This document shows positions 1-64,000 of a stretch of 64,000 nt of DNA, one piece after another. The notes below the pieces were generated by a model, which did not search any database, was not told the DNA's origin, and worked only from the letters and a program-made list of their open reading frames with translations. Numbering within the stretch: position 1 is the first letter of the stretch; every line of letters begins with the position of its first letter. Source of the DNA: Candidatus Nomurabacteria bacterium (lineage in GTDB: Bacteria; Patescibacteriota; Minisyncoccia; Phycocordibacterales; UBA9973); assembly GCA_963832025.1 (NCBI GenBank), contig CAWHSF010000003.1, positions 79,665-143,664 on the forward strand, given 5' to 3'. Both the position numbers and the translations under genes were made by a program.

Positions 1-234
1 TCACTGACGAGTCAGAATTCAACCGAAATCGAATCCTTCAACCTCTCCCATCTATGCTACGCAGACAAAAAACATGCTCAATATCAAGTTATAGTAAAGC
101 TTCTAGGGTCTTTTCGTCTAACTGCAGGTAACCGGCATCTTCACCGGTATTGTATTTTCACCGAGCTGGTCCCCGAGACAGTTCTCCAGTCATTACACCA
201 TTCGTGCGCGTCGGAACTTACCCGACAAGGATTG

Positions 235-273
<39 letters not shown>

Positions 274-1163
274 AGGGCTTATATCAGTCACCATATAATA
301 TTGCTACCATACAACGTCGATATTTGACCTTCTGGCATTGGTCAGGTGTCACCCCCTATACATCCTCTTGCGAGTTCGCAGGGAGCTGTGTTTTTGGTAA
401 ACAGTTGCCAGAGATACTTTCGCTGCGGCCCCTCGACTCGGTGCTAAGCACCTCGCTCGGACCTTCGGCCCAAAACATTTTTCAATATTTCTAGGCTGAA
501 AGTCCTGAGAGAGATACGCATATCAATCGAAGGGCAAGCCTTATCCCGAAGTTACGGCTGCTTTTTTGCCGAGTTCCTTGGGGACCACTCACTCGTTCGT
601 CTTGGTCTACTCGACCTGATCACCTGTGTCGGTTTGCGGTACGGATTCTATATTTATAAGTTTAGAGAGTTTTCTTGGAAGCGTGCTTTGTATCATTATC
701 CTCTGCCGAAGCGAAAACTTTTTGCTTCTCTTTCATGCGCCATTTAAGGCACTCTACGGATTTTCCTATAGAGCATCAATCAAGACACAAACTCAAATCC
801 AATAATGAGCGATACATACTACACTCCGTCACTCCCGTCACTAAATACAGAAGTCAGGGAATATTAACCCTGTGTCCATCGGGTGCGGCTTTCGCCATTC
901 CCTTAGGCCCGACTAACCCTTGGCTGATAGACATTGCCAAGGAAACCTTGATCTTTCGACGTGGGGGTTCTCACCCCATTGCGGTTACTTGTGCCAACAT
1001 TCTTACTTCCACACGCTCCAGAAGCTCTCACGGTCTTCCTTCACAGCAGAGTGGAACACTCTCCTACCACTCGTAGACTTCATCAAGAAGCCAAGCAACT
1101 ATTCTTGATTAGAAATAATTGCTTAGCAATGTAAATATTTTATACTCTCTCACTTGAGAGAGC

Positions 1164-1280
1164 TGGCGGGGATGGTGGGACTCGAACCCACGATCTCCAA
1201 GTTTGAATACATGGCCTTTACTTATGATACCAGCCACTTCTTCTCCACTGGCGCTCTAACCAACTAAGCCACAACCCCGC
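1164..1280 (-). tRNA. tRNA-like unit with ~40-nt expansion in the anticodon-arm region; anticodon not assignable
   Basis: Minus strand: acceptor GGGGTTG/CATCCCC (one T-T mismatch), D arm GCTT-AGTTGGTTA-GAGC, T arm GTGGG-TTCGAGT-CCCAC, 3' GCCA. About 115 nt instead of 76. Confidence 0.35.
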
Positions 1281-1319
1281 GTTTTCTGCGAACAAAGACT
1301 TTAATTTAGATTTAAGAAT

Positions 1320-1420
1320 TGGTCGGACCTGGGCAGATTGAACTGCCACTCCCTGAAGTTTACGGGTTAGCACTTCATGGCATAGGAACGCTCTTTCCAA
1401 CTACCCAAGAGCCAGGTCCG
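1320..1420 (-). tRNA. tRNA-like unit with ~25-nt expansion in the anticodon-arm region; possible GCC anticodon in a non-canonical context
   Basis: Minus strand: 7-8 bp acceptor (C)GGACCTG/CAGGTCC(G) followed by ACCA, D arm CTCTT...AAGAG, T arm GGCAG-TTCAAT-CTGCC (6-nt loop). Internal 6-bp hairpin TGAAGT/ACTTCA. 101 nt. Confidence 0.35.
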
Positions 1421-1450
1421 TAAAACTTTAAATCTAAATTCCAATTGGAT

Positions 1451-1524
1451 TGGCGTTCCAGGGATTCGAACCCTGATATTCGGCTCCAGAGGCCGGTGTC
1501 CTGCCGTTGAACGAGGCGAACGCT
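1451..1524 (-). tRNA. tRNA, anticodon loop CUCUGGA (CUG, Gln by position), atypical D arm
   Basis: Minus strand, 74 nt: acceptor AGCGTTC/GAACGCC (A1-C72 mismatch), anticodon stem CGGC/GCCG, variable ATAT, perfect T arm CAGGG-TTCGAAT-CCCTG. Confidence 0.55.
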
Positions 1525-2332
1525 TTTGAAGTTGAAAAAGTTACTATGCTTGTTTTCACCAGCACACTAATTTCTCAACTCCTTCCAATTTTTTACTAAA
1601 ACAAAGAACAATTTTTTCTTGATGAAGTCTACGAATCCTCAAATTCGGTAATATACTTAGCCCCAATTATTTTCGGCGCAAAATCTCTAGATGAGTGAGC
1701 TGTTACGCTATCTTTAAAGGATGGCTGCTTCTAAGCCAACCTCCTCATTGTTAAAGAAATCTCACCTTCTTGTCTTACACTTAGTATATATTTAGGGACC
1801 TTAAATGAGATCCGGGCTGTTTCCCTTTTGACCAATGGAGCTTAGCCCCCACGGCCTAACTGCCGAGCTATGGTCTCTGGTATTCGGAGTTTGATAGGTT
1901 TCGCGAGATTTCTCCCTGTCGAGACCTTCCAGTGCTCTACCCCCAGAGGAAACACTCGACGCTAGCCCAAAAGCTATTTCGGAGAGAACCAGCTATTACC
2001 AGGTTCGATTAGCTTTTCACTCCTTACCACAAGTCATCGGAAGACGTTGTACGATCTACCCGTTCGGACCTCCACAGATCTTTCGACCTACTTCATCCTG
2101 CTCATGGCAAGCTCACCTGGCTTCGGGTCTTATGCATGCTACTATCAATTAAGATAGCGCGCTATTAACACTCGGTTTCCCTTTGGTTCTGTGGTTTTAG
2201 TCCACTTACCAGCAGCATGAATAAACTCGTTGGCTCATTCTTCAATAGGCACGCTGTCGCAGATCCGAAGACCTGCTTCAACTCCTTGTAGACATATGGT
2301 TTCAGGTCTATTTCACCGCCCTAATCGGGCTG

Positions 2333-2369
<37 letters not shown>

Positions 2370-3000
2370 ATCTTTAAGAATATTTAGTCTTAGCGGTTAG
2401 TTCCGGCTGGATTCCCCCGGCCATTCATGTCCTGGGGTACTCAAGAATAACAATAAAAGAGATAAGAAATTTTCGCTTACAGGACTATCACCCTCTATGG
2501 TGTTGCTTTCCAGCAACTTAAGCTAATAACTTATTTTTTAACTCCTCTTTAAATAAATAAAACATTGTCTACCTTACAACCCCCATCGTATTGCTACTGA
2601 CGGTTTGGGCTCCTTCCTTTTCGCTCGCCGCTACTAAGGAAATGCATATTTGTTTCTTTTCCTCCTGGTACTGAGATGTTTCACTTCCCAGGGTGCGCTC
2701 TTTTATCATAAAGATAAAAATTATCAAGGTTTACTTGATAGGGTTTCCCCATTCGGAAATCTCCGGATCAAAGGTTGCTAAGCACCTCCCCGAAGCTTAT
2801 CGCAGCAACGCCACGTCCTTCATCGCTTCTTAAAGTCAAGGCATCCACCGTACGCCCTTAAATTTCCTGTTAGGAAATTTGAAAACCACATCCCGACTTT
2901 ACGCCGGGAAAAAACAAAGCTAGACTCAAACTTTTTTCACGACCGCTCGTTACTAAAATATTTGCCTTAGCTTTTTTCTGTCTGGGCTAAAAGACCCATC

Positions 3001-3029
3001 TTAATACCCGACAGATTTTCAATTTTCAA
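3001..3029 (-). promoter_or_regulatory. candidate sigma70-type promoter for the 23S gene
   Basis: Minus-sense TTGAAA (3024-3029), 17-nt spacer, TATTAA (3001-3006). Lies ~130 nt upstream of the 23S 5' end, inside a tandem ttgaaaa(t) repeat. Confidence 0.3.
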
Positions 3030-3054
3030 TTTTCAAACCGTCCTGATTTTTCCA

Positions 3055-3078
3055 CAAAAAAAACCGCTTTTGAGCGGC
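3055..3078 (-). terminator. rho-independent terminator (minus sense)
   Basis: Hairpin ccgcttttgagcgg (3064-3077) followed on the minus strand by a T8 run (3056-3063). Confidence 0.45.
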
Positions 3079-3178
3079 CTTCACAGACAAAGAAAGTCTG
3101 CTCTTAGCGCCGCCTTCTTAAACTGTTTCTTGTGATTATCATACTGATTAAACGAGTATAATCTATAACAAAAAAGAT

Positions 3179-3310
3179 GTCAACCCGGTAGTAGAGCTTT
3201 GCGATGTGTATAACACATTCCGACCTTTTGCTCGGAATATCGCAAAGTCTCACTACCGGGTCAACCTTGTAAACAAAACTAAAAAAGCACCTCTTTTGAG
3301 GTGCTTTTTT
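3179..3310 (+). ncRNA. candidate small structured RNA (~130 nt), family unknown
   Basis: Perfect TATAAT at 3167-3172. Outer stem acccggtag/ctaccgggt (3183-3191/3253-3261) and ctttgcgat/atcgcaaag (3197-3205/3239-3247) encloses hairpins atgtgtataacacat and attccga...tcggaat. Ends in an intrinsic terminator at 3286-3310. No ORF. Confidence 0.35.
3281..3310. terminator. bidirectional intrinsic terminator
   Basis: aaaaaagcacctc-tttt-gaggtgctttttt; A-run and T-run flank an 8-bp GC-rich stem. Sits directly downstream of the minus-strand CDS ending at 3331. Confidence 0.6.
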
Positions 3311-3330
3311 AGTCTCTAAACTATTAAATT

Positions 3331-4023
3331 TTATTTCTCGTAAGTTGAATGTTCGCCGAGTTTGGAAATCAAACGTCCGGCTGCTTCCTTTCCACCCAAG
3401 CCGAAAGCGAGAGCGCCAGAGAGCGCCAGCATCGCTACTAAGCCTGTGAAGAGAATACTCATGTAATCACCGAGGCCAAGTTTGCCGAGCACGATGATGA
3501 TTGCAAAAATCCAAATGGCATATTTGGCAACCATGGAAAGCATGTGTGCTGATTTCAAATTTACAGATTTTGCGGTAGCTAAAACAAGTTTAGCTAATCC
3601 TTCAGAAACGATAGCTGCGATAATCAAGACAAAAGCTGCGATGACGACTTGTGGTAAAAATCCAAGCACCCCGTCACTCAAAAAAGATGACACATCTGTC
3701 AAACCGACCAAGGAAAGAGAAGGAAGAAGGAAAACGATAATTACAAACCATCTGACGACTTCTCCGACAAAATATCCGGAGTTTAAATTTACTCCAGCCC
3801 TTTTAAAGAAGCTGTCTGCTCCGACAGAAGAGAAGAGGCTATCAATTTTTAAACTACTGAAAACTTGCTGAATGGCTTTGGAAATAAGTGAACCCAAAAG
3901 CCAACCGATTATAAAGAAAACAACCGCTAGGATAAGTCTTGGTGCAAATTGCACAAAACCAAACCACAAACCTTGAAGGGATGTGTTAAAAACGTCACCC
4001 CATGTCATCCAAATATTACTCAT
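3331..4023 (-). CDS. multi-pass membrane protein with repeated conserved-TM-helix modules (MscS N-terminal-like)
   Basis: 230-aa ORF with several long hydrophobic helices and a terminator downstream. Family assignment from sequence pattern only. Confidence 0.55.
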   Translation of the reverse strand: MSNIWMTWGDVFNTSLQGLWFGFVQFAPRLILAVVFFIIGWLLGSLISKAIQQVFSSLKIDSLFSSVGADSFFKRAGVNLNSGYFVGEVVRWFVIIVFLLPSLSLVGLTDVSSFLSDGVLGFLPQVVIAAFVLIIAAIVSEGLAKLVLATAKSVNLKSAHMLSMVAKYAIWIFAIIIVLGKLGLGDYMSILFTGLVAMLALSGALAFGLGGKEAAGRLISKLGEHSTYEK

Positions 4024-4134
4024 AAAATATTATAGTTATTAATAAAACTTACTAATAAATCCGGGTTCGACCCCCGCCTGCAACGCTGTGCGTAAGCACT
4101 GCGGGCAGGTTATAAAAGTTGTATGATTATTATA

Positions 4135-4200
4135 GCAGTTTCTAGACCTTTTTTAAGGCTTGTGTGGATAACTTCTTGCGTTAGGTCTTGCCTAACGCAG
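4135..4200. repeat. 38-nt unit (gcagtttctagaccttttttaaggcttgtgtggataac, 4135-4172) plus REP hairpin tgcgttagg-tcttg-cctaacgca (4177-4199)
   Basis: The 38-mer recurs exactly at 5971-6008 and the hairpin recurs at 5951-5973. The hairpin overlaps the RAYT stop codon. Confidence 0.9.
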
Positions 4201-4851
4201 AGCTAACCAATCAAAAATCTCTTCAATAAATGAGGATTTGTTGGGAAAGTATTTCGGAAATTCTTCTATATTTAAAATCTTGCTCTGAATTCTTTTTTCT
4301 CCAACAAAATCTAGATAGCTTGAGTAGGTATATTTATTTAAATAATTGATGGCTTCTTTTTTGTTTTTAATCCCCCTTTCTTTCCAATCTCTCTGAATAA
4401 GTTTTATTGGGTTTAAATGTATATAAGAAAATAAATATTTCAGATGCTGATCTATGCTTGTATGCTGAGATTTAAATTTACCTTCAAATAATCCACCTGT
4501 TCTTTTATATTTTTTATTGTAATACATTGAATAAGCAGTGCTCAATTTTTGCATAAATTTACTTATTCCACCTTCAACTTTTTCAGTGATTAGTATATGA
4601 AAATGATTTGGCATAATACAATATGCTCCAATACCAACTAGAAGATTTTTTCTCTCTAGCTCATAAACATTAAAATTGATATCTCTATTTAAATCGTAAA
4701 AATTAAAACTTTGATTTGAGTTTGAAACATAGAGTAAGGAAATAAATCTTAAATAATCTCCCTTATCGTGAAAAATTTTCTGTTTACTATTTCCACGATT
4801 ATAGAGGTGATAATACTCACCTTGAGCAAAATTAGTTTCTCTAAAAGACAT
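4192..4851 (-). CDS. rayT: REP-associated tyrosine transposase (RAYT; IS200/IS605 Y1 HUH family)
   Basis: YHLYNRG N-terminal block, HUH motif PNHFHIL, GGLFEGKFKS block, catalytic-Tyr block YIHLNP. Flanked by oppositely oriented REP hairpins. Confidence 0.8.
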   Translation of the reverse strand: MSFRETNFAQGEYYHLYNRGNSKQKIFHDKGDYLRFISLLYVSNSNQSFNFYDLNRDINFNVYELERKNLLVGIGAYCIMPNHFHILITEKVEGGISKFMQKLSTAYSMYYNKKYKRTGGLFEGKFKSQHTSIDQHLKYLFSYIHLNPIKLIQRDWKERGIKNKKEAINYLNKYTYSSYLDFVGEKRIQSKILNIEEFPKYFPNKSSFIEEIFDWLALR

Positions 4852-4872
4852 ATAAATATACTATCAAACATT

Positions 4873-4900
4873 CTCTGCGTTAGGCAAGGCCTAACGCAAG
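4873..4900. repeat. REP hairpin tgcgttagg-caagg-cctaacgca, inverted relative to copies at 4177 and 5951
   Basis: Same 9-bp stem as the 4177-4199 copy; the loop is nearly its reverse complement. Confidence 0.85.
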
Positions 4901-4908
4901 TAAATATT

Positions 4909-5934
4909 TTATTGTTTTACTTTATGAACACAATTTTCTTGAAATCCAGATCCTTGTCCACCATCTTGAATATAAATTCTTCCTCCATTTGGCAATGCAT
5001 CCCATTTCTCATACGGAGGCTTAAGAGAATCTCCTTTACCTTGCGGCGTCTCCCAAGCACTAGTATCTTTCAATAATTTTTCTTTCATTACCTTTTCTAC
5101 CACCTTACGTATCAATGCTGGATCCTGAATAAGTTGTTCTGAAAAAGCTCTTGCTATTGATTCTGGCAACACTATTTCAACACTTAAGCATTGTCCTTGT
5201 CTGCCCGTATAATCTCTCCATTCAGTTTGAGGAATTTGATAAGTAATTCTTACTGCTGGTTCATTTTTTCCAGCGCTAACAATCTCACTATGAAGTACTG
5301 GTTGATATTTCCCTGTAGCTTTTCTTTCGATGCGATCTGGAGTACTTCCCACACCAAACACTCCCTTTCTGCCTTTTATGGTTGATTCCTCATAAACCTC
5401 TTTCATTTCGGGACGAATATCAATAATTTCTCTAATACCATGTTCTTCAACTAATACATTTTTTAAAGTTTTCCCCTGGTTAACATCATTTCTTGAGAGA
5501 AAAACGTGTTCCATCGTTTTCAATGCAGAAGAAGGCATATGCCCATCTTGAATGCGTGTTGAAAGATCTCCAAATCCAGCATATCCTGTTGAGGATAAAT
5601 TTTGTGGAACCGATGTGAATATTCTTATACCACCATCTTGAAGCACCGTATTTATTGTTTTCTCGCGAGATTTTTGTTGCTCAGTCTGACTTTCAACACC
5701 CAGTTTTTTATGCAGAGCTTCCATCTCGGCTTCTTTCTTTTTTCTATTATGCTCTTCTGATTTACGCCAAAGTTCATCCAACTTTCTCCGACTTTCTTCT
5801 AACTCTTGTTCGCTCATTGCATTGCTGGGTGGTTTCTTCTCTGGTGTTTTTTTATATTCCATAGCCCTTGAAAAATCCAGTGTTCCATCTGGTTTTCTTT
5901 CAACACCTACAAAAAGTTTTTTCTCTAGACTCAT
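4909..5934 (-). CDS. hypothetical protein (341 aa), Lys/Glu-rich N-terminal region, no recognisable domain
   Basis: Long uninterrupted ORF bounded on both sides by REP hairpins. Confidence 0.55.
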   Translation of the reverse strand: MSLEKKLFVGVERKPDGTLDFSRAMEYKKTPEKKPPSNAMSEQELEESRRKLDELWRKSEEHNRKKKEAEMEALHKKLGVESQTEQQKSREKTINTVLQDGGIRIFTSVPQNLSSTGYAGFGDLSTRIQDGHMPSSALKTMEHVFLSRNDVNQGKTLKNVLVEEHGIREIIDIRPEMKEVYEESTIKGRKGVFGVGSTPDRIERKATGKYQPVLHSEIVSAGKNEPAVRITYQIPQTEWRDYTGRQGQCLSVEIVLPESIARAFSEQLIQDPALIRKVVEKVMKEKLLKDTSAWETPQGKGDSLKPPYEKWDALPNGGRIYIQDGGQGSGFQENCVHKVKQ

Positions 5935-5950
5935 AATAAAATTAATGTCT

Positions 5951-6016
5951 TGCGTTAGGTCTTGCCTAACGCAGTTTCTAGACCTTTTTTAAGGCTTGTG
6001 TGGATAACCCCCACAC
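5951..6016. repeat. REP hairpin (5951-5973), second copy of the 38-nt unit (5971-6008), then CCCCCACAC-family arm
   Basis: Exact repeat of 4135-4172. gtgtggataacccccacac is itself a hairpin. ccccacacttattgcaaag (6008-6030) pairs with ctttgcgataagtgtggggg (6057-6079). Confidence 0.9.
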
Positions 6017-6048
6017 TTATTGCAAAGATGCTCAAAAGAGCTTTATTT

Positions 6049-6633
6049 TTATAACTTCTTTGCGATAAGTGTGGGGGATAACTCTTTTGCCTGCAAAAGC
6101 ACTTCATGCGGGTAATCTAAAATATCCCGAACTAGCTTGTCGTACATATTTAGCCTATAAAGAAACTCTTTGGTTTCAAAAATTGCATAGACAAGTTCGG
6201 CTCCAATTTCCGCTTCAAGTTTGCGCATACCTTCTTCTATTTTTCCACGTTTCATTTTGTCTCCGACAATCAACAAATCCACTCGACTATCGTCGTTTTT
6301 AATAAAAACACCAGAAACTATGACCAGTTTTACTCGTCCAGCTTTTTTAAAAGTATCCAAGATAGTTTCTCTGTTTAAACTGTCTGAACGAACCAATAAA
6401 TCCTCAAATTCTTCACCATATTTGAAAGAAAAATTGAAAGACCAGCTTACGTCACGCTTTTTTATAAAACCAACAGAAGAAAGCAGTTTGAGTTCACGAC
6501 GAACGATACCGGGGTTTACTCTACTTCTTTTGACAATCTCTTTACTGGAAAAACCTTTATGTTTATTGAGTAGAAAGAGTCGCATGATCTTCACCCGGGC
6601 CGCATTACCCAATATTTTTTCTAGAATTTCCAT
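6049..6633 (-). CDS. winged-helix (ArsR-like) DNA-binding protein with a C-terminal nucleotidyltransferase-like domain
   Basis: N-terminal ARVKIMRLFLLN...SSKEIVKRSRVNPGIVRRELKLLSSVGFIKKR pattern. C-terminal half is a mixed alpha/beta region (VDLLIVGD). Confidence 0.5.
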   Translation of the reverse strand: MEILEKILGNAARVKIMRLFLLNKHKGFSSKEIVKRSRVNPGIVRRELKLLSSVGFIKKRDVSWSFNFSFKYGEEFEDLLVRSDSLNRETILDTFKKAGRVKLVIVSGVFIKNDDSRVDLLIVGDKMKRGKIEEGMRKLEAEIGAELVYAIFETKEFLYRLNMYDKLVRDILDYPHEVLLQAKELSPTLIAKKL

Positions 6634-6679
6634 CTATGCATTGTATCGCTTTCGCTAAAAAAATCAAGGAGAAAATGGA

Positions 6680-6716
6680 GACGTTCGACACCCGCCAGAG
6701 GCGGATGTCGAACGTC
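6680..6716. repeat. 37-nt nested palindrome gacgttcgacacccgcc-aga-ggcggatgtcgaacgtc
   Basis: Inverted-orientation relative of 26661-26697. Lies ~45 nt upstream of the 6633 start codon. Confidence 0.85.
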
Positions 6717-6742
6717 TGGAATTTAATTCTAATACAGTATAT

Positions 6743-9586
6743 TTAATTATGAATCTCAACCGAGCCTTCTGGGTAATTATAGAGCAGAATTCCATTTAAG
6801 TTGCCGATATTATTGCCATTTATATCATCCCAGATAAAACTAGCTTCTGAGCCTAAACCTTCTGATTCACCTATGCTTGTGTCTGCACTTGCTCCTGTAC
6901 CCAAAGTACCGGAAATATTTGCATGAATTTCAAAAGTCTTGGATTGACCAGCTCCAATTCTATAATGATTACCACTACTCCAAGTTTGGTCGCACTCATT
7001 TGTTGGAGTAGTGCCTGAGCAAGAAGAAGTAAGATTTGGAAGAGCAACTCCGTTAGTATCAGTAAGATTTATGGCAGTTATATTGGCTGTACTATTTGCA
7101 CCAGCATTAAGCGACGCGACTACTGGAATTTTAGCCAAGGCGATATCACCGGAAGTGTCAGCGGTCACAGTAAGTGTTCCAAGAAAAACTCTAGTTCCAG
7201 CCGTCAGAGTTACGTTTGAAGATGCTAAGGTTATATTAGGCTTCGAACCAACAAGTGTCATGAAAGGAGAAGCAACTGAAAGATTGTTTAGATATGCAAC
7301 ACTGCTACCAGAAGTATATTTTACAGTGGTGAGAATAATAAAGGCCGAACCAGAAGGAATACCATTTGGCCCAACTGGTGCATAAGAAATGTAAGCAACA
7401 ACATCTGCACCTCCCCCACTAGCAGGAACTGGAATATTTAAACCAGTAAGATATGCAGTACCTCCGACAGCTGGAGCGGTCACTCCATTAACCGTAACTG
7501 AAGTAACATTGCCGTTAACAGTGGCACCTATACCATTCGTAGCAAATTTCAGTTCAGTGATAGTTGAGGCACTACCATTTGAAGCAAAATTAAAATCAAC
7601 CTTCGCAGCATTCTGAGCCCCTACTGTATTTCCTACCGCAATATATTGAGAAGCAGTTGAGTTGCTTGAGACTATAATTGGAGAAGAGAGAACAGAAATT
7701 GTGGTAGTCGTTCCGGAAACAACATTGAACCCATTACTTGTGCCACAAATAGTTGTGCCGGTTTCACAAACTTTAACGGTATAATAACCTACCGCAAACG
7801 AGCTTGGAATTGCCACACTATATGAGGAACCCGAAACACCAGTCGCAAGAATTGTGTTTGTCATTGATTTATCAAAGTACGAAATGTCATATTTATGTGC
7901 GCTTGTAGGACAAACACCACCAGATAAACTAACTGGACAAGCTCCAAACTGAGCTATGGGTGTGATGTCTACCCAACTGATTGTGTGTGTTGAACCTTGT
8001 GCCCATTGTGCGCTACTAGTTGAGGAAGTAATGGTAATTGCTGGAGTCGTTGGCGTTGTTGTTAAAACATTCACTGTCGCAGAAGCACTAGCTGAAACGC
8101 CAGCACTATTTGTACAAGTAACAGAATAATTAGTTGTATTAGTTAAAGTTCCGGTATTAATAGTACCGGACAAACTGTTGGCTCCATTCCAACTATTGTA
8201 ACAAGAAGTTGCATTTGTAGAATTCCAAGTCAAAGTGCTTGAACTACCGTAGGCTATACTCGTTGGATTAGCAACTAAAGTTATAGTTGGAGCTTGGGTT
8301 GTCGTTCCACTGGTTACTGTAAATGACACTGAGTTGCTTGCACCGTTTGCATTTAGCACATATATAGAATAAGTTCCCGGTAATATATTTGTTTCAAAAT
8401 TACTTGAACAGGAAGAAGATTGTACTCCGGGACAACCGCCAGTTGGAATTGTCACTGTCATTGAACTATCATTTGTCACTTGCAAAGTACCATTGTTAAA
8501 ATAATTTGGACCTAATAATTGAGCTGAGGTGGAACCAGATAACCACACACCATATTGTTCACCACCAGTTAATCCCGAAAGAGAACTAAATCCACTACCA
8601 GTTATTGTAACTTGAGTTCCAGTCGGACCTGAGGCTGGAGACAGAGAACTGATAGTCACTGAAGAGGTTGTTGTTGTTGAAACTGGTGTCGTAAATGTTA
8701 CTCCATTCAAAACATTCTTTAATGCAGTAATATCAGCATTATTTACATCCGTGATGCCATTTGACCCCACACTACCGGCAGAAACCTGATCACCAAGATA
8801 AAATTCATAACAATTTCCATTTGTATAACCTGAATAGCTGTATCTATTAAATTCTGTTCCAGCAGCAGCGCTTCCAGCGGAAGTCCAGTTAAAAGGAACC
8901 CCATCAATAGTCGTCGTACCCATACCAGGTGTGCTATTATTTTGCGGATTCAAAGCTAGACATTGAGTTGCATTTAATTGTTGGGTATTTATACTCAAAT
9001 TCAGATATGCCCCATCGAAATCTGTGCTTGGGTATGAAGTTGCAGGAATCTCTACAGTAACTAGAGAAGTTGAATTTGCTAGTTCACCAATTCCATAATC
9101 ACCCAAGGGGTTATTGCTTGTACCTAGAGCACCATTACCCAATTTTTCTGTCCAAGTATTTGGATAGTTAAAACTAACTCCATAAGTACTGTTTGAATAA
9201 GTTTGTGTTGGTGAAACTGGAGTGACTGGTACTATAGGCAAAGGATGTGTTTTGTAATATTGAGTTGCGGCGGCGGCAGTAATTTTTCCATAAATACCGT
9301 CAATCTTGCCGACAGAAAAACCGGCGTTCTCTAGCATTTGTTGAAAGGCCAAAACAGCAGCTCCCCTTGCGCCAATTTGAAATGTCGGAGCAGAAGGAGT
9401 AGTACTACTGGAATTATTTTGCGTTGTAGTAGTCGAACAAGGCTGGCCTGTCAAATAGCTAAACTTATCTCCCGGGGCACAAGCTGAAGGAGTAGTAGGA
9501 GTTGTGCTACAAAGCTGACCGGTCGTGGTGCTATATGGACCAGCACCATTACAACCTGAATCATATGCACTTACCTTTGGAGCCAA
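6743..9586 (-). CDS. large secreted surface protein: Cys-motif repeats, peptidoglycan-binding (PG_binding_1-like) domain, IPT/TIG- and Ig-like beta-sandwich repeats
   Basis: 947-aa ORF. GARGAAVLAFQQMLENAGFSVGKIDGIYG resembles PG-binding; VTISSLSPASGPTGTQVTITGSGF is IPT-like. A signal-peptide-like ATG at 9648 (MKKHIVFSFRFCFIP...) is one nt out of frame across a T-run near 9588. Confidence 0.6.
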   Translation of the reverse strand: MAPKVSAYDSGCNGAGPYSTTTGQLCSTTPTTPSACAPGDKFSYLTGQPCSTTTTQNNSSSTTPSAPTFQIGARGAAVLAFQQMLENAGFSVGKIDGIYGKITAAAATQYYKTHPLPIVPVTPVSPTQTYSNSTYGVSFNYPNTWTEKLGNGALGTSNNPLGDYGIGELANSTSLVTVEIPATSYPSTDFDGAYLNLSINTQQLNATQCLALNPQNNSTPGMGTTTIDGVPFNWTSAGSAAAGTEFNRYSYSGYTNGNCYEFYLGDQVSAGSVGSNGITDVNNADITALKNVLNGVTFTTPVSTTTTSSVTISSLSPASGPTGTQVTITGSGFSSLSGLTGGEQYGVWLSGSTSAQLLGPNYFNNGTLQVTNDSSMTVTIPTGGCPGVQSSSCSSNFETNILPGTYSIYVLNANGASNSVSFTVTSGTTTQAPTITLVANPTSIAYGSSSTLTWNSTNATSCYNSWNGANSLSGTINTGTLTNTTNYSVTCTNSAGVSASASATVNVLTTTPTTPAITITSSTSSAQWAQGSTHTISWVDITPIAQFGACPVSLSGGVCPTSAHKYDISYFDKSMTNTILATGVSGSSYSVAIPSSFAVGYYTVKVCETGTTICGTSNGFNVVSGTTTTISVLSSPIIVSSNSTASQYIAVGNTVGAQNAAKVDFNFASNGSASTITELKFATNGIGATVNGNVTSVTVNGVTAPAVGGTAYLTGLNIPVPASGGGADVVAYISYAPVGPNGIPSGSAFIILTTVKYTSGSSVAYLNNLSVASPFMTLVGSKPNITLASSNVTLTAGTRVFLGTLTVTADTSGDIALAKIPVVASLNAGANSTANITAINLTDTNGVALPNLTSSCSGTTPTNECDQTWSSGNHYRIGAGQSKTFEIHANISGTLGTGASADTSIGESEGLGSEASFIWDDINGNNIGNLNGILLYNYPEGSVEIHN

Positions 9587-9687
9587 AAGAACTTAATAAA
9601 ATTAGGGATAAAACAAAAACGAAACGAAAACACAATGTGTTTTTTCATATATATAATGATATAACTCACACCTATGGTTGTCAAACC

Positions 9688-11454
9688 TCAGTGCTGATAA
9701 AATCCTCTCGCTTCAGAGTCTGGAAGCATGATTAGATTCACGTTTTTTGCTTTGCAAAGTTCAATAACCTTTTCGTCATTCACTGAACCACTTGTAGAAA
9801 AAATAGTTTTGATTCCGCGATTAATCAAAACTTCCGGCGCGTCGGGAAAAGGAAAAAAACTATCGCTGTAAGCAACAGCGTTTTCTAGGTCTGCTGTTTC
9901 TTCAAGAGGCAGAAGCAAATTTTTCAGCTTTCCTCCATCCTCCGGATGGACCCTTCCGCTAGAAAAATTTGCTTCTGCCTCTTTTCGAAATTTAGCTGCA
10001 TCATCTGCACGAAAAATAGCAAGCTTGGCGGCGCCGACACGATCTTGCTGTCCGACACCGTTTCCATATAGCCTACCTTCTTTGACGATAGTTATCGTGT
10101 TACTATTTGAGGTGCATCCAATGGCCCAAGCTAAAATAACGTCTTTCAAGATATTCTCAGGCACACCCGCCGTCGCTAAAGCTATGTCGGGTAAGAAAGT
10201 ATAGTTTGGCTGGGTTAAAAATCCGCCCCGCACATAACGAATTCTGGAAGTTAAGTCCAAGGAAGACAATCCTGCTTTTTCAATTACCGGATTTACCAAA
10301 ATTCTACACTTTCCTTTTTTGCGAGACAAAATTTCCACAGCTTCGGCAGAAAATGAAGGTGCGGCGACAATGTCTAGTAAACGTCTCCCCTCACCTGCAT
10401 ATTTATGGATAAGTTCTTCCGCAATTTTTTCGTCAACATTAAAATTCAACATAACTGAACCACCGAAAATTGCGCGCAAATCACCCAAGAGCATTCTATC
10501 TATTGCTAGAGTCGCCTCGGCTGTGTGTTTTTCTGAAGGAGTGGCTGAGCGGAGCGAGGTACCGAGCGACTGAGGAAAAACATCAGCCGAGGCGACCCCC
10601 ACTCCGCAAGCGTTCCCATGTTTGGCGCCGATAGCAACATGTGGAACTTTCGCAAAATTCTTCTCAAAACCAGCACCAACGTGCGTCATCGTTTGCATCA
10701 TTCGGTCTATATCACAAATATTGTTGTAAGAAAGCGGACTGCCAGCCACGAGTTGCCAGTTATGAATTGCCAAAGGGTCATTTTTTATATTTAAATTTTC
10801 GTAAAGACTCGCTGGTTTTTGATAAGCATTTTCTCCGTAGGCGCATTCTAATTTTTTCTGACCCAAAACACCACGATATTCTCCACCACTATGATACTTA
10901 CCAGAAAGCAAACAATATCTTGAGACAATTATTTCCGCTTTGGCGGCTAAATTATTTAAAAATTCTTCGCGATCGGGTTCACCATTTTTTAGCCATTCAA
11001 TCACTTTCGTTCTATCTGCCGGATCGCAAATAGTTATACGTCTGCCTTTCGCCGCCGAACGAAGCATTGTCGGACCGCCGATATCTGTTTTTTCTATCAC
11101 TGACTCTCGTGTTGCATTTGGATTTTTCGTTTCTTCTTCTAGTGGATACAAATCACAGCAGACCAAATCAATCCAAGGTATCTTATATTTTTCTAGTTCT
11201 GCTAAATGTTCCGGAGTATCGAGCGCTAAAAGTCCGCCGTGAATTTTCGGATGCAAGGTCACAACCCGATGGCTCAAAACAGCCGGAAAGCCAGTAATCT
11301 CTGCGACATCAGTAACCGGCACTCCAGCTTCGGATAAATATTTTGCGGTACCACCGGAAGAAATTATTTTCCAACCTAAAGTAACTAAATTTTCGGCAAA
11401 TTCTTTTATACCTGTTTTATCATATACGGAAATGAGAGCTATTTTTTGTTTCAT
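9688..11454 (-). CDS. purH: bifunctional AICAR transformylase / IMP cyclohydrolase
   Basis: MGS-like N-terminus KIALISVYDKTGI...SSGGTAKYL, AICARFT blocks DIGGPTMLRSAAKG and HGNACGV. Start taken at the internal Met (MKQKIAL). Confidence 0.9.
   Translation of the reverse strand: MKQKIALISVYDKTGIKEFAENLVTLGWKIISSGGTAKYLSEAGVPVTDVAEITGFPAVLSHRVVTLHPKIHGGLLALDTPEHLAELEKYKIPWIDLVCCDLYPLEEETKNPNATRESVIEKTDIGGPTMLRSAAKGRRITICDPADRTKVIEWLKNGEPDREEFLNNLAAKAEIIVSRYCLLSGKYHSGGEYRGVLGQKKLECAYGENAYQKPASLYENLNIKNDPLAIHNWQLVAGSPLSYNNICDIDRMMQTMTHVGAGFEKNFAKVPHVAIGAKHGNACGVGVASADVFPQSLGTSLRSATPSEKHTAEATLAIDRMLLGDLRAIFGGSVMLNFNVDEKIAEELIHKYAGEGRRLLDIVAAPSFSAEAVEILSRKKGKCRILVNPVIEKAGLSSLDLTSRIRYVRGGFLTQPNYTFLPDIALATAGVPENILKDVILAWAIGCTSNSNTITIVKEGRLYGNGVGQQDRVGAAKLAIFRADDAAKFRKEAEANFSSGRVHPEDGGKLKNLLLPLEETADLENAVAYSDSFFPFPDAPEVLINRGIKTIFSTSGSVNDEKVIELCKAKNVNLIMLPDSEARGFYQH
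10511..10596. repeat. ~86-nt palindromic element inside purH (GTCGCC...GGCGAC family)
   Basis: Perfect 13-bp termini gtcgcctcggctg / cagccgaggcgac. Encodes ~29 extra residues, ASADVFPQSLGTSLRSATPSEKHTAEATL. Confidence 0.75.
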
Positions 11455-11461
11455 AAAAAAT

Positions 11462-11485
11462 AAAAATACCCGTACGGGTATTTTT
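11462..11485. terminator. bidirectional hairpin terminator downstream of rplL
   Basis: aaaaatacccgtacgggtattttt. Confidence 0.5.
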
Positions 11486-11617
11486 ATTTTAGTACTTTCA
11501 GCGTATGAAAGCAATTATTGTTTTATTTCAACTCCACTTTGGCTACACGTAAATTTCTGCTGAAATTTCGCGCAGCCCCGCCTCAGCGCCGTCGCGCTTC
11601 CGGCCGAAAAATTGAAC

Positions 11618-11986
11618 CTATTTTAGTTCAATTTTTCCTCCAGCTGCTTCTACCTTTTTCTTCAAATCTTCAGCTTCCGCTTTCTTCATTCCGTCTTTCA
11701 ATGTCGAAGGAGCGGCATCAACTAAGTCTTTTGCATCTTTCAAGCCAAGACCGAGAGCTTCTTTGACTACTTTCATTACCGCAATTTTTTGTTCACCAGC
11801 TGAAGCGAGAACAACAGTAAATGCGTCTTTTTCTTCAGTTGCATCGGCAGCTCCAGCAGCAGGACCTGCAACTGCGACAGCCGCAGCGGATACTCCGAAT
11901 TTTTCTTCCAAAGCTTTTACCAAAGCGTGAAGGTCGGCAACGGACATTGTTTCTATTTGTTTTATAAGATCTGCAAATTTTTCCAT
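11618..11986 (-). CDS. rplL: 50S ribosomal protein L7/L12
   Basis: 122 aa with Ala-rich hinge and C-terminal [19 protein letters not shown]...[14 protein letters not shown]. Confidence 0.95.
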
Positions 11987-12006
11987 AAAATTTTATAATT
12001 TAATTA

Positions 12007-12489
12007 TTAATTTTTCGACTGTGCTATTTGGTCCAAGACAACCGCGAAACGTTGGATTGGAGAATTGATAAGATTGACGAACTGCGCATAGAGAACTTCA
12101 CGACTTGGAATCATCGCTATTTCCATCATCGCCTCTTTACCAAGAAATTTTCCATCAAAAATTCCTCCGATAATTTCCAAAATTCCTTTATGGGTTTTTT
12201 GAAAATTATAAATTTCTCGAGCAGAAGATGTGGCATCCTTAGAATATGCGACAGCAACTTCACCGGAAAGCTCAGGAATTTCTCCCGCCGCTTTGCCCGT
12301 AAGTGCGCGCTTGAGCAAAGTTTTTCGGCCAACTTTATAGCTGACACCCTGCCCTCGTAAAGCACTTCGTAGACTAGTCTCATCGCTTACTTTTAAACCA
12401 TGGAAATTTACAAAGACCATTGATTCAGAACCTTTTATAGCCCCCTCAAAGTCTTTTATCATTTCTTCTTTTTTTGATTTTTGTAACAT
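12007..12489 (-). CDS. rplJ: 50S ribosomal protein L10
   Basis: Directly upstream of rplL. L10-like sequence starts at the internal Met (MLQKSKKEEMI...); residues upstream of it are leader sequence. Confidence 0.85.
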   Translation of the reverse strand: MLQKSKKEEMIKDFEGAIKGSESMVFVNFHGLKVSDETSLRSALRGQGVSYKVGRKTLLKRALTGKAAGEIPELSGEVAVAYSKDATSSAREIYNFQKTHKGILEIIGGIFDGKFLGKEAMMEIAMIPSREVLYAQFVNLINSPIQRFAVVLDQIAQSKN

Positions 12490-12658
12490 AATTTTTTCTA
12501 TTTTTCCAATAAAAAAACGGCTTTCGCCGCAAGCTTGTCCCGCCTCTGGAGGATTTTCATCCAACAATAAACGGAATATCGACCCACTAAATAGGACTTA
12601 TTGTTTGCCTATCTTCTCTGCGGTAAATACAATATAGCACAAATTTACTACTTTGCAA
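12490..12658 (-). promoter_or_regulatory. rplJL promoter plus ~135-nt leader (possible L10 autoregulatory leader)
   Basis: Minus-sense TTGCAA (12653-12658), 16-nt spacer, TATATT (12631-12636). Followed by a long untranslated, partly GC-rich leader. Confidence 0.4.
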
Positions 12659-12785
12659 CCTGAACGGAATTTGTCGTGGCCGATGCTCCATTTTGTTCAA
12701 GATAATTCACTAAGATAACCCCAGCCATCCCGAAAACAATTATCACCAGAAAAAGAAATAGCGCTTTTAAAAAGTGTTTAACCAT
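12648..12785 (-). CDS. possible small membrane protein (45 aa)
   Basis: MVKHFLKALFLFLVIIVFGMAGVILVNYLEQ... has one TM helix. TATAAT (12795-12800, minus sense) lies 9 nt upstream of the ATG. Below the ORF-track size cutoff. Confidence 0.3.
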   Translation of the reverse strand: MVKHFLKALFLFLVIIVFGMAGVILVNYLEQNGASATTNSVQVAK

Positions 12786-12810
12786 CGTGTTTTCATTATA
12801 GCATAAGAGC

Positions 12811-12846
12811 CCTGTGGAAAAACCTCCAGACGTTGGACGTCTGGAG
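12811..12846. repeat. GTGGAAAAACC flank plus 23-nt palindrome ctccagacgttggacgtctggag (12824-12846)
   Basis: Core family member, also seen at 17177, 20219, 21729, 22213, 32351 and 35289. Confidence 0.9.
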
Positions 12847-12847
12847 T

Positions 12848-15800
12848 CTAACTCGGAATACTCACATTGATTACGTAAGGAGAAAGGTAATCATCGTATT
12901 CATTGCCTAGAGTATCTTGGATATGAACTTTCAAACGAAACGTTCCGTTTTGTAACAGTCCCCCTTTTGACAAAATACCGTCCCAAGTCTTGGTGCAAGT
13001 ATTAGTGCCATCAACACAACCGGCTCCGGATTGAAATAATTTATAAATACTTGCATCGTCTACGTTTTCAATTTTAACAGACATCCAATTTACATTTTCA
13101 TTCGCGGACAAAAAAAGTGTTAGGTTGTTTGTTAAGGGATTAGTTGTTATATCTCCTGCGATATTGTTGAATGTATAGCTGGTGATTAAAGGTGAGGAAA
13201 CTTGAGCAGGTGGAGACGGAGGATTAGGATTTGGGGCGACTGTTACTGTTACAATATAATTTTGTGTAGAATTATCTTCCGCGGTTACTGTATAAGTGAC
13301 CGGGCTGGTAAAATTCTGAGCTGTTATATTACTCGGACTGATTGAAGCCTTATCGGAAATTGTAATCGTGGGTACCAAAGACGTCACGTCAGTTCCATAC
13401 GGAACGGTCAAAGAAATAGTGTGATTACTTTCATCGACAACACCGACAATACTTGGATTTGAGCCCAAAAAATTAAAAGAGGAAATTATTTTAGCAGAAC
13501 TAAATTGCGGAACTGATTCATTTACAATATAAACAGTTCCGTCGCCACTTTTTATGCCATTTCCGTTAGTACCACTTGCCACAGTTGTGCCTGTAAATGA
13601 TGATGTTTGATAATAAATAGCGATTCTTCCTCCGCCACCTGGACCATAACATATATACGGACAAAATAGCCCTCCACCATTCGCTTGAAAACTTCCTGCA
13701 CCACTCAAGGTATTTGTCGTTATATAAATACTTCCACCACTTGAGGTATTGGCTCCATTGGCTGAGATTGTGCCATTGTTTATAATTGAATTAGCAATAA
13801 ATCGTATGGCGCCTCCTCCTGCGGCATGAGATCCATTACCTCCGCTACCTAAATCTGTCGGCATAGTAGAAGAACCGTATGTCGATGTCGAAGTGTTTAA
13901 ATATCCTACTCCACCATAACTCGCCCCGGCATAATATGGATTAGGATTATTTGGGTCGTAAACAGCCGTAGGAGCTCCGGGTCCAGCAGCTACTCCATAA
14001 CCTTTTGCATCAGCAGAAATGAATGAACCAGAATCAACATTAATATTCTGGATTGCTAAAGAAATCGTTTGCCCCGGAATAATAGAAAGAGAAGAATTTC
14101 CAACCACACTTAAATAACTAGATGTAATTTGTTCGGTACCTGAGAGAGTTAAAGTAGAATTTCTGTTCACCATCAACGTCGGAGCATTTAGTATCTCGCC
14201 TTTTGCTAAAGTAAAAGATGAATTTTGATCAACAATAAAATTATTTTTAGCTGTGATGGTCACCCCATCTTCCGATGTAACTACGGCACCATTTGAAATA
14301 TAAATATCATTGAATAAGAATGGTGCATCTGCTTGAAGAAATTTCCACGATGAACCAGTCAAGAAAAGGTCATCTGTTGATTCATTAAAAAGACCGACGG
14401 TGCCACTTTGCCCGCAAGATTCCGTGTAGCTATCATAACTCCCACATCCTCCTTTCGCATCTATCGTTCCACTGAAATTTGAATTTTGATAATGAACAGC
14501 TATTCGTCCTCCGCCTCCGGGACTTTTGAAATAACCCGATGCCAGAAGATTGCCACCATTCGCATGCACAACACCATTTCCTGTTATGTCATCTGCATTT
14601 ATATAGATACTGCCACCACTACTTGAAGTATTTCCATCGGCAGAAATAATTCCATTGTCAGTAAGAGCACCAGAGACTGCAAGATAGATAGCTCCCCCGC
14701 CACTCGATGCGCCTCCACTTCCTAAATCCATCGGCTTGGTGGCTGAGCCATATGTCGTAGAATAAGAAACACCGCTAAAACTAAATCCACCGTAACTCGC
14801 CCCGACAGAATATTCGGAAGAGATTCCGGGTCCGCTATTTTGACCATATCCTTGTCCATTGGCAGAAATAGAAGAACCAGGATCAATAGTAATATTCTGT
14901 GCATTGATTTTTACTCCCTTGAAAGAATTTGAGGAATTTGGATCACCCTGTAATGTTAAAGTTGCATTATTGGTGATTACCAAGTCTTCATAAGTATATT
15001 CTCCTGAAACCAAAGTAGTATTTTGATCTATTGTTGTAATATCGTGTGAAGGCTGTGGATTTGTTGGTGGAGTATTAGTATCGGAACCTGAGTCCGATGG
15101 TGGATTGGTCGTCGATCCATTTTGATCTGCTGGGTTCTGGTCTGTGCCGGAAGAAGTATTTGACGAGGAATTGTCAGGAGAAGAGTCTGTGGAATTTGAA
15201 GAACTATCATCTGTCGATGATGTATTTTGTGCTGATTGGGGATTTCCTGTTGTTGTTCCAGTAATTGTTCCAGGATTATCTTCCGGAATAGACGTCGTAA
15301 TTTCTCCTCCACCTCCTTTGCCGATAAATGAAGGAAAAGAAGAAACAGGCGGAGCTAATGAGATAATATTTCCGGTGGAAGTATCCTGAAGTGCGGGAGG
15401 TTGTTCGGCTGATGGAGAATTTACTGTTGTATCATTTGTAGTAGGGCTACTCGGCGGCGTCATTTGATTAAGCGCATTTATCGCGTCCCCACTATCATTA
15501 ACCGCTAAATTATTTATATCGTTTGCAGCCGGAGCAAAAAAAGAAGAAACGGAAGAAATTGCCGAACCGGTAATATTTGCAGTTGTATTGCCTACAGCAA
15601 CAGCAACACTACTCACACCATTGGCTACATAAACGAGAGCATCTTGTGCTGTAATTGTCACAGGGTCGAGAATAGACAAAACAGTACCTTGAATTTTCTG
15701 CGCTAGGGTTAATTTCGGGGGGTTGATACAAAGAGAATTTTCATCTTGAATATTATTATTTTTTAATTTATTTAAAGAAGTTTTTATATCAGACACAATT

Positions 15801-16489
15801 CGGTCACCCTCATAGTTTAAATAAATTTTTAAAAAATCGTGTCCCATTCCACCATCGTCGCTACTTTTAAAATCTATATGCACATTGGGTTTTAAAATAT
15901 TTGTAAAAGGTGCCTTAGCTACGGCCCCAGCAATTACATTATCTGTATCGGAAGTTAAATACAAACCATCTCCAGCCACATGAGTGGCTGGAGATGCCAG
16001 ACTATAAACACCAATAGACTCACTCGGAACGCCACCGGACATATCAGCAACAGCATCATAGAAAGTGTTAGCATAGAAATTTCCCTGTGAATGCCCAACA
16101 AGTAAAAGTTTTTGCGTAGCCACTTTAGTACTTGCATCCGTAAGCATTTGAGCAAAATCTGAATCCTGCACATCAAACGAATTTTGGTCGAAATATTTTT
16201 GCAAAACAGAATCCAAAGAATCGATAATCACACCGTGAGTCGGATTGAGAACATAATCAACGATAAGTGGTTGGTTGTTGTAAGTTGTATTATTAAGTTT
16301 CCTCGCAAGAGCAATCGAATTGTCTCTTGCTCCTGCATCATATGTTAATACGCCATTTACTGTTAATATTGTATATCCGCTTTTTGAACATTGATTGTAT
16401 GCTAGAGACAATTTTGGAATAAAAAATAAAACAAGAAACATTAAACAACTAATAACTTTGCCATATTTTTTTATTAAATTATTTATCAT
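12848..16489 (-). CDS. 1213-aa secreted protein: signal peptide, lipase-like alpha/beta-hydrolase domain, low-complexity linker, duplicated Gly-rich beta-helix module, Ig-like domains
   Basis: Nucleophile-elbow LLLVGHSQGNFY. S/T/N/P-rich stretch. Two paralogous ~150-aa modules (GYG..SGPG...ASYGG...DLGSGG...GGGAI...SSGGSIYI...GGGGRIA..YQ). Stop abuts the repeat at 12846. Confidence 0.6.
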   Translation of the reverse strand: MINNLIKKYGKVISCLMFLVLFFIPKLSLAYNQCSKSGYTILTVNGVLTYDAGARDNSIALARKLNNTTYNNQPLIVDYVLNPTHGVIIDSLDSVLQKYFDQNSFDVQDSDFAQMLTDASTKVATQKLLLVGHSQGNFYANTFYDAVADMSGGVPSESIGVYSLASPATHVAGDGLYLTSDTDNVIAGAVAKAPFTNILKPNVHIDFKSSDDGGMGHDFLKIYLNYEGDRIVSDIKTSLNKLKNNNIQDENSLCINPPKLTLAQKIQGTVLSILDPVTITAQDALVYVANGVSSVAVAVGNTTANITGSAISSVSSFFAPAANDINNLAVNDSGDAINALNQMTPPSSPTTNDTTVNSPSAEQPPALQDTSTGNIISLAPPVSSFPSFIGKGGGGEITTSIPEDNPGTITGTTTGNPQSAQNTSSTDDSSSNSTDSSPDNSSSNTSSGTDQNPADQNGSTTNPPSDSGSDTNTPPTNPQPSHDITTIDQNTTLVSGEYTYEDLVITNNATLTLQGDPNSSNSFKGVKINAQNITIDPGSSISANGQGYGQNSGPGISSEYSVGASYGGFSFSGVSYSTTYGSATKPMDLGSGGASSGGGAIYLAVSGALTDNGIISADGNTSSSGGSIYINADDITGNGVVHANGGNLLASGYFKSPGGGGRIAVHYQNSNFSGTIDAKGGCGSYDSYTESCGQSGTVGLFNESTDDLFLTGSSWKFLQADAPFLFNDIYISNGAVVTSEDGVTITAKNNFIVDQNSSFTLAKGEILNAPTLMVNRNSTLTLSGTEQITSSYLSVVGNSSLSIIPGQTISLAIQNINVDSGSFISADAKGYGVAAGPGAPTAVYDPNNPNPYYAGASYGGVGYLNTSTSTYGSSTMPTDLGSGGNGSHAAGGGAIRFIANSIINNGTISANGANTSSGGSIYITTNTLSGAGSFQANGGGLFCPYICYGPGGGGRIAIYYQTSSFTGTTVASGTNGNGIKSGDGTVYIVNESVPQFSSAKIISSFNFLGSNPSIVGVVDESNHTISLTVPYGTDVTSLVPTITISDKASISPSNITAQNFTSPVTYTVTAEDNSTQNYIVTVTVAPNPNPPSPPAQVSSPLITSYTFNNIAGDITTNPLTNNLTLFLSANENVNWMSVKIENVDDASIYKLFQSGAGCVDGTNTCTKTWDGILSKGGLLQNGTFRLKVHIQDTLGNEYDDYLSPYVINVSIPS

Positions 16490-16498
16490 TTTTTTACT

Positions 16499-17032
16499 TT
16501 AGTTTGGTAAAGTTTTTAAATTCACATCACAACCATGTTGTAATTCAAAACTTTCTATTAGATTGTCAAAATTTGTTTTTATGTATTTTCTCTTTGTTGT
16601 ATTTAGCTGTTTATTGTCAACAAAAGTAATATATGCTTGAATCTTTTGGATATCATCATTACTTTTAGGAACAATTTCCCCAACACAATCAAACGCTCTG
16701 GAATATTCTTCTCCTGCAATTACCGTTGCTATTTGCTTGTTGACAACTGGCTCTGTTTCTTCGGTTTGTAATAAAAGTGCATACTGCAAAAGTACTGCTC
16801 TGGTTTTGGCAGAATCGGGATACGCATTGAAAATCGCAAGTTCCACGTCATCGCGAATGCCATTGTCATTTGCATCAACCCCAGCAATCGTCTGGTCGGC
16901 CAAGGTTCCAGGGTCAGGTGGCAGATTTGTGCCTATCACGTCGTCCAAGGTGAGTTTGGTATTATGGATTTTTTCCACTTCCTGCATTTGTCTTGGCATC
17001 ATTTTTGGATTTAATAAAAAGATAAACTCCAC
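16499..17032 (-). CDS. hypothetical protein; probably membrane-anchored if joined to an upstream out-of-frame segment
   Basis: 177-aa ORF. An ATG at 17132 opens a TM-helix segment (MEKIKIFFTRKIFKILMWAFLILVGLYLVLG...) that is out of frame across an A-run near 17005. Confidence 0.5.
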   Translation of the reverse strand: MEFIFLLNPKMMPRQMQEVEKIHNTKLTLDDVIGTNLPPDPGTLADQTIAGVDANDNGIRDDVELAIFNAYPDSAKTRAVLLQYALLLQTEETEPVVNKQIATVIAGEEYSRAFDCVGEIVPKSNDDIQKIQAYITFVDNKQLNTTKRKYIKTNFDNLIESFELQHGCDVNLKTLPN

Positions 17033-17164
17033 GAGCGATACCTAGGACAAGATACAGCCCGACTAAAATCAAAAAAGCCCACATTAATATTTTAAAAATT
17101 TTGCGCGTAAAAAATATTTTTATTTTTTCCATTATTAAATTGTATGCCGAAGATAAAATTGCAG

Positions 17165-17279
17165 AAGTGGAAAAACCTCCAGACGTTGGACGTCTGTAAG
17201 GATACAGACGTCCAACGTCTGGAGGCTGATGTTGGACATCTGCTAAAGCAGGTGTACAACATCATTCAACGTCTGGAGG
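17165..17279. repeat. composite repeat: GTGGAAAAACC, 49-nt double palindrome (17177-17225), gatgttggacatctgctaaagcaggtgtacaacatc (17228-17263), aacgtctggagg
   Basis: Members of two families fused. Lies ~33 nt upstream of the 17132 ATG. Confidence 0.9.
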
Positions 17280-17288
17280 TGCTAAAAC

Positions 17289-17316
17289 AAAAAACCACCC
17301 TCTGGGTGGTTTTTTG
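17289..17316. terminator. bidirectional terminator aaaaaaccaccc-tct-gggtggtttttt
   Basis: Downstream of the minus-strand gene ending at 17335. The same hairpin type recurs at 21806-21835 and 22296-22325. Confidence 0.6.
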
Positions 17317-17334
17317 TTTTGTTTTTAATAATAA

Positions 17335-19241
17335 CTACTGACCCATTCCATTCATCAATGCTTTGGTCTTTGGACCAACCAAACCATCAGCTGTGAGTCC
17401 ATGAGCTTTCTGCCATTGCTTGATGATAGCAATCGTTTTCGAACCGAGCCATCCATCGACAGCCAAATTAAGATTCAAATTTTTATTCAAGAACATTTGA
17501 AGTTGTTTGACTGCATCACCCTTGCTACCGTTTTTCAAAACTGTTGTTCCGAAATTGTAGGTTGTGGTGGTAGTTGTAGTCGTGCCATTGTTGTTCATTG
17601 TCGTTGTGGTCACAGAAACACCACCAGCACATGATTGACCTGTAGTAGGACTAAACCAGTATTTGAGGAACAACCTGGAACCGACCCAGATGGAGTAACT
17701 GTAATGACTGGAGTAGAGTTGGGGTTGTGGTAACTGGAGTCGTGGTTGGGGTGGTTGTGGTCGTAGTAGTCGTGGTTGTTGTGGTAGAAGAACCTGAACC
17801 GCCACCCATATTTAGTTGTCCTCCACCGCCGCCAGTAACATAACAAGTCTGTGTCGTATCTGGAGTAATAGTAAATGTTGAACCTGTACCAGTGATTGTC
17901 ACTATAGTTATTAAACATGGAAGCAGTACAAGTCTGAGGAGCAACGACTGCACCACCGTCAACATTGTTTAATGGATATCCATTAGGCGATGTAAGTGTG
18001 AAGGTGCCACTTGCAGATATTTCAGCAATAGTACTACCACCAATGTTTATAGAAGTAACTGTTGAACCGCTCGAAACTGTGTAGTTGTGACCACCCATGA
18101 CTACTGTGAAGACACCGGTAAAGGTAGGAGTAGCTACAGTTTTTAGTCCACTACCACTCAAAGTAAGATTGAAGTAAGGTACAGCTAGAACTGTTTGAGA
18201 ACCAGCTGCGTTGTAATTTACAGTGTTTCCAGTTGCAGTTGCAGTAAATGTTCCCATCGCCGAAGTTCCACCAATGTTCAAAGTCGCGCCTGCGCCGTTG
18301 GTAAGAGCTCCTGAGCCAGAGAGGGCTGTCGTTACCGTCAAGGTTCCATTGTTCGTATACGTTCCAGTAACCGCCAAAGAAGGAATGGAAACCGTTCCTG
18401 TAATAGTTTTAGTTGTTCCGCTCAGAGTATATACGCCTGTGCCGGCAGTTAAAGTACCGCTGTCGGCAAGATTTCCGCCGATACCCACCGTATAGGTGGA
18501 GTTGGCCACAGTGGCCCCGCTATCTATTGTGAGATTGCCAGCAAGAGATGTGCTTGCGCCCAAGGTGAGAGTGCCGGAAGTTGGTTCCATGTTGCCAAAC
18601 GTGTACGCACCGTTTACAGCGCTAGTGCCTGTAGTAAAAAATCCGGAAGTAGCACTCATGCTCACAGTTCCACCCGCAGAAAGAGTACCGCCATTCATAG
18701 TAATATACCCGTTGCTGGTAGTGGTGAGCTGAGCTTTAGCCAATGTACCAGTAAAAGTAATATTTCCATTAACTGTCAAAATTGAGTTTGATGTCAATAC
18801 TGAATTTCCACCAGAACCTCCGTTCATCGCTAGGCTTCCAGTATTTATGGAAGCGAGAGTATCGGTTATGGTAGAGTTACCGGTGCCCGAAGAACCAGCA
18901 AAGGTCAGAGCTCCTGTGATTACGAGATAAGAACCAGAGTTGAGCGTAATCGCATTTGAAGCGTTTACAGGATCTTGCAAGGTTACCGATGCCGCCACGG
19001 CAGGGGTACTCAAATCATTGGCACTCGTTATCGTCACAGTGACGCCAGCTGGGATAATAACACTATCAGCAGACGTAGGGACTACTCCCCCGCAGCCACT
19101 CCAAGTGCCCGTATCGCTCCAGTTTCCTGTAGCTGCGGTACATGTATTTGCTGCATGCACATTACTTACGCCAACAAAACTAAAAAAAGCGAAAACAAAA
19201 ACAAAAATTCCCACACTTAACAATAATTTATTTTTTAACAT
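17335..19241 (-). pseudogene. secreted beta-helix surface protein with C-terminal PG-binding domain, at least 3 frameshifts near 17650-17930
   Basis: Signal peptide MLKNKLLLSVGIFVFVFAFFSFVGVSNVHA. C-terminal GSKGDAVKQLQMFLN...HGLTADGLVGPKT. Coding sense jumps between the three listed ORFs (17610-19241, 17651-17965, 17335-17805). Confidence 0.6.
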
Positions 19242-19363
19242 TATTTTTAATTTTAATAATAAACATAAAAGAAAAATCTTTGATTCTCGACCAGAAGAAT
19301 CAAATTAGAACACACTTATTATACAATAGATTAATTCATGAAGAAATGGTGAGAATAAGCCCC

Positions 19364-19410
19364 TGTGGATAACCCCCACACCTTTTGTTTTAAACGAAAG
19401 GTATGGGTTA
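19364..19410. repeat. ctgtggataac plus CCCCCACAC-family hairpin (cccacaccttt / aaaggtatggg)
   Basis: Immediately 3' of the second RAYT gene's stop codon. Confidence 0.8.
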
Positions 19411-19413
19411 ATT

Positions 19414-20097
19414 TTATACTTCCTGTGACAGCTCTTCTTCCAGCCCCAGAAAAGAAGAAACTTCTTTTCTTTGTTCCCTAATTACAGAGGACACCTTTAG
19501 GCACTCATTCTTGAAGTTATTGTTGGTACCAAAAAAACTGAGCAGGTTCTTCGCTTCTTTTTTGGACACAACATTAAAATCCATGTTTTCGTATTCAGCA
19601 TCACTGGACAAAATCAACTCCCGCTTTTCTTCGGGAATATTGTGAATCATGTGATTGATATTCACATATGGAAAAATTTTCAAAAAATATTTATTGTTTT
19701 TAATTAAGCTTGATTTAAACCTGCCTTGAAACAAAGCGCCATTCCTTTTATGCACCAAATTGAAATATTTCGTATAGCCACCGAGTAATCTTTTTAAAAA
19801 TTCGGAGATGCCTCCATCTACTTCTTGTTTTAAAATAAAATGAAAGTGATTCGGATTGAGACAATAACAAACAACAGCAACTAAGTTCCCTTCCTTGCTT
19901 TTTCTTTTCAAGCGTCGAGAAAATAACTTGTCTCGTGAATTGTCCCTGATACTACCAACCGGATAAATTTTATTGAATTGTTTTATGCTCAAAACAAAAC
20001 GATTGAGGTCCTTCTTATTCATAAAGATATCCCTCTTATCGACTCCTCTGTTGTAAATGTGATAATACTCGTTAGTTACAAGCGGATGTTTTCTCAT
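19414..20097 (-). CDS. rayT: REP-associated tyrosine transposase (RAYT-like, HUH Y1 family), second copy
   Basis: YYHIYNRGV, HUH motif NPNHFHFIL, GALFQGRFKS. Tyr block is degenerate (PYVNINHMIH). Start taken at the internal Met. Confidence 0.7.
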   Translation of the reverse strand: MRKHPLVTNEYYHIYNRGVDKRDIFMNKKDLNRFVLSIKQFNKIYPVGSIRDNSRDKLFSRRLKRKSKEGNLVAVVCYCLNPNHFHFILKQEVDGGISEFLKRLLGGYTKYFNLVHKRNGALFQGRFKSSLIKNNKYFLKIFPYVNINHMIHNIPEEKRELILSSDAEYENMDFNVVSKKEAKNLLSFFGTNNNFKNECLKVSSVIREQRKEVSSFLGLEEELSQEV

Positions 20098-20206
20098 AAA
20101 ATAATAAAAAATTTCTAGAGGAACGCGACCAGAAATTAAAAACAATTTATAAAAACTAAGCTTAATTAAGCTATTTAGTAATCATAGCGAAAAACTTCAT
20201 GAAGTC

Positions 20207-20266
20207 ATGTGGATAACCCTCCAGACGTTGGACGTCTGTAAGCTTACAGACGTCCAACGTCTGGAG
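20207..20266. repeat. catgtggataacc flank plus perfect 48-nt palindrome (20219-20266)
   Basis: ctccagacgttggacgtctgtaag|cttacagacgtccaacgtctggag. An identical copy sits at 35289-35336. Confidence 0.95.
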
Positions 20267-20276
20267 CTAGAACTAG

Positions 20277-20474
20277 TTACCAGGGGTAGCCGAAGAGAAG
20301 CAAGAGAACGAGGATGACGATAAAAAGGATGAGTAGGACATACACAAGATGCATCCAATCCGTGGGACGATTGTGTTTGGTCATGTAATTTTTATATATA
20401 TCAAGGCCTTTGTGGAAAATAAGAATCGGCAGGATGGCTATCAAAAACCAGGCTTTAAATAATATTTCAAACAT
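20277..20474 (-). CDS. small two-TM membrane protein (65 aa)
   Basis: Two hydrophobic helices; bounded by palindromic elements on both sides. Confidence 0.45.
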   Translation of the reverse strand: MFEILFKAWFLIAILPILIFHKGLDIYKNYMTKHNRPTDWMHLVYVLLILFIVILVLLLLFGYPW

Positions 20475-20502
20475 GGATTAATGATAGCAAAATTGGGAAA
20501 AA

Positions 20503-20610
20503 AACAAAACAGACGTTGGACGTCTGTTTTGTTTAGAACGCAGGCGTTGGACGCTTATAAGATGTTGGACAACTGCTAAAGCAGGTATACAACATCACGT
20601 ACAACGTCTC
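20503..20610. repeat. composite repeat: long hairpin aaacaaaacagacgt-tgg-acgtctgttttgttt, gcgttggacgc, gatgttggacaactgctaaagcaggtatacaacatc (20561-20596)
   Basis: Same families as at 17165-17279. Confidence 0.85.
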
Positions 20611-20613
20611 CTA

Positions 20614-21111
20614 TTATTTTTCCAAGGTAATCGTGGCGACGTTTTGGGAAGTTCCACAGTCTACCATGAACGTTGCGGGCAACTTTGCGCTGGAAAGTTG
20701 AATGATTTTAAAGCCATAAGCTTTAATGCTGAATACTGAACCGATGTGCACGGTACGTGCAACCGGAGCGCGGTTATCAACCATTAAATATGCATTGTTT
20801 TTGAAAATTAAGTTTGAAGGGCTGGCTAGAGCCTGACAATTGGTATCGAGCTGGAGACGAGCATCGGCATATTTTACTAATGCATCTGTATAACTGATAG
20901 AGACAGCTTTACCGGCGTTTATATCACCAGTGGTGGTGTCTTCAGTAGAGGTCGGCGTAAGCGCAGTTTGGTCTGTCGGATTCACTCCGGTGTTATTGGT
21001 CATAACCGAAGAATCTGATATATGTCTAACCCATATAATTAAAGCAATAACGACCACTACTACGACGACTGTCCAAATCCACATATTCTTTTTTTTGTTT
21101 TCTGTTTCCAT
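20614..21111 (-). CDS. membrane-anchored hypothetical protein (165 aa)
   Basis: N-terminal TM helix WIWTVVVVVVVIALIIWV followed by a Thr-rich linker and a beta-rich domain. Confidence 0.55.
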   Translation of the reverse strand: METENKKKNMWIWTVVVVVVVIALIIWVRHISDSSVMTNNTGVNPTDQTALTPTSTEDTTTGDINAGKAVSISYTDALVKYADARLQLDTNCQALASPSNLIFKNNAYLMVDNRAPVARTVHIGSVFSIKAYGFKIIQLSSAKLPATFMVDCGTSQNVATITLEK

Positions 21112-21310
21112 TCACATTTGAAGTAAAAGAGTATTTTTTGCTTTTACTTTATTTAAATAATAATCAAAAACGTTTTTCCCCGTAAGAACCTTGTTATATA
21201 AACTTCTAACGGGATTCATAAAAACTGACCAAACTTAATGATAAACAGTATAAGTATACCATTATTATACATGACGTAGTAGCTTCATGAATATTACACG
21301 AACCGCACCT

Positions 21311-21393
21311 GGGGATAACCTTGAAGACGTTGTACACCTGCTTTAACAGTTGTCCAACGTCTGAAAACAAAAAAGCCCCTTAGGGGGCTTTTT
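21311..21393. repeat. ggggataacc flank, agacgttgtacacctgctttaacagttgtccaacgtct (21325-21362), terminator aaaaaagcccc-tta-ggggcttttt
   Basis: Inverted-orientation member of the GTTGGACA...TGTACAAC family. Confidence 0.85.
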
Positions 21394-21402
21394 ATTTAAA
21401 TT

Positions 21403-21696
21403 TTATTTTCTTTTTTTCTCAAGGTTATAGACCCTACTGGAAAGTTCATCAAGAGCAAACCTGGATGGAAAACGGTCTGCTAAACTAATGATATCGTGAC
21501 GAATGTTTTTATAATTTTGCTGAACTTCAATAAAGTTATTTTCTAGTACATCTAATCGATTTTCCACACTATTAAATCCCTTGGCAACAGAAATGGCTAA
21601 GGAGTCCACTGTTTTGATAAGGGTGTTAACTTTTGAATTTAGATTGTTTTCTTTTGCGACAACCTTTCTCATGTTTTCCATTATACCAATCTTCAT
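21403..21696 (-). CDS. small coiled-coil protein (97 aa)
   Basis: Heptad-like sequence with no TM helix; bounded by repeats. Confidence 0.5.
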   Translation of the reverse strand: MKIGIMENMRKVVAKENNLNSKVNTLIKTVDSLAISVAKGFNSVENRLDVLENNFIEVQQNYKNIRHDIISLADRFPSRFALDELSSRVYNLEKKRK

Positions 21697-21717
21697 TTGG
21701 GGTGCAATTGATAAAAA

Positions 21718-21835
21718 AGTGGATAACCCTCCAGACGTTGGACGTCTGTAAGGTTACAGACGTCCACGTCTGGAGACTCCCCTTTTGGGGTGCTCCTAAG
21801 ACGCAAAAAACCACCCCCGAAGGATTGGTTTTTTG
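21718..21835. repeat. ~118-nt composite: agtggataacc, 47-nt double palindrome (21729-21775, 1-nt deletion), ccccttttgggg...aagacgcaaaaaacc-hairpin-ttttttg
   Basis: Same layout as 22203-22325. Confidence 0.9.
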
Positions 21836-21907
21836 AACTTAGTATATAATGCATCCGCAATTTTATCGTACTTTGTACTGATAAATAATAAGCTGTGATT
21901 GTTTTTA

Positions 21908-22198
21908 TTATGTAACTAACTTAATTCCGACTTTTTCTGCGATTGGTTTTATCCATTCTTCATGTCTATTTATCTGATTTTTTATAGCAGCATATTCTAA
22001 TGTTAAGTCACCTATTGATTTTGCAACAGAATCACTGGAAATAATGACGCCCTGAACGAGCTCTTTTAAATCTCCCAAGTCGCTTTTAACCTCTTCAACA
22101 TCTTTCTTTGAAGCAAGGACGGAAGTGAGTCTATCTATATCTTTATCATCTAACATTTCCCCATTATAGCAACTAAAATGGTTTGCGCAAATTAACAA
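21908..22198 (-). CDS. small coiled-coil protein (start possibly at the internal Met at 22156)
   Basis: MLDDKDIDRLTSVLASKKDVEEVKSDLGDLKELVQG...; bounded by repeats. Confidence 0.5.
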   Translation of the reverse strand: MLICANHFSCYNGEMLDDKDIDRLTSVLASKKDVEEVKSDLGDLKELVQGVIISSDSVAKSIGDLTLEYAAIKNQINRHEEWIKPIAEKVGIKLVT

Positions 22199-22202
22199 AT
22201 AA

Positions 22203-22325
22203 GTGCATAAACCTCCAGACGTTGGACGTCTGTAAGAGTCCGGACGTCCAACGTCTGGAGGGCCCCGTTTGGGGTGGCTCCTCCAAGACGCAAAAAACCA
22301 CCCCGGTAAGGGGTGGTTTTTTGTT
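22203..22325. repeat. ~120-nt composite: gtgcataaacc, 48-nt double palindrome (22213-22260), ccccgtttgggg...aagacgcaaaaaaccacccc-ggtaa-ggggtggttttttg
   Basis: Second copy of the 21718-21835 layout. The terminator hairpin is perfect here. Confidence 0.9.
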
Positions 22326-22369
22326 TCTCGTTTTTTAAGCGAGAGGCTAATAGAATGTTCGACTTTCTA

Positions 22370-25300
22370 TTAGTTATGAATACTAACTGATCCACTTGGG
22401 TAAGCGTATAGTGCAGAACCAGTAGACCTGATGTAGGAGTACCACCAGTTGTAGCAACACTGACTGACGTTACGCCACCGTTGATATCATCCCATACGAA
22501 GTAGCTGAAGTACCAAGACTTACAGAAGCAGTTGCACTTGTACCAAAGGTAGAACCAGTGAAGTTCGCATGAATTTCAAAGGTCTTTGAAGTTACCTGCT
22601 GAGATTCTGTAGTGGTTAGCAGTTGTCAGAACCGAAGACCTTCGGAAGCAGTAGCACTGGTAGTACCAGAAGTGTTTGTAGCAGTGAAAGTTTGCAAGAG
22701 TAACACCGTTAGTATCAGTAAGTGTTACGATCCAGGTGCAGCGATAACTGGAGTTCCACTAGTACCAGCGTTAAGTGAAACACTTAATGGGATTTCACTA
22801 AGAGCGATATCACCACCATTGTCTGCTGTAACAGTTACTGTTCCAAGAAGAACACTGTTTCCGTTGGTAAGAGCTTGAGTTGAAGCATTCAAAGTAATTG
22901 TTGGCTTTGAACCGACAAGAGTAAGATCAGTACCAGGCACTGAAGGAGCTAAGTAAGAAGTAGTACTTCCTGTCTGGTATTGAACATATTCAAGAAGAAT
23001 TTGTCCTGTTGATCCAGAAGCAACACCACCGTTTGTATTGACAGGTCCAAAGGACATGAACACAGGAACAGTGACACCGGAAGGATTGTTAGGAACAAGA
23101 ATGCTTGAACCTGTTGCACCAGTAATAGATGAAACGTATGCAATACCATTGTTAAAGATGCAGAACCTGTAGCAACACCTGGACTATTTAGAGCAACACC
23201 AGTGACACCACTAGTTGCAAGCTTGTAAATAGTTGAAGGAACACCAGCAGCAATAGACAGTTGCACTTGTAGATCCAAGAACCAACGGAGTGGTAAGGTT
23301 TACTGTCAAAGTTGACAGAACCGTGTGCAGTAACTGTACCAACAGCATTAGTACCACCATAGATACCAGTTGTAGTGATAGATTATATTATCACCAGTTG
23401 TAATACAAGTCTACCAGAAGTAGTTGCAATTACAGTTGAACCAGTTGAAGTAAGTCCAGCACCTGAAGTAGTAGCATGCAGTACGTCTCACTTACTCACA
23501 GTCAATAGCAGCAAATTTAAGACCTAGAATAGTTGCTGTACCTGTTGAAGCAACAAAGTTATATGTCTCTTGAGCTGCATTTGTAGCACCAGTACCAGCA
23601 GTTGAAATGTATTGAGCATTAGTTGATGCACTTCCAACAATGTAGGGTAACCTAACGTACCTACGCCGAGTGCATTGTTTGACCGCAACAGTATGTAGGA
23701 GTTAATGGAACTCGTGAGATTGCACCGACAGCTGTACAAGTCCAAGATCTGTAACAAGGTTACCCGTGTTAGTTGAACCTAAGTTAGCCAATGACATTAA
23801 CAGTCTGTGAGCCACCTGCAGGAATAACAAAGTTCGTTGAGAACGTGTTCAGATGCAGTAGGTTGACCGATTGGTGTAATAGTTCCTGGAACACCAGAAA
23901 TGACTCAAAGTTGAGAAGTTAGTAATCGGAGTAAATATGCAACAGTAACTAGCTGTTAGTACCAGTAGTTGAACAGAGGCCAATAATCAAACTGTTAACT
24001 TGAACTGCCTTCAGAAGTACTGTTGTTCTGAAGTGTGAATGAACCAATCTCTGCACCAGAAGTATTTGGACTGATTGTTTGACCCAAGTAACCGGTATTT
24101 GTACCGAGAGTCAAGGAACCAGTCGCAATAGTCATTGCGTTAGATGCTGGGAATGATAATCAGAAGTATTTGTCTGACCAGACGTCATACCTTGATAATC
24201 ACCGACTGGAATGTAAATTCCAGTAGTGGTTGTTCCAACTGGAATCGAGTACCAGAAGTGTATTTAATCCACCGCTATTTACTAGGTCAGCATGAATCTG
24301 GAATGTTCAGTCGTCCCTCCAGCAATAGTAAGGTTTGAACCTGGATTGAATATCAATGGAGTAATCGCACAAGAACCAGCAGTGGTAGAATACTGCATTT
24401 TGGCTTGAGCCAACTGGGGCACCATTGTAGTAAAGAGTAACATTACTCAATGCTGCAATCCAGGGTCATAGTTGTGGTAATACTACAGCATGCTATGCAT
24501 TTGACCAGGAAGTAACTTGTGGAGTAACATAAATCGTATTGACTTTTACATTTTCTCCGTATGAAGCAAAATGAATCCACCAATAGCAACATTGGTTGCA
24601 CCACCAGTAACGTTAGTATGTGAATTAAATGCAGGATCAGTTGAAGCACTAGTGAACCTGGTTGAATCTGGAACAGACCTGCCATTGTTTGAGAGAATAT
24701 TGCTTGGTTTGGACCCAACACTGAAACATTTACGCCAACTTGTGAGTCTGTAACCATAAGGTCAGATGCATTTTGGAGTGAAAGTTGAGCAGTACGAGCA
24801 GAACCATTTACAATATCACCGCGAACTTCAAGAGTTGTAGCACCAGTAATCATAGTATAAGGATTTGAAGTTAAATCAAATGCGATATAACCCATAGAAT
24901 TGATACCAGTTGAAGTTGCGATTTGAACGCCATTTGCGTAAAGTCCAAGATTTGCAAATGAATTTGCTGGAGCTGAACCGATGACATCAAAATTTGCACT
25001 CTTCAACAATACTGAGTGAAGGGAAACAGTTACAGGAGCTGACCAAAGAGATAACGCTGGTTGTTCCAGCTGATAGTTGACTTTTAAAGTGCATGCATCA
25101 CTGTATTTGCCACCAACACTTACTGTTGAAAGAATACCTAAACCACTGTTGATGTAGAAAGAATTACCAGCGACACTTACAGTGTTGGCTGAGCCACCAC
25201 TAACCGTGTAACTAGTAAGAACTACTTGAACTGTAGATTCAGTATTAGGTTGTTGAAGATACGATATCAGCGTGAACAGAAACATCAAGTGAACCATTTA

Positions 25301-26054
25301 CAGCGATGTTTAGACCGTTGAAAATGATTTGACCCAATGTGAATTGATAGAAGCTGCGTCTGTCAAACGAGTATTACCACTATATAGGTATACGTTTGGG
25401 AAGACTGGGTTATCTGAAATTCCTGTTCTCTGTAATGTAAGTTGTGTAAGTGTTCCTGTTCCAGTGAACATAAAGTGAGCCAAGTCAGCAGTAGCTTGAC
25501 CTTGGATAAGGTTGCCAGCTGCTGGATTGTCTGTAGCAAGAGAAACAGTTAGAGGACCAGTTGATGTAACCGGTACGCCACTTGAACATGGTTGACCAGT
25601 CAATGAACTATATCCTGTAGATGAGACACATCCTGCTGGAAGAGTCGTAGTGGTGGTCGTTGTGCCAGTTGAACAGGTTGCGCCAGTTGTAGGACTGAAT
25701 CCTGAAGTTGAAGTACAACCTGCTGGAAGGCTCATAGTCATACCGCCACCAAATGCAGCGAGAGACTTAGGACCGAATACTCCATCAGCTGTCAAACCTT
25801 CCTTTGTCTGCCAAGCTTCAACAGCGGCTTTGGTTTTTGGACCGAAGCTACCATCGGAAGTAATACCGAGAGCAGTCTGAAGGATCATAACTTCAGCATG
25901 ATATGTGGAACCAACTCTCAAGGTGTGTGTGATTGAAGTAACAGTTGCTGTTTGTGCAGCAGCTGTATTAACAGCGAGAACACCAGCAACCTACAAGCAA
26001 AACTGCAGCAATCATAACTCCAAGAAAGAATTTTGATTTTAATAAATTACTCAT
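22370..26054 (-). pseudogene. heavily decayed paralog of the 6743-9586 surface protein (signal peptide, PG-binding domain, Cys motifs, beta-sandwich repeats)
   Basis: Fragments in all three minus frames: N-terminus MSNLLKSKFFLGVMIAAVLL then a stop; ILQTALGITSDGSFGPKTKAAVEAWQ; LVGSKPTITLNAS...TVTVTADNGGDIALSEIPL (compare LVGSKPNITLASS...TLTVTADTSGDIALAKIPV); C-terminus LYAYPSGSVSIHN-stop at 22370. No ORF of 60 aa or more across most of 23280-24440. Confidence 0.75.
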
Positions 26055-26520
26055 AAAATTTTTCTAATTTATCCTTCGACAAAATTTGCTTCGCAAATAA
26101 TTTGTCTCAGGATGCTACGCCATTAATTAGTTTCGACAAAACTAAAAGCGTATTTTTTTCCTATCGTTAATCATCACCTACTAATAACTAATAATTTTTA
26201 ATAATGAAGCAGATGAATAAAAAACGAACAGAGATAAACAAACATTGAAAAACGAAACACAAAATTTTACAAAATAAAATGTGAGTTATTTCATAAAACT
26301 TTTATTCAGTTTTCAATGACCTTTCTTTTACCCTTTTAAATCTTCCAAGTGATTGAAAAATCTAATCAGGCTATCTATCCTCCTTTGAGATTTTTTCGAC
26401 GAAATCGCAAACGAAAATAAATATTTTCTACAAACAAATCTATGTGCACAGAAAACACAGCGTGTGCTTCTGTAAACATAAACACATTATAATATGTAGC
26501 TCTAAAATAGAGCAATATAT

Positions 26521-26700
26521 TATGTGGATAACTCGCCATGTAGGCGAGCCACTCCAGCTATATGTTCTCATACTTTTATACGGATTGCAAGGAGAAATGG
26601 GTGCTTTGAGATAAATAGGAGCGCCGAGACGTTGGACGTCAGCTGGAGATTCAAATTCATGACGTTGGACATCCGCCTCTGGCGGGTGTCCAACGTCTAG
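26521..26700. repeat. repeat cluster: atgtggataac plus tcgcc-atgta-ggcga hairpin, gagacgttggacgtc, 37-nt gacgttggacatccgcc-tct-ggcgggtgtccaacgtc (26661-26697)
   Basis: Three family members in 180 nt; the last is the partner of 6680-6716. Confidence 0.85.
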
Positions 26701-26711
26701 TTTCTTTAGCT

Positions 26712-27578
26712 CTATTTCAAAAAATATCTACTCCAACGCTTCTCTCCGGTCTTATCAAGGACGTTGTCTTTTACCATAGAAACTAGCTCGCGCTGCAATG
26801 TCTTTTCACTGCAAACTATAAGGACATTAAATTTTTCAGTGTGTGCTTGGGCTTTGTCCTTTATGTCCTTTATGGTAGCTCCCCCTGTTATTGTTTTAAT
26901 TATAGCTATGATGCTTTCACGTCGCTGTCTTTTAAGAATATTAAACCCCGCATCAAATCCTTCACGGGCAGAGATATTTTTATCGGACACAGAAATATGT
27001 CTTAGGGCTTTCAATAAAGTGCTTCCCTTTTGAACGCCAAGATTGGTGGAATTGTGATGTCCGATAACCTGACGTCGGACATCTGCTAAAGCAGGTGTCC
27101 GACGTCTCTCCTCATCGAGAGTAGAATTTGCAAAAAATTCTGCTAAATTTATCTCCTTGTTTGATATATCAGCCTTGTTTGTGGAATCCAAAATAGATTG
27201 ATTCAATTCAGAAAATTCCTTCTTTAAGATATTGCAATTCATCTCGGAAATAATATTCACCGCGGAAGCAATCTCTAAAAAGGACATGATTTCGGCTATC
27301 TTGTTACTCATAAAAGACAATGTGTGCCCGGTATTATTTCGTTGTAATAAATGTATGTCCGTTATGATTTCAGCGCCCAATGTCCTTAATTTATTTCTTA
27401 GAGGTTCGTCTTTGTCTATGATGTCCGTAACCATGTAAAGAGCTGTAATTAGCTTATCTGTTTTAGTATAAGAACCCACCATAAAAATCGCTGTTTGGTA
27501 TGGAACAGGCACAGAGGAAGAAGTGTCTTTTACAGAGTTTTTATTAGAGTCCTTGAGATTTTTTTCATCTCTAAACAT
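26712..27578 (-). CDS. hypothetical protein (288 aa) with probable C-terminal winged-helix domain
   Basis: C-terminal ...SEKTLQRELVSMVKDNVLDKTGEKRWSRYFLK pattern. Contains an in-frame palindromic insert. Confidence 0.55.
   Translation of the reverse strand: MFRDEKNLKDSNKNSVKDTSSSVPVPYQTAIFMVGSYTKTDKLITALYMVTDIIDKDEPLRNKLRTLGAEIITDIHLLQRNNTGHTLSFMSNKIAEIMSFLEIASAVNIISEMNCNILKKEFSELNQSILDSTNKADISNKEINLAEFFANSTLDEERRRTPALADVRRQVIGHHNSTNLGVQKGSTLLKALRHISVSDKNISAREGFDAGFNILKRQRRESIIAIIKTITGGATIKDIKDKAQAHTEKFNVLIVCSEKTLQRELVSMVKDNVLDKTGEKRWSRYFLK
27071..27106. repeat. 36-nt palindrome gacgtcggacatctgctaaagcaggtgtccgacgtc inside the 288-aa ORF
   Basis: Same core (ctgctaaagcag) as the intergenic copies at 17228 and 20561. 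Preceded by cgataacc. 12 codons (RRTPALADVRRQ). Confidence 0.85.
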
Positions 27579-27591
27579 TTGTCCATTATAT

Positions 27592-27637
27592 ACACCCCCA
27601 CACTTTTTGCAAGTCCTTTAAAAAAGTGTGGGGGTGT
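27592..27637. repeat. CCCCCACAC-family hairpin with perfect 17-bp arms
   Basis: acacccccacacttttt (27592-27608) / aaaaagtgtgggggtgt (27621-27637). Confidence 0.9.
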
Positions 27638-27671
27638 GGGACAAGAAAAAAGCAAGGGAATTTTAAGAGAC

Positions 27672-27743
27672 GTTGCTAAAATTTTTTCCTCCTGCACCCT
27701 CCCCTTCGGGGTGGGAACCTCGGAGATAAAAAATTTTAGCAAC
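27672..27743. repeat. 72-nt hairpin: ~21-bp AT-rich stem capped by a GC-rich tetraloop hairpin
   Basis: gttgctaaaattttttcctcc / ggagataaaaaattttagcaac with core caccctcccc-ttcg-gggtggg. Confidence 0.7.
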
Positions 27744-27797
27744 TTCTCTTTTTTAACTTTTATTCTAATTTAAAGAATTGTGTTAAAATATTCCTAT

Positions 27798-30029
27798 ATG
27801 GCAAAAAATAAGAAAAACAATTCCAATGATAAAAAATCTTCCGGATTAAAAACTCAAACCAAACATGGAATTGTCGCAGTCATTTTTTTTGTACTCGCAT
27901 TATTTCTCTTGATGTCGATGTCGGTGTTTAATGTGGCAGGAGTGGCGGGGAAAAATGTTTATCAATTTTTAGATCTTCTTTTCGGATACGGTTACGTTCT
28001 CTTACCAATTCTTTTTATCTTACTCGGAATTTCTTTTATCAAATCAGAAGTGCCAGACATCGGATGGGTTCGCACTCTCTCCGGGATATTGTTTTTGCTT
28101 TCAAGTTTGGGAATTATTGATATCGCTTCCGGTAAAGGTGTCCATGGAGGCGGACTCCTGGGAGAAATTTTATCGACTCCATTTGTCGCGCTTTTTGATA
28201 TTTATGCAAGTTTAATTTTTCTCGGAGCACTCCTCATAATTTCAATTTTGATAATGTTTGACACCAAACCAAACTTCGCGCCATTTTTTGCAAAAATTTG
28301 GTCATTCTTTAAAAAAGAAAAAGGAGAAGAGGCAAATAAATCGGAACTGAACAAAAATGAACTGGAGGAAGTGGCAAAATCTATGCCAGAGGAAGAAGAA
28401 AAAGAAAATGCAAAAGAAAGTGCTACCGATAAAATAAAAAATGCGCTGGGTGTAGGTAAAAAAGCAGAAGAAAAAACAGAAGAGGAAGAAATGCCGATTA
28501 GAAAAAGGAAAAGTACTTTGAGCTCTTATACCCCTCCCTCGATTGATCTTCTCGAAGAAGACAAAGGCAAACCAAACACCGGTGATATCAAAGCGAATGC
28601 AAACATCATCAAACGAACGCTTGCAAACTTTGGCATTGAAGTGGAAATGGATGAAATAACCATCGGACCGACCGTCACCCGTTATGCTTTGAAACCAGCC
28701 GAAGGAGTGAAACTTTCGCGCATCGTAGGTTTGCAAAACGATTTGGCTCTGTCGCTCGCCGCACATCCGATACGTATAGAAGCACCGATTCCGGGAAAAA
28801 GTTTAGTCGGTATTGAAATTCCAAATAAATCAAAATCTATTGTTGGGCTCGCCACTCTTCTCTCCGATGAGAAGTTCCAAAATTCTCCAAAACCTTTGAC
28901 GATTGCCTTGGGTAGAAATATTTCCGGCAAAGCAACTTTTGGGAATCTGGCGAAGATGCCACACGTGCTCGTCGCCGGAACTACCGGTTCTGGAAAATCA
29001 GTAACCATTCACTCCATGATAACTTCCCTACTGTATAGAAATGGCCCAGATGATTTGAAACTCATATTGATAGACCCAAAACGCGTCGAGTTAACTTTGT
29101 ACAATAATATTCCGCATCTGCTGACGCCGGTAATCACCGAAGCAAAGAAAACAATTCTCGCTTTGAAATGGGCAGCCAAAGAAATGGACCGCCGTTATGA
29201 TATCTTGGAAGCCGAATCTGTGCGAGACATAGAGTCTTACCATAAAAATGTTTTTGATAAAAATCCTAAAAAGACTACCAAAAATAGTGATGGAGTAGAA
29301 GAGGAAATAAATGCAGACCGCATGCCATACATCGTCATCATCATAGACGAATTAGCAGATATTATGAGCAGTTACCCGAGAGAGCTGGAAGCTGCGATTG
29401 TCCGCCTAGCCCAAATGTCTAGAGCGGTCGGAATCCATTTAATACTTTCTACTCAACGCCCAGAGGTTAATGTTATCACTGGACTCATAAAAGCCAACAT
29501 TCCAGCCCGCGTCGCTTTGAAAGTTTCTTCACAAGTAGATTCACGCACGATATTGGATGCTGGAGGAGCGGAAAAACTTTTGGGCGCCGGCGATATGTTG
29601 TACTCTTCAGGGGAAGCTCAACCAGAAAGATTGCAAAGCGCATTTATTTCCGAAACAGAAGTAAAAAAAGTGGTGAAGTATTTAGCCGATGCTTATCGTG
29701 ATGAAGTATCCGAAGAAATAACTTTGACTGCAGGCTCTATCTCGGCTGATAAAAGTATTTTTGAAGCTTCACTCGAAGATAATGGCGAAGAAGATGACGA
29801 CGAACTATACGAAGAGGCCAGAGCTTGTGTAATAGAAGCAGGTAAAGCATCCACATCTTATCTGCAAAGAAAATTAAAACTTGGATACGCGAGAGCCGCC
29901 CGACTGATGGATGTACTCGAAGAACGCGGAGTTATCGGACCAGGAGACGGAGCAAAACCAAGAGAAGTGCTGGAAAAAATTGAGCACACAGAAAATGGAG
30001 ACCTGCCTGCCGGCAGGCAGGGAATGTGA
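27798..30029 (+). CDS. ftsK: DNA translocase FtsK/SpoIIIE
   Basis: N-terminal TM helices, Walker A GTTGSGKS, motor domain, gamma winged helix YLQRKLKLGYARAARLMDVLEERGVIGP. TGTTAAAAT extended -10 (27781-27789) lies 8 nt before the ATG. Confidence 0.9.
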   Translation: MAKNKKNNSNDKKSSGLKTQTKHGIVAVIFFVLALFLLMSMSVFNVAGVAGKNVYQFLDLLFGYGYVLLPILFILLGISFIKSEVPDIGWVRTLSGILFLLSSLGIIDIASGKGVHGGGLLGEILSTPFVALFDIYASLIFLGALLIISILIMFDTKPNFAPFFAKIWSFFKKEKGEEANKSELNKNELEEVAKSMPEEEEKENAKESATDKIKNALGVGKKAEEKTEEEEMPIRKRKSTLSSYTPPSIDLLEEDKGKPNTGDIKANANIIKRTLANFGIEVEMDEITIGPTVTRYALKPAEGVKLSRIVGLQNDLALSLAAHPIRIEAPIPGKSLVGIEIPNKSKSIVGLATLLSDEKFQNSPKPLTIALGRNISGKATFGNLAKMPHVLVAGTTGSGKSVTIHSMITSLLYRNGPDDLKLILIDPKRVELTLYNNIPHLLTPVITEAKKTILALKWAAKEMDRRYDILEAESVRDIESYHKNVFDKNPKKTTKNSDGVEEEINADRMPYIVIIIDELADIMSSYPRELEAAIVRLAQMSRAVGIHLILSTQRPEVNVITGLIKANIPARVALKVSSQVDSRTILDAGGAEKLLGAGDMLYSSGEAQPERLQSAFISETEVKKVVKYLADAYRDEVSEEITLTAGSISADKSIFEASLEDNGEEDDDELYEEARACVIEAGKASTSYLQRKLKLGYARAARLMDVLEERGVIGPGDGAKPREVLEKIEHTENGDLPAGRQGM
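30003..30022. repeat. perfect 20-nt GC palindrome cctgcctgccggcaggcagg
   Basis: Self-complementary. Encodes the last ftsK residues (LPAGRQ) just before the stop. Confidence 0.9.
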
Positions 30030-30030
30030 T

Positions 30031-30402
30031 ATGAATACCAATGCAAAAAAAATAGTAAAAATAGGAGGTATGACTATTTTTTTTCTGGTAATTATACTTT
30101 ACGCTTTTTTTCGCTCAAGGGATTTGATTTTCGGAGTACAAGTCATGAATGTAGACATAAATGGAGCACCAATACAATCAGGAGCCACTATCACCGACAA
30201 CACAGTAGAGATAACCGGTGTCGCGAGAAATGCAATAGATTTAACCTTGGATGGCCGAGCAATATCGGTGAACCAAGCCGGAAATTTTGATGAGACAATT
30301 GCGCTTCTGCCGGGTTATAATATAATCAATATTAGAGCAAAAGATAAGTTTGGACATGTGGATGAAAAAAATTATCAATTAATGCATGTTGTAGGGCAGT
30401 AG
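30031..30402 (+). CDS. membrane-anchored hypothetical protein with Ig-like fold (123 aa)
   Basis: Start at MNTNAKKIVKIGGMTIFFLVIILYAF (TM helix); the longer ORF-track start overlaps ftsK. Confidence 0.55.
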   Translation: MNTNAKKIVKIGGMTIFFLVIILYAFFRSRDLIFGVQVMNVDINGAPIQSGATITDNTVEITGVARNAIDLTLDGRAISVNQAGNFDETIALLPGYNIINIRAKDKFGHVDEKNYQLMHVVGQ

Positions 30403-30479
30403 TTACTTTTATTCAGGTCCTCGGTCCTCCGGGGCCCCACACCCCGGCCAGACCATTCATAAAAGCAACTACTACCCTA
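30392..30479. repeat. ~88-nt imperfect hairpin: 28-nt AT-rich arms, GC-rich core ccgggg-ccccaca-ccccgg
   Basis: tagggcagtagttacttttattcaggtc / gaccattcataaaagcaactactacccta. Overlaps the stop codon at 30400-30402. Confidence 0.7.
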
Positions 30480-30489
30480 TAACTAAATA

Positions 30490-30649
30490 TTTTTAAATTC
30501 GTTGAAGGTGTAGTTTTTGAGAGACCTTGCGCAGGTCATTCGACTCTGAGAGTCTCAGACTCGAATGAGCGGGTAGCCGAGCAGGAACAAATTTTCAGCA
30601 GAAAATTATGTATGTCGAGCAAAAACTATACCGAGAAAGAATTTAAAAA
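30490..30649. other. 160-nt nested inverted-repeat element directly upstream of recA (MITE-like or structured 5' region)
   Basis: Termini tttttaaattc / gaatttaaaaa and tagtttttg / caaaaacta. Inner hairpins gacct-tgcgc-aggtc and cattcgactctgagagtctcagactcgaatg. Confidence 0.55.
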
Positions 30650-30660
30650 ACGTAAATTAT

Positions 30661-31709
30661 ATGCAAAAGAAAAAAGAAAAGAAGGCGGACAAGACAATGG
30701 GAGGTGAAGATGCGACAGTTTTAAATGACACCCTGAAAGCTATCCAGACAAAGTTTGGAGAAGGCGCAATCATGAAATTTGGTGATTCTCCAAAAGTGGA
30801 TATCAATGTCATCCCGACCGGTTCAATCGGACTGGACATGGCGCTCGGTATCGGTGGAATTCCTCGAGGGAGAATCATTGAAATATTTGGACCGGAATCT
30901 TCCGGAAGACTACCCTTTCACTGCACATCGTGGCCGAAGCGCAAAAAAAAGGTGGTGTCTGCGCATACATTGATGCTGAACACGCCATGGATCCGGACTA
31001 TACAAAAAAACTCGGCGTCAACATAAATGATTTACTTATTTCTCAACCGGACAACGGCGAACAAGCACTGGAAATAGTAGAGAGTCTCGTGCGAACAGGA
31101 AAAATTGATGTCATCGTGGTGGACTCGGTAGCTGCGCTCACCCCCAAAGATGAAATTGAAGGAGATATGGGAGCATACCATGTCGGCAAGCAAGCGCGCC
31201 TGATGTCGCAAGCGCTTCGCAAATTGACCGCCATCGTCGCCCGTTCGAAAACTGTCGTAATTTTCATCAACCAAATACGCATGCAAATCGGAGTGATGTT
31301 TGGCAATCCGGAAACGACTCCCGGAGGAAAGGCTTTAAAATTTTATACTTCGGTTCGACTCGACATTCGCAAAATTGCGCAGATTAAAAAAGGAGAAGAA
31401 GTCGTCGGCGGACGCACTCGGGTGAAAGTGGTGAAAAACAAAGTTGCCGCACCATTCAAACAAACGGAATTTGATATCATTTACAACGAAGGCATTTCCA
31501 AAGAAGGCGAATTGATGGCCTTGGGAGAAAAATATAAAATCATTGAGAAAAGTGGCAACTCATACTTTTATACACCCGCGGGTGAAGGAAAGGAAAAGAT
31601 AAAATTGGGTGTTGGTTACGATTCCACTCGAAAATTCTTGAAAGAAGAAAAAAAGATTTCCGAACAAATCTTAAAAGAAATTAAAAAGAAGTTTGCGGAA
31701 GAGGCATAA
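30661..31709 (+). CDS. recA: recombinase RecA (apparent -1 indel in the P-loop codons near 30904)
   Basis: GPESSG then a frame change, then [50 protein letters not shown]. Restoring one A in tccggaa(a)gact gives GPESSGKTT. Confidence 0.9.
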
Positions 31710-31725
31710 AAAAAGATTATAAAAA

Positions 31726-31756
31726 CCAAAAAATTTGCCAAAAGCAAATTTTTTGG
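31726..31756 (+). terminator. recA terminator hairpin
   Basis: ccaaaaaatttgc-caaaa-gcaaattttttgg. Confidence 0.6.
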
Positions 31757-31768
31757 TAGTATGGAGAG

Positions 31769-32350
31769 ATGTCACAATTACAATACAATGAAATTCGCGA
31801 GAAGAAAATCATTATTCATGACGATGAGCCGTGCGAGGTCGTGGAGTCCCATGTCGCCCGCACTCAGCAACGCAAACCGCAAAACCAGGTAAAACTAAGA
31901 AGCTTAATTTCCGGCAAGGTCTTCCCTGCCACTTTCCACGTTTCCGATTCAGCCGATGAAGCAGATATGGAGAAACGCGAAGTTACTTTCCTGTATCACA
32001 ATAAGGGTGAATATTGGTTTTGTGATCCCACAGACAAAAGTAAAAGATTTAAACTGGACGAAGCATTGCTCGGAGATACGGTAAAATTTTTAAAAGAAAA
32101 CAGCAATGTCACCGCTTTGGTTTGGACAAACGAAGACGAAGAAGAAAAAATCATCAAATTAAGCATGCCTATCAAAATGGAATTTAAGGTAAAAGAAGCT
32201 CCGCCGGCGGTGCGCGGAGACACTTCTAAGGGAGGGATCAAGGTTATCATTTTAGAAAATGGAGCCAAGCTCAATGCTCCGATGTTCGTAAACGAAGGAG
32301 ATATCATTCGGGTAAATACGGAAACCGGAGATTACGTGGAGCGAGTCTAG
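31769..32350 (+). CDS. efp: elongation factor P
   Basis: 193 aa with an EF-P three-domain pattern, ending GDIIRVNTETGDYVERV. TAGTAT lies 6 nt upstream of the ATG. Confidence 0.85.
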   Translation: MSQLQYNEIREKKIIIHDDEPCEVVESHVARTQQRKPQNQVKLRSLISGKVFPATFHVSDSADEADMEKREVTFLYHNKGEYWFCDPTDKSKRFKLDEALLGDTVKFLKENSNVTALVWTNEDEEEKIIKLSMPIKMEFKVKEAPPAVRGDTSKGGIKVIILENGAKLNAPMFVNEGDIIRVNTETGDYVERV

Positions 32351-32384
32351 CTCCAGACGTCCAACGTCTGGAGGTTTATCCACA
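32350..32384. repeat. 23-nt palindrome ctccagacgtccaacgtctggag plus gtttatccaca (perfect TTATCCACA), reverse orientation
   Basis: Mirror image of the 12811-12846 element. Confidence 0.9.
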
Positions 32385-32387
32385 ATC

Positions 32388-32416
32388 AAAAAATCCCCTT
32401 TCGGGGATTTTTTGAT
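32388..32416. terminator. bidirectional terminator aaaaaatcccc-tttc-ggggatttttt
   Basis: The same hairpin is repeated at 34013-34040. Confidence 0.65.
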
Positions 32417-33435
32417 TACTTACCTATTATAAAATTTTTATTTAAATAATAAGTCACATAACCTACACCTATCACAAAAAATCCTACAAATATCAAAGAA
32501 ACAGGCCATCCAACAGAATTAACAAAATATTTTGAAGTAAGTTTTATAATATGAGCCATTAAAAACAAAGCTCCAAACAAAAGCATCGACTGACTCTTTA
32601 GATAAACGCTGGCATAAAAAGCTACAAAAATTAAAGCAATAAAAATTATATCGAAAAATCCTCCGACAAGAATACCTGAACCCAAAATAGCTAATGTGCC
32701 AAAACCATAAAGTACATTTTGAATGGCTTTTTTTTCTTTTCCATCCGCAGAATCCACAGCGACAGCAATAGATTTGTAACCATAAGATATAAGAATATAA
32801 GAAAATCCCCAAAGCATAGTGGCCCATTTCAACAAATCAGAATTAAATTGTGGTGGAAACATTTGCAACAAGAATGAAAAGTAAGCCCACGAAGCAAAAC
32901 CTATGGTAATTAAAATTAAAATATTTTTTTTATTAACAAGGCAGGCAGCTCCAAAAATTAAAAATAAAAGACAGGCGGAAAAAAACGTGTATGGCCAAAC
33001 AAAATTAATATTGGCTTCGTGTAAGAGAACATATATCCCTAAGGGGGCAAGCGCTGCAGAGATAGTAAACATAACCTGAGAAAGCATTCTTTGAGATGGT
33101 TGGTAAAGAAAAAAGGCCAGAACGTAAGTCACAAGAGAAATACCCAAAGTCACCGAAACACGACCTGAAAATCCTATTTGTGTCCAATTTTGACTAATCA
33201 AAATTATCACACCAACCAAAACAATCATCGCACCAATTCCATAAAAAGTATGGATTAAGTTTTTTGAGTTTTCTTCTTTGCTCGAAGGTTGCTGAGGAGG
33301 GACCGGAATAAAGTTTGAAGCTGTATTATTAGGAGTGGCAGAACTGTCATTTATCAAAGTCATTAAATCTGCCTTAGAAATTTTACCGTTTTCCAATTGT
33401 CCTTGTATTAACGAAATAATTTGCTGTTTATCCAT
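32416..33435 (-). CDS. multi-pass membrane protein (339 aa; soluble N-terminal helix then ~9 TM helices)
   Basis: Hydrophobicity pattern only. Confidence 0.55.
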   Translation of the reverse strand: MDKQQIISLIQGQLENGKISKADLMTLINDSSATPNNTASNFIPVPPQQPSSKEENSKNLIHTFYGIGAMIVLVGVIILISQNWTQIGFSGRVSVTLGISLVTYVLAFFLYQPSQRMLSQVMFTISAALAPLGIYVLLHEANINFVWPYTFFSACLLFLIFGAACLVNKKNILILITIGFASWAYFSFLLQMFPPQFNSDLLKWATMLWGFSYILISYGYKSIAVAVDSADGKEKKAIQNVLYGFGTLAILGSGILVGGFFDIIFIALIFVAFYASVYLKSQSMLLFGALFLMAHIIKLTSKYFVNSVGWPVSLIFVGFFVIGVGYVTYYLNKNFIIGK

Positions 33436-33439
33436 ATAT

Positions 33440-33970
33440 TTATTTTATCCAACCAAGAAATTTAAAATTATTTGAATAATAATCACTTCCACTCACATTT
33501 AAGCCGTCTAAACTTTTTGAAGCATTACCTTTAGCAATGACATATCCATTTTGATTACTATTAGAACCAAATAAAGCAAAAATTCCTTCATTGCTGTATT
33601 GATATTTCACGATATATCCATCAGGCGAAGAGGGTCCTGGGTCAACAACAATATTTTTTACATCATTAAAATCAACCTGATGCGTAGAATTATCTTTTAC
33701 ATTATAAATAAATAGCGGTGGATTAATGGCAGTATTAGAAGCGACATATCCCTTAGCAACCGGTAGAGGGCTTAATACAAGAAAGTTGTTTTGAACTGCA
33801 TAAGTGTTTGTGTATAGTTGATTGTTATAATAAGAATTTGCATTGGAGTAAAGAAAATCATACTGTGGTTTTATAAACCAATTAGGAACAAAAATAACAA
33901 TAGAAATTATGAGAATGAAAAAAACTGGCAACGCAATCCCCACAACTAGAGGCAAGTTTTTTATTTTCAT
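33440..33970 (-). CDS. membrane-anchored hypothetical protein
   Basis: Start at MKIKNLPLVVGIALPVFFILIISIVIF (TM helix). Confidence 0.5.
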   Translation of the reverse strand: MKIKNLPLVVGIALPVFFILIISIVIFVPNWFIKPQYDFLYSNANSYYNNQLYTNTYAVQNNFLVLSPLPVAKGYVASNTAINPPLFIYNVKDNSTHQVDFNDVKNIVVDPGPSSPDGYIVKYQYSNEGIFALFGSNSNQNGYVIAKGNASKSLDGLNVSGSDYYSNNFKFLGWIK

Positions 33971-34012
33971 ATACTTACATTTATTATACCAAGATATTAA
34001 TCTCTTCACAAA

Positions 34013-34040
34013 CTAAAAATCCCCTTTCGGGGATTTTTAG
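34013..34040. terminator. bidirectional terminator, second copy of atcccctttcggggat
   Basis: ctaaaaatcccctttcggggatttttag. Confidence 0.65.
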
Positions 34041-34045
34041 TTTCT

Positions 34046-34246
34046 TTATTTAACTACAAAAGGAAGCAAGCCGAGGAATCGAGCGTGTTTGATGGCGTTT
34101 GCCAAAGCGCGTTGGTTTTTGGAAGTTACCCCGCTGCGTTTATGGCTCACAATCTTACCATTTGGATTTAAAAATTTCTTTAGAATTTCTATATCCTTGT
34201 AATCTATATATTTTATATTGTTGGCTGAAAAATAATCTTGTCTCAT
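34046..34246 (-). CDS. rpsR: 30S ribosomal protein S18
   Basis: 66 aa, IDYKDIEILKKFLNPNGKIVSHKRSGVTSKNQRALANAIKHARFLGLLPF. Confidence 0.9.
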   Translation of the reverse strand: MRQDYFSANNIKYIDYKDIEILKKFLNPNGKIVSHKRSGVTSKNQRALANAIKHARFLGLLPFVVK

Positions 34247-34258
34247 AAATTTTTATTA

Positions 34259-34708
34259 TTAAAAAGGTATATCCTCCGGATTAATATCTTCTTCTGGGTA
34301 TTCTATTGCATCTACTTCTCCTTCAGATGCCGGAGCTTTTGAACCGACACTATTCGTACCTCCACTTGCCGTGTTAGCTCCCTTTGGACCAAACTGTGTG
34401 CGATCCGCAACTATCTCGGTGCGATATTTTTTCTCTCCACTCGTTTTATCATCCCAACTACGTGTCTGCATTCTGCCTTCAACTAAAATAGAACTTCCTT
34501 TTTTCATATATTGTGCGACGGTTTCTGCTTGACGTCCAAACACGACAACGTTGTGATAATCGGCTGATTCTTGGCGAGCGCCATTCTTGTCTTTCCAAAC
34601 ACGATTGGTGGCCAAAGAAAATGTGCAAACTTTTATACCGGAAGGCAAAGAACGAAGTTCCGGGTCGCGAGTAAGGTTTCCTATTACAATTGCTTTGTTT
34701 AAATACAT
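34259..34708 (-). CDS. ssb: single-stranded DNA-binding protein
   Basis: OB-fold N-terminus MYLNKAIVIGNLTRDPELR and acidic tail ending DIPF. Sits in the conserved rpsF-ssb-rpsR order. Confidence 0.9.
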   Translation of the reverse strand: MYLNKAIVIGNLTRDPELRSLPSGIKVCTFSLATNRVWKDKNGARQESADYHNVVVFGRQAETVAQYMKKGSSILVEGRMQTRSWDDKTSGEKKYRTEIVADRTQFGPKGANTASGGTNSVGSKAPASEGEVDAIEYPEEDINPEDIPF

Positions 34709-34726
34709 GGTTAAAAAAATTTACAA

Positions 34727-35251
34727 TTACACTGCTACTAAGGCATCGATCTCTTTATCAATTTCTTCTTTGTTTATAGGGGTAACATTTTCAACATCAT
34801 CATTTTTGGCTTTAAATCTTTTATGTGTGGCATCTCTACCAACAAATCTCTTTGCCGCAATAGTATTTTCTTTAACTGTCTTTAATATTAAAAATCGGAT
34901 AACATTTGGGTCTAAATCCATTTTCTTTTTCAACTCTAAAACTTTATCTGAGTCCATAGTAAATTTAACCCAGCCAAAATATGCAGAGTTAAATTTATTT
35001 CGTACGTTCGCCACGGTTTTTACCATAGAATAAGCGAGTGGCGTCAGTTTCGGCATTTCATCGGAGATATGAACACCTCCCAAAGAAGACACCAGTTCTT
35101 TCAAATTGCCGAAAACAGTCGGAACGTTGACTTCCTCAATTGTAGGCACTAAAAGATAACCAAGCTCATAAACTCTGTTGTTTGTTTCTTCCGTAATTTC
35201 ATTTGCGTCTTTTATTTCGACGTCTTTTTCACTTGACTGCATGAATCTCAT
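34727..35251 (-). CDS. rpsF: 30S ribosomal protein S6 (with terminal extensions)
   Basis: YELGYLLVP... core, positioned upstream of ssb and rpsR. Confidence 0.75.
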   Translation of the reverse strand: MRFMQSSEKDVEIKDANEITEETNNRVYELGYLLVPTIEEVNVPTVFGNLKELVSSLGGVHISDEMPKLTPLAYSMVKTVANVRNKFNSAYFGWVKFTMDSDKVLELKKKMDLDPNVIRFLILKTVKENTIAAKRFVGRDATHKRFKAKNDDVENVTPINKEEIDKEIDALVAV

Positions 35252-35285
35252 ACTAGCAAAAAGCCCTGAAAAAGTAAAGTTTATT

Positions 35286-35346
35286 ACCCTCCAGACGTTG
35301 GACGTCTGTAAGCTTACAGACGTCCAACGTCTGGAGGTTTATCCCC
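35286..35346. repeat. perfect 48-nt palindrome (35289-35336) plus gtttatcccc flank
   Basis: Identical to 20219-20266. Lies ~35 nt upstream of the rpsF start. Confidence 0.95.
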
Positions 35347-35350
35347 AACA

Positions 35351-36214
35351 TTAAATTTTGAATAGTCTTTTGGCGTTTGCGATAATAGCTCCTGCCACTT
35401 CCGCTTCGGAAAGGTTTTTAATTTCAGCGATTTTTTTCACAATTTCTTGCACATACACAGGTTCATTGCGTTTGCCACGATACGGCACCGGCGCCACATA
35501 AGGCGCATCGGTCTCGGACATAATCATATCAAGTGGAGTATTTTTTATAACTTCATCATAATCATGCGTAAAGGTTATAACCGGTAAAAGAAAGAGTGAA
35601 ACCAAAATCTAAAAATGCTTTCGCTGTATTCCAGTCACCCGCAAAAAAATGCACGTCGCCTTTTACTTTGGAATATTTTTTTAAAAGCTCCAATGCATCC
35701 ATGTAAGCATTTTGGGTTGCTTGTGGTGAGCCCGTCGAACCATTGCGAATGTGCAACATGAGTGGCTTGTTAAATTCGTTCGCAAGTTCTATTTGCGCGA
35801 TAAAAGCTTCCTTTTGTTTTGAGATTGATTCTTCTTCTAAGCGATAATAATCCAACCCACATTCACCTATCGCAACTATTTTCTTATTTGCTTTTTCATC
35901 TTTTAAAAGTTCCCGATAAATATTTTTATCAAAAATTTCTCCACGTGAAGTAAATTCACCACCTTCTTCTCCTAATTCTTGTTTATCATGAAAAGAAGCG
36001 CCGGTATGTATCGGATGTAAACCAACAATCGCATAAACTCCTTCTTCATATTTATGCGCCAACGTCTACGGCATTTTTGGAAGTATCCGCTTGCGTGCCG
36101 ACATTTATCACCCAAGTATCATTATCCAAGGCGCGTTTAATAACGACATCTCTGTCTTCATCAAATGCTTTGAAATTAACGTGTGCTGTGAATGTCTATG
36201 TATTTTGGGGTCAT
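35351..36214 (-). pseudogene. tatD: TatD-family metal-dependent hydrolase with at least 3 frame disruptions
   Basis: MTPKYIDIHS(H)VNF..., HKYEEGVYAIVGLHPIH, GECGLDYY, PLMLHIRN, DAPYVAPVPYRGKRNEP spread over three frames (breaks near 36190, 36065, 35590). Confidence 0.7.
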
Positions 36215-36226
36215 AATTTAATTCAA

Positions 36227-36277
36227 GACCCCCTCCTTTCTCCTCCCCCTTAGTAAGGGGGAGGCTGGGTGGGGGTC
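36227..36277. repeat. 51-nt GC-rich palindrome gaccccctcctttctcctccccc-ttagtaa-gggggaggctgggtgggggtc
   Basis: Family copies at 36638-36677 and 37232-37283. Confidence 0.9.
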
Positions 36278-36628
36278 AACTTAGTTTGCTAAAAATTTTT
36301 TGTATAACCCCTTCAATATTAGTATTTATCTCTGTGTTTGTAAAACGTAAAACTTTTATATTAAGACCTTTAAAATAATTGCTTCTTACTTTGTCATATT
36401 CTTTAGCTTCTTTTTCAAAATGTTGTGAACCATCAATTTCAATTACCAATTCTTTGACGGACAATAAAAATCAGCAATGTATCCTCCAATACTATGCTGT
36501 CTTCTAAATTTAAAACCCAATTGCTCTCTGCGTAGTCGTGACCATAATAAAATTTCTTGCGGGGTTTGATTGCTTCTTAAGTCAACTCGTCTATCTTTCA
36601 GCTTTAAAATGTTATATACAACTGTCAT
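36276..36628 (-). pseudogene. DUF559 (Vsr-like endonuclease fold) protein, one frameshift near 36450
   Basis: LRSNQTPQEILLWSRLRREQLGFKFRRQHSIGGYIADFYCP then ELVIEIDGSQH...LRFTN in a second frame. Confidence 0.65.
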
Positions 36629-36637
36629 TGGTATTTT

Positions 36638-36677
36638 AGCTCCTCCGCCTTAGTAAGGGGGAGGTTAGGAGGGGGTC
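36638..36677. repeat. second copy of the CCCCTTAGTAAGGGGG family (shorter left arm)
   Basis: agctcctccgcc-ttagtaa-gggggaggttaggagggggtc. Confidence 0.85.
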
Positions 36678-37231
36678 TAAAGTTTTATCCAAAATCTAAG
36701 TTTACTAGGCTCGCCGTTTTCACCAGGAACTTCATTTTCCAAAACTCCACCATTGGCCTCAATAATTTTTCTTGAACCCATGTTTGTACTATCACAAGTA
36801 AGTAAAACTTTTTCTAGGCCCAAGTCACGAGCTTTTGGTAAAATAAGGGCAAGAGCCTTTTCTCCGTAACCTAATTTTCTTTTGGATGGACGGATTGCGT
36901 ATCCTATATGACCACCAACCTTTAAAAGATTTTCATTGAGTTTATGTCTCAAAGAAACTCTCCCAGCATATCCATCTTTATCAATTACCCAGTATGTAGT
37001 TTGCGGAACATAATCTGACTGTATATTCACACCTTGTGATTCATCCTTTAAATGTTTAATAAGATTGGGAAAATCATTTTTCGTCTCTTCTTCGCTCTCA
37101 TCTAATTCTGTTCCTTCTTTCCGAAACTCTTCCAATGCAGATAAATAACTATCCTTATACTTTACAGAAGGTTCTTGAATTTCACACTCTACTTTCTTTT
37201 GTTCTGGTTTTATTTTTTCCATAAACTTCAA
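36677..37231 (-). CDS. GNAT-family N-acetyltransferase
   Basis: HIGYAIRPSKRKLGYGEKALALILPKARDLGLEKVLLTCDSTNMGSRKIIEANGG. Confidence 0.75.
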   Translation of the reverse strand: MKFMEKIKPEQKKVECEIQEPSVKYKDSYLSALEEFRKEGTELDESEEETKNDFPNLIKHLKDESQGVNIQSDYVPQTTYWVIDKDGYAGRVSLRHKLNENLLKVGGHIGYAIRPSKRKLGYGEKALALILPKARDLGLEKVLLTCDSTNMGSRKIIEANGGVLENEVPGENGEPSKLRFWIKL

Positions 37232-37283
37232 GATCCCCCTCCTTTCTCCTCCCCCTTAGTAAGGGGGAGGCTGGGTAGGGGTC
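37232..37283. repeat. third copy of the CCCCTTAGTAAGGGGG family
   Basis: Nearly identical to 36227-36277. Confidence 0.9.
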
Positions 37284-37286
37284 TCT

Positions 37287-38732
37287 TTATTCTTTTCTTA
37301 AAAACAAAGGCTTCTCTGGCTTTTTATTTTCTTTGATTAATTTTTTGAGTAAAATATTTGTCTCCGGCATTATCGGATTTAACATACGAGCGATAGTGTA
37401 TAGACGCAAAATCATTTCCGTAATTAATTCTTTTCCTTTTTTCTCATCAACTTTTACAACTTTAAATGGCTCTGTCGTTTGAATAAACTTATCTAGTTCT
37501 CCAATCTCATTCCAGACAAAATCTGCTGCTTGTTTTACATCAAATTTTTCATAAAAAGTGAAGTACTCTGCAAAATCAGATTTTTCCGGAATCTCCGGAC
37601 ATTTTTCCAAATATTTTTCCGACAAGGTTAAAATTCTCGAAGCTAAGTTTCCCAAACCATTCGCAAGTCCTGCATTGTAAGCTTCTTTAAATCTCTCTAT
37701 AGTAAATGGGCTGTCTTCGAAGGAAGAAACTTCACGTAGAAGAAAATAGCGAAGCGCATCGATTCCATATTCCGATACGACATCTCTGGGGTCTATGACA
37801 TTTCCCAAAGTTTTAGACATTCTTACTCCGTTTTCCCCGGTAATAAAACCGTCCACCACTATCTGATGTGAATTCGGTAATTCTGCGGCAAAAAGCATGG
37901 CTTGCCACATGGCACCTTGAAAACGCGTATTATCTTTTCCGCAGTATTGTGTAGGATGTCCATCTATCCAATATTTTTTAAATTGTTCCGTATTTTCGGG
38001 CCAGCCCAGAGTAGAAATATAATTGACCAGCGCATCAAACCAGACATACATAACATGCTCATTGTCTCCAGGCACCTCTATTCCCCAAGGCATTTTTGCT
38101 TTTAATCGGGAAATAGAAAAATCTTGCAATCCATTCTTAACAAAATTCTTTATCTCATTATAGCGAAAATCTGGAACAATAAAATTTGGATTCTTTTCAT
38201 AAAAATGTAGAAGCTTCCCTCCAAAAGCGGAATATTTGAAAAAATAATTTTCTTCTTTGATTATTTCTACGGGACGGCCAGGATGAAGCAAACACTCCCC
38301 TTGTTCATTTAATTCGGAATCGGTCTTTTCGCTTTCACACCCGACACAGTATTTTGCTTCGTAATTTTTTTTGTAAATATAACCATTTTTATTAACAATT
38401 TTCCAAAACTCTTGAGTGGCTTTCACGTGATGTTCATCTGTCGTACGAACGAAGTGAACACTTTCATTTATACCAAACATTTTTAGTTGTTCTTTAAATG
38501 TTTCAAAACCTTGGTCCACAAAAGCTTGAACGGTTAAACCGCTCTCTTGCGCTTTTTCGTAAATTTTTATTCCATGTTCATCCGTACCGGTATTAAAGTA
38601 TACATCCTCTCCAAGTAATGCTTTATACCGAGCAATTGCATCTGCGCGCACAAGCTCAAGCGCATGACCCAAATGAAGAGGTGCATTTACATATGGAAGA
38701 GTCGTCGTGATGTAGAAACTATTTTTTTTCAT
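37287..38732 (-). CDS. metG: methionine--tRNA ligase (short form)
   Basis: PYVNAPLHLGH (HIGH class) and RMSKTLGN (KMSKS). Confidence 0.9.
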   Translation of the reverse strand: MKKNSFYITTTLPYVNAPLHLGHALELVRADAIARYKALLGEDVYFNTGTDEHGIKIYEKAQESGLTVQAFVDQGFETFKEQLKMFGINESVHFVRTTDEHHVKATQEFWKIVNKNGYIYKKNYEAKYCVGCESEKTDSELNEQGECLLHPGRPVEIIKEENYFFKYSAFGGKLLHFYEKNPNFIVPDFRYNEIKNFVKNGLQDFSISRLKAKMPWGIEVPGDNEHVMYVWFDALVNYISTLGWPENTEQFKKYWIDGHPTQYCGKDNTRFQGAMWQAMLFAAELPNSHQIVVDGFITGENGVRMSKTLGNVIDPRDVVSEYGIDALRYFLLREVSSFEDSPFTIERFKEAYNAGLANGLGNLASRILTLSEKYLEKCPEIPEKSDFAEYFTFYEKFDVKQAADFVWNEIGELDKFIQTTEPFKVVKVDEKKGKELITEMILRLYTIARMLNPIMPETNILLKKLIKENKKPEKPLFLRKE

Positions 38733-39798
38733 TGTTTATTTTTAAAGAATGTTTCTTTTTTTCCAGGTCTCCAAGAAACTCCATTACAAAAACAGAAACC
38801 GGGATGGCGAGAACCAATCCCCAGAAACCACCCAACTTGAAACCAATCAAGGCCGCAATTATCACCACCAGCGGAGAAAGTCCTACCACGCTTCGGATAA
38901 CCAACGGGGAAAAAAGAAAAACTTCAAATTGGTGAAGGATGATATACAACAAAGCGACCGCTAGTGCGCTACCGGTGCCTCCGGAAAGATAAGAAAAATA
39001 CACAGCCGGAATCAGCGCAATTAAAATACCATATGGGATGAGTTCCATTGCACCCGCAATCAAAGCGAGAAGAAGCGCGTATTGTATGCCCAAAAGAGAC
39101 AGCATCAAATATGTCAAAATAGCGATCAGGACGCCGAGAAGCATTTGTCCTTTCATCCACAGAGCAATTTTTCTGCGTGAACGATGCCACAAGTCCACTG
39201 CGTATTCTTCATGTTCTACCGGCAAAATAATTCTTAAAAAATTTTCCATGCCATTTTCTTGGATTGAAAGATAAAAAGAAATTAAAATTATGAGTACAAC
39301 ATTAAAAATACTGCCAAAGGCCGCGGTAAGAACTTGGAAAAATCCACCGGAAAGATTTTCAATAAAAGTATTGGAAGTAGAAACCAGAGTCGTCAAAGAT
39401 AAGCTGTGAGAGAGATTGTTGACGATATCTTTTGCGCCGCCAAAAGCATCGTTGCTAAAATAATTTAAAATTGGAGAATTCGGCACATAGGACGACAAGA
39501 AAGTGGAAAAATTATAAACTTCCGTTATCAAAAGCGGCGCAAAAAGATAAAACAGCAAAGCGAGAAGAAGAATTGTGCAAATATATAAAATGACTACAGC
39601 CAAAACTCTGTTTATTTTAAGTTTCTTGAAGTAAGGGATGCCTGACTCCACAAAAGAAGAGATAATTATGGCAGTCAAAATAACCAGCATTATTTCTCTC
39701 AAATACCAGAACAAATAAAATGCCAACGCCACCAAAAAGAAGCGGATTATCGTTCCGAGAGAGATGGTCGTAGTGTTTGCATTATTCTTTTCAAACAT
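38719..39798 (-). CDS. AI-2E family transporter (PerM/UPF0118)
   Basis: 8-TM pattern with ...AGAMELIPYGILIALIPAV... block. Confidence 0.75.
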   Translation of the reverse strand: MFEKNNANTTTISLGTIIRFFLVALAFYLFWYLREIMLVILTAIIISSFVESGIPYFKKLKINRVLAVVILYICTILLLALLFYLFAPLLITEVYNFSTFLSSYVPNSPILNYFSNDAFGGAKDIVNNLSHSLSLTTLVSTSNTFIENLSGGFFQVLTAAFGSIFNVVLIILISFYLSIQENGMENFLRIILPVEHEEYAVDLWHRSRRKIALWMKGQMLLGVLIAILTYLMLSLLGIQYALLLALIAGAMELIPYGILIALIPAVYFSYLSGGTGSALAVALLYIILHQFEVFLFSPLVIRSVVGLSPLVVIIAALIGFKLGGFWGLVLAIPVSVFVMEFLGDLEKKKHSLKINNEKK

Positions 39799-39820
39799 AT
39801 GAACATATTACCACAAAATA

Positions 39821-39870
39821 CACCTCTCCCCAACCCCTCTCCTTGCCAAGGAGAGGGGCAAGGGTGGGGT
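39821..39870. repeat. 50-nt GC-rich palindrome ...cccctctcc-ttgccaa-ggagagggg...
   Basis: A relative lies inside ileS at 46949-47006. Confidence 0.85.
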
Positions 39871-39874
39871 TTAA

Positions 39875-41143
39875 TTAGAATTTTAGAATCTTCAAAAACT
39901 TGGATTTATCTTTAAAAGGCCCGATGAGCGCCATATTTAACTTGTCATCTTTAAAAATCTGCTTGGCTAAGTTTTGAATTTGCAGAGCCGTGACTTTGCG
40001 TATTTCGGCTGATTTTTCTTCTATATTTTTTAGTTCACGTTTCAAAAGTTCCTGCCCACCATAAAAATTGGCGATATCATCGCTAGACTCCAAGGAAAGT
40101 TTCATGTTGCCGATTATATATTCTTTCACTTTGTTCAATTCTTCTTCGCTTATTTTTTTTGTTTTTAATAAGTTGCATTCAACTAACACCGCTTTTATTA
40201 CTTCTTCAATTCTTTTATTATCTACGCCGGCAGAAATTTGAAAAAAGCCGTGATCCGTATAAGCATCGTTATAAGCGCGAACATAGTAACCGACGCCCAT
40301 CTCTTCGCGCAGTTTTTGAAACAGGCGCGAGCTCATTCCTCCTCCGAGTGCGCAACCGAGTACGGAAAGTATCGCGTTTTTTTTATCAAACAAACCATAA
40401 CTGCGAACTCCTAAAACAAAATGAGTTTGATCGGTCTCTTTGAATTTCAGCAAAACCTGCGGGCGAGTCTGAATTTCTTTTACTTTCAATTTGCCTTTTT
40501 TCTTGCCGCGGGAAACTTTTCCAAAAATTTTATTTACCTCATTCATCACCTCACGCTCCGTCACCGCTCCGGCGACGACTAGCACGGTTGCCTCCGGCAA
40601 ATAATGATCTTTTTTATAAGCAACAAAATCATCCCGTTTCATTTCTAAAACATTTTTCTTTTCACCGGCAATGTTCCACCCCGCAGGCTGGTCACCATAG
40701 AGTAACTGCATCAACAAATCCTGGACGTGCCTCTGAGGCACGTCTTCATACATATTTATCTCCTCAATAATCACACCTTTTTCTTTTTGCATTTCAGCTT
40801 CCGGAAAAGTGGAATTTAAATAAATATCGGAAATAATATCAAAAATTTTATGGAAATGTTTCGCGTCCGATTTGGCATAATATCCGGTATATTCCTGCGC
40901 CGTGAAAGCATTGTACTGACTGCCGAGCGCGTCCAATTCCTTTGATATATCAATTGCTTTTGGTCTTTTTATCGTCCCTTTGAAACACATATGCTCCAAA
41001 AAATGTGAAATTCCGTTCACCTTTTTTGTTTCGTATTTTGAACCGGCTTCAACCAGAACCAATACCGTCGCTGTCGGATTGTCTTTCATTGGTATCGTTA
41101 CAACACGCAATCCGTTTTTTAAAACTTTTTTTGAGAATTTCAT
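39875..41143 (-). CDS. M16-family zinc peptidase (pitrilysin-like)
   Basis: Inverted zinc motif HFLEH plus a downstream Glu region. Confidence 0.8.
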   Translation of the reverse strand: MKFSKKVLKNGLRVVTIPMKDNPTATVLVLVEAGSKYETKKVNGISHFLEHMCFKGTIKRPKAIDISKELDALGSQYNAFTAQEYTGYYAKSDAKHFHKIFDIISDIYLNSTFPEAEMQKEKGVIIEEINMYEDVPQRHVQDLLMQLLYGDQPAGWNIAGEKKNVLEMKRDDFVAYKKDHYLPEATVLVVAGAVTEREVMNEVNKIFGKVSRGKKKGKLKVKEIQTRPQVLLKFKETDQTHFVLGVRSYGLFDKKNAILSVLGCALGGGMSSRLFQKLREEMGVGYYVRAYNDAYTDHGFFQISAGVDNKRIEEVIKAVLVECNLLKTKKISEEELNKVKEYIIGNMKLSLESSDDIANFYGGQELLKRELKNIEEKSAEIRKVTALQIQNLAKQIFKDDKLNMALIGPFKDKSKFLKILKF

Positions 41144-41146
41144 TTT

Positions 41147-41578
41147 TTATATTAATTTATCTTTATATAACGCTAATTCTTTTAGTGTTTGAGAGTGGAG
41201 TGGCTGAGGTAAGTTGTCTAATGTAAACCACCCAATTTCATCAAATTTATGCGGTTCGCCGTTTTTTATTTCTTTTGGTTCAACCAGCACTGAAAAATGA
41301 AATTGTATCCAGTGAACCTTTTTCCCATTTTGCTCCCGAAAATTATCGTTGAACCCAATAAAAGAATATTGTATGTTCAGGGCACAATACTCTTCCTTTA
41401 CTTCTTTGCGAAGAGTTTCTTCGACTGTGTCGCCAAAATCTATTCCACCTCCACCAAAATCCCAACAACCATGTTCGTCGCGACAATTTATTCCTCGCTT
41501 GTTCATTACATAATTTCCTTTGCCGTCATGGCAATAGTACGAAACCCCAACTCCGATGTAATCAATCCCTTTTTCCAT
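41147..41578 (-). CDS. NUDIX hydrolase
   Basis: Nudix box GGGGIDFGDTVEETLRKEVKEEYC. Confidence 0.8.
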   Translation of the reverse strand: MEKGIDYIGVGVSYYCHDGKGNYVMNKRGINCRDEHGCWDFGGGGIDFGDTVEETLRKEVKEEYCALNIQYSFIGFNDNFREQNGKKVHWIQFHFSVLVEPKEIKNGEPHKFDEIGWFTLDNLPQPLHSQTLKELALYKDKLI

Positions 41579-41579
41579 C

Positions 41580-42896
41580 TTAGATTTTTTCCTTGATATA
41601 ATTTTTTAAATCGGATACTTTTACCCTCTCTTGTTTGCCTGTGTCACGGTCGCGAACAGTCACGGTGTCGTCGGTAAGTGTGTCAAAGTCAATTACGATG
41701 CAAAATGGTGTACCAATTTCATCCTGACGGCGATAGCGTTTGCCGATATTGCCATTGTCATCCCAAGCAACTCTTCCGAATTCTGCTTTGAGTAGAGCGT
41801 AAACTTTTGTTTTAGCATATTCCACGAGTTCTGGTTTATTTTTTAAAAGCGGAGATACTGCGCAAATAACCGGCGCAATACTCGGTTTAAATTTTAAATA
41901 GGAACGAATTTCGTTTTCTTTCTTCGTCTTCCGTATATGCAGACAAAAGCAAAACAAGCACGGTGCGATCCACACCAAAAGTCGGTTCTATCACGTGCGG
42001 AACCATTTTTTCGGAGTTTTCTTCGTCAATATATTCGAGTTTGTGTTGTTTTAAATCAAAATCCGTACGATAGGCAAGTCCAAAAAGTTCTTTTCTGCCG
42101 AAAGGAAAATCAAATTCAAAATCAACTGTGCGGCTAGAGTAATGCGCCCTATCTTCTTTCGCCACCTCAAGCTCGTGGACCTTACTCATATCTATACCTA
42201 CTTCTTCCATCCAATCCAGCATCTCCCCTTTCCAGTATTCAAAATATTTCTCCCAATCGGTCGGGCGAATAAAATACTCAATTTCCATTTGCTCAAATTC
42301 TCGAGCGCGAAAAATGAAAATCTCGCGGAGTAATTTCATTTCGAAAAGCTTTGCCGATTTGCGCCATGCCAAAAGGAAGCTTCGGATGAAAAGCATCCAC
42401 AGTATTTTTAAAATTCACAAACATCCCTTGCGCGGTTTCTGGACGCAGATAAGAAGTCGCACTGGAATCATCGGAGTGCGCCGACTTTTGTCTGAAACAT
42501 CATGTTAAATTGTCTGGCTTCACCTAATTTTCCGCCACAATTTGGACATTTGATTTTATCTTTTTCTATTTGGTCTGCGCGAAATTTCGAATGACATTTT
42601 TCACACTCCACCATAGGGTCAGCGAAGCCAGCCACGTGACCGGACGCTTGCCAGACTTCTTGACGCATCAAAATTGCCGCATCCACGCCATACATATCCA
42701 TCCTGCTATCGACAAATTTTTTCCACCAATTTTGTTTAATATTATTTTTGAGAGCCACACCGAAATGCCCCCAATCAAAAGTGCCTCCGAGCCCTCCGTA
42801 AATTTCCGAACCTTGAAAAATAAATCCTCGCCTCTTGCAAAGCGAAACTATTTTTTCCATCAAATCATTTTTATCTCTTTTTTCTTCTTCTGCCAT
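41580..42896 (-). CDS. glyQS: glycine--tRNA ligase (dimeric GlyQS type), 3 apparent frameshifts
   Basis: [13 protein letters not shown]; [23 protein letters not shown] readable only in a shifted frame near 42400-42465; [14 protein letters not shown]; C-terminal anticodon-binding block. Breaks near 42465, 42320, 41925. Confidence 0.85.
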
Positions 42897-42915
42897 TTTT
42901 ATTTTTTACTTAATT

Positions 42916-44850
42916 TTAATGACTTACGACAGTGGCTTCCGGAGCAGAAAATGTGGGGTCGCTGGTGAGATTGGTATTGAGACTACCTTTATCCACACTT
43001 ACATTTACATTAGCAAAATCATCATGTCCAGTCAAAATTGCATCGTTCAAAATAATTGGCGTAGTGTTGACTTGCGAAATGGAAGGATTGAGAGAAACCT
43101 GGAAAGACACGGAGCGTGGAACACCAGTGATGCCTGTCCCTGCCACCACCCTATCTACATTCCAAACTATGGCTCTGGTGGAAGCATTGTAAGTTAAATT
43201 TTCAGTTGCCGGTAAAAATGATCCTACAAAGTTTGCCCATGCAGGTAAAGAAGAAGTAACTTGTACGTTAGAAATGCTATTGGCGGTATTAGAAATGGTC
43301 CAGACTACCGTATAAGTGGTAGTTTTACCGACAGTCGGCGGAAGCGGACCAGTGTTGGTAAAAAGTCCAGAACCGTAAAGTGCTTTACTGGATAATCCAA
43401 CATCGGAAATAATATTTATGCTTGCCGAAGAAGAGTTGGCTAGATTGTTTACCGCAAACCCAGAAGCGGATTGTTGTCCAGAAATATCCACTTCTATATT
43501 TATGGAAGGATTGGAAAGTATCCCGCCCGAAGCAGATACCAGTGAAAGTGGAGACAGGGAAAAACTCAAGTTGCCCGAATCGCCAGGATTTACTTGTGCG
43601 AGCCCACCCACGCCAGTTTTATCCCAAGTGATAGTATCTGTCGATGAGTCATAAAAACCTTCCGGCACGAGAATCGTGCTACGGTCAAATGCATTGCCGG
43701 AAAGTTTTGCTTGTATTTGTAAATTGTCTACTTGGGTATCTAGATTATTTATATATTGAATCTGCCCGTTAATAATTGACTGGTCATTTACCGCATAAGT
43801 GCCTTGCGAAACACCGTTGATGGAAAGATCTGCTTCCACGAAAGGTTTTTGAATAGTTACGACTTGTTGCATGGAATTATAGACAACATCAATCTCTGAT
43901 TTGTTGGTGCTAGATTGCGAACCACTAGACACGTTAAAAGTTTTTTGGTCTCCGTTAAAAACACCAATCATTTTACCAGAGATAGCAATGTCGTGTTCTG
44001 AACCGGGAGCCAGGTTGCCTAAATTCCAAACATCGTTGCCAAAAGAAGGCGCTGGCGTTGCTGATAAAAATTGAAAACCGACTGGGTAGTCAAGCTTTAC
44101 GAGTATACCTGGGGCTGTGGTAGTGGAATTGAGTGTCGCTTTCACATCCAAGGTTATGGTTTGGTTTGGACTAATACTTTGAGGCGCATCAACCGATAAA
44201 TTTATAGGAGTGGAATTTATTGTTACATTGTATGGTTGGTCTTTGACGAAAATAGCATTCGAGCCGGCAACACTGTATTCAAGAGAAATTGTTATCGGAA
44301 CGACACTGCCCTGTTCGCCGAAAAGAATCGGATTTAAATTTTCATTTACAACAGTCCCGGCCGAAATAGTGCCGATGGACAAACGAGTAGTCACCGTGTC
44401 GGAAGGCGAACTCGAGCTCGAACCTTTGGGATAGCTCATGACGAGGTCTGCAAGCTCTAGCGAAGAATTGTTTTTATTGGTAATACCGACAACAAGTGGA
44501 AGCTCTTGTCCCCCGGCAGTAGAATTATTACCGAGAATAGCAATATCAATATTGTTATTGGAAACAGTGTTGCCTCCGATAAAAAATACATAACCTGCAT
44601 ATCCCAATGCCAAGATAAAGATAATAATGGAAAAAATAAAAAACTTTTTGAAAAAAGATGTTTTCATAAAAAATTTATGTCCGCTTGTGGGACTGCCTGT
44701 TTCATCCACCTTCCAAGAGTCTACAACTGTTTTCGGTGGTAAAGGAGAAAAAACGTCTCTATGTTCTATTTGAGTCTTGTAATTCTTGCTGAATAATTTA
44801 CTTTTTAGGTCCTCTAGCCTATTGAGGTTGTTTCTATCATCGAGCGGCAT
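42916..44850 (-). CDS. membrane-anchored protein (644 aa) with repeated beta-sandwich-like domains
   Basis: One TM helix (FFIFSIIIFILALGYAGYVFFIGG), then Ser/Thr/Asn-rich repeats. Confidence 0.55.
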   Translation of the reverse strand: MPLDDRNNLNRLEDLKSKLFSKNYKTQIEHRDVFSPLPPKTVVDSWKVDETGSPTSGHKFFMKTSFFKKFFIFSIIIFILALGYAGYVFFIGGNTVSNNNIDIAILGNNSTAGGQELPLVVGITNKNNSSLELADLVMSYPKGSSSSSPSDTVTTRLSIGTISAGTVVNENLNPILFGEQGSVVPITISLEYSVAGSNAIFVKDQPYNVTINSTPINLSVDAPQSISPNQTITLDVKATLNSTTTAPGILVKLDYPVGFQFLSATPAPSFGNDVWNLGNLAPGSEHDIAISGKMIGVFNGDQKTFNVSSGSQSSTNKSEIDVVYNSMQQVVTIQKPFVEADLSINGVSQGTYAVNDQSIINGQIQYINNLDTQVDNLQIQAKLSGNAFDRSTILVPEGFYDSSTDTITWDKTGVGGLAQVNPGDSGNLSFSLSPLSLVSASGGILSNPSINIEVDISGQQSASGFAVNNLANSSSASINIISDVGLSSKALYGSGLFTNTGPLPPTVGKTTTYTVVWTISNTANSISNVQVTSSLPAWANFVGSFLPATENLTYNASTRAIVWNVDRVVAGTGITGVPRSVSFQVSLNPSISQVNTTPIILNDAILTGHDDFANVNVSVDKGSLNTNLTSDPTFSAPEATVVSH

Positions 44851-44906
44851 ATGAGTATTGTATCACTCTGAACGAAATTTTAGAAATTTCCTACTGGGTA
44901 AGTATT

Positions 44907-45488
44907 TTAGAGATGTGTCTCTTTTAGAGCCTTGTTTATTTGACGCAATACTTCCATTCTGGATTTAGAAATTTCAAATATTAATTCTTGCTCAAATGGA
45001 GATTTGATAAGGTTTTGCAAAGTTTCGTCTCCTCCGATATATCCGAGGTTGTTTAAAATACGCAAAACTAAAACTGCTTCAATGTTTCGTAAGTCTTCCT
45101 TATTTTCTATTTTTTCTAGAACAGATAAACCATTTATTAAATCAATAAATAAAGTTTCATTGGGTTCAACTCCGGCAAGTAATCTTTTTAATAAATTTGC
45201 GATATTATAAAACACCTGAAAAGTTTCTCGATTTTTAGAGAGTGCTTCAAGCCTATTTGTTTTTGATGCGCTGGTCACTCGCCAAAAATCACGCCCTTGA
45301 ACTAGATCAATTTTTACGTAAGCAAAATCTTGCAAAATAAAACGTAATTTTGAAGACATTTTGCGCACACCTTGCGCCGAAGCATAAATCATTCCGAGTT
45401 CACGAGTGAAAATGGAATAATATTTTCCCGTTTCGCCGAAATTTTTACTTCCCAATATTAAACCTTCTGTGTGATAAATATGGTGCAT
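44907..45488 (-). CDS. recO: DNA repair protein RecO (short)
   Basis: N-terminal OB pattern HTEGLILGSKNFGETGKYYSIFTRELGMIYASAQGVRK. Confidence 0.75.
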   Translation of the reverse strand: MHHIYHTEGLILGSKNFGETGKYYSIFTRELGMIYASAQGVRKMSSKLRFILQDFAYVKIDLVQGRDFWRVTSASKTNRLEALSKNRETFQVFYNIANLLKRLLAGVEPNETLFIDLINGLSVLEKIENKEDLRNIEAVLVLRILNNLGYIGGDETLQNLIKSPFEQELIFEISKSRMEVLRQINKALKETHL

Positions 45489-46132
45489 TAAAATTCTTCT
45501 TCTTTTCTATCTTCAAAATTTTTAAAATCAATATTAAATAGCGATAAAGATAAATGACATATTCTGTGAGTGAGATCAATGCCAGATTGATTCAGCATTC
45601 CATCGTGCACAGGAAAACAAACTTGTGGCTTTACTTCTAAGGCATATTTTATTGCATCTTTTATTTTAGCCCAGGGACCAGCGACCGGCAATGCCAGAAT
45701 TTCTATTTTTTTCTTTGGATTATAAAAGGCGTCTCCGGGATAAAATAATCTTTTATCAATAATATAGCCGGTGTTTAGTACCTGTCCGTAATCTTGAAAA
45801 ATCTCTTCATGTTTGCAATCATGAGCTTCAATATCTATCCCGAGAATTTCTTTTGAAATTTTGTTTTCTAAGACTTCATATTTTATACTTTCAACATCGA
45901 GTAACTTCCCAACGCCGTCATTCGTAATTATTTTTACATCTGGATTATTCGCTAAAATTTCTTTTAGTGAATCAATGTGAAAATGATCTCCGTGTTCATG
46001 AGTTATTAAAATTAAATCAATATTTTTTTCTTTTGATTGTTCGTCAACAGCATAAGACCCCGGATCAGTCATTATTCTCTTCCCATTTGTTTCTATCACT
46101 AAACAACAATGCCCTAGTTTTTTGATTTTCAT
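45488..46132 (-). CDS. MBL-fold metallo-hydrolase
   Basis: ILITHEHGDHFH motif. Confidence 0.75.
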   Translation of the reverse strand: MKIKKLGHCCLVIETNGKRIMTDPGSYAVDEQSKEKNIDLILITHEHGDHFHIDSLKEILANNPDVKIITNDGVGKLLDVESIKYEVLENKISKEILGIDIEAHDCKHEEIFQDYGQVLNTGYIIDKRLFYPGDAFYNPKKKIEILALPVAGPWAKIKDAIKYALEVKPQVCFPVHDGMLNQSGIDLTHRICHLSLSLFNIDFKNFEDRKEEEF

Positions 46133-46134
46133 AG

Positions 46135-49100
46135 TTATATTTTCTCAATCTTTACCTTGAAAAGCAAATCGTCGATTTTGATTTCTTCGCCATCTGTCGG
46201 TCCATCTGGGCCAACTTTTATTTCGCGAGCATTCAAAGCCTTCATTAATGATTTTTCATCACTTTTTATTAAATTCTCACCAGCAGGACCAGTCGCACCA
46301 CTAATAATAATGATATCACTTGGTATAAGATTTTTTTCTTTCCTTATATCTTGAAGTGCACGTATAAATTCACGACGATTTCCTTCTAATTTAAGTTCTG
46401 GCGTCATATTTGTGTTTAATGTATAAAATCCTGTACCTGTATAATTTTTTACATTTATTTCTTCTTTGATAATTTCAGCATAACTACCTAAGACTGCTGG
46501 TCCCGTCGCTTCAGAGAGAACTTGTCGAACTGGAATATTTTTTTGCTGTCTTTCTTTGAGCAAAATGGAAACACTATCCCTTGCTTGCGCCATTTTTTCA
46601 ATCGCTTCTCTATCAACTTTCTCCGCTTTAGGCCAATTTTCTAAATGCACGCTTTCTTTATTTTTTTCATTTTTTAATTTCAACCAGATGTCTTCTGCAG
46701 AAAATGGAGCAAATGGAGCCATAACTTTTGCCAGAGTTTTTAACACAAAGTATAGAGTTTGCTTCGCCTCTTTGTCTCCTTCTTTAATTCTTTCTCGAGA
46801 GCGCCGTAAATACCAGGTGGATAGGTCTCCAACAAAATCACGAATCGCACGTGTGGGTTCAAGTAATTTATACTCATTTAAATTATCAGTAGAAAGTTTT
46901 ACTAATTCATTCAATCTAGCCAAAATCCACTGGTCTAGAATATTTGACTTCTCCCCCGACCCCTCTCCAAAAAGTTTTTTGGAGAGGGGTGAAGGGGTGA
47001 GGTGGGTTTCTTCTAAACTTTTATCTCGATAAAGTTCGTAAAATGCCAAAACATTGTAAAGTAATCCAAAAACTTGCTGGTGTAAAAGAGAAACAGTTTT
47101 CTCATCGAAGTTTTTAGATTCTCCCGGCTGATTGACGGAATACATCCACAAACGAAGCGTATCCACGCCATATTTATCCATTGCACTCCACGGATCCACA
47201 ATATTGCCGAGTGATTTGGACATTTTCTTGCCTTTGGCATCAAGCAGGTGCCCAAGACAAATCACGTTTTTATAGGCCAATCCCCGCCCCATCAAAACTC
47301 CAACGGCGTGTAAGGTATAAAACCATCCTCTGGTCTGATCTATCGCTTCAGAAATAAAATCTGCCGGATATCCCGCTCCATCCACCCATTTTTTGTTTTC
47401 AAAGGGGTAATGGTCTTGCGCAAAGGGCATGGCGCCAGAATCGAGCCAAACATCCATGACTTCTTTGGTGCGTACAAGATTTCCTCCGCATTCACAAACA
47501 AGCTTTACTTCGTCAATGTATGGCCGATGCAAATCAAGCTCATAATTTTCGTTGTGAGGAATTGGGATAAAATCTATCTTGTGAAGTTCTGCAGTTTTGT
47601 CGTGACATTCTTTATCAAAAATTTCTTCTGAGCGTTTTTTATTTGCTCCTTCGACAACGGCTGGAGCAACTTCGAGTGAAAAACCATGAGATACAATTAG
47701 AATATTTTCATTTTTATACTTTTCTTCGAGTTCATATAAAAACTTTCCGATTCGATTCTTGGCATCTTGGAAGCTTTCACCTTCTGGATTTTTTACATCA
47801 AAATCCCAACCATTTTCTGTCATGTAGTTGTTGTATTCACTACCGTGTTTGCCAGAAAAATTTCCAAATCCGAATTCACGAAGTTCATCTCGAAAAATTA
47901 TTTCATCTTTAGGGAAGCCTATCTTGTCAGAAATAATTTCAGCTGTTTCTTTGGTCCGAAGAAGTGGTGAAGCAAAAATCATTGCTATTTTTTTGCTGGA
48001 AAGTTCTTTCGCGTGCTTTTCTGTTTCCAAGCGCCCTTTGACAGTAAGAGGATAGACGCCCAATTCATCTGAATAAATATTTATTACATTGTTTTCTGCT
48101 TCGCCATGTCGCATGACAAAATATTTATTGCCAGATTTCTTGGTTTTTTGCTTCAGTTCTTCCACACTCCCGACAACTTCAAGCTTTTTACATTTTTCAC
48201 AAGCCCAAACCGGAAGCGGAGTGCCCCAGTATCGTTCGCGTGAGATTGCCCAATCTTTTATCTCGCGAAGCCATTCGCCAAAACGCCCATCGCGGATATG
48301 TGAAGGTTCCCAATTTATTTTTTTATTCTCGGCAATCATTTTTTCCTTGATTTTCGGATCGGAAACTTTGATATACCAAGAATCTCGTGCGTAATAAATA
48401 AGCGCGGTGTGGCAACGCCAACAATGCGGATAGGAGTGTTCATATTTTTCTTTTTTAAACAAAAGTCCGCGGTGCGCCAAATCTTTGATGACATCCACCG
48501 CCACTTCTTCGTCGCGAACAAATCTGCCTTCAAATATTCCGGTCCCTGCCAAAAATTTTCCATCCAGGCCAACCAAATGATGTTTTGGCAAACCAACCTT
48601 TGTTCCCAACACAAAATCATCTTGTCCATACATCACTGCCGTATGCACCACGCCGGTACCGTCTTCGGTCGTGACAAAATCTGCCGGATAAACTTTGTAA
48701 GCCTTTTCCATTTTATGCTTCTCGGTTTCAAAAATCGTGTTTGAGAGAAATGGGTAAAGCGGTTCGTATTCCAGGCCAATCAAATCTTTGCCTTTCATTT
48801 CTTCTATAATTTCATATTCGCCTTCAACTATAGAAAGTCGTGCCTTGGCTAAAATTAAAATTTCATTTCCAACTTTAATTTTTACGTAATCAAGTTTTTC
48901 TCCCACAGCCAGCGCCACATTGCCCGGCAGAGTCCAAGGAGTTGTCGTCCATGCGAGAACATAGGTGTCGTCAGTCGCCGCAGAAGAATTCTTCGGCATT
49001 ACTCCACCCTCTGGGCGGAACCTTCCGCCTTCAGAATTCTTCTGCGGCGACGCGACGACTTTAAATTTTACGGTCACCGACAAATCTTTCACATCTTCAT

Positions 49101-49695
49101 ATCCTTGCGCAAGTTCGTGCGAAGAAAGAGAAGTTCCGCATCTTGGGCACCAAGGCACAACTTTATAATCTTTATAAAGTAATTTCTGTTCATTTATTTT
49201 TTTTACAATATTCCAGACCGATTCAATGTAGCTATTATGATAAGTGACATATGCGTTTTTTTGGTCTACCCAATATCCAATACGCTTAGTAAATTTATTC
49301 CAAACTTCCAGATATTCCCAGACAGATTCTTTACATTCTTGGTTGAATTTCGCAATACCGTATTCTTCAATTCCCTTTTTTGAATTCAAGCCAAGTTTTT
49401 TCTCCACCTGAAGCTCTACCGGCAACCCTTGCGTATCCCATCCACCTTTTCTACGCACATGAAAACCCTGCATCGTTTTATATCGCGGAATCACATCCTT
49501 AAATGCTCGCGCTTCTAAATGGTGTATTCCTGGCTTGCCATTTGCTGTTGGCGGACCTTCGTAAAAAATAAATTCTTTTTCCCCTTCCGTTTGCTTTAGA
49601 GATTTATCGAAAATTTTATTCTCTTTCCAAAATTCCAAAATGCGTTCCTCGCGCAAAGCAGTCTCACTTTTTTTGTTTTCTAGATTTTCAGCCAT
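46135..49695 (-). CDS. ileS: isoleucine--tRNA ligase with an inserted histidine-phosphatase domain and two palindromic-element inserts
   Basis: PTANGKPGIHH, editing-domain WTTTPWTLPGN, KMSKSLGN, Zn-type CxxC pairs. 1186 aa. Confidence 0.9.
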   Translation of the reverse strand: MAENLENKKSETALREERILEFWKENKIFDKSLKQTEGEKEFIFYEGPPTANGKPGIHHLEARAFKDVIPRYKTMQGFHVRRKGGWDTQGLPVELQVEKKLGLNSKKGIEEYGIAKFNQECKESVWEYLEVWNKFTKRIGYWVDQKNAYVTYHNSYIESVWNIVKKINEQKLLYKDYKVVPWCPRCGTSLSSHELAQGYEDVKDLSVTVKFKVVASPQKNSEGGRFRPEGGVMPKNSSAATDDTYVLAWTTTPWTLPGNVALAVGEKLDYVKIKVGNEILILAKARLSIVEGEYEIIEEMKGKDLIGLEYEPLYPFLSNTIFETEKHKMEKAYKVYPADFVTTEDGTGVVHTAVMYGQDDFVLGTKVGLPKHHLVGLDGKFLAGTGIFEGRFVRDEEVAVDVIKDLAHRGLLFKKEKYEHSYPHCWRCHTALIYYARDSWYIKVSDPKIKEKMIAENKKINWEPSHIRDGRFGEWLREIKDWAISRERYWGTPLPVWACEKCKKLEVVGSVEELKQKTKKSGNKYFVMRHGEAENNVINIYSDELGVYPLTVKGRLETEKHAKELSSKKIAMIFASPLLRTKETAEIISDKIGFPKDEIIFRDELREFGFGNFSGKHGSEYNNYMTENGWDFDVKNPEGESFQDAKNRIGKFLYELEEKYKNENILIVSHGFSLEVAPAVVEGANKKRSEEIFDKECHDKTAELHKIDFIPIPHNENYELDLHRPYIDEVKLVCECGGNLVRTKEVMDVWLDSGAMPFAQDHYPFENKKWVDGAGYPADFISEAIDQTRGWFYTLHAVGVLMGRGLAYKNVICLGHLLDAKGKKMSKSLGNIVDPWSAMDKYGVDTLRLWMYSVNQPGESKNFDEKTVSLLHQQVFGLLYNVLAFYELYRDKSLEETHLTPSPLSKKLFGEGSGEKSNILDQWILARLNELVKLSTDNLNEYKLLEPTRAIRDFVGDLSTWYLRRSRERIKEGDKEAKQTLYFVLKTLAKVMAPFAPFSAEDIWLKLKNEKNKESVHLENWPKAEKVDREAIEKMAQARDSVSILLKERQQKNIPVRQVLSEATGPAVLGSYAEIIKEEINVKNYTGTGFYTLNTNMTPELKLEGNRREFIRALQDIRKEKNLIPSDIIIISGATGPAGENLIKSDEKSLMKALNAREIKVGPDGPTDGEEIKIDDLLFKVKIEKI
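46949..47006. repeat. GC-rich palindrome cccctctccaaaaa-gt-tttttggagagggg with flanks, inside ileS
   Basis: Family of 39821-39870. Encodes ...LTPSPLSKKLFGEGSGEKS... Confidence 0.8.
48974..49051. repeat. 78-nt palindromic element with perfect 19-bp termini inside ileS (GTCGCC...GGCGAC family)
   Basis: gtcgccgcagaagaattct (48974-48992) / agaattcttctgcggcgac (49033-49051). Inner hairpin ggcggaa-cc-ttccgcc. Exactly 26 codons. Confidence 0.9.
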
Positions 49696-49727
49696 TATTG
49701 GCTGATTTTAACATAAAATATAGATTT

Positions 49728-51391
49728 TTACATCTTTCTTGGAGCCTCTATGCCCAGGAGATGTAAGCCATTTTTCATCACAAAAGAAAACGCATAAGTC
49801 AGAGCTACTTTGTATGGAGAAGTTTCGTCTGCTTTATTTACGATTACATTGTTCCCATAAAAACTATTGAAGGAGCGAGCGACTTCGATTAAATAGTTTG
49901 CAATATGATGCGGTTCGTATGCAGATACAGAACGAGCGACAACTTCTGGAAACTTATACAACATTTTTTCTACTTCAAAAATTTCATTTGGAACATTTTC
50001 AAAATCTGGAATAATATTTTCCTTTTGCGCTTTTTCTAAAACAGAATTTGCTCGAGTGTAAGAATACTGCAAGTATGGACCGGAGTCTCCTTCAAAAGAA
50101 ATAGATTTTTCAAAATCATAAATTATATCTCCGCCAATTCCCTGTTTTAATATTGAATACTTGATTGCAGACACCGCCACCGCAGAAACAATACTTTCTC
50201 TTTCTTCTTCGGAAAATTCTCGGTCGCTCATTTTTTGAAATACTGCTTCTCGTGCATCAGCAATCAATGATTCTCCAGTAACTGCATTCCCTTTTCTAGA
50301 GCCCATCTTGCCAGTAGTTAACCTCATCATGCCGTGCGTGATGTGTTTCATTCTATTTTCGAATTCTGGATAAATTAGAGAAAGGGCTTTTGCCACTACG
50401 CGCATATAGTCCGCTTGTTCGTTTGCCGTAATGACAATAGACAAATCCATGTTTGGTTCAGTTTTAAACTTTTCTTCACTCAAACCGAGTTCTTTTGTCT
50501 CATAAGTCGGCAAGCCCGCAGATGTGATAAAAACTCTTGTATGCAGTTTCGGATCATGTTTTTCGGCTTTAAAGACAACTGCTCCATCAGATTCCTCAAA
50601 AACTTTACCCATGTTATCCTGAACAATGTCTCGGCCGATATCTGCCATCGCGCTTTCTAAAAAGTAATAATCAAATTTTGTGCCAAGCATCTTATATAAG
50701 TCTTCAAAAGCTTCCATCGTCACTTTAAAACCCCAGTCATAAACTTGATTTACTTCTTCGTCTTCTCTCTTGTAAATTCTTTGGTTCAAAATATCAATTT
50801 CTTTTTTGGCTTCAGGGTCTTCCTCGTAGGCTTTACACCTAACACATAAGAGTCTCCAATATATTGCGCGAGAATGGCAACAGGGGCATCCATATCTTTC
50901 GGCATCCCCTTTTTCTGCATACCATAAAACGCTTTGGCCACATGAAGTCCAACATCTCCTTGATAATTTGCACGCGCGACATCTGCCCCAGCGTGTTCTA
51001 AAATTCTGGCGATGGATTCGCCGATGGCGTTTGTCATCAAGTGACCGATATGAAAAGGTTTGAAAGGGTTCGGGTCGGTATATTCAACCATGAATTTTTT
51101 TCCTTTCATGAGATTGTTTTTCCCGACATCTGCCCCTTTACCCAAAATTTCTTCAATACTTTTACTAAAAAATTCGCGAGAAAGATGGAAATTTATAAAC
51201 CTGTCAATTACTTCTATCTTTCCTATCTCAGATATCTTATGTGTGTCTAGTTTTTTGAAATATTCTTCCGCGTTTTCGGAGGTTGAGATAAAAGTATAAT
51301 CGCCATTCTTTATGTCTTTGGGATGCACCAAAACAAAATCTCCTTCGATTTTCAAAATTTCTTTTATCCAATTTTTTATTTTGTCTTCCAT
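49728..51391 (-). CDS. argS: arginine--tRNA ligase (one apparent frameshift near 50800)
   Basis: PFHIGHLMTNAIGE (HIGH) and a DALR-type C-terminus. Restoring one A in gtaaa(a)gcc joins ...LGVKAYEEDPEAKKEIDILNQRIY... Confidence 0.88.
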
Positions 51392-51402
51392 CTTATTTGA
51401 TT

Positions 51403-51825
51403 TTACTTTTTTCCCGTACTGCCAAATTTGCCTTCGCCACGAGCTGATTCACTCAAGGTGTCTGTCTCAACAATTTCCGCTATCTCCACAGGCACAATCA
51501 CCAGTTGGGCAACTTTATCTCCCTCCTCAAAAGTATAAGGCTTATCAGATAGATTTACCAATAGTGTATTGTATTCACCTCTATATCCTGCATCAAAAAC
51601 ACCCCCTGTGTGAACAAATCCTTCTTTAGAAATACTACTTTTATCCATAATTATCGCTCCATAACCTTCGGGAAATTCTAAAGCAAATCCGTGCCAAAAA
51701 CGATAATGCTCTCCTGGTTTAACTGTCACTGTCTCCATGGAATATACATCCATACCCACATCCCCCGGGTGGTGGTATTTCGGCAATTTTGCATTTTCTT
51801 TTAATTTTTTAACTTTGAGAATCAT
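51403..51825 (-). CDS. dut: dUTP diphosphatase
   Basis: GDVGMDVYS, GVFDAGYRGE, C-terminal RGEGKFGSTG. Confidence 0.88.
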   Translation of the reverse strand: MILKVKKLKENAKLPKYHHPGDVGMDVYSMETVTVKPGEHYRFWHGFALEFPEGYGAIIMDKSSISKEGFVHTGGVFDAGYRGEYNTLLVNLSDKPYTFEEGDKVAQLVIVPVEIAEIVETDTLSESARGEGKFGSTGKK

Positions 51826-52507
51826 TTGATAATTTTTTTAACTTTTTCATAAATCATTTCGTGAATTTGCTCACGAGACAGCATTTCTCCATTTTTCGAA
51901 CATTCTATTTTTATAAAATGTTTCAAAAGCTTTGAAAGCCAAACTGCACTCTTGATGGAATTTTTCTTGAACTCCAAATCGACTTCGTGTACATCTTTTT
52001 TGTTGCCTGAATATTTGCGAACAGAAGTTTTGTTTCTTTTTTTAATTAAAACCTCCACTAGCGAAAGTGGCAAGGAAAGATAAAAAGTAATGTCGGGACG
52101 AGGAATTTTAAAAACATCATATTCCAGTTCATCCAGCCACTTGATAAAACTGCACGCTTTTTAGCATTCGCAATTTTCCCGCCTTGGTGAATCTGATTTG
52201 CAGAAACATATCTATCCAGCACAACCATATAACCTGCTTTTAAATATTTTTTTATTTCTTCCGAGGATTCCCATCTATCGGCAGCGTAAAGAACCGAAAC
52301 TATTTTGGGGTGAACGTTTATGAAATTATAATATTGCTCGGTTAAACAATGCCCGATAAATCCTCCGATAAAATTTTCGTAATGAGGAAAATGAATTGTT
52401 TTTACTTTATAGCCATCTTTTTTAAGCTTCTTTGATAAAAGATTTATTTGCGTGGTTTTTCCGCTTCCATCCGTGCCGTCTATTACAATAAGTTTGCCTT
52501 TTACCAT
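51822..52507 (-). CDS. tmk: thymidylate kinase (one apparent frameshift near 52160)
   Basis: P-loop IDGTDGSGKTT, LDRYV. The second half (FIKWLDELEYDVFKIPRPDITFYL...) is in another frame across a T-run. Confidence 0.85.
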
Positions 52508-52543
52508 ACAGAAAATATAGCAGAAAAAGGGGTAAATTGAAAA

Positions 52544-53272
52544 TTACTTCCCTGAGATTGAATAACCACCATCAACCAAAATTGTTTGTCCAGTTATAAA
52601 ACTAGCCTTATCGCCCGCCAAGAATAAAATCGCTTCTGCAATTTCTTCTGGCTGTGCAATCCTGCTAAGCAGATTGTCTTTGGCTTGTGTTTGAACTTGC
52701 TCATTCCAAGTTTTCGCAATTGGGGTATCAGTAAAACCTGGTGCGACCGCGTTGACTAGAATATTTGGAGCAAATTGCTTGGCTAACACAGATGTAAGAT
52801 TCACAATAGCTGCCTTTGAAGCAGAATATGAACATTCCCTGACGTTGTATAAAATCCACGGATTGAGGCAATATTTACTATTCTTCCATAATTATTTTTC
52901 TGCATTTCGGGAATAACTGCTTTAACAAAAATGGGTTGTACCCAAAACATTTGTTTTGAAAACATCCAACCAAACTTCATCCGTCAATTTTAGAAATTTT
53001 TGGTTAAGAGAAATCCCCGCAGAGTTTACAAGGATATCAATTCTTTTTATTTTCTCCAGAATTCTGCTTACTTCAGATTCTACAGATGCTTTGTCTGTGA
53101 TATCGCAAAAAATATATTCACACTCTAGTTCCTTAGCTAGATTTTTTAAATCCTCGCTTTCATTTCTGCCATGCAATATCACATTGGCTCCATACCCTTT
53201 TGCCAAACGCGCAGTCGCCGCCCCAATTCCGGATGATGACCCAGTAATTAAAATAATTTTATTTTTTAACAT
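52544..53272 (-). CDS. short-chain dehydrogenase/reductase (at least 2 apparent frameshifts)
   Basis: TGSSSGIG, NSAG. The YSASKAA catalytic motif is readable only in a third frame near 52830-52850. Confidence 0.75.
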
Positions 53273-53326
53273 AATTTTATTTTTTATACAAACTTTTTTG
53301 GTATTGGAAAATTTTTCGCCAAAGCT

Positions 53327-54531
53327 TTAATTTCTTTGTGAACTTTGTTCTTTTATTTTTTTATTATCTTTATTTTTGAGCGTCATAATCATGAGCTCTG
53401 CCACACGTTTACACTCTTTCTCTTTAAATCCACGCGTCGTAATTGCCGGTGTGCCAAAACGAATACCGGAAGGATCCATCGGCTTGCGGACATCGCCCGC
53501 AATTGAATTCATGTTTAAAGTAATTCCAACTTCGTCGAGCACTGTCTGCGCTTCTTTGCCGGTCACCCCCAAAGAACCAAAAACATCAGCTAAAATAAGG
53601 TGATTTTCAGTTCCGCCGCCAATCATCCGAATTTTATTCTTCTTAAATACTTCTGCCATTGCTTTAGCATTTTTCAAAATTTGCTTTGCATATTTTTTAT
53701 ATTTTGGCGTCATCGCTTCTCCAAAAGCCACAGCTTTGGCAGCAATCGTGTGCATATGTGGACCACCTTGAATTCCTGGGAAAATCGATTTATCAATTTT
53801 TTTTGCAATCTCTTCGCTTTCACGAGTAAGAATTATTCCTCCGCGCGGACCACGAAGTGTTTTGTGTGTAGTGGAAGTGATAATATCAAAACCATCATCA
53901 AACGGATTGCGAAGAACTCCGGCTGCAATCAGACCTGCAATGTGTGCCATGTCTGCCATGGTGACAGCTCCTACTTCATGCGCAATATCTGCGAATTTTT
54001 TATAATTCAAAGTTTTTGGATACGCAGAAAATCCAGCCAAAATTATTTTTGGTTTATGTTCTTTAGCAAGTCGGCGAAGATTTCATCATAATCAATTTCT
54101 CCCGTATCAGGATCTTTCATTTTATATCCGATAAATTTATATATTTTGGCAGGCAGGGTGAGAGGATGTCCATGGGTAAGATGTCCGCCATGGGACAAAT
54201 CCATGCCGAGTACTGTGTCCCCTGGTTCCAAGAGTGCAGCATAAACAGCTAAATTTGCGGGTGCGCCGGAATGCGGTTGAACATTGGCATATTTGCATTT
54301 AAATAATTTACAAACACGTTCAATTGCAAGCTTTCGACTTGATCGGTCCAGTCTTGTCCCCCATAATAACGACTGCCCAGGATACCCTTCGGAATATTTA
54401 TTTGTGAAAACAGAACCATTAGCTTTTAATACATCTTCTGAGACATAGTTCTCGGAAGGGATGAGTTCTAATCCTTCCGCTTGTCTCTTTTCCTCACCTT
54501 TTATTAACTTTTCAATTAGTTTGTCATGCAT
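53327..54531 (-). CDS. glyA: serine hydroxymethyltransferase (one apparent frameshift near 54050)
   Basis: SENYVSEDVL, GGHLTHGH, TTHKTLRGPRGG. TAGTAT lies 6 nt upstream of the ATG. Confidence 0.9.
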
Positions 54532-54588
54532 ATAAATATACTATCACAAAGCATAAATAATGGTAATATTTTGTATAATTAATCGTCA

Positions 54589-54597
54589 TGTTATAAT
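54589..54597 (+). promoter_or_regulatory. extended -10 element TGTTATAAT upstream of the SOD-like gene
   Basis: Perfect TGnTATAAT 33 nt upstream of the ATG at 54631. Confidence 0.4.
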
Positions 54598-54630
54598 GTA
54601 AACCCATTATTAATTAATAATTAAAATTAT

Positions 54631-55224
54631 ATGGAAAAATTTATCGAACAAAAATTTAATATCGGGCCTTTAAAAGGTATCTCAGCCAAAAATATTGAGG
54701 AACATTTAAAGCTATATTCAGGCTATGTAAAGAATTTTAATTTAATATTTGAGAAACTTGGAGAACTGATGGCTGACCCTGAGAAAAATGCTTATGTTAT
54801 CGGTGAACTTCACCGCCGAATCGGTTTTGAATTTAACGGTATGAGAAATCATGAATATTATTTCAAATCTTTGGAAGGTGGACCAAAGCCACTTCCGGAA
54901 AATTCACAATTAAAAAAAGCCGTAGAAAAAGTAGCAGGCTCAATGGAAAATGCAATGATGGGTTTCAAAACTCTAGCCATGACTCGTGGAATCGGCTGGG
55001 CAATGCTCTACTGGGATAAACAATCAAAACAATTTATTCCTACGTGGGTGGACGAGCAACATTTGGGACAATTGAATGGGCTTTCATATGTTCTCGGCAT
55101 TGATATGTGGGAACATGCATATGTCTATGATTACCCAACTTCCGAAAAGAAAAAATATATAGAAGCTTTTTTTGAAAATCTAAATTGGGAAGTCATCGAA
55201 GAAAATTTTAGAAAGGCACAGTAA
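54631..55224 (+). CDS. Fe/Mn-family superoxide dismutase-like protein
   Basis: C-terminal metal-ligand block GIDMWEHAYVYDY and an NH motif in FNGMRNHEYYF. The N-terminal HHxKHH block is degenerate. Confidence 0.65.
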   Translation: MEKFIEQKFNIGPLKGISAKNIEEHLKLYSGYVKNFNLIFEKLGELMADPEKNAYVIGELHRRIGFEFNGMRNHEYYFKSLEGGPKPLPENSQLKKAVEKVAGSMENAMMGFKTLAMTRGIGWAMLYWDKQSKQFIPTWVDEQHLGQLNGLSYVLGIDMWEHAYVYDYPTSEKKKYIEAFFENLNWEVIEENFRKAQ

Positions 55225-56710
55225 AGAAACTTTTGATACTTTTCCAAAAAAGCAAATAAATAAAATATGCGTAGATTAAAAGTGTCAGGAAAAATGAAAA
55301 ATTAGACATGGTAAAAGTGGCAAATGAAAAATTGGAAAATAAATTAATGACCCACAATTGATAATGCAACAAATAATACGATATATAAGCGAAAGGAACA
55401 GCCAGTACATTGGACAACAGTCCGACAAAGCCGGTCAGAAAACCAAAAATAATCGTCATCGGGAAAAATGGCATAATTAAAATATTCGCCGGCAGGGTGA
55501 CGAAGGAAAAGGTTCCCATGTCGTAAAGAATAAATGGAGCAACAAAAATATAGATGGCAAAAGTCATCGTAATGATATCACGCAAACCAAAACGCTCTGG
55601 CACCCACAGAAAATATTTTTCAATTTTCGGCACAAAAAATATGATAGCAATTGTCCCGACAAAAGAAAGCTGAAAAGAAGCATCGTAAACCAAAACGAAC
55701 GGGTTTAGAAGAACCATCACAACACCAGTCAAAATGAGTGCTCGCGCCACATCATAATTTCTGCCGGTCACGCGAGCAAAGAGTGCCAAAGTAGCCATAA
55801 TTCCGGCTCTCACGGCGCTCGCCGCACCACCAGTCATTAAGACAAAACACCACACTGCCAAAATACCTATCCAAATACTAAAAATTACAGGCAAAAAGGA
55901 AAATAGTTTTATAAACCAGCCAGCCACCATCGTAACTTTGTAGCCGGAAAGCGTGACAAGATGTATCATGCCGGTATCTATAAAACTTTGCTTTAACGTT
56001 TGGTCAAAATTGGATTTTTCACCGAGCATCAATCCCCCGGCAAAAATAGATTCCGGGCTAGGAATCAAAAAATTTATTTTGTCCAAGAATTTTTCTTTCA
56101 GAGAAAAGAGAGCGCTCTTAATAATGTTACCATCGCCTTCTTTGATAATTTGAATCTGCGGATAGCTTGCGAGATATAAAATTCCGTCTTTGCGTAAATA
56201 ATTTATATAATCAAAAGTTTTTCCTTCGTCGGTTAAAAAATTATCCGGTTTTTTTAGTTTGCCCGTAAAATTTATCGCATCTCCATATTTAAAACTTTGG
56301 CTCAAATCTGTGGAAACCAAAACTTTTGTTGAAAAAGGTTGTACACCGGGAGCACCCGATGTCCAACCTTGAGAAATTTCCACTGTGAGTAATTGATTTG
56401 TCTGCCTGACATCCGGTTCGTCCATAATTTCTCCTTGAAATGTTTGCGTTTGCCCAACCTTTGACTCAAAAATTTTAGGCGCGCCTATATCAACCATGTG
56501 AAATCTAAAAATTCCAAAGCAAAGAGCTAAAATAAAAACTGAAGTTATAATCCCCCAGTTATTATTTTCAATAACAATAAAGAATAAAAATAAACCAGTA
56601 AAAATTAGTACGAATAAAATAATTAAATATAAATTCACAAAAACAAAAGAGCGTAATAAAACTCCCAATAAAAACCCAAAACAAATTGAATAGAAAATTC
56701 TATCCCGCAT
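55208..56710 (-). CDS. comEC: ComEC/Rec2 DNA internalisation channel (no beta-lactamase domain)
   Basis: DUF4131-like N-terminus (FDYINYLRKDGI) followed by a multi-TM competence domain. Confidence 0.8.
   Translation of the reverse strand: MRDRIFYSICFGFLLGVLLRSFVFVNLYLIILFVLIFTGLFLFFIVIENNNWGIITSVFILALCFGIFRFHMVDIGAPKIFESKVGQTQTFQGEIMDEPDVRQTNQLLTVEISQGWTSGAPGVQPFSTKVLVSTDLSQSFKYGDAINFTGKLKKPDNFLTDEGKTFDYINYLRKDGILYLASYPQIQIIKEGDGNIIKSALFSLKEKFLDKINFLIPSPESIFAGGLMLGEKSNFDQTLKQSFIDTGMIHLVTLSGYKVTMVAGWFIKLFSFLPVIFSIWIGILAVWCFVLMTGGAASAVRAGIMATLALFARVTGRNYDVARALILTGVVMVLLNPFVLVYDASFQLSFVGTIAIIFFVPKIEKYFLWVPERFGLRDIITMTFAIYIFVAPFILYDMGTFSFVTLPANILIMPFFPMTIIFGFLTGFVGLLSNVLAVPFAYISYYLLHYQLWVINLFSNFSFATFTMSNFSFFLTLLIYAYFIYLLFWKSIKSFFTVPF
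56338..56369. repeat. 32-nt palindrome ggttgtacaccgggagcacccgatgtccaacc inside comEC
   Basis: Arms match the GTTGGACATC...GGTGTACAAC family (17228, 20561) with a different core hairpin, cggg-agca-cccg. Encodes GWTSGAPGVQP. Confidence 0.75.
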
Positions 56711-56719
56711 TTAAATTAA

Positions 56720-57210
56720 TTATTTTTTAAGTTCTACTGGTTCACCTTCCGCAAAACTGGTCGCTATTTCGTCGGCTCGTTCATTCCATTTATCTTCATT
56801 GTGTCCTTTGACATAAGTCCATTTTGGTTTTATCTCCAGGACGAGTCCGTAAAGCTCTTCCCAAAGTTCGCGATTTAGAACAGGTTTTTTTGCCGCATTG
56901 CGCCAGTTATTTTTTTGCCAATTAAAAATCCATTCAGTAATTCCCAAAATTACATATTTTGAATCCGAAATAATTTCAATATCTTTTTCAGCTAGGCAAG
57001 GCCTGCTGAAGGCCTAGTTGAAATTTTGTTTACATATTTTAAGGCTTCTATTGGCGCAGTTAGTTCCATTTGATTATTGGTGGCATGGTCCGTCCTGCCA
57101 CCCAATTCAGTTATTTTCTTCCCTTGCAAGACAATCGCTCCCCACCCTGCTTTGCCTGGATTTCCTTTCGCTGCTCCATCCGTATAAATAATTATTTTTT
57201 CTTGTTTCAT
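56720..57210 (-). CDS. rnhA: ribonuclease HI, interrupted at a REP-like palindrome
   Basis: IYTDGAAKGNPGKAGWG, NNQMEL, ISDSKYV, GHNEDKWNERADE. The two ORFs meet at 56992-57017. Confidence 0.85.
56992..57017. repeat. 26-nt REP-like element ctaggcaaggcctgctgaaggcctag at the rnhA break
   Basis: Shares taggcaaggcct with the RAYT-flanking hairpin at 4876-4898. Contains TAG in both reading frames. Confidence 0.65.
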
Positions 57211-57212
57211 GG

Positions 57213-59006
57213 TTAATAAATGTCTTCTATCCTCAATCTTAACTCTTCTCTGCCTCTAAATCTAGATAAGTCAAAAGTTGCAAGCAAATCCACTCTGAGT
57301 CCTAGGGAAAGTTGTTTTTTGAAAGAATCAATGTTGGAGAAAAAAGAAATTGCCGTAGCATTACTCTTGTTGTCATCCGAAAAAGTAATTTCTAAATGCT
57401 CTCCGGAACCATTCTTGCCGAATTTTTTTAATTTTTCTATTTTCACTCCTTCAAAGAGAAAAACTGGCTTTGGATTCCCTAGTCCAAAGGGTTCCATCTT
57501 CTCCAGTTCACGCCAATTTTTCATATTTACAATATTAAGACTAGATTTAATATCGTGATTAACATCTTTTTCTATTTTGTCCCCGCCTACGCGGGCAGGT
57601 CTTTTCACTTTATGAAAAGATTTCGCAAGCGCTTCTTCCAAGAAATGAATTTTATCTTCATGCACCGTAAAACCTCCAGCCAATTCATGTCCACCGAAAT
57701 CTAAGAAGGAATCCTTACTGTCTTCCATGAGTTCCACAATAGAGACTGAACCATCACTACGACAGGAACCTTTAATGCAATTATTTTCATCTTTACCCCA
57801 GACAAAAACTGGTTTTTTGTGTTGGTCGGAAATTTTTCCAGCCACCAAGCCGAGCACCCCCACTCGCCAGCCAGGATTACCGATAACTATTACCTCTTTA
57901 TTTTCTCGCATGGGATCTGCATCAAACTTTTTATTTACCTCACGCATGATTCCCGTAACAATACTTTTTCTTTCATCATTTATTTTTGATAAATGGTCCG
58001 CAAGCACTCCACCCTCTTTCGCATCTACTGTGGAAAGAAGTTCATAAGCTCGCATCGGGTCATCCATTCGGGAGGCAGCATTTAATCTGGGAGTAACCAT
58101 AAAACCAATATCATCGGGCGACAAATATCTTTGGTCAATATTCATTTTGGCAAGAAGTTTTTGTAACCCTGGACGTGGAGATTTTTTCAGAACTTTCATG
58201 CCAAAATATGCGATAGCTCTGTTTTCGCCCGTTAAAGGAACCATATCGGAAAGCGTCGCCAGACCAGCCATGTCCAGCATCCATTTTTCAAAGCCATGAC
58301 TAGGGGCAGAGGGCAGTAAAGTTTTAGCAGCCGAGGACTGTCTGAGCAGAGCGAGTTCCGCAGGCAAGAAAATTTTGCTGTCCTCTACTCCCCCGGCTTC
58401 TTCTATGTATTTTATTAATCCCTGTATCAATTTAAAAACCACGCCAGCACCGCAAAGCATTTTTTCGGGGTAATCATCTGTCTTTGGATTCAAAATTGCA
58501 TAAGCTTTGGGTAATTTTTCTTGAGGCAAGTGGTGGTCTGTAATTATGACATCAATTCCCTCTTTTTTTGCTTGCGCAACTTCTTCTACCGCTGTAATTC
58601 CCAAATCAATTGTAATCAAAAGTTTTACTTTTGATTCTGCAAACTGTTTGACTGCCTCCATATTTAACCCATATCCCTCAGAATTTCTTTGGGGAATGTA
58701 AACCCCCACACCAAAATCTTTGGTGTGGGGGTAAACTTCGACGGGAACACCAATTTTTTTAAAGAAATCACTTAAGATAACTGCCCCCGGAATACCGTCA
58801 CAATCATAGTCCGCATAGATAATTATCTTTTCTTTTGCTGTTATAGCCTCAAATATACGAGAACAAGCCTTTGACATGTCCTTCATTAAAAATGGGTCGT
58901 GAAAATCTCGCTCGTAATTTGGATTTAAAAATATTTCAGCTTGTCCCAAGTCAGTAATCCCTCTTTTTTCTAAAATTGTTCGGAGTAATTCGGCATACTT
59001 TTGCAT
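57213..59006 (-). CDS. recJ: single-stranded-DNA exonuclease RecJ
   Basis: YADYDCDG, ITDHH, DHHA1 block GGHELAGG. Confidence 0.9.
   Translation of the reverse strand: MQKYAELLRTILEKRGITDLGQAEIFLNPNYERDFHDPFLMKDMSKACSRIFEAITAKEKIIIYADYDCDGIPGAVILSDFFKKIGVPVEVYPHTKDFGVGVYIPQRNSEGYGLNMEAVKQFAESKVKLLITIDLGITAVEEVAQAKKEGIDVIITDHHLPQEKLPKAYAILNPKTDDYPEKMLCGAGVVFKLIQGLIKYIEEAGGVEDSKIFLPAELALLRQSSAAKTLLPSAPSHGFEKWMLDMAGLATLSDMVPLTGENRAIAYFGMKVLKKSPRPGLQKLLAKMNIDQRYLSPDDIGFMVTPRLNAASRMDDPMRAYELLSTVDAKEGGVLADHLSKINDERKSIVTGIMREVNKKFDADPMRENKEVIVIGNPGWRVGVLGLVAGKISDQHKKPVFVWGKDENNCIKGSCRSDGSVSIVELMEDSKDSFLDFGGHELAGGFTVHEDKIHFLEEALAKSFHKVKRPARVGGDKIEKDVNHDIKSSLNIVNMKNWRELEKMEPFGLGNPKPVFLFEGVKIEKLKKFGKNGSGEHLEITFSDDNKSNATAISFFSNIDSFKKQLSLGLRVDLLATFDLSRFRGREELRLRIEDIY
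58702..58732. repeat. 31-nt CCCCCACAC-family palindrome inside recJ
   Basis: acccccacaccaaa-atc-tttggtgtgggggt. Encodes ...YPHTKDFGVGVY... between the DYDCDG region and IPQRNSEGYG. Confidence 0.85.
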
Positions 59007-59043
59007 AAATGCAATTTTAACATACTTTGCTATAATCTATCAT

Positions 59044-59448
59044 ATGGAGAATTGTATTTTTTGCAAAATTTCAAAAGGGGAAATATTACCTGATAAGATT
59101 TATGAGGATAAAAACTTTTTAGCTTTTCTTGATATTAAACCAGTTTCTCACGGACATATTCTAATAATTCCAAAAGAACATATTGTCTGGATGCAAGATG
59201 CGAATGATGAAACAATTTCAAAAATTTTTATACTGACTAAAAAAATAATGGTTGCCATGAAGAAAGGTTTGAAATGCGATTTTGTGCTCGAAAGCGTTGC
59301 CGGCAACGAAGTTCCTCATTTTCATATTCATTTAATTCCTAGATATCTTAACGATGGTTTACAAGAATTTCCAAGAATTGAATATAGTAGTGACGAACAT
59401 CAAAAAGAAATTAAAGAAAAAATTATTGCAGAGCTTGCCCGTCCTTAG
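59044..59448 (+). CDS. HIT-family nucleotide hydrolase
   Basis: Histidine triad HFHIHLIPR. TATAAT (59031-59036) lies 7 nt upstream of the ATG. Confidence 0.85.
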   Translation: MENCIFCKISKGEILPDKIYEDKNFLAFLDIKPVSHGHILIIPKEHIVWMQDANDETISKIFILTKKIMVAMKKGLKCDFVLESVAGNEVPHFHIHLIPRYLNDGLQEFPRIEYSSDEHQKEIKEKIIAELARP

Positions 59449-59450
59449 CT

Positions 59451-60473
59451 TTAGCGATGGAGGGCTTTAATTCCCGGCAAGGTTCCGTTTGCCAAGAAAT
59501 CCAAGGTGGCTCCGCCCCCGGTAGAAACAAAGGAAAATTTCTTTTGCATTTTCATTTCGGAGATTAGAGCCACTGTATCTCCTCCACCGATAATACTTTC
59601 GGCTTTACTGTTCCCGACAAATTTCAATATTTTTTTTGTTGCCATTGCGCCACCATCCTCATACTTGCCAAGTGGACCATTCCATAGAATGAGTTTGGAT
59701 TTTTTAATAACTGCTTCAAGATTTTTTACCGATTCTTTCCCGATATCGATGATGGCCTCTTTTTTTGTCACAAAATCAGTAGGTAAAATTAGCTTTTTAT
59801 TCTTTAAAATTCCTCCGATTCCGTAATTTGTGTCATCAACAAGAGATTTACCTACATTATATCCTTTAGCTTTTAAAAAATCATTTGCCAGAGCTCCACC
59901 GACAAAAACATGGTCGGCTAATTTTAAATATTTTTTAATTAAAGGCATTTTGGTGGAAAATTTAGCTCCGCCTAGAATAAACAGGAATGGATGTTTAGGA
60001 TTTTTAAAAGCGTGCGATAAATTTTTTACTTCTTCTTCTAATTGAAAACCGGCATAAGCAGGCAGAAGTTTAGGCAAGAGAACAATTGAAGCATGAGCTC
60101 GGTGGGAAACCGAAAAAGCATCATTTACGTAAATGTCTCCCATTTTTGCCAGTTTTTTGGCAAAAAACAAATCGTTCTTTATTTCTCCCGGGAATTTTCT
60201 GACATTTTCAAAAAAGGTAACTTTGTCTTTCTTTATTTTTGAAATTTTAAAAAAACTGTTAATCACTGGGGTTAGGCTGGCTGTCCCATCTTTGCCCAGA
60301 TGTGTAATTAAAATTATCTTTGCGCCTTTTTTAAGTAAAAAATTTACGGTGGGAAGGGCAGCTTTAATACGAAAATTATCTTCTATAATGCCATTTTTCA
60401 TCGGCACATTAAAATCGACTCTAAGTAGCACTGTTTTTCCTTTTAAATTTTTTATTTGTCTAATGCTTCGCAT
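59451..60473 (-). CDS. pgk: phosphoglycerate kinase (short)
   Basis: LLRVDFNVP, DAFSVSHRAHAS, GGGDTV, STGGGATL. Confidence 0.88.
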   Translation of the reverse strand: MRSIRQIKNLKGKTVLLRVDFNVPMKNGIIEDNFRIKAALPTVNFLLKKGAKIILITHLGKDGTASLTPVINSFFKISKIKKDKVTFFENVRKFPGEIKNDLFFAKKLAKMGDIYVNDAFSVSHRAHASIVLLPKLLPAYAGFQLEEEVKNLSHAFKNPKHPFLFILGGAKFSTKMPLIKKYLKLADHVFVGGALANDFLKAKGYNVGKSLVDDTNYGIGGILKNKKLILPTDFVTKKEAIIDIGKESVKNLEAVIKKSKLILWNGPLGKYEDGGAMATKKILKFVGNSKAESIIGGGDTVALISEMKMQKKFSFVSTGGGATLDFLANGTLPGIKALHR

Positions 60474-61231
60474 ATTTTTACAATTTGTGAAAACTTTTTC
60501 GCATCCAAAGAAGCGCGACCGACCAAGAGACCATCCACTCCGCCATTTTTCAAAAAATTTTCGGCATCTTTTTCATTTACCGAACCGCCGTAAAGAATTT
60601 TTATCTTTCCCGCATCTTTCCCAAATTTATCAAAAAGGTTTCTGCGAATAAAAATAGCCATTTCACTGGAATCATTTGCTGTGGCATCTTTTCTGTCTTT
60701 TGTCGTAGAGATGGCCCAAATCGGCTCATAAGCGACAATTATTTTATGCGCAGAATTTTTTGAAACTCCTGCTAAGCAACTTTCCAACTGTGTTTTGATT
60801 AAATTGAAATAATCATGAGCTTCATCTCGTACGTTCTCTCCCACACATAAAACTGGTCGGAGTCCCATCGCAAGAGATGATTTTATTTTTTTATTTATAT
60901 CATTATTCGTTTCTCCCAAAGCTCTCCTCTCCGAATGGCCCAATATCACATATCTAACACCAATATTGTAAAGCATCTCAGCTGAAACTTCTCCAGTGGA
61001 AGCGCCCACATCTCCAGGAAAAGTGTTTTGCGCTCCCAGCATTATTTTTTGGGAAATTTTTTTTAGTTTTTGCAAATACAAAAACGGTGGGCAGACAATA
61101 ATTTCTGTTTTTTTGATACCAATAACATTCTTGGCCGTATCGTTAAACAATCTTTCCGCTTCTTTCAGGGAACGTGGATTCATTTTCCAATTAGCGCAGA
61201 TTATTTTTTTTGTAATTTTACTCTTTATCAT
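60452..61231 (-). CDS. tpiA: triose-phosphate isomerase
   Basis: CANWKMN, LGHSERR, AYEPIWAI, YGGSV. Confidence 0.88.
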   Translation of the reverse strand: MIKSKITKKIICANWKMNPRSLKEAERLFNDTAKNVIGIKKTEIIVCPPFLYLQKLKKISQKIMLGAQNTFPGDVGASTGEVSAEMLYNIGVRYVILGHSERRALGETNNDINKKIKSSLAMGLRPVLCVGENVRDEAHDYFNLIKTQLESCLAGVSKNSAHKIIVAYEPIWAISTTKDRKDATANDSSEMAIFIRRNLFDKFGKDAGKIKILYGGSVNEKDAENFLKNGGVDGLLVGRASLDAKKFSQIVKICEALDK

Positions 61232-61267
61232 ATAGCAAATTATATCATAATGCGTTAAAATATAAAC

Positions 61268-63052
61268 ATGAATCAAAAGGGTTTTTCTCTTGTTGAAAGC
61301 CTGGTGGCTATAGCGATTTTTGTGACGATGGCTCTAGTAGTAACTGAAGCAATTTTTTTAATTTACAAAGATGCAGCCACAAATTGGCAAAACATTACCA
61401 TTTCTTCTTTAGCAAGACAGTACCTGGAAGATGCAAGAAATATTCCCTATGCTCAGATAGGAACAATTCAAGGAAATCCTCATGGTAATTTGCCGGATGC
61501 TTTTAATCCAAATACCACAACCATCAGCAACACAACTTATCAAATCTATTATGAAGTGACTTATGTGGATGATCCAGCCGATGGCACAGCGCTCCTTGGC
61601 ACTGACTCCGCCCCAGATGATTACAAGCAAGTAAAATTATCGGTCAAAAACGTAACCACCGGCCAAATAGACAGTTTTGTCACAAATATTGTCCCTAGTG
61701 GATTGGAAAATATGACGAATGGCGGTTCACTTTCTTTGAGTGTCATAGATGCAGTGGGTCAACCGGTAGCAGGTGCAACAATAAATATCACTAACAATTT
61801 ATTAAATCCGAGCATAAATTTATCAAGAATAAGTGATGCAAACGGAAATTGGGTTGAAGTTGGATTGCCTGACAGTGTTAATGGTTACCATATTGTTGTG
61901 ACAAAAAATGGTTATTCCACTGATCAAACTTACCCGATAACTGGACAAAATCCGAGTCCGATAAAGCCGGATGCAACGATTGCGAACGGACAAGTCACAA
62001 AAATAAGTTTTGCAATTGATCAAACTAGTAATTTAACTTTTAACACCTTAAATCAAACTTGTGGTCCTATTTCTGGAGTTGGAATGGAAATCAAAGGAGC
62101 AAAATTAATCGGCACTCCAAACGTTGTAAAATACGACAACACTTTCACGTCAAACGGTAGCGGGCAAGTGACCCTCAACAATATCGAATGGGATAATTAT
62201 ACCCCCGCCCTGACTGGTAACACTTACATGATTTACGGCTCTTCCCCCATTCAACAAATTAATCTCCTGCCAAACACAACCCAGCTCTTTAATTTAATTC
62301 TTGGCACGAAAACCACAAATAGCTTATTGGTAATTGTAAAAAATTCATCAACCGGCAATCCGATAGAAGGAGCAACCGTGAACCTGACAAATAGTAGCCC
62401 TTCGGTAAACACAAGCGGAGTGACTGGTGGAAGTTTATGGAGCCAACAGTATTGGAACGGAGGTTCTGGACAAGCAAACTGGAGCGATACGACAAAATAC
62501 TGGGCAGACAGCGGAGGAATAAGCACCACAAACACTCCCCTCGCCATCCGACTCTTAACCAGTAACGGACAAACCGTGGTAAATTCCGCCTATTTGGATT
62601 CATCAACTTTTGACACGGGGAGTGGAAGCACTACTTATACCACCCTAAACTGGCAACCAACTTCACAAAGTCCTGCCGCGACCGTTAAGTTTCAAATAGC
62701 TACCAACAACGACAATGCCACTTGGAATTTTATCGGCCCAGATGGAACATCGGGAACATATTATACGACATCAGGTTCAAGCATAGGTTCTGCCAACAAC
62801 AATAATCGATACGTGAGATATAGAGCTTTTCTTTCAACAACCAACAACACGCAGAATCCTACGATTACCAGCGTCGGCGTCAATTATGTTTCCGGCTGTT
62901 TTACGCCAGGACAAGTTTTCTTTCCTGGGCTCACATCTTCGACATATTATGGAGTAGCCACAAGCATGACAGGCTACACGACAAAAACAGTTTCTAACTT
63001 GAGCATAAGTGGCTATCAGGTATTACAAGTATTGTTAACACCAAGTTCATGA
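61268..63052 (+). CDS. large type IV pilin-like protein (prepilin N-terminus plus CarboxypepD_reg-like repeats)
   Basis: MNQKGFSLVESLVAIAIFV prepilin-type cleavage/methylation motif. TAAAAT lies 6 nt upstream of the ATG. Confidence 0.75.
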   Translation: MNQKGFSLVESLVAIAIFVTMALVVTEAIFLIYKDAATNWQNITISSLARQYLEDARNIPYAQIGTIQGNPHGNLPDAFNPNTTTISNTTYQIYYEVTYVDDPADGTALLGTDSAPDDYKQVKLSVKNVTTGQIDSFVTNIVPSGLENMTNGGSLSLSVIDAVGQPVAGATINITNNLLNPSINLSRISDANGNWVEVGLPDSVNGYHIVVTKNGYSTDQTYPITGQNPSPIKPDATIANGQVTKISFAIDQTSNLTFNTLNQTCGPISGVGMEIKGAKLIGTPNVVKYDNTFTSNGSGQVTLNNIEWDNYTPALTGNTYMIYGSSPIQQINLLPNTTQLFNLILGTKTTNSLLVIVKNSSTGNPIEGATVNLTNSSPSVNTSGVTGGSLWSQQYWNGGSGQANWSDTTKYWADSGGISTTNTPLAIRLLTSNGQTVVNSAYLDSSTFDTGSGSTTYTTLNWQPTSQSPAATVKFQIATNNDNATWNFIGPDGTSGTYYTTSGSSIGSANNNNRYVRYRAFLSTTNNTQNPTITSVGVNYVSGCFTPGQVFFPGLTSSTYYGVATSMTGYTTKTVSNLSISGYQVLQVLLTPSS

Positions 63053-63663
63053 GGAAAAAATCCGGATTTACTTTAATAGAAACACTTTTAACCATATTTA
63101 TATTCGGTCTTTTGATGATGGGAACAACATTAATGATAAAAGATATTTTTTCGGTCAGTGAGCAACAAAATGGAATTCTTTCAAACACCAATCAAGCTAC
63201 TTTAATTTCCAGCACCTTTGCCAACGAGATTCGTAATGCGACCTACGGAGCAAATGGCGCGTATCCGATAAATCAAGCGAGTAATACCCAATTGATTTTT
63301 TATTCTACCGGAGATAACACAAATGGAACCGTATCACAAATCCGATATTACATATCTGGGAATACTTTATATAAAGGCGTTACCAATCCTGGAGGTAGTC
63401 CCTTGTCTTATGTCGGGCAAACAGAAAATATCACCACTCTATCCACGCAGATGTCTATGGGCAATAATCCTTTATTTTATTATTATGATGGAACTTATAA
63501 TGGAAGTGGCAGTGCTTTGACTCAACCGGTTAACATTAATGCGATAAGATTTATAAAAATAAATTTAATAGTCAATAAAGATGTCACGCCTACCGGTGCC
63601 AGCACCTTTACCGTAACTGCCGGAGCAAGCATTAGAAATTTAAAAACAAATTTAGGTAATTAG
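63049..63663 (+). CDS. type IV pilin-like / pseudopilin protein
   Basis: MRKKSGFTLIETLLTIFIFGLL motif. ATGA overlap with the upstream gene. Confidence 0.75.
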   Translation: MRKKSGFTLIETLLTIFIFGLLMMGTTLMIKDIFSVSEQQNGILSNTNQATLISSTFANEIRNATYGANGAYPINQASNTQLIFYSTGDNTNGTVSQIRYYISGNTLYKGVTNPGGSPLSYVGQTENITTLSTQMSMGNNPLFYYYDGTYNGSGSALTQPVNINAIRFIKINLIVNKDVTPTGASTFTVTAGASIRNLKTNLGN

Positions 63664-63668
63664 AAATT

Positions 63669-64000
63669 ATGTCAAAGCAAAATCAAAAAAATAATGGCGA
63701 TGTCTTGGTGCTTTTGCTGATTATTATTGCGGTTTTCTCAATCGTGATGCCACCAATAATTTCTTGGGCTATCACTACGAATAATTTAATCAAGGAAACT
63801 GTCAGTAAAGAACAAGCTTTACAGATAGCAGAGGCTGGAATAAATTATTACCAATGGCATTTGGCGCATTTCCCCACTGACTACAAAGATGGCACAAATA
63901 CAAACGGACCTTATGTGCATAATTACGTAGATACAGACACACAAAATATTTTAGGGCAATATAGTTTGACTATCACTCCACCATCCAACGGAAGCACAAT
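63669..64000 (+). CDS. PilX-like minor pilin / pilus assembly protein, partial (runs off the window)
   Basis: MSKQNQKNNGDVLVLLLIIIAVFSIVMPP...KEQALQIAEAGINYYQWHLA. Open to the window end and not in the ORF track. Confidence 0.5.
   Translation, partial: MSKQNQKNNGDVLVLLLIIIAVFSIVMPPIISWAITTNNLIKETVSKEQALQIAEAGINYYQWHLAHFPTDYKDGTNTNGPYVHNYVDTDTQNILGQYSLTITPPSNGST

Follow-up and report, generated by a model that had tools for sequence, protein, structure and literature searches.

tRNA-shaped units in a probable excised spacer at helix 45 of a Patescibacteria 23S rRNA gene

How an array of tRNA-shaped units comes to lie inside a 23S rRNA gene, and what such units may do there, is the question raised by a 64-kb window (the whole stretch of DNA analysed, 64,000 nucleotides) from a Candidatus Nomurabacteria bacterium. 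A preliminary description of this DNA had read the minus strand as 23S rRNA interrupted by an insert at helix 45 (H45), and both assignments were confirmed. The Rfam LSU model identifies the strand at 1553 bits, covering the 5′ ~2195 model positions, with the 3′ end of the gene lying beyond the window start, and a structure-aware check, the alignment to the LSU covariance model, places the entire extra sequence within the terminal loop of H45, the hairpin preceding GGUAGGAGAGUGUUC (Table 1). The predicted fold of the insert is far more stable than chance (minimum free energy [MFE], −213 kcal/mol; z = −10.3). An insert lacking an intron or homing endonuclease had also been proposed, in agreement with the absence of matches to intron covariance models (window at the gathering score; insert at E ≤ 10) and of any ORF >60 aa inside the insert (longest, 60 aa), and group I and group II introns and homing-endonuclease insertions were ruled out on these grounds. 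As no promoter-like site was found inside the insert, an internal promoter driving the 3′ half of the 23S gene is unsupported. Apart from tRNA, Rfam matches on the insert at E ≤ 10 were at chance level (YrlA, 14 bits; TLS-PK5, 18 bits; mascRNA, 16.9 bits where the gathering score is 42.5, which rules out homology to the latter). When contigs were sought by way of the MscS-like protein encoded nearby, the one recovered (1.3 kb) stops short of the 23S gene, and the search gave no second, independent assembly of the locus.

Table 1. Features of the 23S rRNA gene and its H45 insert, in window coordinates, listed in the direction of rRNA transcription
Feature	Position	Strand	Basis or remark
23S rRNA gene	1–2871	−	Rfam RF02541, 1553 bits, model positions 1–2195
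Closing helix, 5′ strand, CUUCAUCAAGAA	1616–1636	−	H45 proper plus ~12 bp extension; inverted repeat, covariation
boxA-like motif, UGUUCUUU	1603–1610	−	GTTCTTT enriched in H45 inserts
55-nt hairpin between boxA-like motif and unit A	1528–1582	−	MFE and centroid structures
Unit A	1452–1524	−	Degenerate tRNA-like; Rfam tRNA 37.1 bits at 1454–1521, non-standard acceptor pairs
Unit B bracketing stem, 5′ arm	1428–1440	−	Perfect 13-bp inverted repeat I2; paired in MFE and centroid structures
Unit B	about 1320–1420	−	Sequence reading and cloverleaf parser; D-arm repeat D1
Unit B bracketing stem, 3′ arm	1303–1315	−	Perfect 13-bp inverted repeat
Unit C	1164–1278	−	Rfam tRNA 48.8 bits at 1167–1278, with 49-nt insertion
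Hairpin hp1 (CUCUCUC-AAGU-GAGAGAG)	1145–1162	−	1–2 nt past unit C CCA
Hairpin hp2	1090–1127	−	15-pair stem; abuts closing helix 3′ strand
Closing helix, 3′ strand, UUCUUGAUGAAGUCUACGAGU	1069–1089	−	Inverted repeat, covariation

A perfect stem does close the insert, as had been described, but its length was understated at 18 bp: the inverted repeat is perfect over 19 nt (1071–1089 / 1616–1634), with 526 nt between its arms, and forms part of a 21-bp helix (1636–1616 / 1089–1069). Across 27 loci the closing helix measures 21–25 bp and keeps a constant register. Among 24 distinct sequences, pairing is present in 95.3% of cells and 16 of the 22 pairs are altered on both sides, a covariation as high as which was seen in none of 500 shuffles (slid controls, 27–49%). 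An origin of the inverted repeat as a mobile element (MITE) was rejected, as H45 itself makes up one half of it and the extension shows both conservation and covariation from lineage to lineage. RNase III substrates span about two helical turns. The fixed length of the closing helix and its covariation over 24 loci make RNase III the probable first enzyme to cut, in line with other H45 intervening sequences (IVSs) and with rRNA operon spacers, and rnc is retained in CPR (PMC12641178).

Metagenome rRNA regions are prone to mis-assembly, and the locus could in principle be an assembly chimera joining tRNA genes into a 23S gene, a reading made hardly credible by the recurrence of the insert. A genome scan for a T arm 60–120 nt upstream of the H45 3′ flank returned 26 loci, 23 of which are H45 inserts of 23S genes, nearly all labelled Patescibacteria, though the scan required a canonical T arm and no share of CPR H45 inserts with tRNA-like units can be derived from these counts. 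L017 and L023 were chance matches and not 23S, and L019 is truncated where its locus ends. Each of the 23 inserts holds tRNAs or tRNA-like units at this shared site, in rRNA orientation and between the strands of the closing helix, with Rfam tRNA matches nested in the LSU in 16 of them (32–74 bits). A metagenome scan that used only the clade-specific 23S flank gave seven contigs with five distinct inserts, the sole unbiased sample, and tRNA-shaped units were present in all five. Like architecture in 23 independent genome assemblies, among them the complete chromosomes CP174360.1 and OZ253947.1, and in seven metagenome contigs speaks against a chimera, as do the two junctions of the insert, which are mutually complementary and covary, and a relative (L011) that has the flanks, hp1, hp2 and unit C in common with the window.

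Within the window, the three tRNA candidates first put forward are of unequal standing. Unit C (48.8 bits) and unit A (37.1 bits) score above the gathering score of the Rfam tRNA model (RF00005; 29 bits), and both matches lie on the rRNA strand, the orientation originally reported, whereas unit B has no match to a tRNA covariance model even at E ≤ 10. Unit A had been regarded as near-canonical. Its perfect T arm and its anticodon loop, CUCUGGA on a 4-bp stem, are present as described, but with a score of only 37 bits, an acceptor that is 6 bp or mismatched, a D stem of 3 bp, no CCA and rejection by ARAGORN, the label does not fit. The best tRNA match is unit C at 1167–1278, and not the unit at 1451–1524 highlighted in the preliminary description. 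Acceptor, D and T arms of unit C are canonical and a G-CCA is encoded, with a conserved hairpin of 38–49 nt in place of the anticodon loop and a central arm of 61 nt. Unit B, a weakly supported candidate, has an acceptor-like stem of 8–9 bp and a central arm of ~44 nt; the loop of its T-like hairpin is 6 nt long, it ends in ACCA, and its D arm is 87% identical to that of unit C (repeat D1). CCA is encoded in two of the three units, and the central arms of units B and C (44 and 61 nt) have no canonical anticodon loop in place.

A cloverleaf parser with loose settings recovered three units in the insert, a number reached by 3 of 3000 dinucleotide shuffles; the parser is permissive, returning at least one unit in 16% of shuffles, and supports the trio and not unit B by itself. 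ARAGORN with default settings called no tRNA in the whole 64-kb window, units A–C included, and with relaxed settings and introns allowed it called unit C alone, as SeC(tca) with a 38-nt intron, a call that serves as a lead only. Overall, the window units retain acceptor, D and T arms, their anticodon arms are degenerate, and the tRNA fold sits at the boundary of another RNA. Judged by their sequences, these units are most likely not ordinary decoding tRNAs.

The relatives present a wider range of units, and part of that range would suit genuine translation tRNA genes, housed in an H45 spacer so as to be expressed along with rRNA by the strongest promoter that a streamlined genome has, and interrupted by small introns in their anticodon arms. 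Canonical-looking nested units occur in L004 (Ala-UGC, 74 bits), L008 (Trp-CCA, 67 bits), L030 (Lys-CUU, 61 bits) and L028 (Val-UAC, 58 bits), NCCA is encoded in ~80% of units, and an intact anticodon-loop-like 7-mer adjoins the insertion in L003 (UUCAAGA), L029 (CUGAUA) and unit C of the window (AUUCAAA). The lack of any ARAGORN tRNA in the rest of the 64-kb window is in line with the same idea. However, a 7-nt anticodon loop with U33 and R37 on a stem of 5 bp is present in only about 1/4–1/3 of nested units, the remainder having 5-, 6- or 8-nt loops or insertions of 17–110 nt. In many of the relatives (L006, L009, L010, L013, L020, L024, L027 and L033) the anticodon arm is missing altogether or ends in a tetraloop or in a loop of 5, 6 or 8 nt, and such units cannot decode. 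The insertions are too short for group I introns and match no intron model, and to our knowledge no bacterial enzyme splices short tRNA introns. Further, unit identity switches between close relatives with an identical H45 base, and in the window the default ARAGORN run rejects all three units, unit B fails the Rfam model, and unit A is defective in both acceptor and D arm. Service in translation is for these reasons considered unlikely for the units as a whole.

The opposite view, that the units are functionless remnants of tRNA genes decaying in a tolerant excised spacer and persisting by neutrality, would account for the degenerate anticodon arms, for a unit number that varies from 1 to 3 with rapid turnover among close relatives, and for the poor quality of units A and B as tRNAs. 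Such decay would have to be uneven, however: the anticodon arms of the nested units vary, but their acceptors still measure seven bp, their D arms still contain GG, and T arms and NCCA persist. Unit C is alignable end to end with the second unit of L011, and though most stem positions differ between the two, every stem is kept through compensatory changes, found in all stems, which argues for selection on shape. At least one unit in each of the five distinct clade inserts, and a leader–trailer pairing around the units that is conserved in several lineages, likewise weigh against neutrality, and simple decay is rated as rather improbable.

Beyond the units and the closing helix, the insert contains elements shared with its relatives. 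The motif GTTCTTT occurs once per insert, on the sense strand, in 18 of the 23 H45-insert loci, and its window version UGUUCUUU matches the core of GTTCTTTAAAA, a boxA functional in Legionella (PMC7862264), over a motif of only 7–8 nt; by analogy, a role as boxA, the antitermination element to which NusB/S10 bind, may be proposed. Hairpin hp1 is conserved in L011, L029, L031 and L033, with U-A/C-G exchanges, and the position of hp2 is taken by a hairpin of different sequence in every related locus. With its processing helix and boxA-like motif, its tRNA-shaped units and its terminal hairpins, the spacer is laid out like a bacterial 16S–23S spacer, in which RNase III stems and boxA accompany tRNA-Ile and tRNA-Ala. 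In both cases the units are sense-oriented. In the 16S–23S spacer RNase III separates the rRNAs and RNase P together with 3′ trimming releases the tRNAs, and a similar logic is proposed here. Unlike that spacer, the insert lies inside the 23S gene, most of its units have no usable anticodon arm, and the boxA-like motif usually stands before the units and not after them.

The H45 IVSs of Salmonella, Leptospira, Campylobacter and Coxiella burnetii share with the insert the site at the H45 tip, a similar size, terminal inverted repeats and a two-piece 23S rRNA (predicted here); in C. burnetii, RNase III removes an IVS of 428 nt whose stem is 28 bp long, leaving fragments of ~1.2 and 1.7 kb (PMC4990558). 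Those IVSs are non-coding or hold a small ORF (S23p), are sporadic and were apparently acquired horizontally. In contrast, the window insert has tRNA-shaped units and a boxA-like motif, and several CPR lineages share the length of the closing helix and part of its sequence (CUUCAU...AUGAAG). Processing of a tRNA can also set rRNA ends, as suggested here, in the mitochondrial LSU rRNA of Tetrahymena pyriformis, which is split by a tRNA gene according to Heinonen et al. 1987 as cited in PMC2996981, and mitochondrial tRNA punctuation offers a comparable arrangement. The Tetrahymena case differs in being organellar, in the position of the split, in its rearranged segments, in a tRNA that decodes and in having no long closing helix. 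At the 3′ end of MALAT1, mascRNA (Rfam RF01684) is a non-decoding tRNA-shaped handle for RNase P and RNase Z, the type of role proposed for the window units, though it is eukaryotic and its CCA is added after cleavage instead of being encoded.

With a probability of roughly 0.6, the favoured explanation is that the insert is an excised internal transcribed spacer, or IVS, at the H45 tip of a Paceibacteria-type CPR, with the tRNA-shaped units acting mainly as processing handles and not as decoders. The spacer would be transcribed within the 23S precursor, where the boxA-like UGUUCUUU may aid the polymerase through a long, hairpin-rich and untranslated stretch. RNase III would then cut the 21-bp closing helix to give a 23S rRNA in two pieces (~1.24 kb and ~1.7 kb) that stay joined through what is left of the H45 base. 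RNase P is predicted to act at the 5′ ends of the three tRNA-shaped units, with trimming of their 3′ ends, so that the units would fragment the excised spacer and offer a back-up route of separation. Cuts by RNase P and RNase Z that double as 23S fragmentation, the mechanism originally suggested, are possible and probably secondary. An encoded CCA disfavours RNase Z, and with CCA encoded in two of the three window units a role for this enzyme is disfavoured.

Excision itself has an alternative in the retention of the insert in mature 23S rRNA as a surface expansion segment, its tRNA-shaped domains acting as structural or binding modules. H45 is surface-exposed and tolerant of insertions, the insert is highly structured, and the D and T loops, which are conserved and form the elbow, could serve as binding sites for partners. 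Retention is nevertheless very improbable: all characterised H45 inserts of such size are excised (PMC4990558), transcripts are reported to lack the rRNA insertions of CPR (Brown et al., cited in both PMC11270868 and PMC9297842), units whose acceptor ends are open and that have leaders and CCA would hardly escape RNase P, and even close relatives differ strongly in the content of the insert. Nothing relevant was found in the literature on a CPR ribosome structure that might show H45.

The interpretation of the units as processing handles in an excised spacer also meets some resistance, as the fully canonical nested units of L004, L008 and L030 could be real tRNAs, unit A has a normal anticodon loop (CUG), and an encoded CCA is not needed by a pure cleavage signal and hints at further function. 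The H45 insert might be a true internal transcribed spacer yielding anticodon-less, CCA-ended tRNA-shaped RNAs, 1:1 with ribosomes, that have a function of their own beyond marking cut sites, a proposal that must be called quite doubtful. As some nested units of the relatives keep the G3:U70 pair, the identity element for AlaRS, one possible function would be aminoacylation for a non-decoding use; another would be titration of tRNA-binding enzymes. Units such as unit C of the window, in which a possible UCA loop lies beside the 38-nt insertion, might instead contain a short bacterial tRNA intron of a new kind.

Fragmented 23S rRNA, IVSs at H45 and tRNAs in rRNA operon spacers are already known. 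A 2024 CPR survey (Tsurumaki et al. 2024; PMC11270868) described short non-intron insertions at classical IVS positions (23IS2 and 23IS4) and uncharacterised insertions of 500–1000 bp of unknown function. The survey sorts insertions by introns and encoded proteins and does not treat tRNA content, a fixed-length helix or a boxA-like motif; the word ‘tRNA’ is absent from it, which upholds the initial view that the insert goes beyond the known CPR rRNA insertions. A literature search that included the survey found no published 23S-internal spacer in which tRNA-shaped cargo is combined with a boxA-like motif and a processing helix of fixed length and which recurs in several CPR lineages. For the uncharacterised non-intron insertions of CPR 23S genes, the locus supplies a concrete anatomy together with a processing pathway that can be put to the test. 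Such loci are mis-handled by tRNA finders and rRNA annotators alike, and nested tRNA calls with odd anticodons (among them the SeC-type and the 2- or 4-nt calls obtained here) would distort CPR tRNA inventories. The natural series among these bacteria, from a canonical nested tRNA to an anticodon-less shape, may indicate which parts of a tRNA persist when processing alone matters.

The minus strand of window positions 1–2871 encodes a bacterial 23S rRNA (Rfam LSU_rRNA_bacteria, 1553 bits, model positions 1–2195), the gene being cut by the window start. When 850–1850 were aligned to the LSU model, the entire extra sequence fell in the terminal loop of one hairpin, 3′ of ...ACCGAAUUUGAGG and 5′ of GGUAGGAGAGUGUUC, and comparison with the E. 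coli counterpart, ACCGAAGCUGCGG-CAGCGACGC-UUAU-GCGUUGUUG-GGUAGGGGAGCGUUC, identified this hairpin as helix 45 (H45), the site named in the preliminary description. An inverted-repeat search recovered the 526 nt between stem arms reported there, while the perfect stem, first given as 18 bp, proved one pair longer (19 nt; 1071–1089/1616–1634) and part of a 21-bp closing helix (1636–1616 with 1089–1069), counting one U-G and one further A-U pair. The insert contains no ORF >60 aa and no promoter-like site, and intron models matched neither the insert nor the window (Rfam). Its folding is far more stable than that of shuffled sequences (MFE −213 kcal/mol, z = −10.3), the insert being highly structured. 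A second, smaller expansion of the gene (~430–545, minus strand; ~60 nt over E. coli), at a variable hairpin after GGCAAAAAAGCAGCCGUAACUUCGGGAUAAGGC, forms GC-rich hairpins and explains part of the ~130 extra nt beyond the H45 insert.

Features of the H45 insert in RNA 5′ to 3′ order, between the two strands of the closing helix
Feature	Position	Strand	Remark
UGUUCUUU (boxA-like)	1610-1603	minus	
55-nt hairpin	1582-1528	minus	
Unit A (tRNA-shaped)	1524-1452	minus	Rfam tRNA 37.1 bits
Unit B (tRNA-shaped)	~1420-1320	minus	inspection only
Unit C (tRNA-shaped)	1278-1164	minus	Rfam tRNA 48.8 bits
hp1 (tetraloop hairpin, 7 bp)	1162-1145	minus	starts 1-2 nt past unit C CCA
hp2 (hairpin, 15 pairs)	1127-1090	minus	flagged as terminator-like

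All three units lie on the rRNA strand, as claimed for them, and the covariance model matches to units A and C, both nested in the 23S gene, are the only Rfam tRNA matches in the 64-kb window; unit B has none at E ≤ 10. Unit C combines a 7-bp acceptor with one U-U mismatch, an encoded G-CCA, and canonical D (GCUU-AGUUGGUUA-GAGC) and T (GUGGG-UUCGAGU-CCCAC) arms with a ~40-nt hairpin instead of the anticodon loop (49 nt vs 11 in the tRNA model). Unit A, previously called near-canonical, has the perfect T arm and normal-looking anticodon loop (CUCUGGA) described and by eye resembles tRNA-Gln, but its acceptor has only 6 bp, or 7 if an A-C mismatch is counted, its D stem 3 bp, additional bases precede the anticodon stem and CCA is absent. 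Bracketed by a perfect 13-bp stem (1428–1440/1303–1315), unit B has an acceptor stem of 8–9 bp, a central arm of 44 nt, a T hairpin with a 6-nt loop, an ACCA end and a D arm that shares 87% identity with its unit C counterpart (repeat D1). ARAGORN found zero tRNA genes across the window at default settings; relaxed and with introns allowed, it called unit C and nothing else, assigning it to SeC(tca) and placing an intron of 38 nt at position 33. A loose cloverleaf parser, permissive for single units (at least one in 16% of shuffles), found three units in the insert, a number reached by 3 of 3000 dinucleotide shuffles. Two units are thus backed by the covariance model and the third by inspection; none is a standard tRNA, and the preliminary description overstates their tRNA-likeness. 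In unit C, the 7-mer AUUCAAA immediately precedes the 3′ strand of the anticodon stem; were the 38 nt before it removed, the 7-mer would form an anticodon loop carrying UCA, which would read UGA. Similar 7-mer-like juxtapositions occur in the relatives' loci L003 (UUCAAGA next to 42 nt) and L029 (CUGAUA next to a hairpin).

Relatives' inserts, which the preliminary description had suggested seeking, were identified by scanning one genome per species for the T arm GGTTCRANTCC 60–120 nt upstream of the H45 3′ flank GTAGGRGAGYGTTC, a pattern expected to give only a few chance matches (rough estimate). The 26 loci recovered included 23 23S genes with an H45 insert, labelled almost all as Patescibacteria (CPR; Paceibacterota, Kaiserbacteria, Saccharibacteria, Nomurabacteria) and including two complete chromosomes. 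Two others were chance matches outside any rRNA (L017, Chloroflexota; L023, Thermoplasmata), and L019, cut off at the locus end, is not among the 23. Rfam tRNA matches of 32–74 bits were nested in the LSU at 16 loci, with further units from ARAGORN. Because the genome scan required the T arm, a metagenome scan was run on the clade-specific 23S flank TACCGAATTTGAGGATNNGTNGACTTCAT alone, yielding seven contigs with five distinct inserts. All five carried tRNA-shaped units (four with Rfam 45–61 bits), and the H45 insert of the window's clade is therefore always unit-bearing. An assembly chimera is very unlikely, since independent assemblies carry such inserts, and the phenomenon is broader than was initially recognised.

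Several loci had further peculiarities. L021 (labelled Bacillota) and L025 (Rhodospirillales) possess the full CPR H45 architecture (CUUCAUAGAGG stem, GTTCTTT, leader/CCA-trailer pairing), and their contigs may be mis-binned. The inserts of L029 and L031 differ only by several 1-nt deletions in L031 homopolymer runs, which look like sequencing errors and not biology. Group I introns (Rfam 53–89 bits) occur in or beside the 3′ part of the 23S at L005 (17–215), L008 (4982–5265), L016 (5728–5977) and L021 (1064–1317), coexisting with the H45 tRNA-like insert in one gene.

The closing helix, 21–25 bp long, kept a constant register in all 27 loci. With its two strands aligned for 24 distinct loci, standard pairs filled 95.3% of cells and 16 of 22 pairs had changed on both sides; no shuffle matched the observed value on any of five measures (0/500 each), and sliding the 3′ partner by 1–3 columns reduced pairing to 27–49%. 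Its centre is invariant (UCA/UGA), and its extension covaries cleanly in the window's clade (CAAGAA/UUCUUG, ACAGA/UCUGU, AUAGAA/UUCUAU, AAAGGA/UCCUUU, AGAGGA/UCCUCU). Exactly one sense-strand GTTCTTT occurs inside the insert in 18 of 23 loci, the motif being almost absent elsewhere in those genes; it fits the core of boxA, whose E. coli sequence is GCUCUUUAACAA. A functional boxA in Legionella reads GTTCTTTAAAA (PMC7862264). The positions of hp1 and hp2 are conserved, hp1 also in sequence across the clade and hp2 in structure with differing sequences. In several lineages the unit 5′ leader is complementary to the 3′ trailer, with the encoded CCA as part of the match (GTTTGTTTGG ... CCAAACAAAC).

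Upstream of the 23S gene, also on the minus strand, a strong promoter-like site (TTGACA-17-TATACT, 3183–3155) is followed by a short GC hairpin and U-run resembling an intrinsic terminator (~3079–3056) and then by the motif GGTTTGAAAATTGAAAAT (~3039–3014). Leaders in the relatives' loci (L002–L034) have the same order, their motif (CTCTTTGACA / ACTTTGAAAA ... GAATA) being near E. coli boxA GCTCTTTAACAA; the arrangement could be a leader attenuator plus boxA. About 1.3 kb upstream of this promoter region, a 219-aa ORF (4192–4851, minus strand; motif CIMPNHFHILI) resembles, by eye, IS200/REP-associated tyrosine transposases.

Across ~35 nested units surveyed, a 7-bp acceptor, a D arm with GG, a T arm and an encoded NCCA (~80% of units) are usual. 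A complete anticodon arm (5-bp stem, 7-nt loop, U33 and purine 37) is present in only about a quarter to a third of them, for example in L004 (Ala-UGC), L008 and L018 (Trp-CCA), L030 and L026 (Lys-CUU) and L028 (Val-UAC). The rest, from their sequences, cannot decode: they have loops of 5, 6 or 8 nt (L006, L009, L010, L020, L024, L026), a 7-bp stem capped by a tetraloop (L027), a 3–4-nt loop (L013), no anticodon arm (L033), or inserted hairpins of 17–110 nt (L003, L011, L014, L021, L028, L029, L002, L004, window units B and C). The nested units may be real tRNA genes, as conserved CCA and canonical units in some relatives would suggest, but many cannot decode and all three window units are defective. 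Captured tRNA genes may alternatively be decaying neutrally, but the units are conserved unevenly and show compensatory changes. Over their full length, inserted hairpin included, unit C can be aligned with L011 unit 2, and the two keep all stems while most stem positions differ (acceptors, GGGGUUG/CAUCCCC vs CGAGACG/CGUCUCG; T stems, GUGGG/CCCAC vs GGAGG/CCUCC; D stems, GCUU/GAGC vs GCGC/GCGC). What the units keep is the acceptor/T-stem stack, D/T elbow and CCA, the elements that RNase P recognises, while the decoding part varies freely. The acceptor pair G3:U70, the AlaRS identity element, occurs in L003, L004 (second unit), L011 (first unit), L013, L020 and L021 and in none of the three window units; the 5′ halves in L021 and L004 are clearly tRNA-Ala-like. 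Some G3:U70 units lack a usable anticodon loop and might conceivably receive alanine while taking no part in decoding, by analogy with the tRNA-like domain of tmRNA.

Because it has the same part set as a bacterial 16S–23S spacer, we interpret the insert as a probable transcribed spacer located within the 23S gene. RNase III substrates span about two helical turns. RNase III would cut the 21-bp closing helix, given its two-turn length, the retention of rnc in CPR (PMC12641178) and cleavage of the Coxiella H45 IVS (intervening sequence; 28-bp stem) by RNase III into ~1.2 and ~1.7 kb fragments (PMC4990558), and mature 23S would then consist of two pieces of ~1.24 and ~1.7 kb. At the tRNA-shaped units, the excised spacer would be taken apart by RNase P and 3′ trimming, which could also part the 23S halves should RNase III fail. 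In E. coli rnc mutants, spacer tRNAs separate the rRNAs. The boxA-like motif may aid read-through of a long untranslated stretch containing terminator-like hp2. Fragmentation by RNase P and RNase Z, as first proposed, is probably a secondary route, and the preliminary description probably names the wrong primary nuclease; RNase Z is disfavoured because units B and C encode CCA, and would fit unit A alone. The insert may instead be retained as an expansion segment, but precedent opposes this and the acceptor ends are open and RNase P-accessible.

A survey of CPR rRNA insertions reported short non-intron insertions at classical IVS sites, presumed RNase III substrates, and uncharacterised 500–1000 bp insertions of unknown function (PMC11270868); the word "tRNA" is absent from it. 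Neither PMC9297842 (CPR ribosome) nor PMC13011429 (group I introns of Patescibacteria tRNA genes), nor targeted literature searches outside subscription journals, where prior mention is possible, yielded an account of tRNA or tRNA-like units within an IVS of bacterial 23S rRNA. H45 IVSs share the insertion site but lack tRNA, whereas 16S–23S spacers share the part set but differ in location; the closest precedents also include the mitochondrial LSU rRNA of Tetrahymena, in which a tRNA gene forms the split (Heinonen et al. 1987, as cited in PMC2996981), and mascRNA-type tRNA-like cleavage handles. The preliminary interpretation is correct in part: nested, sense-oriented tRNA-shaped units in H45 are real and apparently novel, and the insert is of high interest to rRNA processing and CPR biology.

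Follow-up and report, generated by a model that had tools for sequence, protein, structure and literature searches.

A RAYT–REP unit with a passenger gene, probably inserted between two host genes with duplication of host DNA, in a Patescibacteria genome

RAYT and its REP sequences serve as the standard example of a "domesticated" transposase, one that no longer moves and maintains short palindromes; nearly all work on them has been done in Proteobacteria. One-ended transposition by HUH enzymes, with capture of genes, is found in IS91/ISCR elements and Helitrons, and the palindromic elements of Rickettsia, which are 100–150 nt long, are inserted in frame in genes. Group 1 RAYTs have been reported in 21 bacterial classes (Bertels et al. 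2017, PMC5581495). Because RAYTs outside the Proteobacteria are already documented (PMC5581495), their presence in CPR bacteria is an extension of the known picture rather than a break with it. The initial annotation of the locus described here, which had listed a CPR-like genome among its departures from the canonical arrangement, was thus correct about the genome, which is of the CPR/Patescibacteria type (Paceibacterota/Nomurabacteria-like), but not about the departure.

The locus occupies positions 4135–6016 of a 64-kb window, by which we mean the whole stretch of DNA that was analyzed (64,000 nt). It lies in the short spacer between two co-oriented, conserved host genes on the minus strand. 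The upstream, left-hand neighbor (HTH, 6049–6633) encodes 194 aa with weak winged-helix signals in profile searches and has 80 syntenic homologues at 70–85% identity, while the downstream, right-hand neighbor (MSC, 3331–4023), which is conserved in 76 syntenic loci, encodes a 230-aa, MscS-like membrane protein that matches Pfam MS_channel_1st_1 (48.4 bits) and has an MscS-type N-terminal TM helix. From MSC towards HTH, the TATAAT −10 box of the MSC promoter (4129–4134, minus strand, identified by promoter match) directly adjoins copy A of a 38-mer, GCAGTTTCTAGACCTTTTTTAAGGCTTGTGTGGATAAC (4135–4172, minus strand; also D2), followed after a gap of 4 nt by REP hairpin 1 (4177–4199), the RAYT gene (4192–4851, minus strand), its 24-nt leader (4852–4875, minus strand), hairpin 2 (REP′, 4876–4898), which lies 11 nt past the stop of a 341-aa open reading frame (ORF341, 4909–5934, minus strand), hairpin 3 (5951–5973) in the 5′ leader of ORF341, and copy B of the 38-mer (5971–6008, minus strand; also D1), which adjoins the HTH gene. 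All of these coordinates were exact on re-check, and the recurrences reported by the initial annotation (two 38-mers, three hairpins, with both ORFs) lie far above chance; no such 38-nt repeat is expected in shuffled sequence.

The 219-aa product of the first ORF is a Y1/HUH transposase encoded between oppositely oriented cognate hairpins, in the canonical RAYT arrangement. It matched Pfam Y1_Tnp (PF01797) with 38.3 bits (E = 1.6e-9; gathering threshold 23). The metal-binding HUH motif corresponds to H83/H85 and the catalytic residue to Y143; in alignments of 15 and 30 sequences, comprising orthologues and paralogues, N82-H83-F84-H85 (NHFH) and N147 do not vary, and Y143 varies hardly if at all. 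When PDB was searched by sequence, whether with the protein alone or with a profile, only ISDra2 TnpA was reached, at E = 0.12, and structure comparison was needed. The top Foldseek match to the AF2 model (pLDDT 72) was 4ER8_A, the E. coli RAYT (TnpA-REP/YafM) bound to a REP hairpin, with E = 3.9e-4 and a probability of 1.00, at a TM-score of only 0.39–0.49 and 14% identity in the fold alignment; it was followed by the IS608, ISDra2 and IS200 transposases. The identification as a RAYT, made at first from the sequence alone, is thus borne out by profile, motifs and fold. However, the protein scored below the equivalog cutoff of NCBIfam NF047646 (REP_Tyr_transpos; 43 bits vs. 80), and is therefore a relative of the proteobacterial RAYTs, not an equivalog. 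As a homologue of E. coli TnpA-REP and IS608 TnpA, it should bind the REP hairpins on single-stranded DNA and then nick beside them through a 5′-phosphotyrosine link, leaving a free 3′-OH. A total of 7268 homologues were found; the window itself contains one RAYT of the hairpin-linked subfamily and a 37%-identical paralogue at 19414–20145.

The core of the unit is stereotyped and measures 722 nt: REP′ 24 nt before the ATG, the gene, and a REP that contains the stop codon. Hairpins 1 and 2 flank the gene in opposite orientations, as initially described, and the left REP indeed supplies the end of the gene, since the stop (TAG, complement of 4192–4194) and the last ≈2 codons lie inside hairpin 1. 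This overlap is kept in every orthologue inspected. The leader, gagaatgTTTGATAgTATATTtat-ATG, is conserved in orthologues, with a REP′-to-ATG spacing of 24–26 nt in the close orthologues inspected and a longer one only at locus L034; it is a possible promoter, with a −35 element (TTGCCT) formed from the loop and arm of REP′. The same hairpin flanks RAYT orthologues (71–98% identity) at no fewer than 15 other loci, the two copies being ≈699 nt apart.

The hairpin has the form TGCGTTAGG-N5-CCTAACGCA and occurs three times in the window, against 0.03 expected. The loops are TCTTG on the plus strand in hairpin 1, TCTTG in hairpin 3, and CAAGG (inverted, with one change) in hairpin 2. As single-stranded DNA, each copy forms a stem of 9–10 bp with a dG of −9.9 to −11.1 kcal/mol and z-scores between −4.6 and −7.8. 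All three are at the RAYT locus, with none dispersed elsewhere in the 64 kb, and the only intragenic copy in the window is the one at the 3′ end of the RAYT gene itself. Across genomes, 93 exact copies were found in 49 CPR species representatives, with the 9-bp stem and the loop identical across all 49, and about 60 of the 93 are away from any RAYT. This is a low-copy family, related MAGs holding 1–10 exact copies each; the 12 matches outside CPR are at chance level (8.7), and no REP was found in viral contigs. The reservation of the initial annotation, that the hairpin might occur only here, thus holds within the window but not across genomes.

The dispersed hairpins are singlets, and no dispersed doublets of the REPIN type were found; hairpins that are paired stand some 700 nt or more from each other, with genes in between. 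In a position-frequency table built from 101 oriented copies, no conserved tetranucleotide tag of the GTAG or CGTC type was seen, the only flanking preferences being Y at −1/−2 and R at +24. In other CPR genomes, 21 of the 87 copies with the canonical loop lie in frame within genes, where they are read as CVRQDLTQ; these inserts are only 24–27 nt long.

ORF341 is a variable passenger unrelated to RAYT and closed off by the third REP. It has no Pfam, NCBIfam or PHROG family and only 24 homologues, none of which was found with RAYT or REP neighbors elsewhere, and its AF2 model (pLDDT 86) has no fold match in PDB or BFVD. A functional partnership with RAYT was rejected for want of any conserved linkage, and an origin as a phage gene was rejected on the absence of a PHROG match, a viral contig or a BFVD/PDB fold match. 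In the other filled relatives, the slot of ORF341 is taken by a TM173 membrane protein, by a TM ORF of ≈90 aa, or by two ORFs of 121 and 101 aa.

Comparison with relatives showed that the 1.84-kb unit is absent from 69 of the 76 syntenic loci. There, the HTH and MSC genes are 59–299 nt apart (median 116), and nearly all of the loci have one recognizable copy of the 38-mer core. That the two genes adjoin around a single 38-mer shows the unit to be a genuine insertion. The initial annotation had seen a two-gene mobile or duplicative module; presence and absence among relatives agree with the mobile part of this description, but the two genes are not a fixed pair, since the gene in the slot differs in every filled relative. 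The filled syntenic loci (six distinct ones) are scattered in the flank-gene tree, and each has empty sister taxa. Three filled lineages (the window with L177; L025; L103) have their site, orientation and junction positions in common. (A strain-level empty site was sought by exact-protein look-ups, which returned the same sample only.)

The 38-mer is duplicated host DNA at the insertion point, not the terminus of an element, as its description as the boundary bracketing the module had implied. In the empty-site relatives, the single copy encodes, in the HTH frame, the C-terminus ...ELSTQALKKV* (the last ≈10 codons) and abuts a TATAAT that is conserved directly after it. The best σ70-like match in 3200–6800, TTAAAA-16 nt-TG-TATAAT (10 of 12 positions), uses copy A, which supplies the −35 element (TTAAAA) and the spacer. 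Copy A thereby keeps the MSC promoter beside its TATAAT and copy B keeps the end of the HTH gene, with REP sequence replacing the −10 position. No further copy was found in the 64-kb window with up to three mismatches allowed, and the 38-mer is unstructured as single-stranded DNA (z = −0.15). The 3′ GCA of hairpin 3 and the 5′ GCA of copy B are the same three bases, and the unambiguous duplication is therefore 35–38 nt.

Some further features of the surrounding sequence were noted. The 9-mer GTGGATAAC, which at the RAYT locus corresponds to HTH codons E-L-S-T, is enriched: six exact copies occur on one strand of the window, and 21 were observed in the window and CPR loci together, against ≈5 expected. 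A DnaA-box cluster or promoter element based on this 9-mer was rejected as an explanation of the 38-mer, since the distance between it and TATAAT ranges from 13 to 34 nt and copies are found between convergent genes as well. Next to copy B, a 70-nt palindromic element (6008–6077; dG −25.3 kcal/mol, z = −9), flanked by GGATAAC direct repeats at 6002–6008 and 6076–6082, is inserted into the HTH gene at its 3′ end and gives the protein a new C-terminus (…SPTLIAKKL*); it is present in L100, L102 and L177 and missing from most relatives. A hairpin containing GGTTCGA at 4060–4110 was considered as a tRNA fragment, but ARAGORN finds no tRNA in the window, and the sequence forms a variable hairpin that belongs to the leader of MSC.

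Three other sites have RAYT modules that are likewise flanked by duplications of the 3′ end of the upstream gene, 38–122 nt in length. At L182, where the RAYT is 87% identical to that of the window, the module lies between exact 38-nt repeats of a different sequence; at L051, 46 nt of the 3′ end of a uvrB-like gene are duplicated, and at L034, 122 nt of a dnaE-like gene. (No orthologues of the genes flanking these three modules were found in the 64-kb window.) No long flanking repeat was found at seven or more other RAYT sites (L192, L197, L027, L020, L066, L075 and L012). In all seven RAYT cases with a duplication, from four unrelated sites, copy 2 begins 2–6 nt past the 3′ REP. Most differences between the two copies of such duplications are synonymous, a pattern suggestive of recombinational import: in the frame of the upstream gene, L025 has five synonymous and no non-synonymous differences and L162 four and two, while L034 has 12 nt differences with 2 aa changes in 40 codons, and L051 has 9 nt differences with 1 aa change in 15 codons. 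The L103 copies differ by one non-synonymous codon. The two 38-mers in the window are identical and therefore carry no donor or recipient signal; this identity could also be explained by gene conversion. The idea that copy D2 of L025 is foreign was rejected, as D2 and the leader region are most similar to L025's own clade.

Taken as a whole, these observations make it probable that a RAYT–REP unit together with an unrelated passenger was inserted between two host genes, with the 38-mer as duplicated host sequence. How the duplication arose can be proposed only tentatively. The module would have come in with DNA of a related lineage that already had it directly behind the same upstream gene. 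One side of the incoming DNA would be resolved by homologous recombination inside the HTH gene; the other would be a 3′-OH end, produced by cleavage beside the 3′ REP of RAYT and joined, either by RAYT itself or illegitimately, to recipient DNA some tens of nucleotides farther upstream, and the interval would therefore be duplicated. The target of this join would be ...AAAGA|GTTATCCAC, with cleavage 0–6 nt 3′ of CCTAACGCA, and a circle junction, if the unit were excised, would read ...CCTAACGCAAGAA + 38-mer + CGTTAGG... The direct repeats would then permit precise loss of the insert. We regard such an import-plus-join origin as possible, with the balance leaning against it; the patchiness of the unit is equally compatible with one old gain and many precise losses.

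A more far-reaching reading is that CPR RAYT–REP units are active carriers of cargo, in which the HUH enzyme joins the 3′ REP and homology to the upstream gene resolves the other side in a one-ended, "non-disruptive" manner, and that the same hairpins also colonize coding sequences in frame. We consider this combination doubtful. If true, the one-ended mode would duplicate 30–120 nt of the target, preserving both the end of the upstream gene and the downstream promoter in ultra-compact genomes, and would shuttle neighboring genes between related species.

A more conservative account, which we judge unlikely, is that the RAYT is domesticated and immobile and that the module, 38-mer duplication included, goes back to the common ancestor of the clade, with the 69 empty loci produced by recombination or slippage between the direct repeats, leaving one perfect copy, and the identical copies by gene conversion. 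RAYTs usually occur once per genome and are passed on vertically (PMC5581495), which is consistent with such a history, as are the site, orientation and junctions common to the window and L177, L025 and L103, the ease with which direct repeats of 33–39 nt allow precise deletion, and the divergence of the L025 and L103 copies, as expected of an old duplication. However, at least 5–6 independent precise losses would be needed on the flank-gene tree, and RAYTs of 79–87% identity are found at entirely different sites (L182, L192 and L197). Moreover, L153 has at the same HTH/MSC site a different RAYT paralogue with different hairpins, and L162 a non-RAYT gene, each with its own lineage-specific duplication, and mostly synonymous differences between copies would not be expected for the non-coding relic of a duplication in situ.

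The L162 locus bears more directly on another possibility, that the site is a RAYT-independent hotspot of gene gain by homology-facilitated illegitimate recombination anchored in the HTH gene, and that RAYT and REPs are cargo like ORF341. At L162, a 631-aa secreted-protein gene lies at the same site with a duplication of ≈50 nt (the 38-mer plus TATAAT) and neither RAYT nor REP, so that the mechanism of duplication need not involve RAYT. On the left, RAYT modules have heterogeneous junctions, many of them without a REP (L177, L182, L034 and L051), and synonymous differences between copies fit any recombinational import. Even so, the constant start of copy 2 just past the 3′ REP in 7/7 RAYT cases would be unlikely if the join were random, and RAYT units occur at many sites of related genomes with both REPs always at fixed distances. 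We therefore regard an independent hotspot as rather improbable.

That the 38-mers serve a discrete mobile element as functional ends or att sites, recognized by a recombinase, is suggested by the exact direct repeat bracketing the unit. This is very improbable, since the 38-mer is single in the 69 empty sites, encodes the C-terminus of a neighboring gene, is found nowhere else in the 64-kb window, and is replaced at other sites by unrelated repeats of 38–122 nt, and since the unit contains no integrase or other recombinase. Finally, a chimeric assembly join at a short repeat is scarcely credible: a Logan contig from ERR11523672 matches 4143–6000 with no mismatches, so that the layout is not an artifact of the source record, the internal 1.86 kb being 100% identical in this independent assembly, and at least four other metagenomes yielded the same architecture on assembly (L025/L131, L103, L177 and L178), while the break of that contig exactly inside the 38-mer is what a repeat exceeding k would produce and, being a k-mer effect, was also rejected as a sign of a circle or empty site.

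What is new here is a real insertion, a variable passenger, and an exactly conserved, low-copy hairpin family in CPR. The locus widens the picture of RAYTs to a large CPR family of 7268 homologues with a hairpin that is constant base for base in ≈50 species, in a unit whose position differs between relatives and which adjoins a slot with turnover of passenger genes. The synonymously differing flanking copies are a testable trace of gene entry into compact, uncultured genomes. Should the join prove to be made at the REP end, HUH chemistry would have a new outcome here; otherwise, the locus remains a clear natural example of gene gain by recombination.

Like the E. coli RAYT (TnpA-REP/YafM; 4ER8), the window protein has the HUH/Y1 fold, the HUH and Tyr motifs and inverted cognate hairpins, but it differs in a C-terminal extension of ≈70 aa, very low sequence similarity, a stop codon embedded in the REP, and a near-constant REP′-ATG spacing of 24–26 nt. 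Unlike the E. coli REP/BIME sequences, the CPR hairpin has no GTAG-type tag and is present in 1–10 copies per MAG rather than hundreds, and without a conserved tag it falls outside the GTAG- and CGTC-tagged REP superfamilies (Di Nocera et al. 2013, PMC3733652). As in the REPIN–RAYT systems of Pseudomonas and Enterobacteria (PMC3116915, PMC5581495), a RAYT, the only one of its subfamily in the 64-kb window, is associated with a family of more numerous palindromes in a long-conserved association. However, the CPR hairpins are mostly singlets instead of inverted doublets with short spacers (Bertels & Rainey 2011; PMC3116915), their stem and loop do not vary among 49 species, in contrast to REPIN sequences, which as a rule are lineage-specific, 21/87 of those with the canonical loop are inside coding genes, and the RAYT unit is found at different sites in relatives and is polymorphic at the orthologous site.

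With the IS200/IS605 elements (IS608 and ISDra2 TnpA), the unit shares the Y1 HUH fold, subterminal hairpins that would be recognized as single-stranded DNA, compactness, and the lack of terminal inverted repeats. Those elements have hairpins in the same orientation and make no target duplication, whereas the window unit has inverted hairpins and a 38-nt duplication, no tnpB and no second copy in the 64-kb window, and several RAYT sites have long flanking duplications (33–122 nt). Nor does it resemble an integrative element with att sites, as there is no integrase and the repeat is host sequence that differs between sites. The CPR REPs are tolerated in frame in housekeeping genes like the Rickettsia palindromic elements, but the inserts are shorter, at 24–27 nt, and linked to RAYT. 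The pattern of insertion would also resemble one-ended HUH transposition and homology-facilitated illegitimate recombination, with one end defined by a signal (the 3′ REP), the other variable, one junction of the RAYT module in homologous DNA, and neighboring genes carried along. It would differ from the IS91 type, as far as sequence patterns alone can tell, in that there is no rolling-circle Rep, the captured gene in the window is upstream of the transposase, and the 3′ end of the anchor gene is duplicated, not deleted.

The locus is a CPR RAYT–REP unit whose passenger slot varies; its insertion is accompanied by a duplication of host sequence. The repeats, hairpins and ORFs described in the initial annotation were borne out, coordinates included. 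The 38-mer GCAGTTTCTAGACCTTTTTTAAGGCTTGTGTGGATAAC was present in exactly two copies in the window, copy A (4135–4172) next to the downstream MscS-like gene (MSC; 3331–4023, minus strand) and copy B (5971–6008) next to the upstream gene, HTH; no further copy was found there with up to three mismatches allowed, the chance expectation being none. The hairpin TGCGTTAGG-N5-CCTAACGCA occurred three times in the window (0.03 expected): at 4177–4199 (loop TCTTG), at 4876–4898 (REP′, loop CAAGG, which is the opposite orientation with one change) and at 5951–5973 (loop TCTTG). Between them lie the RAYT ORF (4192–4851, minus, 219 aa) and ORF341 (4909–5934, minus, 341 aa). The first hairpin houses the RAYT stop codon, as had been proposed, and the 3′ REP does so in every orthologue inspected, the C-terminus reading ...LR* or ...ALGKT*. 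As single strands the hairpins were predicted to be stable (dG −9.9 to −11.1 kcal/mol, z −4.6 to −7.8), and the 38-mer had no structure of its own when folded (z −0.15). An independent Logan assembly (ERR11523672) matched window positions 4143–6000 without mismatches, breaking within the 38-mer because the repeat is longer than the k-mer size.

The 219-aa protein, which the initial annotation had taken for a Y1 transposase, scored 38.3 bits against Pfam Y1_Tnp (gathering score 23), and 43 bits against the NCBIfam REP_Tyr_transpos model, under its 80-bit equivalog cutoff. The family is very large (7268 proteins at E<1e-5); the best 120 of these were all ~219 aa, and wherever a source was named among them it was a MAG of Patescibacteria, Paceibacterota or Nomurabacteria. 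In alignments that took in paralogues of 29–46% identity, the HUH motif N82-H83-F84-H85 and N147 were invariant, and Y143 invariant or nearly so. Sequence searches of the PDB were nearly blind to the protein (top match ISDra2 TnpA, E 0.12); the first fold match of its AlphaFold model (pLDDT 72) was the E. coli RAYT–REP complex 4ER8 (E 3.9e-4, probability 1.00), followed by IS608, ISDra2 and IS200 transposases. On the Y1_Tnp match, the conserved HUH and tyrosine residues and the 4ER8 match, we accept it as a predicted RAYT-like HUH/Y1 enzyme, far from the proteobacterial equivalogs.

When each GTDB species was represented by one genome and scanned for the exact pattern, 105 hairpin copies in 93 stretches were found. 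The family suspected in the initial annotation was dispersed across CPR-type genomes (93 copies in 49 assemblies, nearly all with loops TCTTG/CAAGA or CCTTG/CAAGG) and not within the 64-kb window. Another 12 matches, in cyanobacteria, Bacteroidales and other groups, had unrelated loops and equalled the chance level (8.7). Copies per MAG were few (maximum 10), and their flanks carried no conserved tag except a pyrimidine before the stem and a purine after it. Hairpin pairs ~699 nt apart bracketed orthologous RAYTs of 71–84% identity. In the close orthologues examined, REP′ was followed by a conserved tTTGATAtTATATT and ended 24–26 nt from the RAYT ATG, the spacing being longer only in L034 (71% identical). 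The near-constant spacing, the stop codon in the 3′ REP and the ~699-nt pairs show that RAYT and hairpin pair together make up a stereotyped unit ~722 nt long. One 4.7-kb contig from an Ignavibacteriaceae bin (L017, JALNWB010000240.1) had two canonical REPs and this CPR RAYT at 77% identity; it has probably been mis-binned and belongs to the Patescibacteria.

Of 87 canonical REP copies in other CPR genomes, 21 were inside long ORFs, all in one orientation and frame, encoding the peptide CVRQDLTQ. The hosting genes were housekeeping genes (RNase HI-, DapF-, LigA-, TruB-, ArgS-, KsgA-, LeuS- and RsmI-like). Some copies were at an identical site in several species, and there were ~12 independent sites in a single orientation; examples from loci L008–L096 are L010:4720, L032:4807, L048:4483 and L074:5917; L013:5120, L016:1292 and L093:3960; L030:4590 and L071:6114; and L055:3890 and L059:2099.

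A search with the 194-aa HTH protein (6049–6633) yielded 80 syntenic metagenomic loci at 70–85% identity; with the window, L025 and L177 added, 76 loci had both neighbours. As the comparison with relatives called for in the initial annotation, this showed HTH leading directly to the MscS-like gene in 69 of the 76 (gap 59–299 nt, median 116), and six distinct filled loci. Nearly all of the 69 empty gaps held a single recognisable 38-mer core, which in the HTH frame reads GAG TTA TCC ACA CAA GCC TTA AAA AAG GTC TAG (...ELSTQALKKV*) and ends 0–1 nt before a TATAAT box. The top sigma70-like promoter match in 3200–6800 comprised TTAAAA in copy A, 16 nt, and TG-TATAAT at 4134–4129. The single copy in empty sites, the HTH-frame coding and the use of the 38-mer by the best promoter match show that it is host DNA, serving at once as the last HTH codons and as the −35 and spacer of the MSC promoter. 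It is not the module boundary for which it had been taken. The insert sits exactly between the 38-mer and the −10 box, and the second 38-mer copy lies 4 nt past the RAYT 3′ REP.

The host segment was duplicated in all six filled loci, and their contents differed. The window has REP, ORF341, REP′, RAYT and REP between HTH and MSC; L177/L178 (RAYT 98% identical) has a 121-aa gene, REP, an oppositely oriented 101-aa gene, REP′ and RAYT; in L025 (= L131) the place of ORF341 is taken by a 173-aa membrane protein; and in L103 an ORF of ~90 aa with a TM segment occupies the slot. L153 carries a RAYT paralogue (45% identical) whose hairpins differ, plus two further genes, and L162 a 631-aa secreted protein with neither RAYT nor REP. 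A neighbour-joining tree of concatenated flank proteins, from which L177 and L162 dropped out, placed the remaining filled loci (window, L025, L103 and L153) in separate clades, each with empty sister taxa.

ORF341 matched no Pfam, NCBIfam or PHROG family, and a search of 5.8 billion clusters gave only 24 homologues. Its AlphaFold model was confident (pLDDT 86), yet gave no PDB or BFVD fold match, and no relatives were found in the viral contigs searched. Its homologues in four other genomic contexts had no RAYT, REP or 38-mer nearby; one of these homologues adjoins a phage-type integrase. Another (P0015, in L190 at 2965–8316) lies among tandem same-strand hypothetical genes (328, 317, 466 and 533 aa), and its upstream region and N-terminus (MPNFEM...) are repeated ahead of the next downstream gene; the family may belong to an array of paralogues that is expanding. 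ORF341 is a passenger, not a RAYT partner: its slot varies among filled loci, and its homologues occur elsewhere without RAYT or REP. From the initial interpretation, the RAYT-like enzyme with inverted REPs stood; the 38-mer boundary and the two-gene module did not.

Duplications also occurred at other sites. In L182, upstream of a glucosamine-6-P-isomerase-family gene, a 321-aa gene, REP′, RAYT (87% identical) and REP lie between copies of a different exact 38-nt repeat, which spans the upstream gene's stop and whose copy 2 ends 5 nt ahead of a TATAAT. The 3′ end of a uvrB-like gene is duplicated in L051 (46 nt, 80% identity) and that of a dnaE-like gene in L034 (122 nt, 90% identity). No long repeat was seen at L192 (methyltransferase/cupin neighbours), L197 (MurJ/LepA neighbours), L027, L020, L066, L075 or L012. 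In every case it was the upstream co-oriented gene whose 3′ end was duplicated, and with a RAYT copy 2 always began 2–6 nt past the 3′ REP; the other junction was variable (REP in window, L025 and L103; non-REP in L177, L182, L034 and L051).

Differences between copies were largely synonymous in the upstream gene's frame: five synonymous and no non-synonymous in L025, four and two in L162, 12 nt differences with two aa changes in 40 codons in L034, and nine with one aa change in 15 codons in L051. Judged from sequence, such a pattern should not arise by in-place decay of a relic and would resemble two functional alleles of diverged lineages. The mostly synonymous differences lead us to favour import on DNA of a relative, the donor, in which the module would already have been located after the same gene. 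A homologous crossover would occur within the upstream gene, and the REP-terminated 3′ end would be joined to the recipient a short distance upstream. Just such a 3′-OH results from the known HUH chemistry of the superfamily; since L162 shows a similar outcome without a RAYT, the part of the enzyme in the joining step is only putative. The two copies in the window do not differ, which implies either gene conversion or an event that took place very recently, between near-identical genomes. A fixed staggered cut is disfavoured by the variable length of the duplication (33–122 nt).

Several other features were observed in the window. A 70-nt perfect-stem palindrome (CCCCACACTTATTGCAAAG...CTTTGCGATAAGTGTGGGG, dG −25 kcal/mol), with a direct repeat of 7 nt (GGATAAC) on either side, lies within the last HTH codons (6000–6082) and swaps the ancestral C-terminus ...ELSTQALKKV for ...ELSPTLIAKKL; L100, L102 and L177 have it too, most relatives do not. 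The MSC 5′ leader (window 4024–4128; L098–L176) shares a conserved motif ATAACTTTAATAAGGTCGAAAC across relatives, broken in the window (4077–4109, dG −16.6 kcal/mol) and some relatives by a GC-rich hairpin, which in L098 and L101 is GCCTGCCTGCCGGCAGGCAGG. Long palindromes rich in GC make up at least two more families, based on CTCCAGACGTTGGACGTCTG... and GATGTTGGACATCTGC..., and are found mainly in intergenic spacers (12807–12871, 17160–17278, 20202–20278, 21712–21776, 22196–22262, 32342–32385 and 35272–35348; also 6679–6733, 26647–26698 and 27069–27121). They usually touch a 9-mer like GTGGATAAC/GTGGAAAAA, the perfect DnaA-box sequence being TGTGGATAA; the 9-mer is enriched in the window (six exact copies, all on the plus strand), with a TATAAT on the gene strand ~13–34 nt beyond it. 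A target, a terminator tail and a regulator site are candidates for its role. A 49-nt C/G-rich palindromic repeat (CCCCCTCCTTTCTCCTCCCCCTTAGTAAGGGGGAGG...) occurs at 36229–36277, 36629–36677 and 37235–37283, flanking an ORF at 36677–37231. A second Y1_Tnp-like gene (19414–20145, minus; 37% identical to RAYT; at the Pfam threshold with 22.8 bits) has other palindromes on its two sides, at 19374–19407 (CCCCACACC...) and 20218–20266 (CTCCAGACG...), and the genome may therefore have more than one RAYT/hairpin pair. The 23S rRNA gene (1–2871, minus), truncated by the window start, spans only model positions 1–2195 in 2871 nt and therefore contains insertions. Within it are same-strand Rfam tRNA-model matches at 1167–1278 and 1454–1521 (48.8 and 37.1 bits), despite which ARAGORN called no tRNA.

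An IS200/IS605 element was ruled out by the inverted hairpins, the absence of tnpB and the long duplication, and a REPIN population by the dispersed hairpin copies being singlets. RAYTs beyond Proteobacteria have been documented, Group 1 being present in 21 classes of bacteria (PMC5581495); the literature searched gave no account of RAYT/REP systems from CPR. We consider the locus of moderate interest for its orthologous-site polymorphism and recurrent long duplications with allele-like divergence, and for the cross-species hairpin identity and in-frame intragenic copies in relatives, the latter recalling Rickettsia palindromic elements. The CPR arrangement departs from known RAYT/REP systems in its low hairpin copy number, in hairpins without the tag of GTAG/CGTC-tagged REPs, and in a protein under the equivalog score of proteobacterial RAYTs, but it would work alike and has the predicted structure and the architecture of the family.

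Follow-up and report, generated by a model that had tools for sequence, protein, structure and literature searches.

An 86-nt palindrome within purH, an essential gene of purine synthesis in a tiny CPR bacterium, is probably (at a probability of about 0.8) a copy of a low-copy, GC-rich hairpin family of Paceibacteria, of the REP/RPE kind, which landed in the gene just past the KHGNACG motif, the copy being read through in PurH; the repeat would be selfish, tolerated only in loops, and presumably mobilized by an HUH transposase. As judged from frame statistics, the element appears to be translated as part of PurH. It lies within the 64-kb stretch of DNA analysed here, hereafter the window, whose relevant features are collected in Table 1.

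Table 1. Hairpin repeats, host gene, and transposase genes in the window
Feature	Position	Strand	Remarks
86-nt hairpin repeat 'type b', in frame in purH	10511..10596	-	sense strand GTCGCCTCGGCTGATGTTTTTCCTCAGTCGCTCGGTACCTCGCTCCGCTCAGCCACTCCTTCAGAAAAACACACAGCCGAGGCGAC
purH ORF (AICARFT/IMPCHase), host gene	9688..11514	-	PF02142 + PF01808; AlphaFold2 model
Second purH in-frame hairpin, GRF family	9897..9990	-	22-bp perfect stem; peptide ..SGRVHPEDGGKLKN..
RAYT-like HUH/Y1 transposase gene 1, HFH motif	4192..4860	-	PF01797 E 1.6e-9; NF047646 E 4e-11
RAYT-like HUH/Y1 transposase gene 2, HFH motif	19414..20181	-	PF01797, NF047646
Abundant intergenic palindrome family CTCCAGACGTTGGACGTCTGTAAG/CTTACAGACGTCCAACGTCTGGAG, one copy	20219..20266	.	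contains CGTC
Other CTCCAGACGTTGGACGTCTGTAAG/CTTACAGACGTCCAACGTCTGGAG family copies	12814, 17176, 21717, 22212, 26627, 27071, 32351, 35288
Intergenic homolog 'type c'	30390..30481	+	blocks TTTT..TCAG..CTCGG / TTCA.AAAAG.CA as in type b; apical hairpin different
Further ileS in-frame hairpin	46930..47000	-	15-bp perfect stem, 46959-46990
ileS in-frame 78-nt palindrome, GRF family	48974..49051	-	19-bp perfect stem; peptide ..GGRFRPEGGV..
recJ in-frame hairpin with 'type a' core CTGCGGAACTCGCTCTGCTCAGACAGTCCTCG	58303..58395	-	CTCGCTYYGCTCAGMCASTCCT in common with the purH element
Further recJ in-frame hairpin, CCCCCACAC type	58702..58732	-	11-residue insertion relative to solved RecJ

The purH hairpin and its insertion site

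The element comprises a left arm, GTCGCCTCGGCTG (10511-10523), and its perfect reverse complement, CAGCCGAGGCGAC (10584-10596), the only two zero-mismatch matches to the arms in the 64-kb window, with arms that reach 24 nt at 79% complementarity. The computed RNA fold amounts to -46 kcal/mol, versus -27.5 ± 3.3 kcal/mol for shuffled sequences (z -5.65, 0/200), and the two DNA strands fold at -27.3 and -26.3 kcal/mol (z about -6). The GC content reaches 0.59, compared with 0.41 for the remainder of purH and 0.39 for the whole window. The initial annotation, which described a GC-rich palindrome with perfect 13-bp termini in an AT-rich gene, reads the sequence exactly. The window contains 23 inverted repeats with perfect arms of 13 bp or more and a spacer no longer than 100 nt, against a mean of 0.23 in dinucleotide shuffles (n = 30).

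The reading frame, with its likely start at a Met at about 11454, stays open throughout the element, which encodes VASADVFPQSLGTSLRSATPSEKHTAEAT directly after HGNACGVG, both as annotated. The PurH stretch QSLGTSLRSATPSEK is part of the conceptual translation that spans the element. The estimate of about 29 added residues holds for the hairpin itself, which covers 29 codons, whereas the net gain relative to empty-site orthologs is 23 codons. The segment from HGNACG to xML comprises 35 residues in the window PurH versus 12 in 76 of the 120 orthologs compared, which share 66-80% identity with it; the closest empty-site ortholog reads ..GVGVGDSEIKAVDKML. The type b element is present in only four of these 120 orthologs, its carriers being dispersed on the PurH neighbour-joining tree, and the nearest relatives (P0003 and P0004, 77%) are without it. 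The element is an insertion relative to most orthologs, and the proposal that it is lineage-specific agrees with these comparisons: residues homologous to the insert, which in unrelated orthologs would have argued against an insertion, are lacking in eukaryotic ATIC, where the segment is longer but non-homologous, and close orthologs do not have such a longer segment.

From a structural point of view, PurH from C. jejuni (4EHI) displays only about 13 residues opposite about 36 in the window PurH, and the HMMER alignment therefore splits at the insert. The AlphaFold2 model places the insert between the strand 279-286 and the helix 304-319, with moderate confidence (pLDDT 59-83) and short helices. 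About a third of the PurH orthologs have some insert at one single site. Comparison of filled and empty sites in purH and ileS reveals no clear target-site duplication and no clean junction, and the tests for a recombination tract around the element, common to the purH carriers, disclosed none.

The repeat family and other hairpins of the window

In related Paceibacteria, the same 60-86 nt occur in purH, ileS, pheT, ligA, and CCA-enzyme genes, as well as between genes. In-frame copies outside purH comprise those in (i) a CCA-adding/polyA-polymerase-family gene (L036, L074), (ii) pheT (L046), (iii) ligA (L055), and (iv) ileS (L122), the host genes being confirmed by Pfam, with another copy located in a further ORF that lies terminally on L055. 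The intergenic copy of L080/L087/L120 has ordinary genes as neighbours, and intergenic copies are found in either orientation relative to them. The early suggestion of an RPE-like element inserted in frame is matched by near-identical DNA that related genomes carry between genes and, in frame, in five host-gene contexts other than this one. Of the six frames of the element, three are stop-free, and the same one of the three open frames is used at all six coding sites, giving rise to a family peptide, ..DAF.QSLGPSLRSATPSQKH.., common to purH, ileS, pheT, ligA, the CCA-enzyme gene, and one further ORF. In a comparison of five purH carriers, the identity of third positions is 0.80-0.95 within the element versus 0.42-0.54 elsewhere in purH, dropping to background immediately outside the element, and the three codon positions are equally conserved within it. 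What defines the family is its nucleotide sequence, and it is not a protein loop that pairs by chance.

The arms covary strongly, with 90.8% of cells paired versus 33-49% when the partner columns are slid, and 38 double changes versus 10.4 ± 2.6 in shuffles (0/500). G-T intermediates are few, a scarcity which points to the symmetry of a palindrome in DNA and not to selection on RNA alone. Types b and c have the blocks CTCGG, TCAG, and TTC.AAAA.CA in invariant form, whereas the stems and the apical hairpin vary; within type b, conservation is highest in the apical or sub-apical part, and the outer stems differ between copies. The family consensus ends in GCCTCGGC.. opposite ..GCCTCGGC, with a central TC/TC mismatch at the position where the purH copy of the window displays a perfect outer stem, extending into the host codon GTC. 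The GTCGCC...GGCGAC termini had been read as common to the palindromes of purH and ileS; the letters are indeed present in both, but GTC/GAC lie outside the consensus of the type b family, and GTCGCC/GGCGAC was dropped as a common family signature because the two elements are members of separate families and the GTC in purH is a host codon.

Copies are few in the window, two to three in 64 kb, and neither BLAST nor nhmmer finds a further type b copy there. At the protein level, a search with a 60-aa concatenation of two insert peptides gave no match, and a profile of four insert peptides run against 1.84 billion representatives gave one true match, a pheT fragment, together with one unrelated repeat protein. 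Rfam 15 contains nothing relevant (gathering threshold for the window and 12 loci; E ≤ 1 for 10 loci), no ribozyme, intron, or Rfam family model fits the element, and about 1.2 Mb of related DNA holds no parent insertion sequence. The tetranucleotides GTAG, CTAC, CGTC, and GACG are absent from the purH element, CGTC and GACG also from the family consensus.

The covariance model R1 scores the purH element at 95.8 bits and the type c copy at 54.2 bits, both being among its training sequences, so that for type c it is the alignment that provides the real evidence of homology. The recJ relative of the purH element, first detected through its type a hairpin, is an insertion relative to solved RecJ, also found in the ortholog L114, and is read in a frame other than that of the purH element (LPAELALLRQSSAAK); in a topA gene the type a core is read from the opposite strand. 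The genes between paired type a copies are ordinary, with no transposases. The GRF palindrome of ileS is absent from orthologs that are 80-81% identical (P0123/P0124), and its site is occupied by the type b copy in L122, whereas the GRF hairpin of purH is an insertion relative to solved PurH (model pLDDT 41-60). In sister genomes, different hairpin families occupy the same purH and ileS sites, and all 11 of the other purH inserts tested fold as strong hairpins. The 23S gene of the window also displays an insertion-like stretch.

Both RAYT-like genes score below the NCBIfam curated cut-off. Gene 1 is located between the inverted hairpins GCGTTAGG..CCTAACGC (4176-4200 and 4876-4901), and gene 2 lies 38 nt from a REP-type palindrome of the CTCCAGACGTTGGACGTCTGTAAG/CTTACAGACGTCCAACGTCTGGAG family, which is also found in frame in the purH genes of L013, L006, and L012. 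In L013 and L006, the orthologs of gene 2 carry their own variant of this palindrome on both sides, and it is this same variant that stands in frame in the purH gene of the respective genome. The covariance model R1 places no type b or c copy beside either RAYT-like gene, where other hairpin families are found instead, and no RAYT homolog is present at the type b loci.

Mode of spread and alternative explanations

Copies of the element would arise when a single-stranded DNA hairpin spreads in a transposition-like manner, with an HUH/Y1 (RAYT-like) transposase as the most likely engine, because the REP-RAYT systems of this lineage have their own REPs demonstrably entering the same purH sites. 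Surviving insertions would be those in permissive loops and in a frame providing a Ser/Pro/Gly-rich peptide without a stop codon, and the arms may be kept, and brought closer to perfect complementarity, through template switching from arm to arm and not by selection for function; a benefit to the host would not be needed. Against this selfish reading, the nucleotide conservation of the apical part exceeds the expectation for a decaying selfish element, which could mean a function.

The apical motif of the purH element matches a 32-nt core nearly invariant in over 100 unrelated metagenome contigs, of GC 0.28-0.68, the conservation of the related core being strong even across phyla; Ralstonia megaplasmids carry 2-4 copies of it. 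The type a module is CTGCGGAACTCGCTTCGCTCAGACAGTCCTCG, with the minimal loop AACTCGCTTCGCTCAGACAG, and its complement contains the GCGAAGC mini-hairpin. The core gives one match in viral contigs, only partial matches in phage records, and none in E. coli genomes, and is therefore neither phage-borne nor derived from a universal RNA gene; 'empty' hairpins, with the same stems and no core, are absent from the related DNA examined, and searches of the literature, whether by topic or by literal sequence, returned nothing relevant. A tentative extension, which we consider doubtful, is that the purH element represents, on the CPR side, a much wider superfamily of modular hairpin repeats, as yet undescribed, in which a short apical module moves between phyla while the stems are genome-specific, modules nesting into or replacing hairpin tips. 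Such nesting or tip replacement would explain (i) the occurrence of types b and c, GRF, and REP elements in turn at the same purH and ileS sites, (ii) the likeness of types b and c in stems and not in tips, and (iii) a nearly invariant core with variable stems. If the core were a real cross-phylum module, it would point to an unrecognised recognition signal or mobility mechanism.

It is unlikely that the hairpin is instead a functional nucleic-acid element under selection, either an mRNA structure pacing translation or setting decay, or a DNA site at which a host protein recognises the sub-apical blocks. Such a role would accommodate the equal conservation of all three codon positions, the blocks shared by types b and c, the core preserved across contigs of widely different GC, and the strong covariation. 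Nevertheless, the element is absent at the purH site in most orthologs, the nearest included, the host genes and positions are mutually unrelated, intergenic copies occur in both orientations relative to their neighbours, and many unrelated hairpin families interchange at the same sites, with the lack of G-T pairs pointing to symmetry of a DNA palindrome.

Removal or skipping of the element before the protein is made, by intron-like excision at the hairpin or by translational bypassing, appears very improbable. Bypassing takes place at GC-rich 'byp' inserts in the mitochondria of Magnusiomyces, and intervening sequences in rRNA are known from CPR genomes; the great stability of a hairpin located within a coding region and the insertion-like stretch of the 23S gene also speak for such removal. 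The use of one and the same frame, stop-free, out of three open ones at six coding sites is expected only if the element is translated, and no Rfam family, ribozyme, or intron model matches it. Still less credible, and already contradicted, is the reading of the insert as an ordinary lineage-specific surface loop of PurH under protein-level selection, with the palindrome incidental: the open frame, the long segments tolerated at this site in other PurH/ATIC proteins, and the short helices modelled with moderate confidence are compatible with it, but five unrelated host-gene contexts, and non-coding DNA as well, contain the same sequence, third positions are far more conserved than in the rest of purH, a related core is read in other frames, and perfect 13-bp arms are expected by chance about 0.2 times per window. 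Although multiple-displacement amplification can yield palindromes, an artefact of assembly or amplification, for example a fold-back chimera, has a negligible probability, given the identical protein on record from a 430-kb contig, the recurrence of the element at this site in independent assemblies whose samples and sources differ, and flanks in purH that are unique and collinear with orthologs.

A hairpin repeat apparently read through in PurH bears on several fields. CPR/Patescibacteria genomes are regarded as streamlined, yet PurH, IleRS, PheT, LigA, RecJ, and the CCA enzyme, which are among their most conserved enzymes, contain hairpin repeats that, from their frames, would be translated. 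For annotation and phylogenomics, the inserts are recurrent and non-homologous, inflating alignments; for protein evolution, they represent a natural, repeated loop-insertion experiment in essential enzymes; and for mobile-element biology, genome-specific REPs beside RAYT-like genes are linked to in-frame insertions.

Comparison with known repeat systems

Rickettsia palindromic elements (RPEs; Ogata et al. 2000, 2002, as summarised in PMC10969869 and PMC3733652) are described in these summaries as palindromic, located in intergenic DNA as well as in frame within unrelated housekeeping genes, with CGTC at one terminus (PMC3733652). The type b family likewise comprises a palindromic repeat in several intergenic and intragenic copies, inserted in frame in unrelated genes with a conserved peptide in one phase, and resembles RPEs in having no linked transposase, a small genome, and fold-compatible sites. 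It differs in its shorter length (about 70-86 nt versus about 100-150 bp), in its phylum (Patescibacteria/CPR), and in the lack of a CGTC terminus; it is also conserved apically or sub-apically, with variable outer stems, the comparison with RPEs being based on their published description.

REP/RAYT systems (REPtrons, REPINs; PMC3733652) share with the present case the hairpin repeats, the two RAYT-like HUH transposase genes flanked by inverted hairpins in the genome, and the REPs of such systems in frame in purH of sister genomes; intragenic GTAG/CGTC REPs, some of them located in replication and repair genes, are known from Opitutus, Thauera, and Rickettsia (PMC10969869; PMC3733652). In contrast, the type b family carries neither a GTAG nor a CGTC tag, has a low copy number, is found beside neither RAYT-like gene, and, at 81-86 nt, is longer than a REP unit (20-40 bp). 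Bacterial MITEs with ORFs of their own or fused to genes (ERIC, Correia/NEMIS, BOX; PMC10969869) are similarly small and non-autonomous, with terminal inverted repeats, perfect over 13 bp in the purH copy, and occasional in-frame fusions. Unlike these, type b is one hairpin throughout and not two terminal inverted repeats around unrelated DNA, with no clear target-site duplication at the purH and ileS sites compared and no parent insertion sequence in about 1.2 Mb of related DNA.

In yeast mitochondria, the GC clusters, some of which lie inside var1, are GC-rich, palindromic, mobile-looking, and sometimes translated, and their spread has been proposed to occur by gene conversion. The likeness extends to an AT-rich compact genome, an occasional location inside coding sequence, and the reuse of hot-spots, whereas these clusters are organellar and unrelated in sequence to type b. 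Full-text searches returned no such elements, nor REP/RAYT systems, in CPR/Patescibacteria, in keeping with the suggestion of the initial annotation that an RPE-type phenomenon is not known to be described for CPR-like genomes. The kind of element is already known; the family and the phylum are new.

A palindromic insertion in purH

The element at 10511-10596 is best read as a translated, selfish hairpin repeat of the REP/RPE-like kind (probability about 0.8). It lies in frame in purH, directly after KHGNACGVG, and HMMER alignments with solved bacterial PurH break exactly at the insert, placing query residues 309-344 opposite 13 residues of the C. jejuni protein. Among 120 PurH orthologs from Nomurabacteria/Paceibacteria (66-80% identity), the HGNACG-to-xML segment comprises 12 residues in 76, compared with 35 in the window protein, a net gain of 23 codons; the approximately 29 added residues of the initial annotation count the whole hairpin. 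The only carriers are P0001 (identical to the window protein), P0002, P0040 and P0046; carriers adjoin non-carriers in a neighbour-joining tree, and the closest relatives of the window PurH, P0003 and P0004, display an empty site, so that the ortholog alignment bears out a lineage-specific insertion. In the AlphaFold2 model (pLDDT 81.7), the insert is located between strand 279-286 and helix 304-319, with a pLDDT of its own of 59-83. Comparison of filled and empty sites in purH and ileS revealed no definable target-site duplication.

The proposed palindrome with perfect 13-bp termini (GTCGCCTCGGCTG / CAGCCGAGGCGAC), GC-rich in an AT-richer gene, was confirmed by exact matching and by a GC fraction of 0.59 versus 0.41 in the rest of purH; within the window, exact matches to these termini comprise the element's own two only. 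The arm extension covers 24 nt with 79% complementarity, and the computed folding energy is -46 kcal/mol for RNA (z -5.65, against 200 shuffles) and approximately -27 kcal/mol for DNA, both strands alike. The window contains 23 inverted repeats with perfect arms of 13 bp or more and no more than 100 nt apart, versus 0.23 in dinucleotide shuffles, an excess indicating that palindromes are a property of this genome and not a coincidence. Two additional long hairpins of about 80-88 nt with GC-rich tips, assigned to none of the hairpin families, occur in non-coding DNA, one of them just upstream of the 23S gene.

Features of the window and copies of the type b element in other loci
Feature	Position or locus	Strand	Remarks
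purH host ORF	9688-11514	minus	product PurH
Type b element	10511-10596	minus	86-nt hairpin repeat in purH
Second in-frame palindrome in purH	9897-9990		22-bp perfect stem
In-frame palindromes in ileS	48974-49051; 46930-47000		
In-frame palindromes in recJ	58303-58395; 58702-58732		first is type a
Type c copy	30390-30481		intergenic
Long non-coding hairpins	27664-27751; 3183-3261		
IleRS gene	46135-49695	minus	
RAYT-like gene 1	4192-4860		between inverted hairpins GCGTTAGG..CCTAACGC
RAYT-like gene 2	19414-20181		adjoins abundant palindrome CTCCAGACGTTGGACGTCTG..
RAYT-like gene with CGTC-containing palindrome flanks (REPtron-like)	19414-20266; L013 3300-4300; L006 3700-4500		
Motif GTGGATAAC / GTTATCCAC	4161, 5997, 19364, 20207, 21720, 26520, 32371, 35340		
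Direct repeat, about 45 nt (GCAGTTTCTAGACCTTTTTTAAGGCTTGTGTGGATAAC)	4136-4170; 5972-6006		
23S rRNA gene	1-2871	minus	cut by window edge
Type b copy, purH	several genomes		
Type b copy, CCA-adding/polyA-polymerase-family enzyme	L036, L074		
Type b copy, PheT	L046		
Type b copy, LigA	L055		
Type b copy, IleRS	L122		
Type b copy, second ORF	L055		
Type b copy, intergenic spacer	L080/L087/L120		

Conservation, anatomy and probable translation of the element

When metagenomes were scanned with a degenerate 22-nt motif taken from the element, the matches listed included type b copies with about 60-86 nt in common with it, their host genes being confirmed with Pfam. Identity at third codon positions across five carriers of the purH element is 0.80-0.95 within it versus 0.42-0.54 in the remainder of the gene, equals background in the bins flanking it on each side, and is accompanied by equal conservation of codon positions 1, 2 and 3 inside the element, a pattern compatible with either one sequence that arrived recently and independently in each case or nucleotide constraint. 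Selection for a nucleic-acid function is the main rival explanation and appears improbable; the in-frame insertion and the copies in unrelated genes and intergenic DNA support the RPE-like palindromic element proposed in the initial annotation.

The family alignment of 12 type b and three type c copies, the latter comprising the intergenic copy in the window and two ileS copies from other genomes, displays (i) invariant sub-apical blocks (TTTT, TCAG, CTCGG, TTC, AAAA and CA) and (ii) variable outer stems, together with a variable apical hairpin in type c. Paired cells amount to 90.8%, compared with 33-49% when the partner columns are slid; compensatory changes affect 11 of 19 pairs, and double-change cells number 38 against 10.4 ± 2.6 in shuffles (0/500). 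Since one-sided G-T states are rare, a DNA palindrome symmetric on both strands would fit better than an RNA-only structure. The family consensus has GCCTCGGC at both ends, leaving a TC/TC mismatch in the stem, and in the window copy GA at the right-hand end makes the stem perfect, the host codon GTC also pairing with GAC. Template-switch correction between arms is a known property of quasi-palindromes, and such arm-to-arm correction may have made this stem perfect; the GTCGCC terminus noted as shared with the ileS element, although present in its bases, is not a family feature, GTC being a host codon, and such correction would also account for this.

Of its six reading frames, the element has three without a stop codon, and a single one of these is used at all six coding sites, yielding the peptide AS(A/P)DAF.QSLGPSLRSATPSQKH..SA; the chance of one common frame at six sites is about (1/3)^5 if open frames are equally likely. 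Frame preservation and this common choice argue for an element that is read through, i.e., translated, and against its splicing or bypassing. The type a copy in recJ has CTCGCTYYGCTCAGMCASTCCT in common with the purH element and is translated in a frame shifted by one base, as LPAELALLRQSSAAK. A protein loop evolving by drift does not agree with the high third-position identity inside the element; the purH insert is a repeat at the level of DNA rather than a loop of the protein.

Other hairpins and RAYT-like transposases of the lineage

The second purH palindrome and both recJ palindromes are insertions relative to solved homologs, and the ileS hairpin at 48974-49051 is missing in close orthologs. 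This ileS hairpin and the second purH palindrome constitute the GRF family, with the core GACGGAAGGTTCCGCCCAGAGGGTGGAG and copy-specific outer stems. The same purH sites in sister genomes hold other inserts, all 11 of the 11 folded being strong hairpins, and the ileS site is occupied by type b, type c or GRF according to the genome, with a 7-residue empty state in 49 of the 76 orthologs with a readable site.

IleRS also comprises a complete inserted histidine-phosphatase domain (residues 526-685; His_Phos_1, PGAM-like), found as well in L122 and many homologs; database entries for numerous IleRS homologs bear the label 'partial'. An ileS ortholog (L145, 3330-3470), called as two ORFs, displays an in-frame TAG for a conserved Glu (DWAVSR*RYWGTP), a change that may reflect an error in sequencing, a pseudogene or recoding. 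In the 23S gene, the tRNA covariance model matches at 1167-1278 and 1454-1521, and ARAGORN called no tRNA; the matches probably represent an insertion in the rRNA gene, such insertions being common in CPR.

The two RAYT-like HUH/Y1 transposase genes in the window each contain an HFH motif and match PF01797 and NF047646 (REP-associated tyrosine transposase), the latter below the curated cut-off. In L013 and L006, the gene 2 ortholog has on both flanks the genome's own variant of the palindrome CTCCAGACGTTGGACGTCTG.., and the purH in-frame insert there is the same variant. REP-RAYT systems of this lineage are thereby linked with insertion in frame, and not with type b itself. Type b copies have no GTAG or CGTC tag and flank neither gene, so that mobilisation of type b by an HUH transposase is suggested tentatively, by analogy. 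The motif GTGGATAAC / GTTATCCAC, which reads like a DnaA box, directly adjoins most REP-type hairpins and, in L013, has entered the reading frame of purH together with the palindrome; the direct repeat GCAGTTTCTAGACCTTTTTTAAGGCTTGTGTGGATAAC encloses RAYT-like gene 1 as well as an ORF of 360 aa that matched nothing in Pfam. CGTC REPs are described as being without a dedicated transposase (PMC3733652), and given that statement a RAYT-like gene paired with CGTC palindromes may be informative.

The 32-nt core and comparison with known systems

The majority of the listed metagenome matches are non-CPR. Among the matches listed, a 32-nt core, CTGCGGAACTCGCTTCGCTCAGACAGTCCTCG, nearly invariant in at least 94 distinct copies (contig GC 0.28-0.68), forms the tip of hairpins that are otherwise unrelated, from more than 100 contigs (L023-L142); the surrounding stems differ (66 distinct adjacent 8-mers in 94 copies), and 77-96% of copies show pairing at the three positions next to the core. 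These copies are mostly intergenic, show no strong orientation bias, occur several per assembly, and include a single in-frame case, in the topA gene of an unrelated contig, read from the opposite strand. Ralstonia megaplasmids contain 2-4 unannotated copies of a core variant (e.g., L143 1440-1560, GMI1000 megaplasmid), and the core was not found in Rfam, E. coli, phage records or the searchable literature. Its complement contains GCGAAGC, which forms a very stable DNA mini-hairpin; one variant, with GCCGCAGGC in its place, keeps a mini-hairpin. The purH element has 20 of 22 bases in common with the core, the L055 copy is intermediate between them, and the CPR recJ copy has similar T-rich and A-rich inner stems; homology is plausible, short of proven, because the scan pattern was built from both sequences.

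A literature search turned up no description of such elements, nor of REP/RAYT, for CPR bacteria, in agreement with the earlier remark that the phenomenon was not known to be described for CPR-like genomes. In-frame palindromic repeats (RPEs) are established in Rickettsia, and Di Nocera et al. described GTAG/CGTC REPs within replication/repair genes of Opitutus, Thauera and others (PMC10969869; PMC3733652). Type b architecture is unusual in that apical as well as sub-apical blocks are conserved and the stems vary, and, judged by the features compared here, the element falls outside RPEs and tagged REPs. It works like RPEs and intragenic REPs and is of a kind that is itself known, in which its family is new and so is the phylum.
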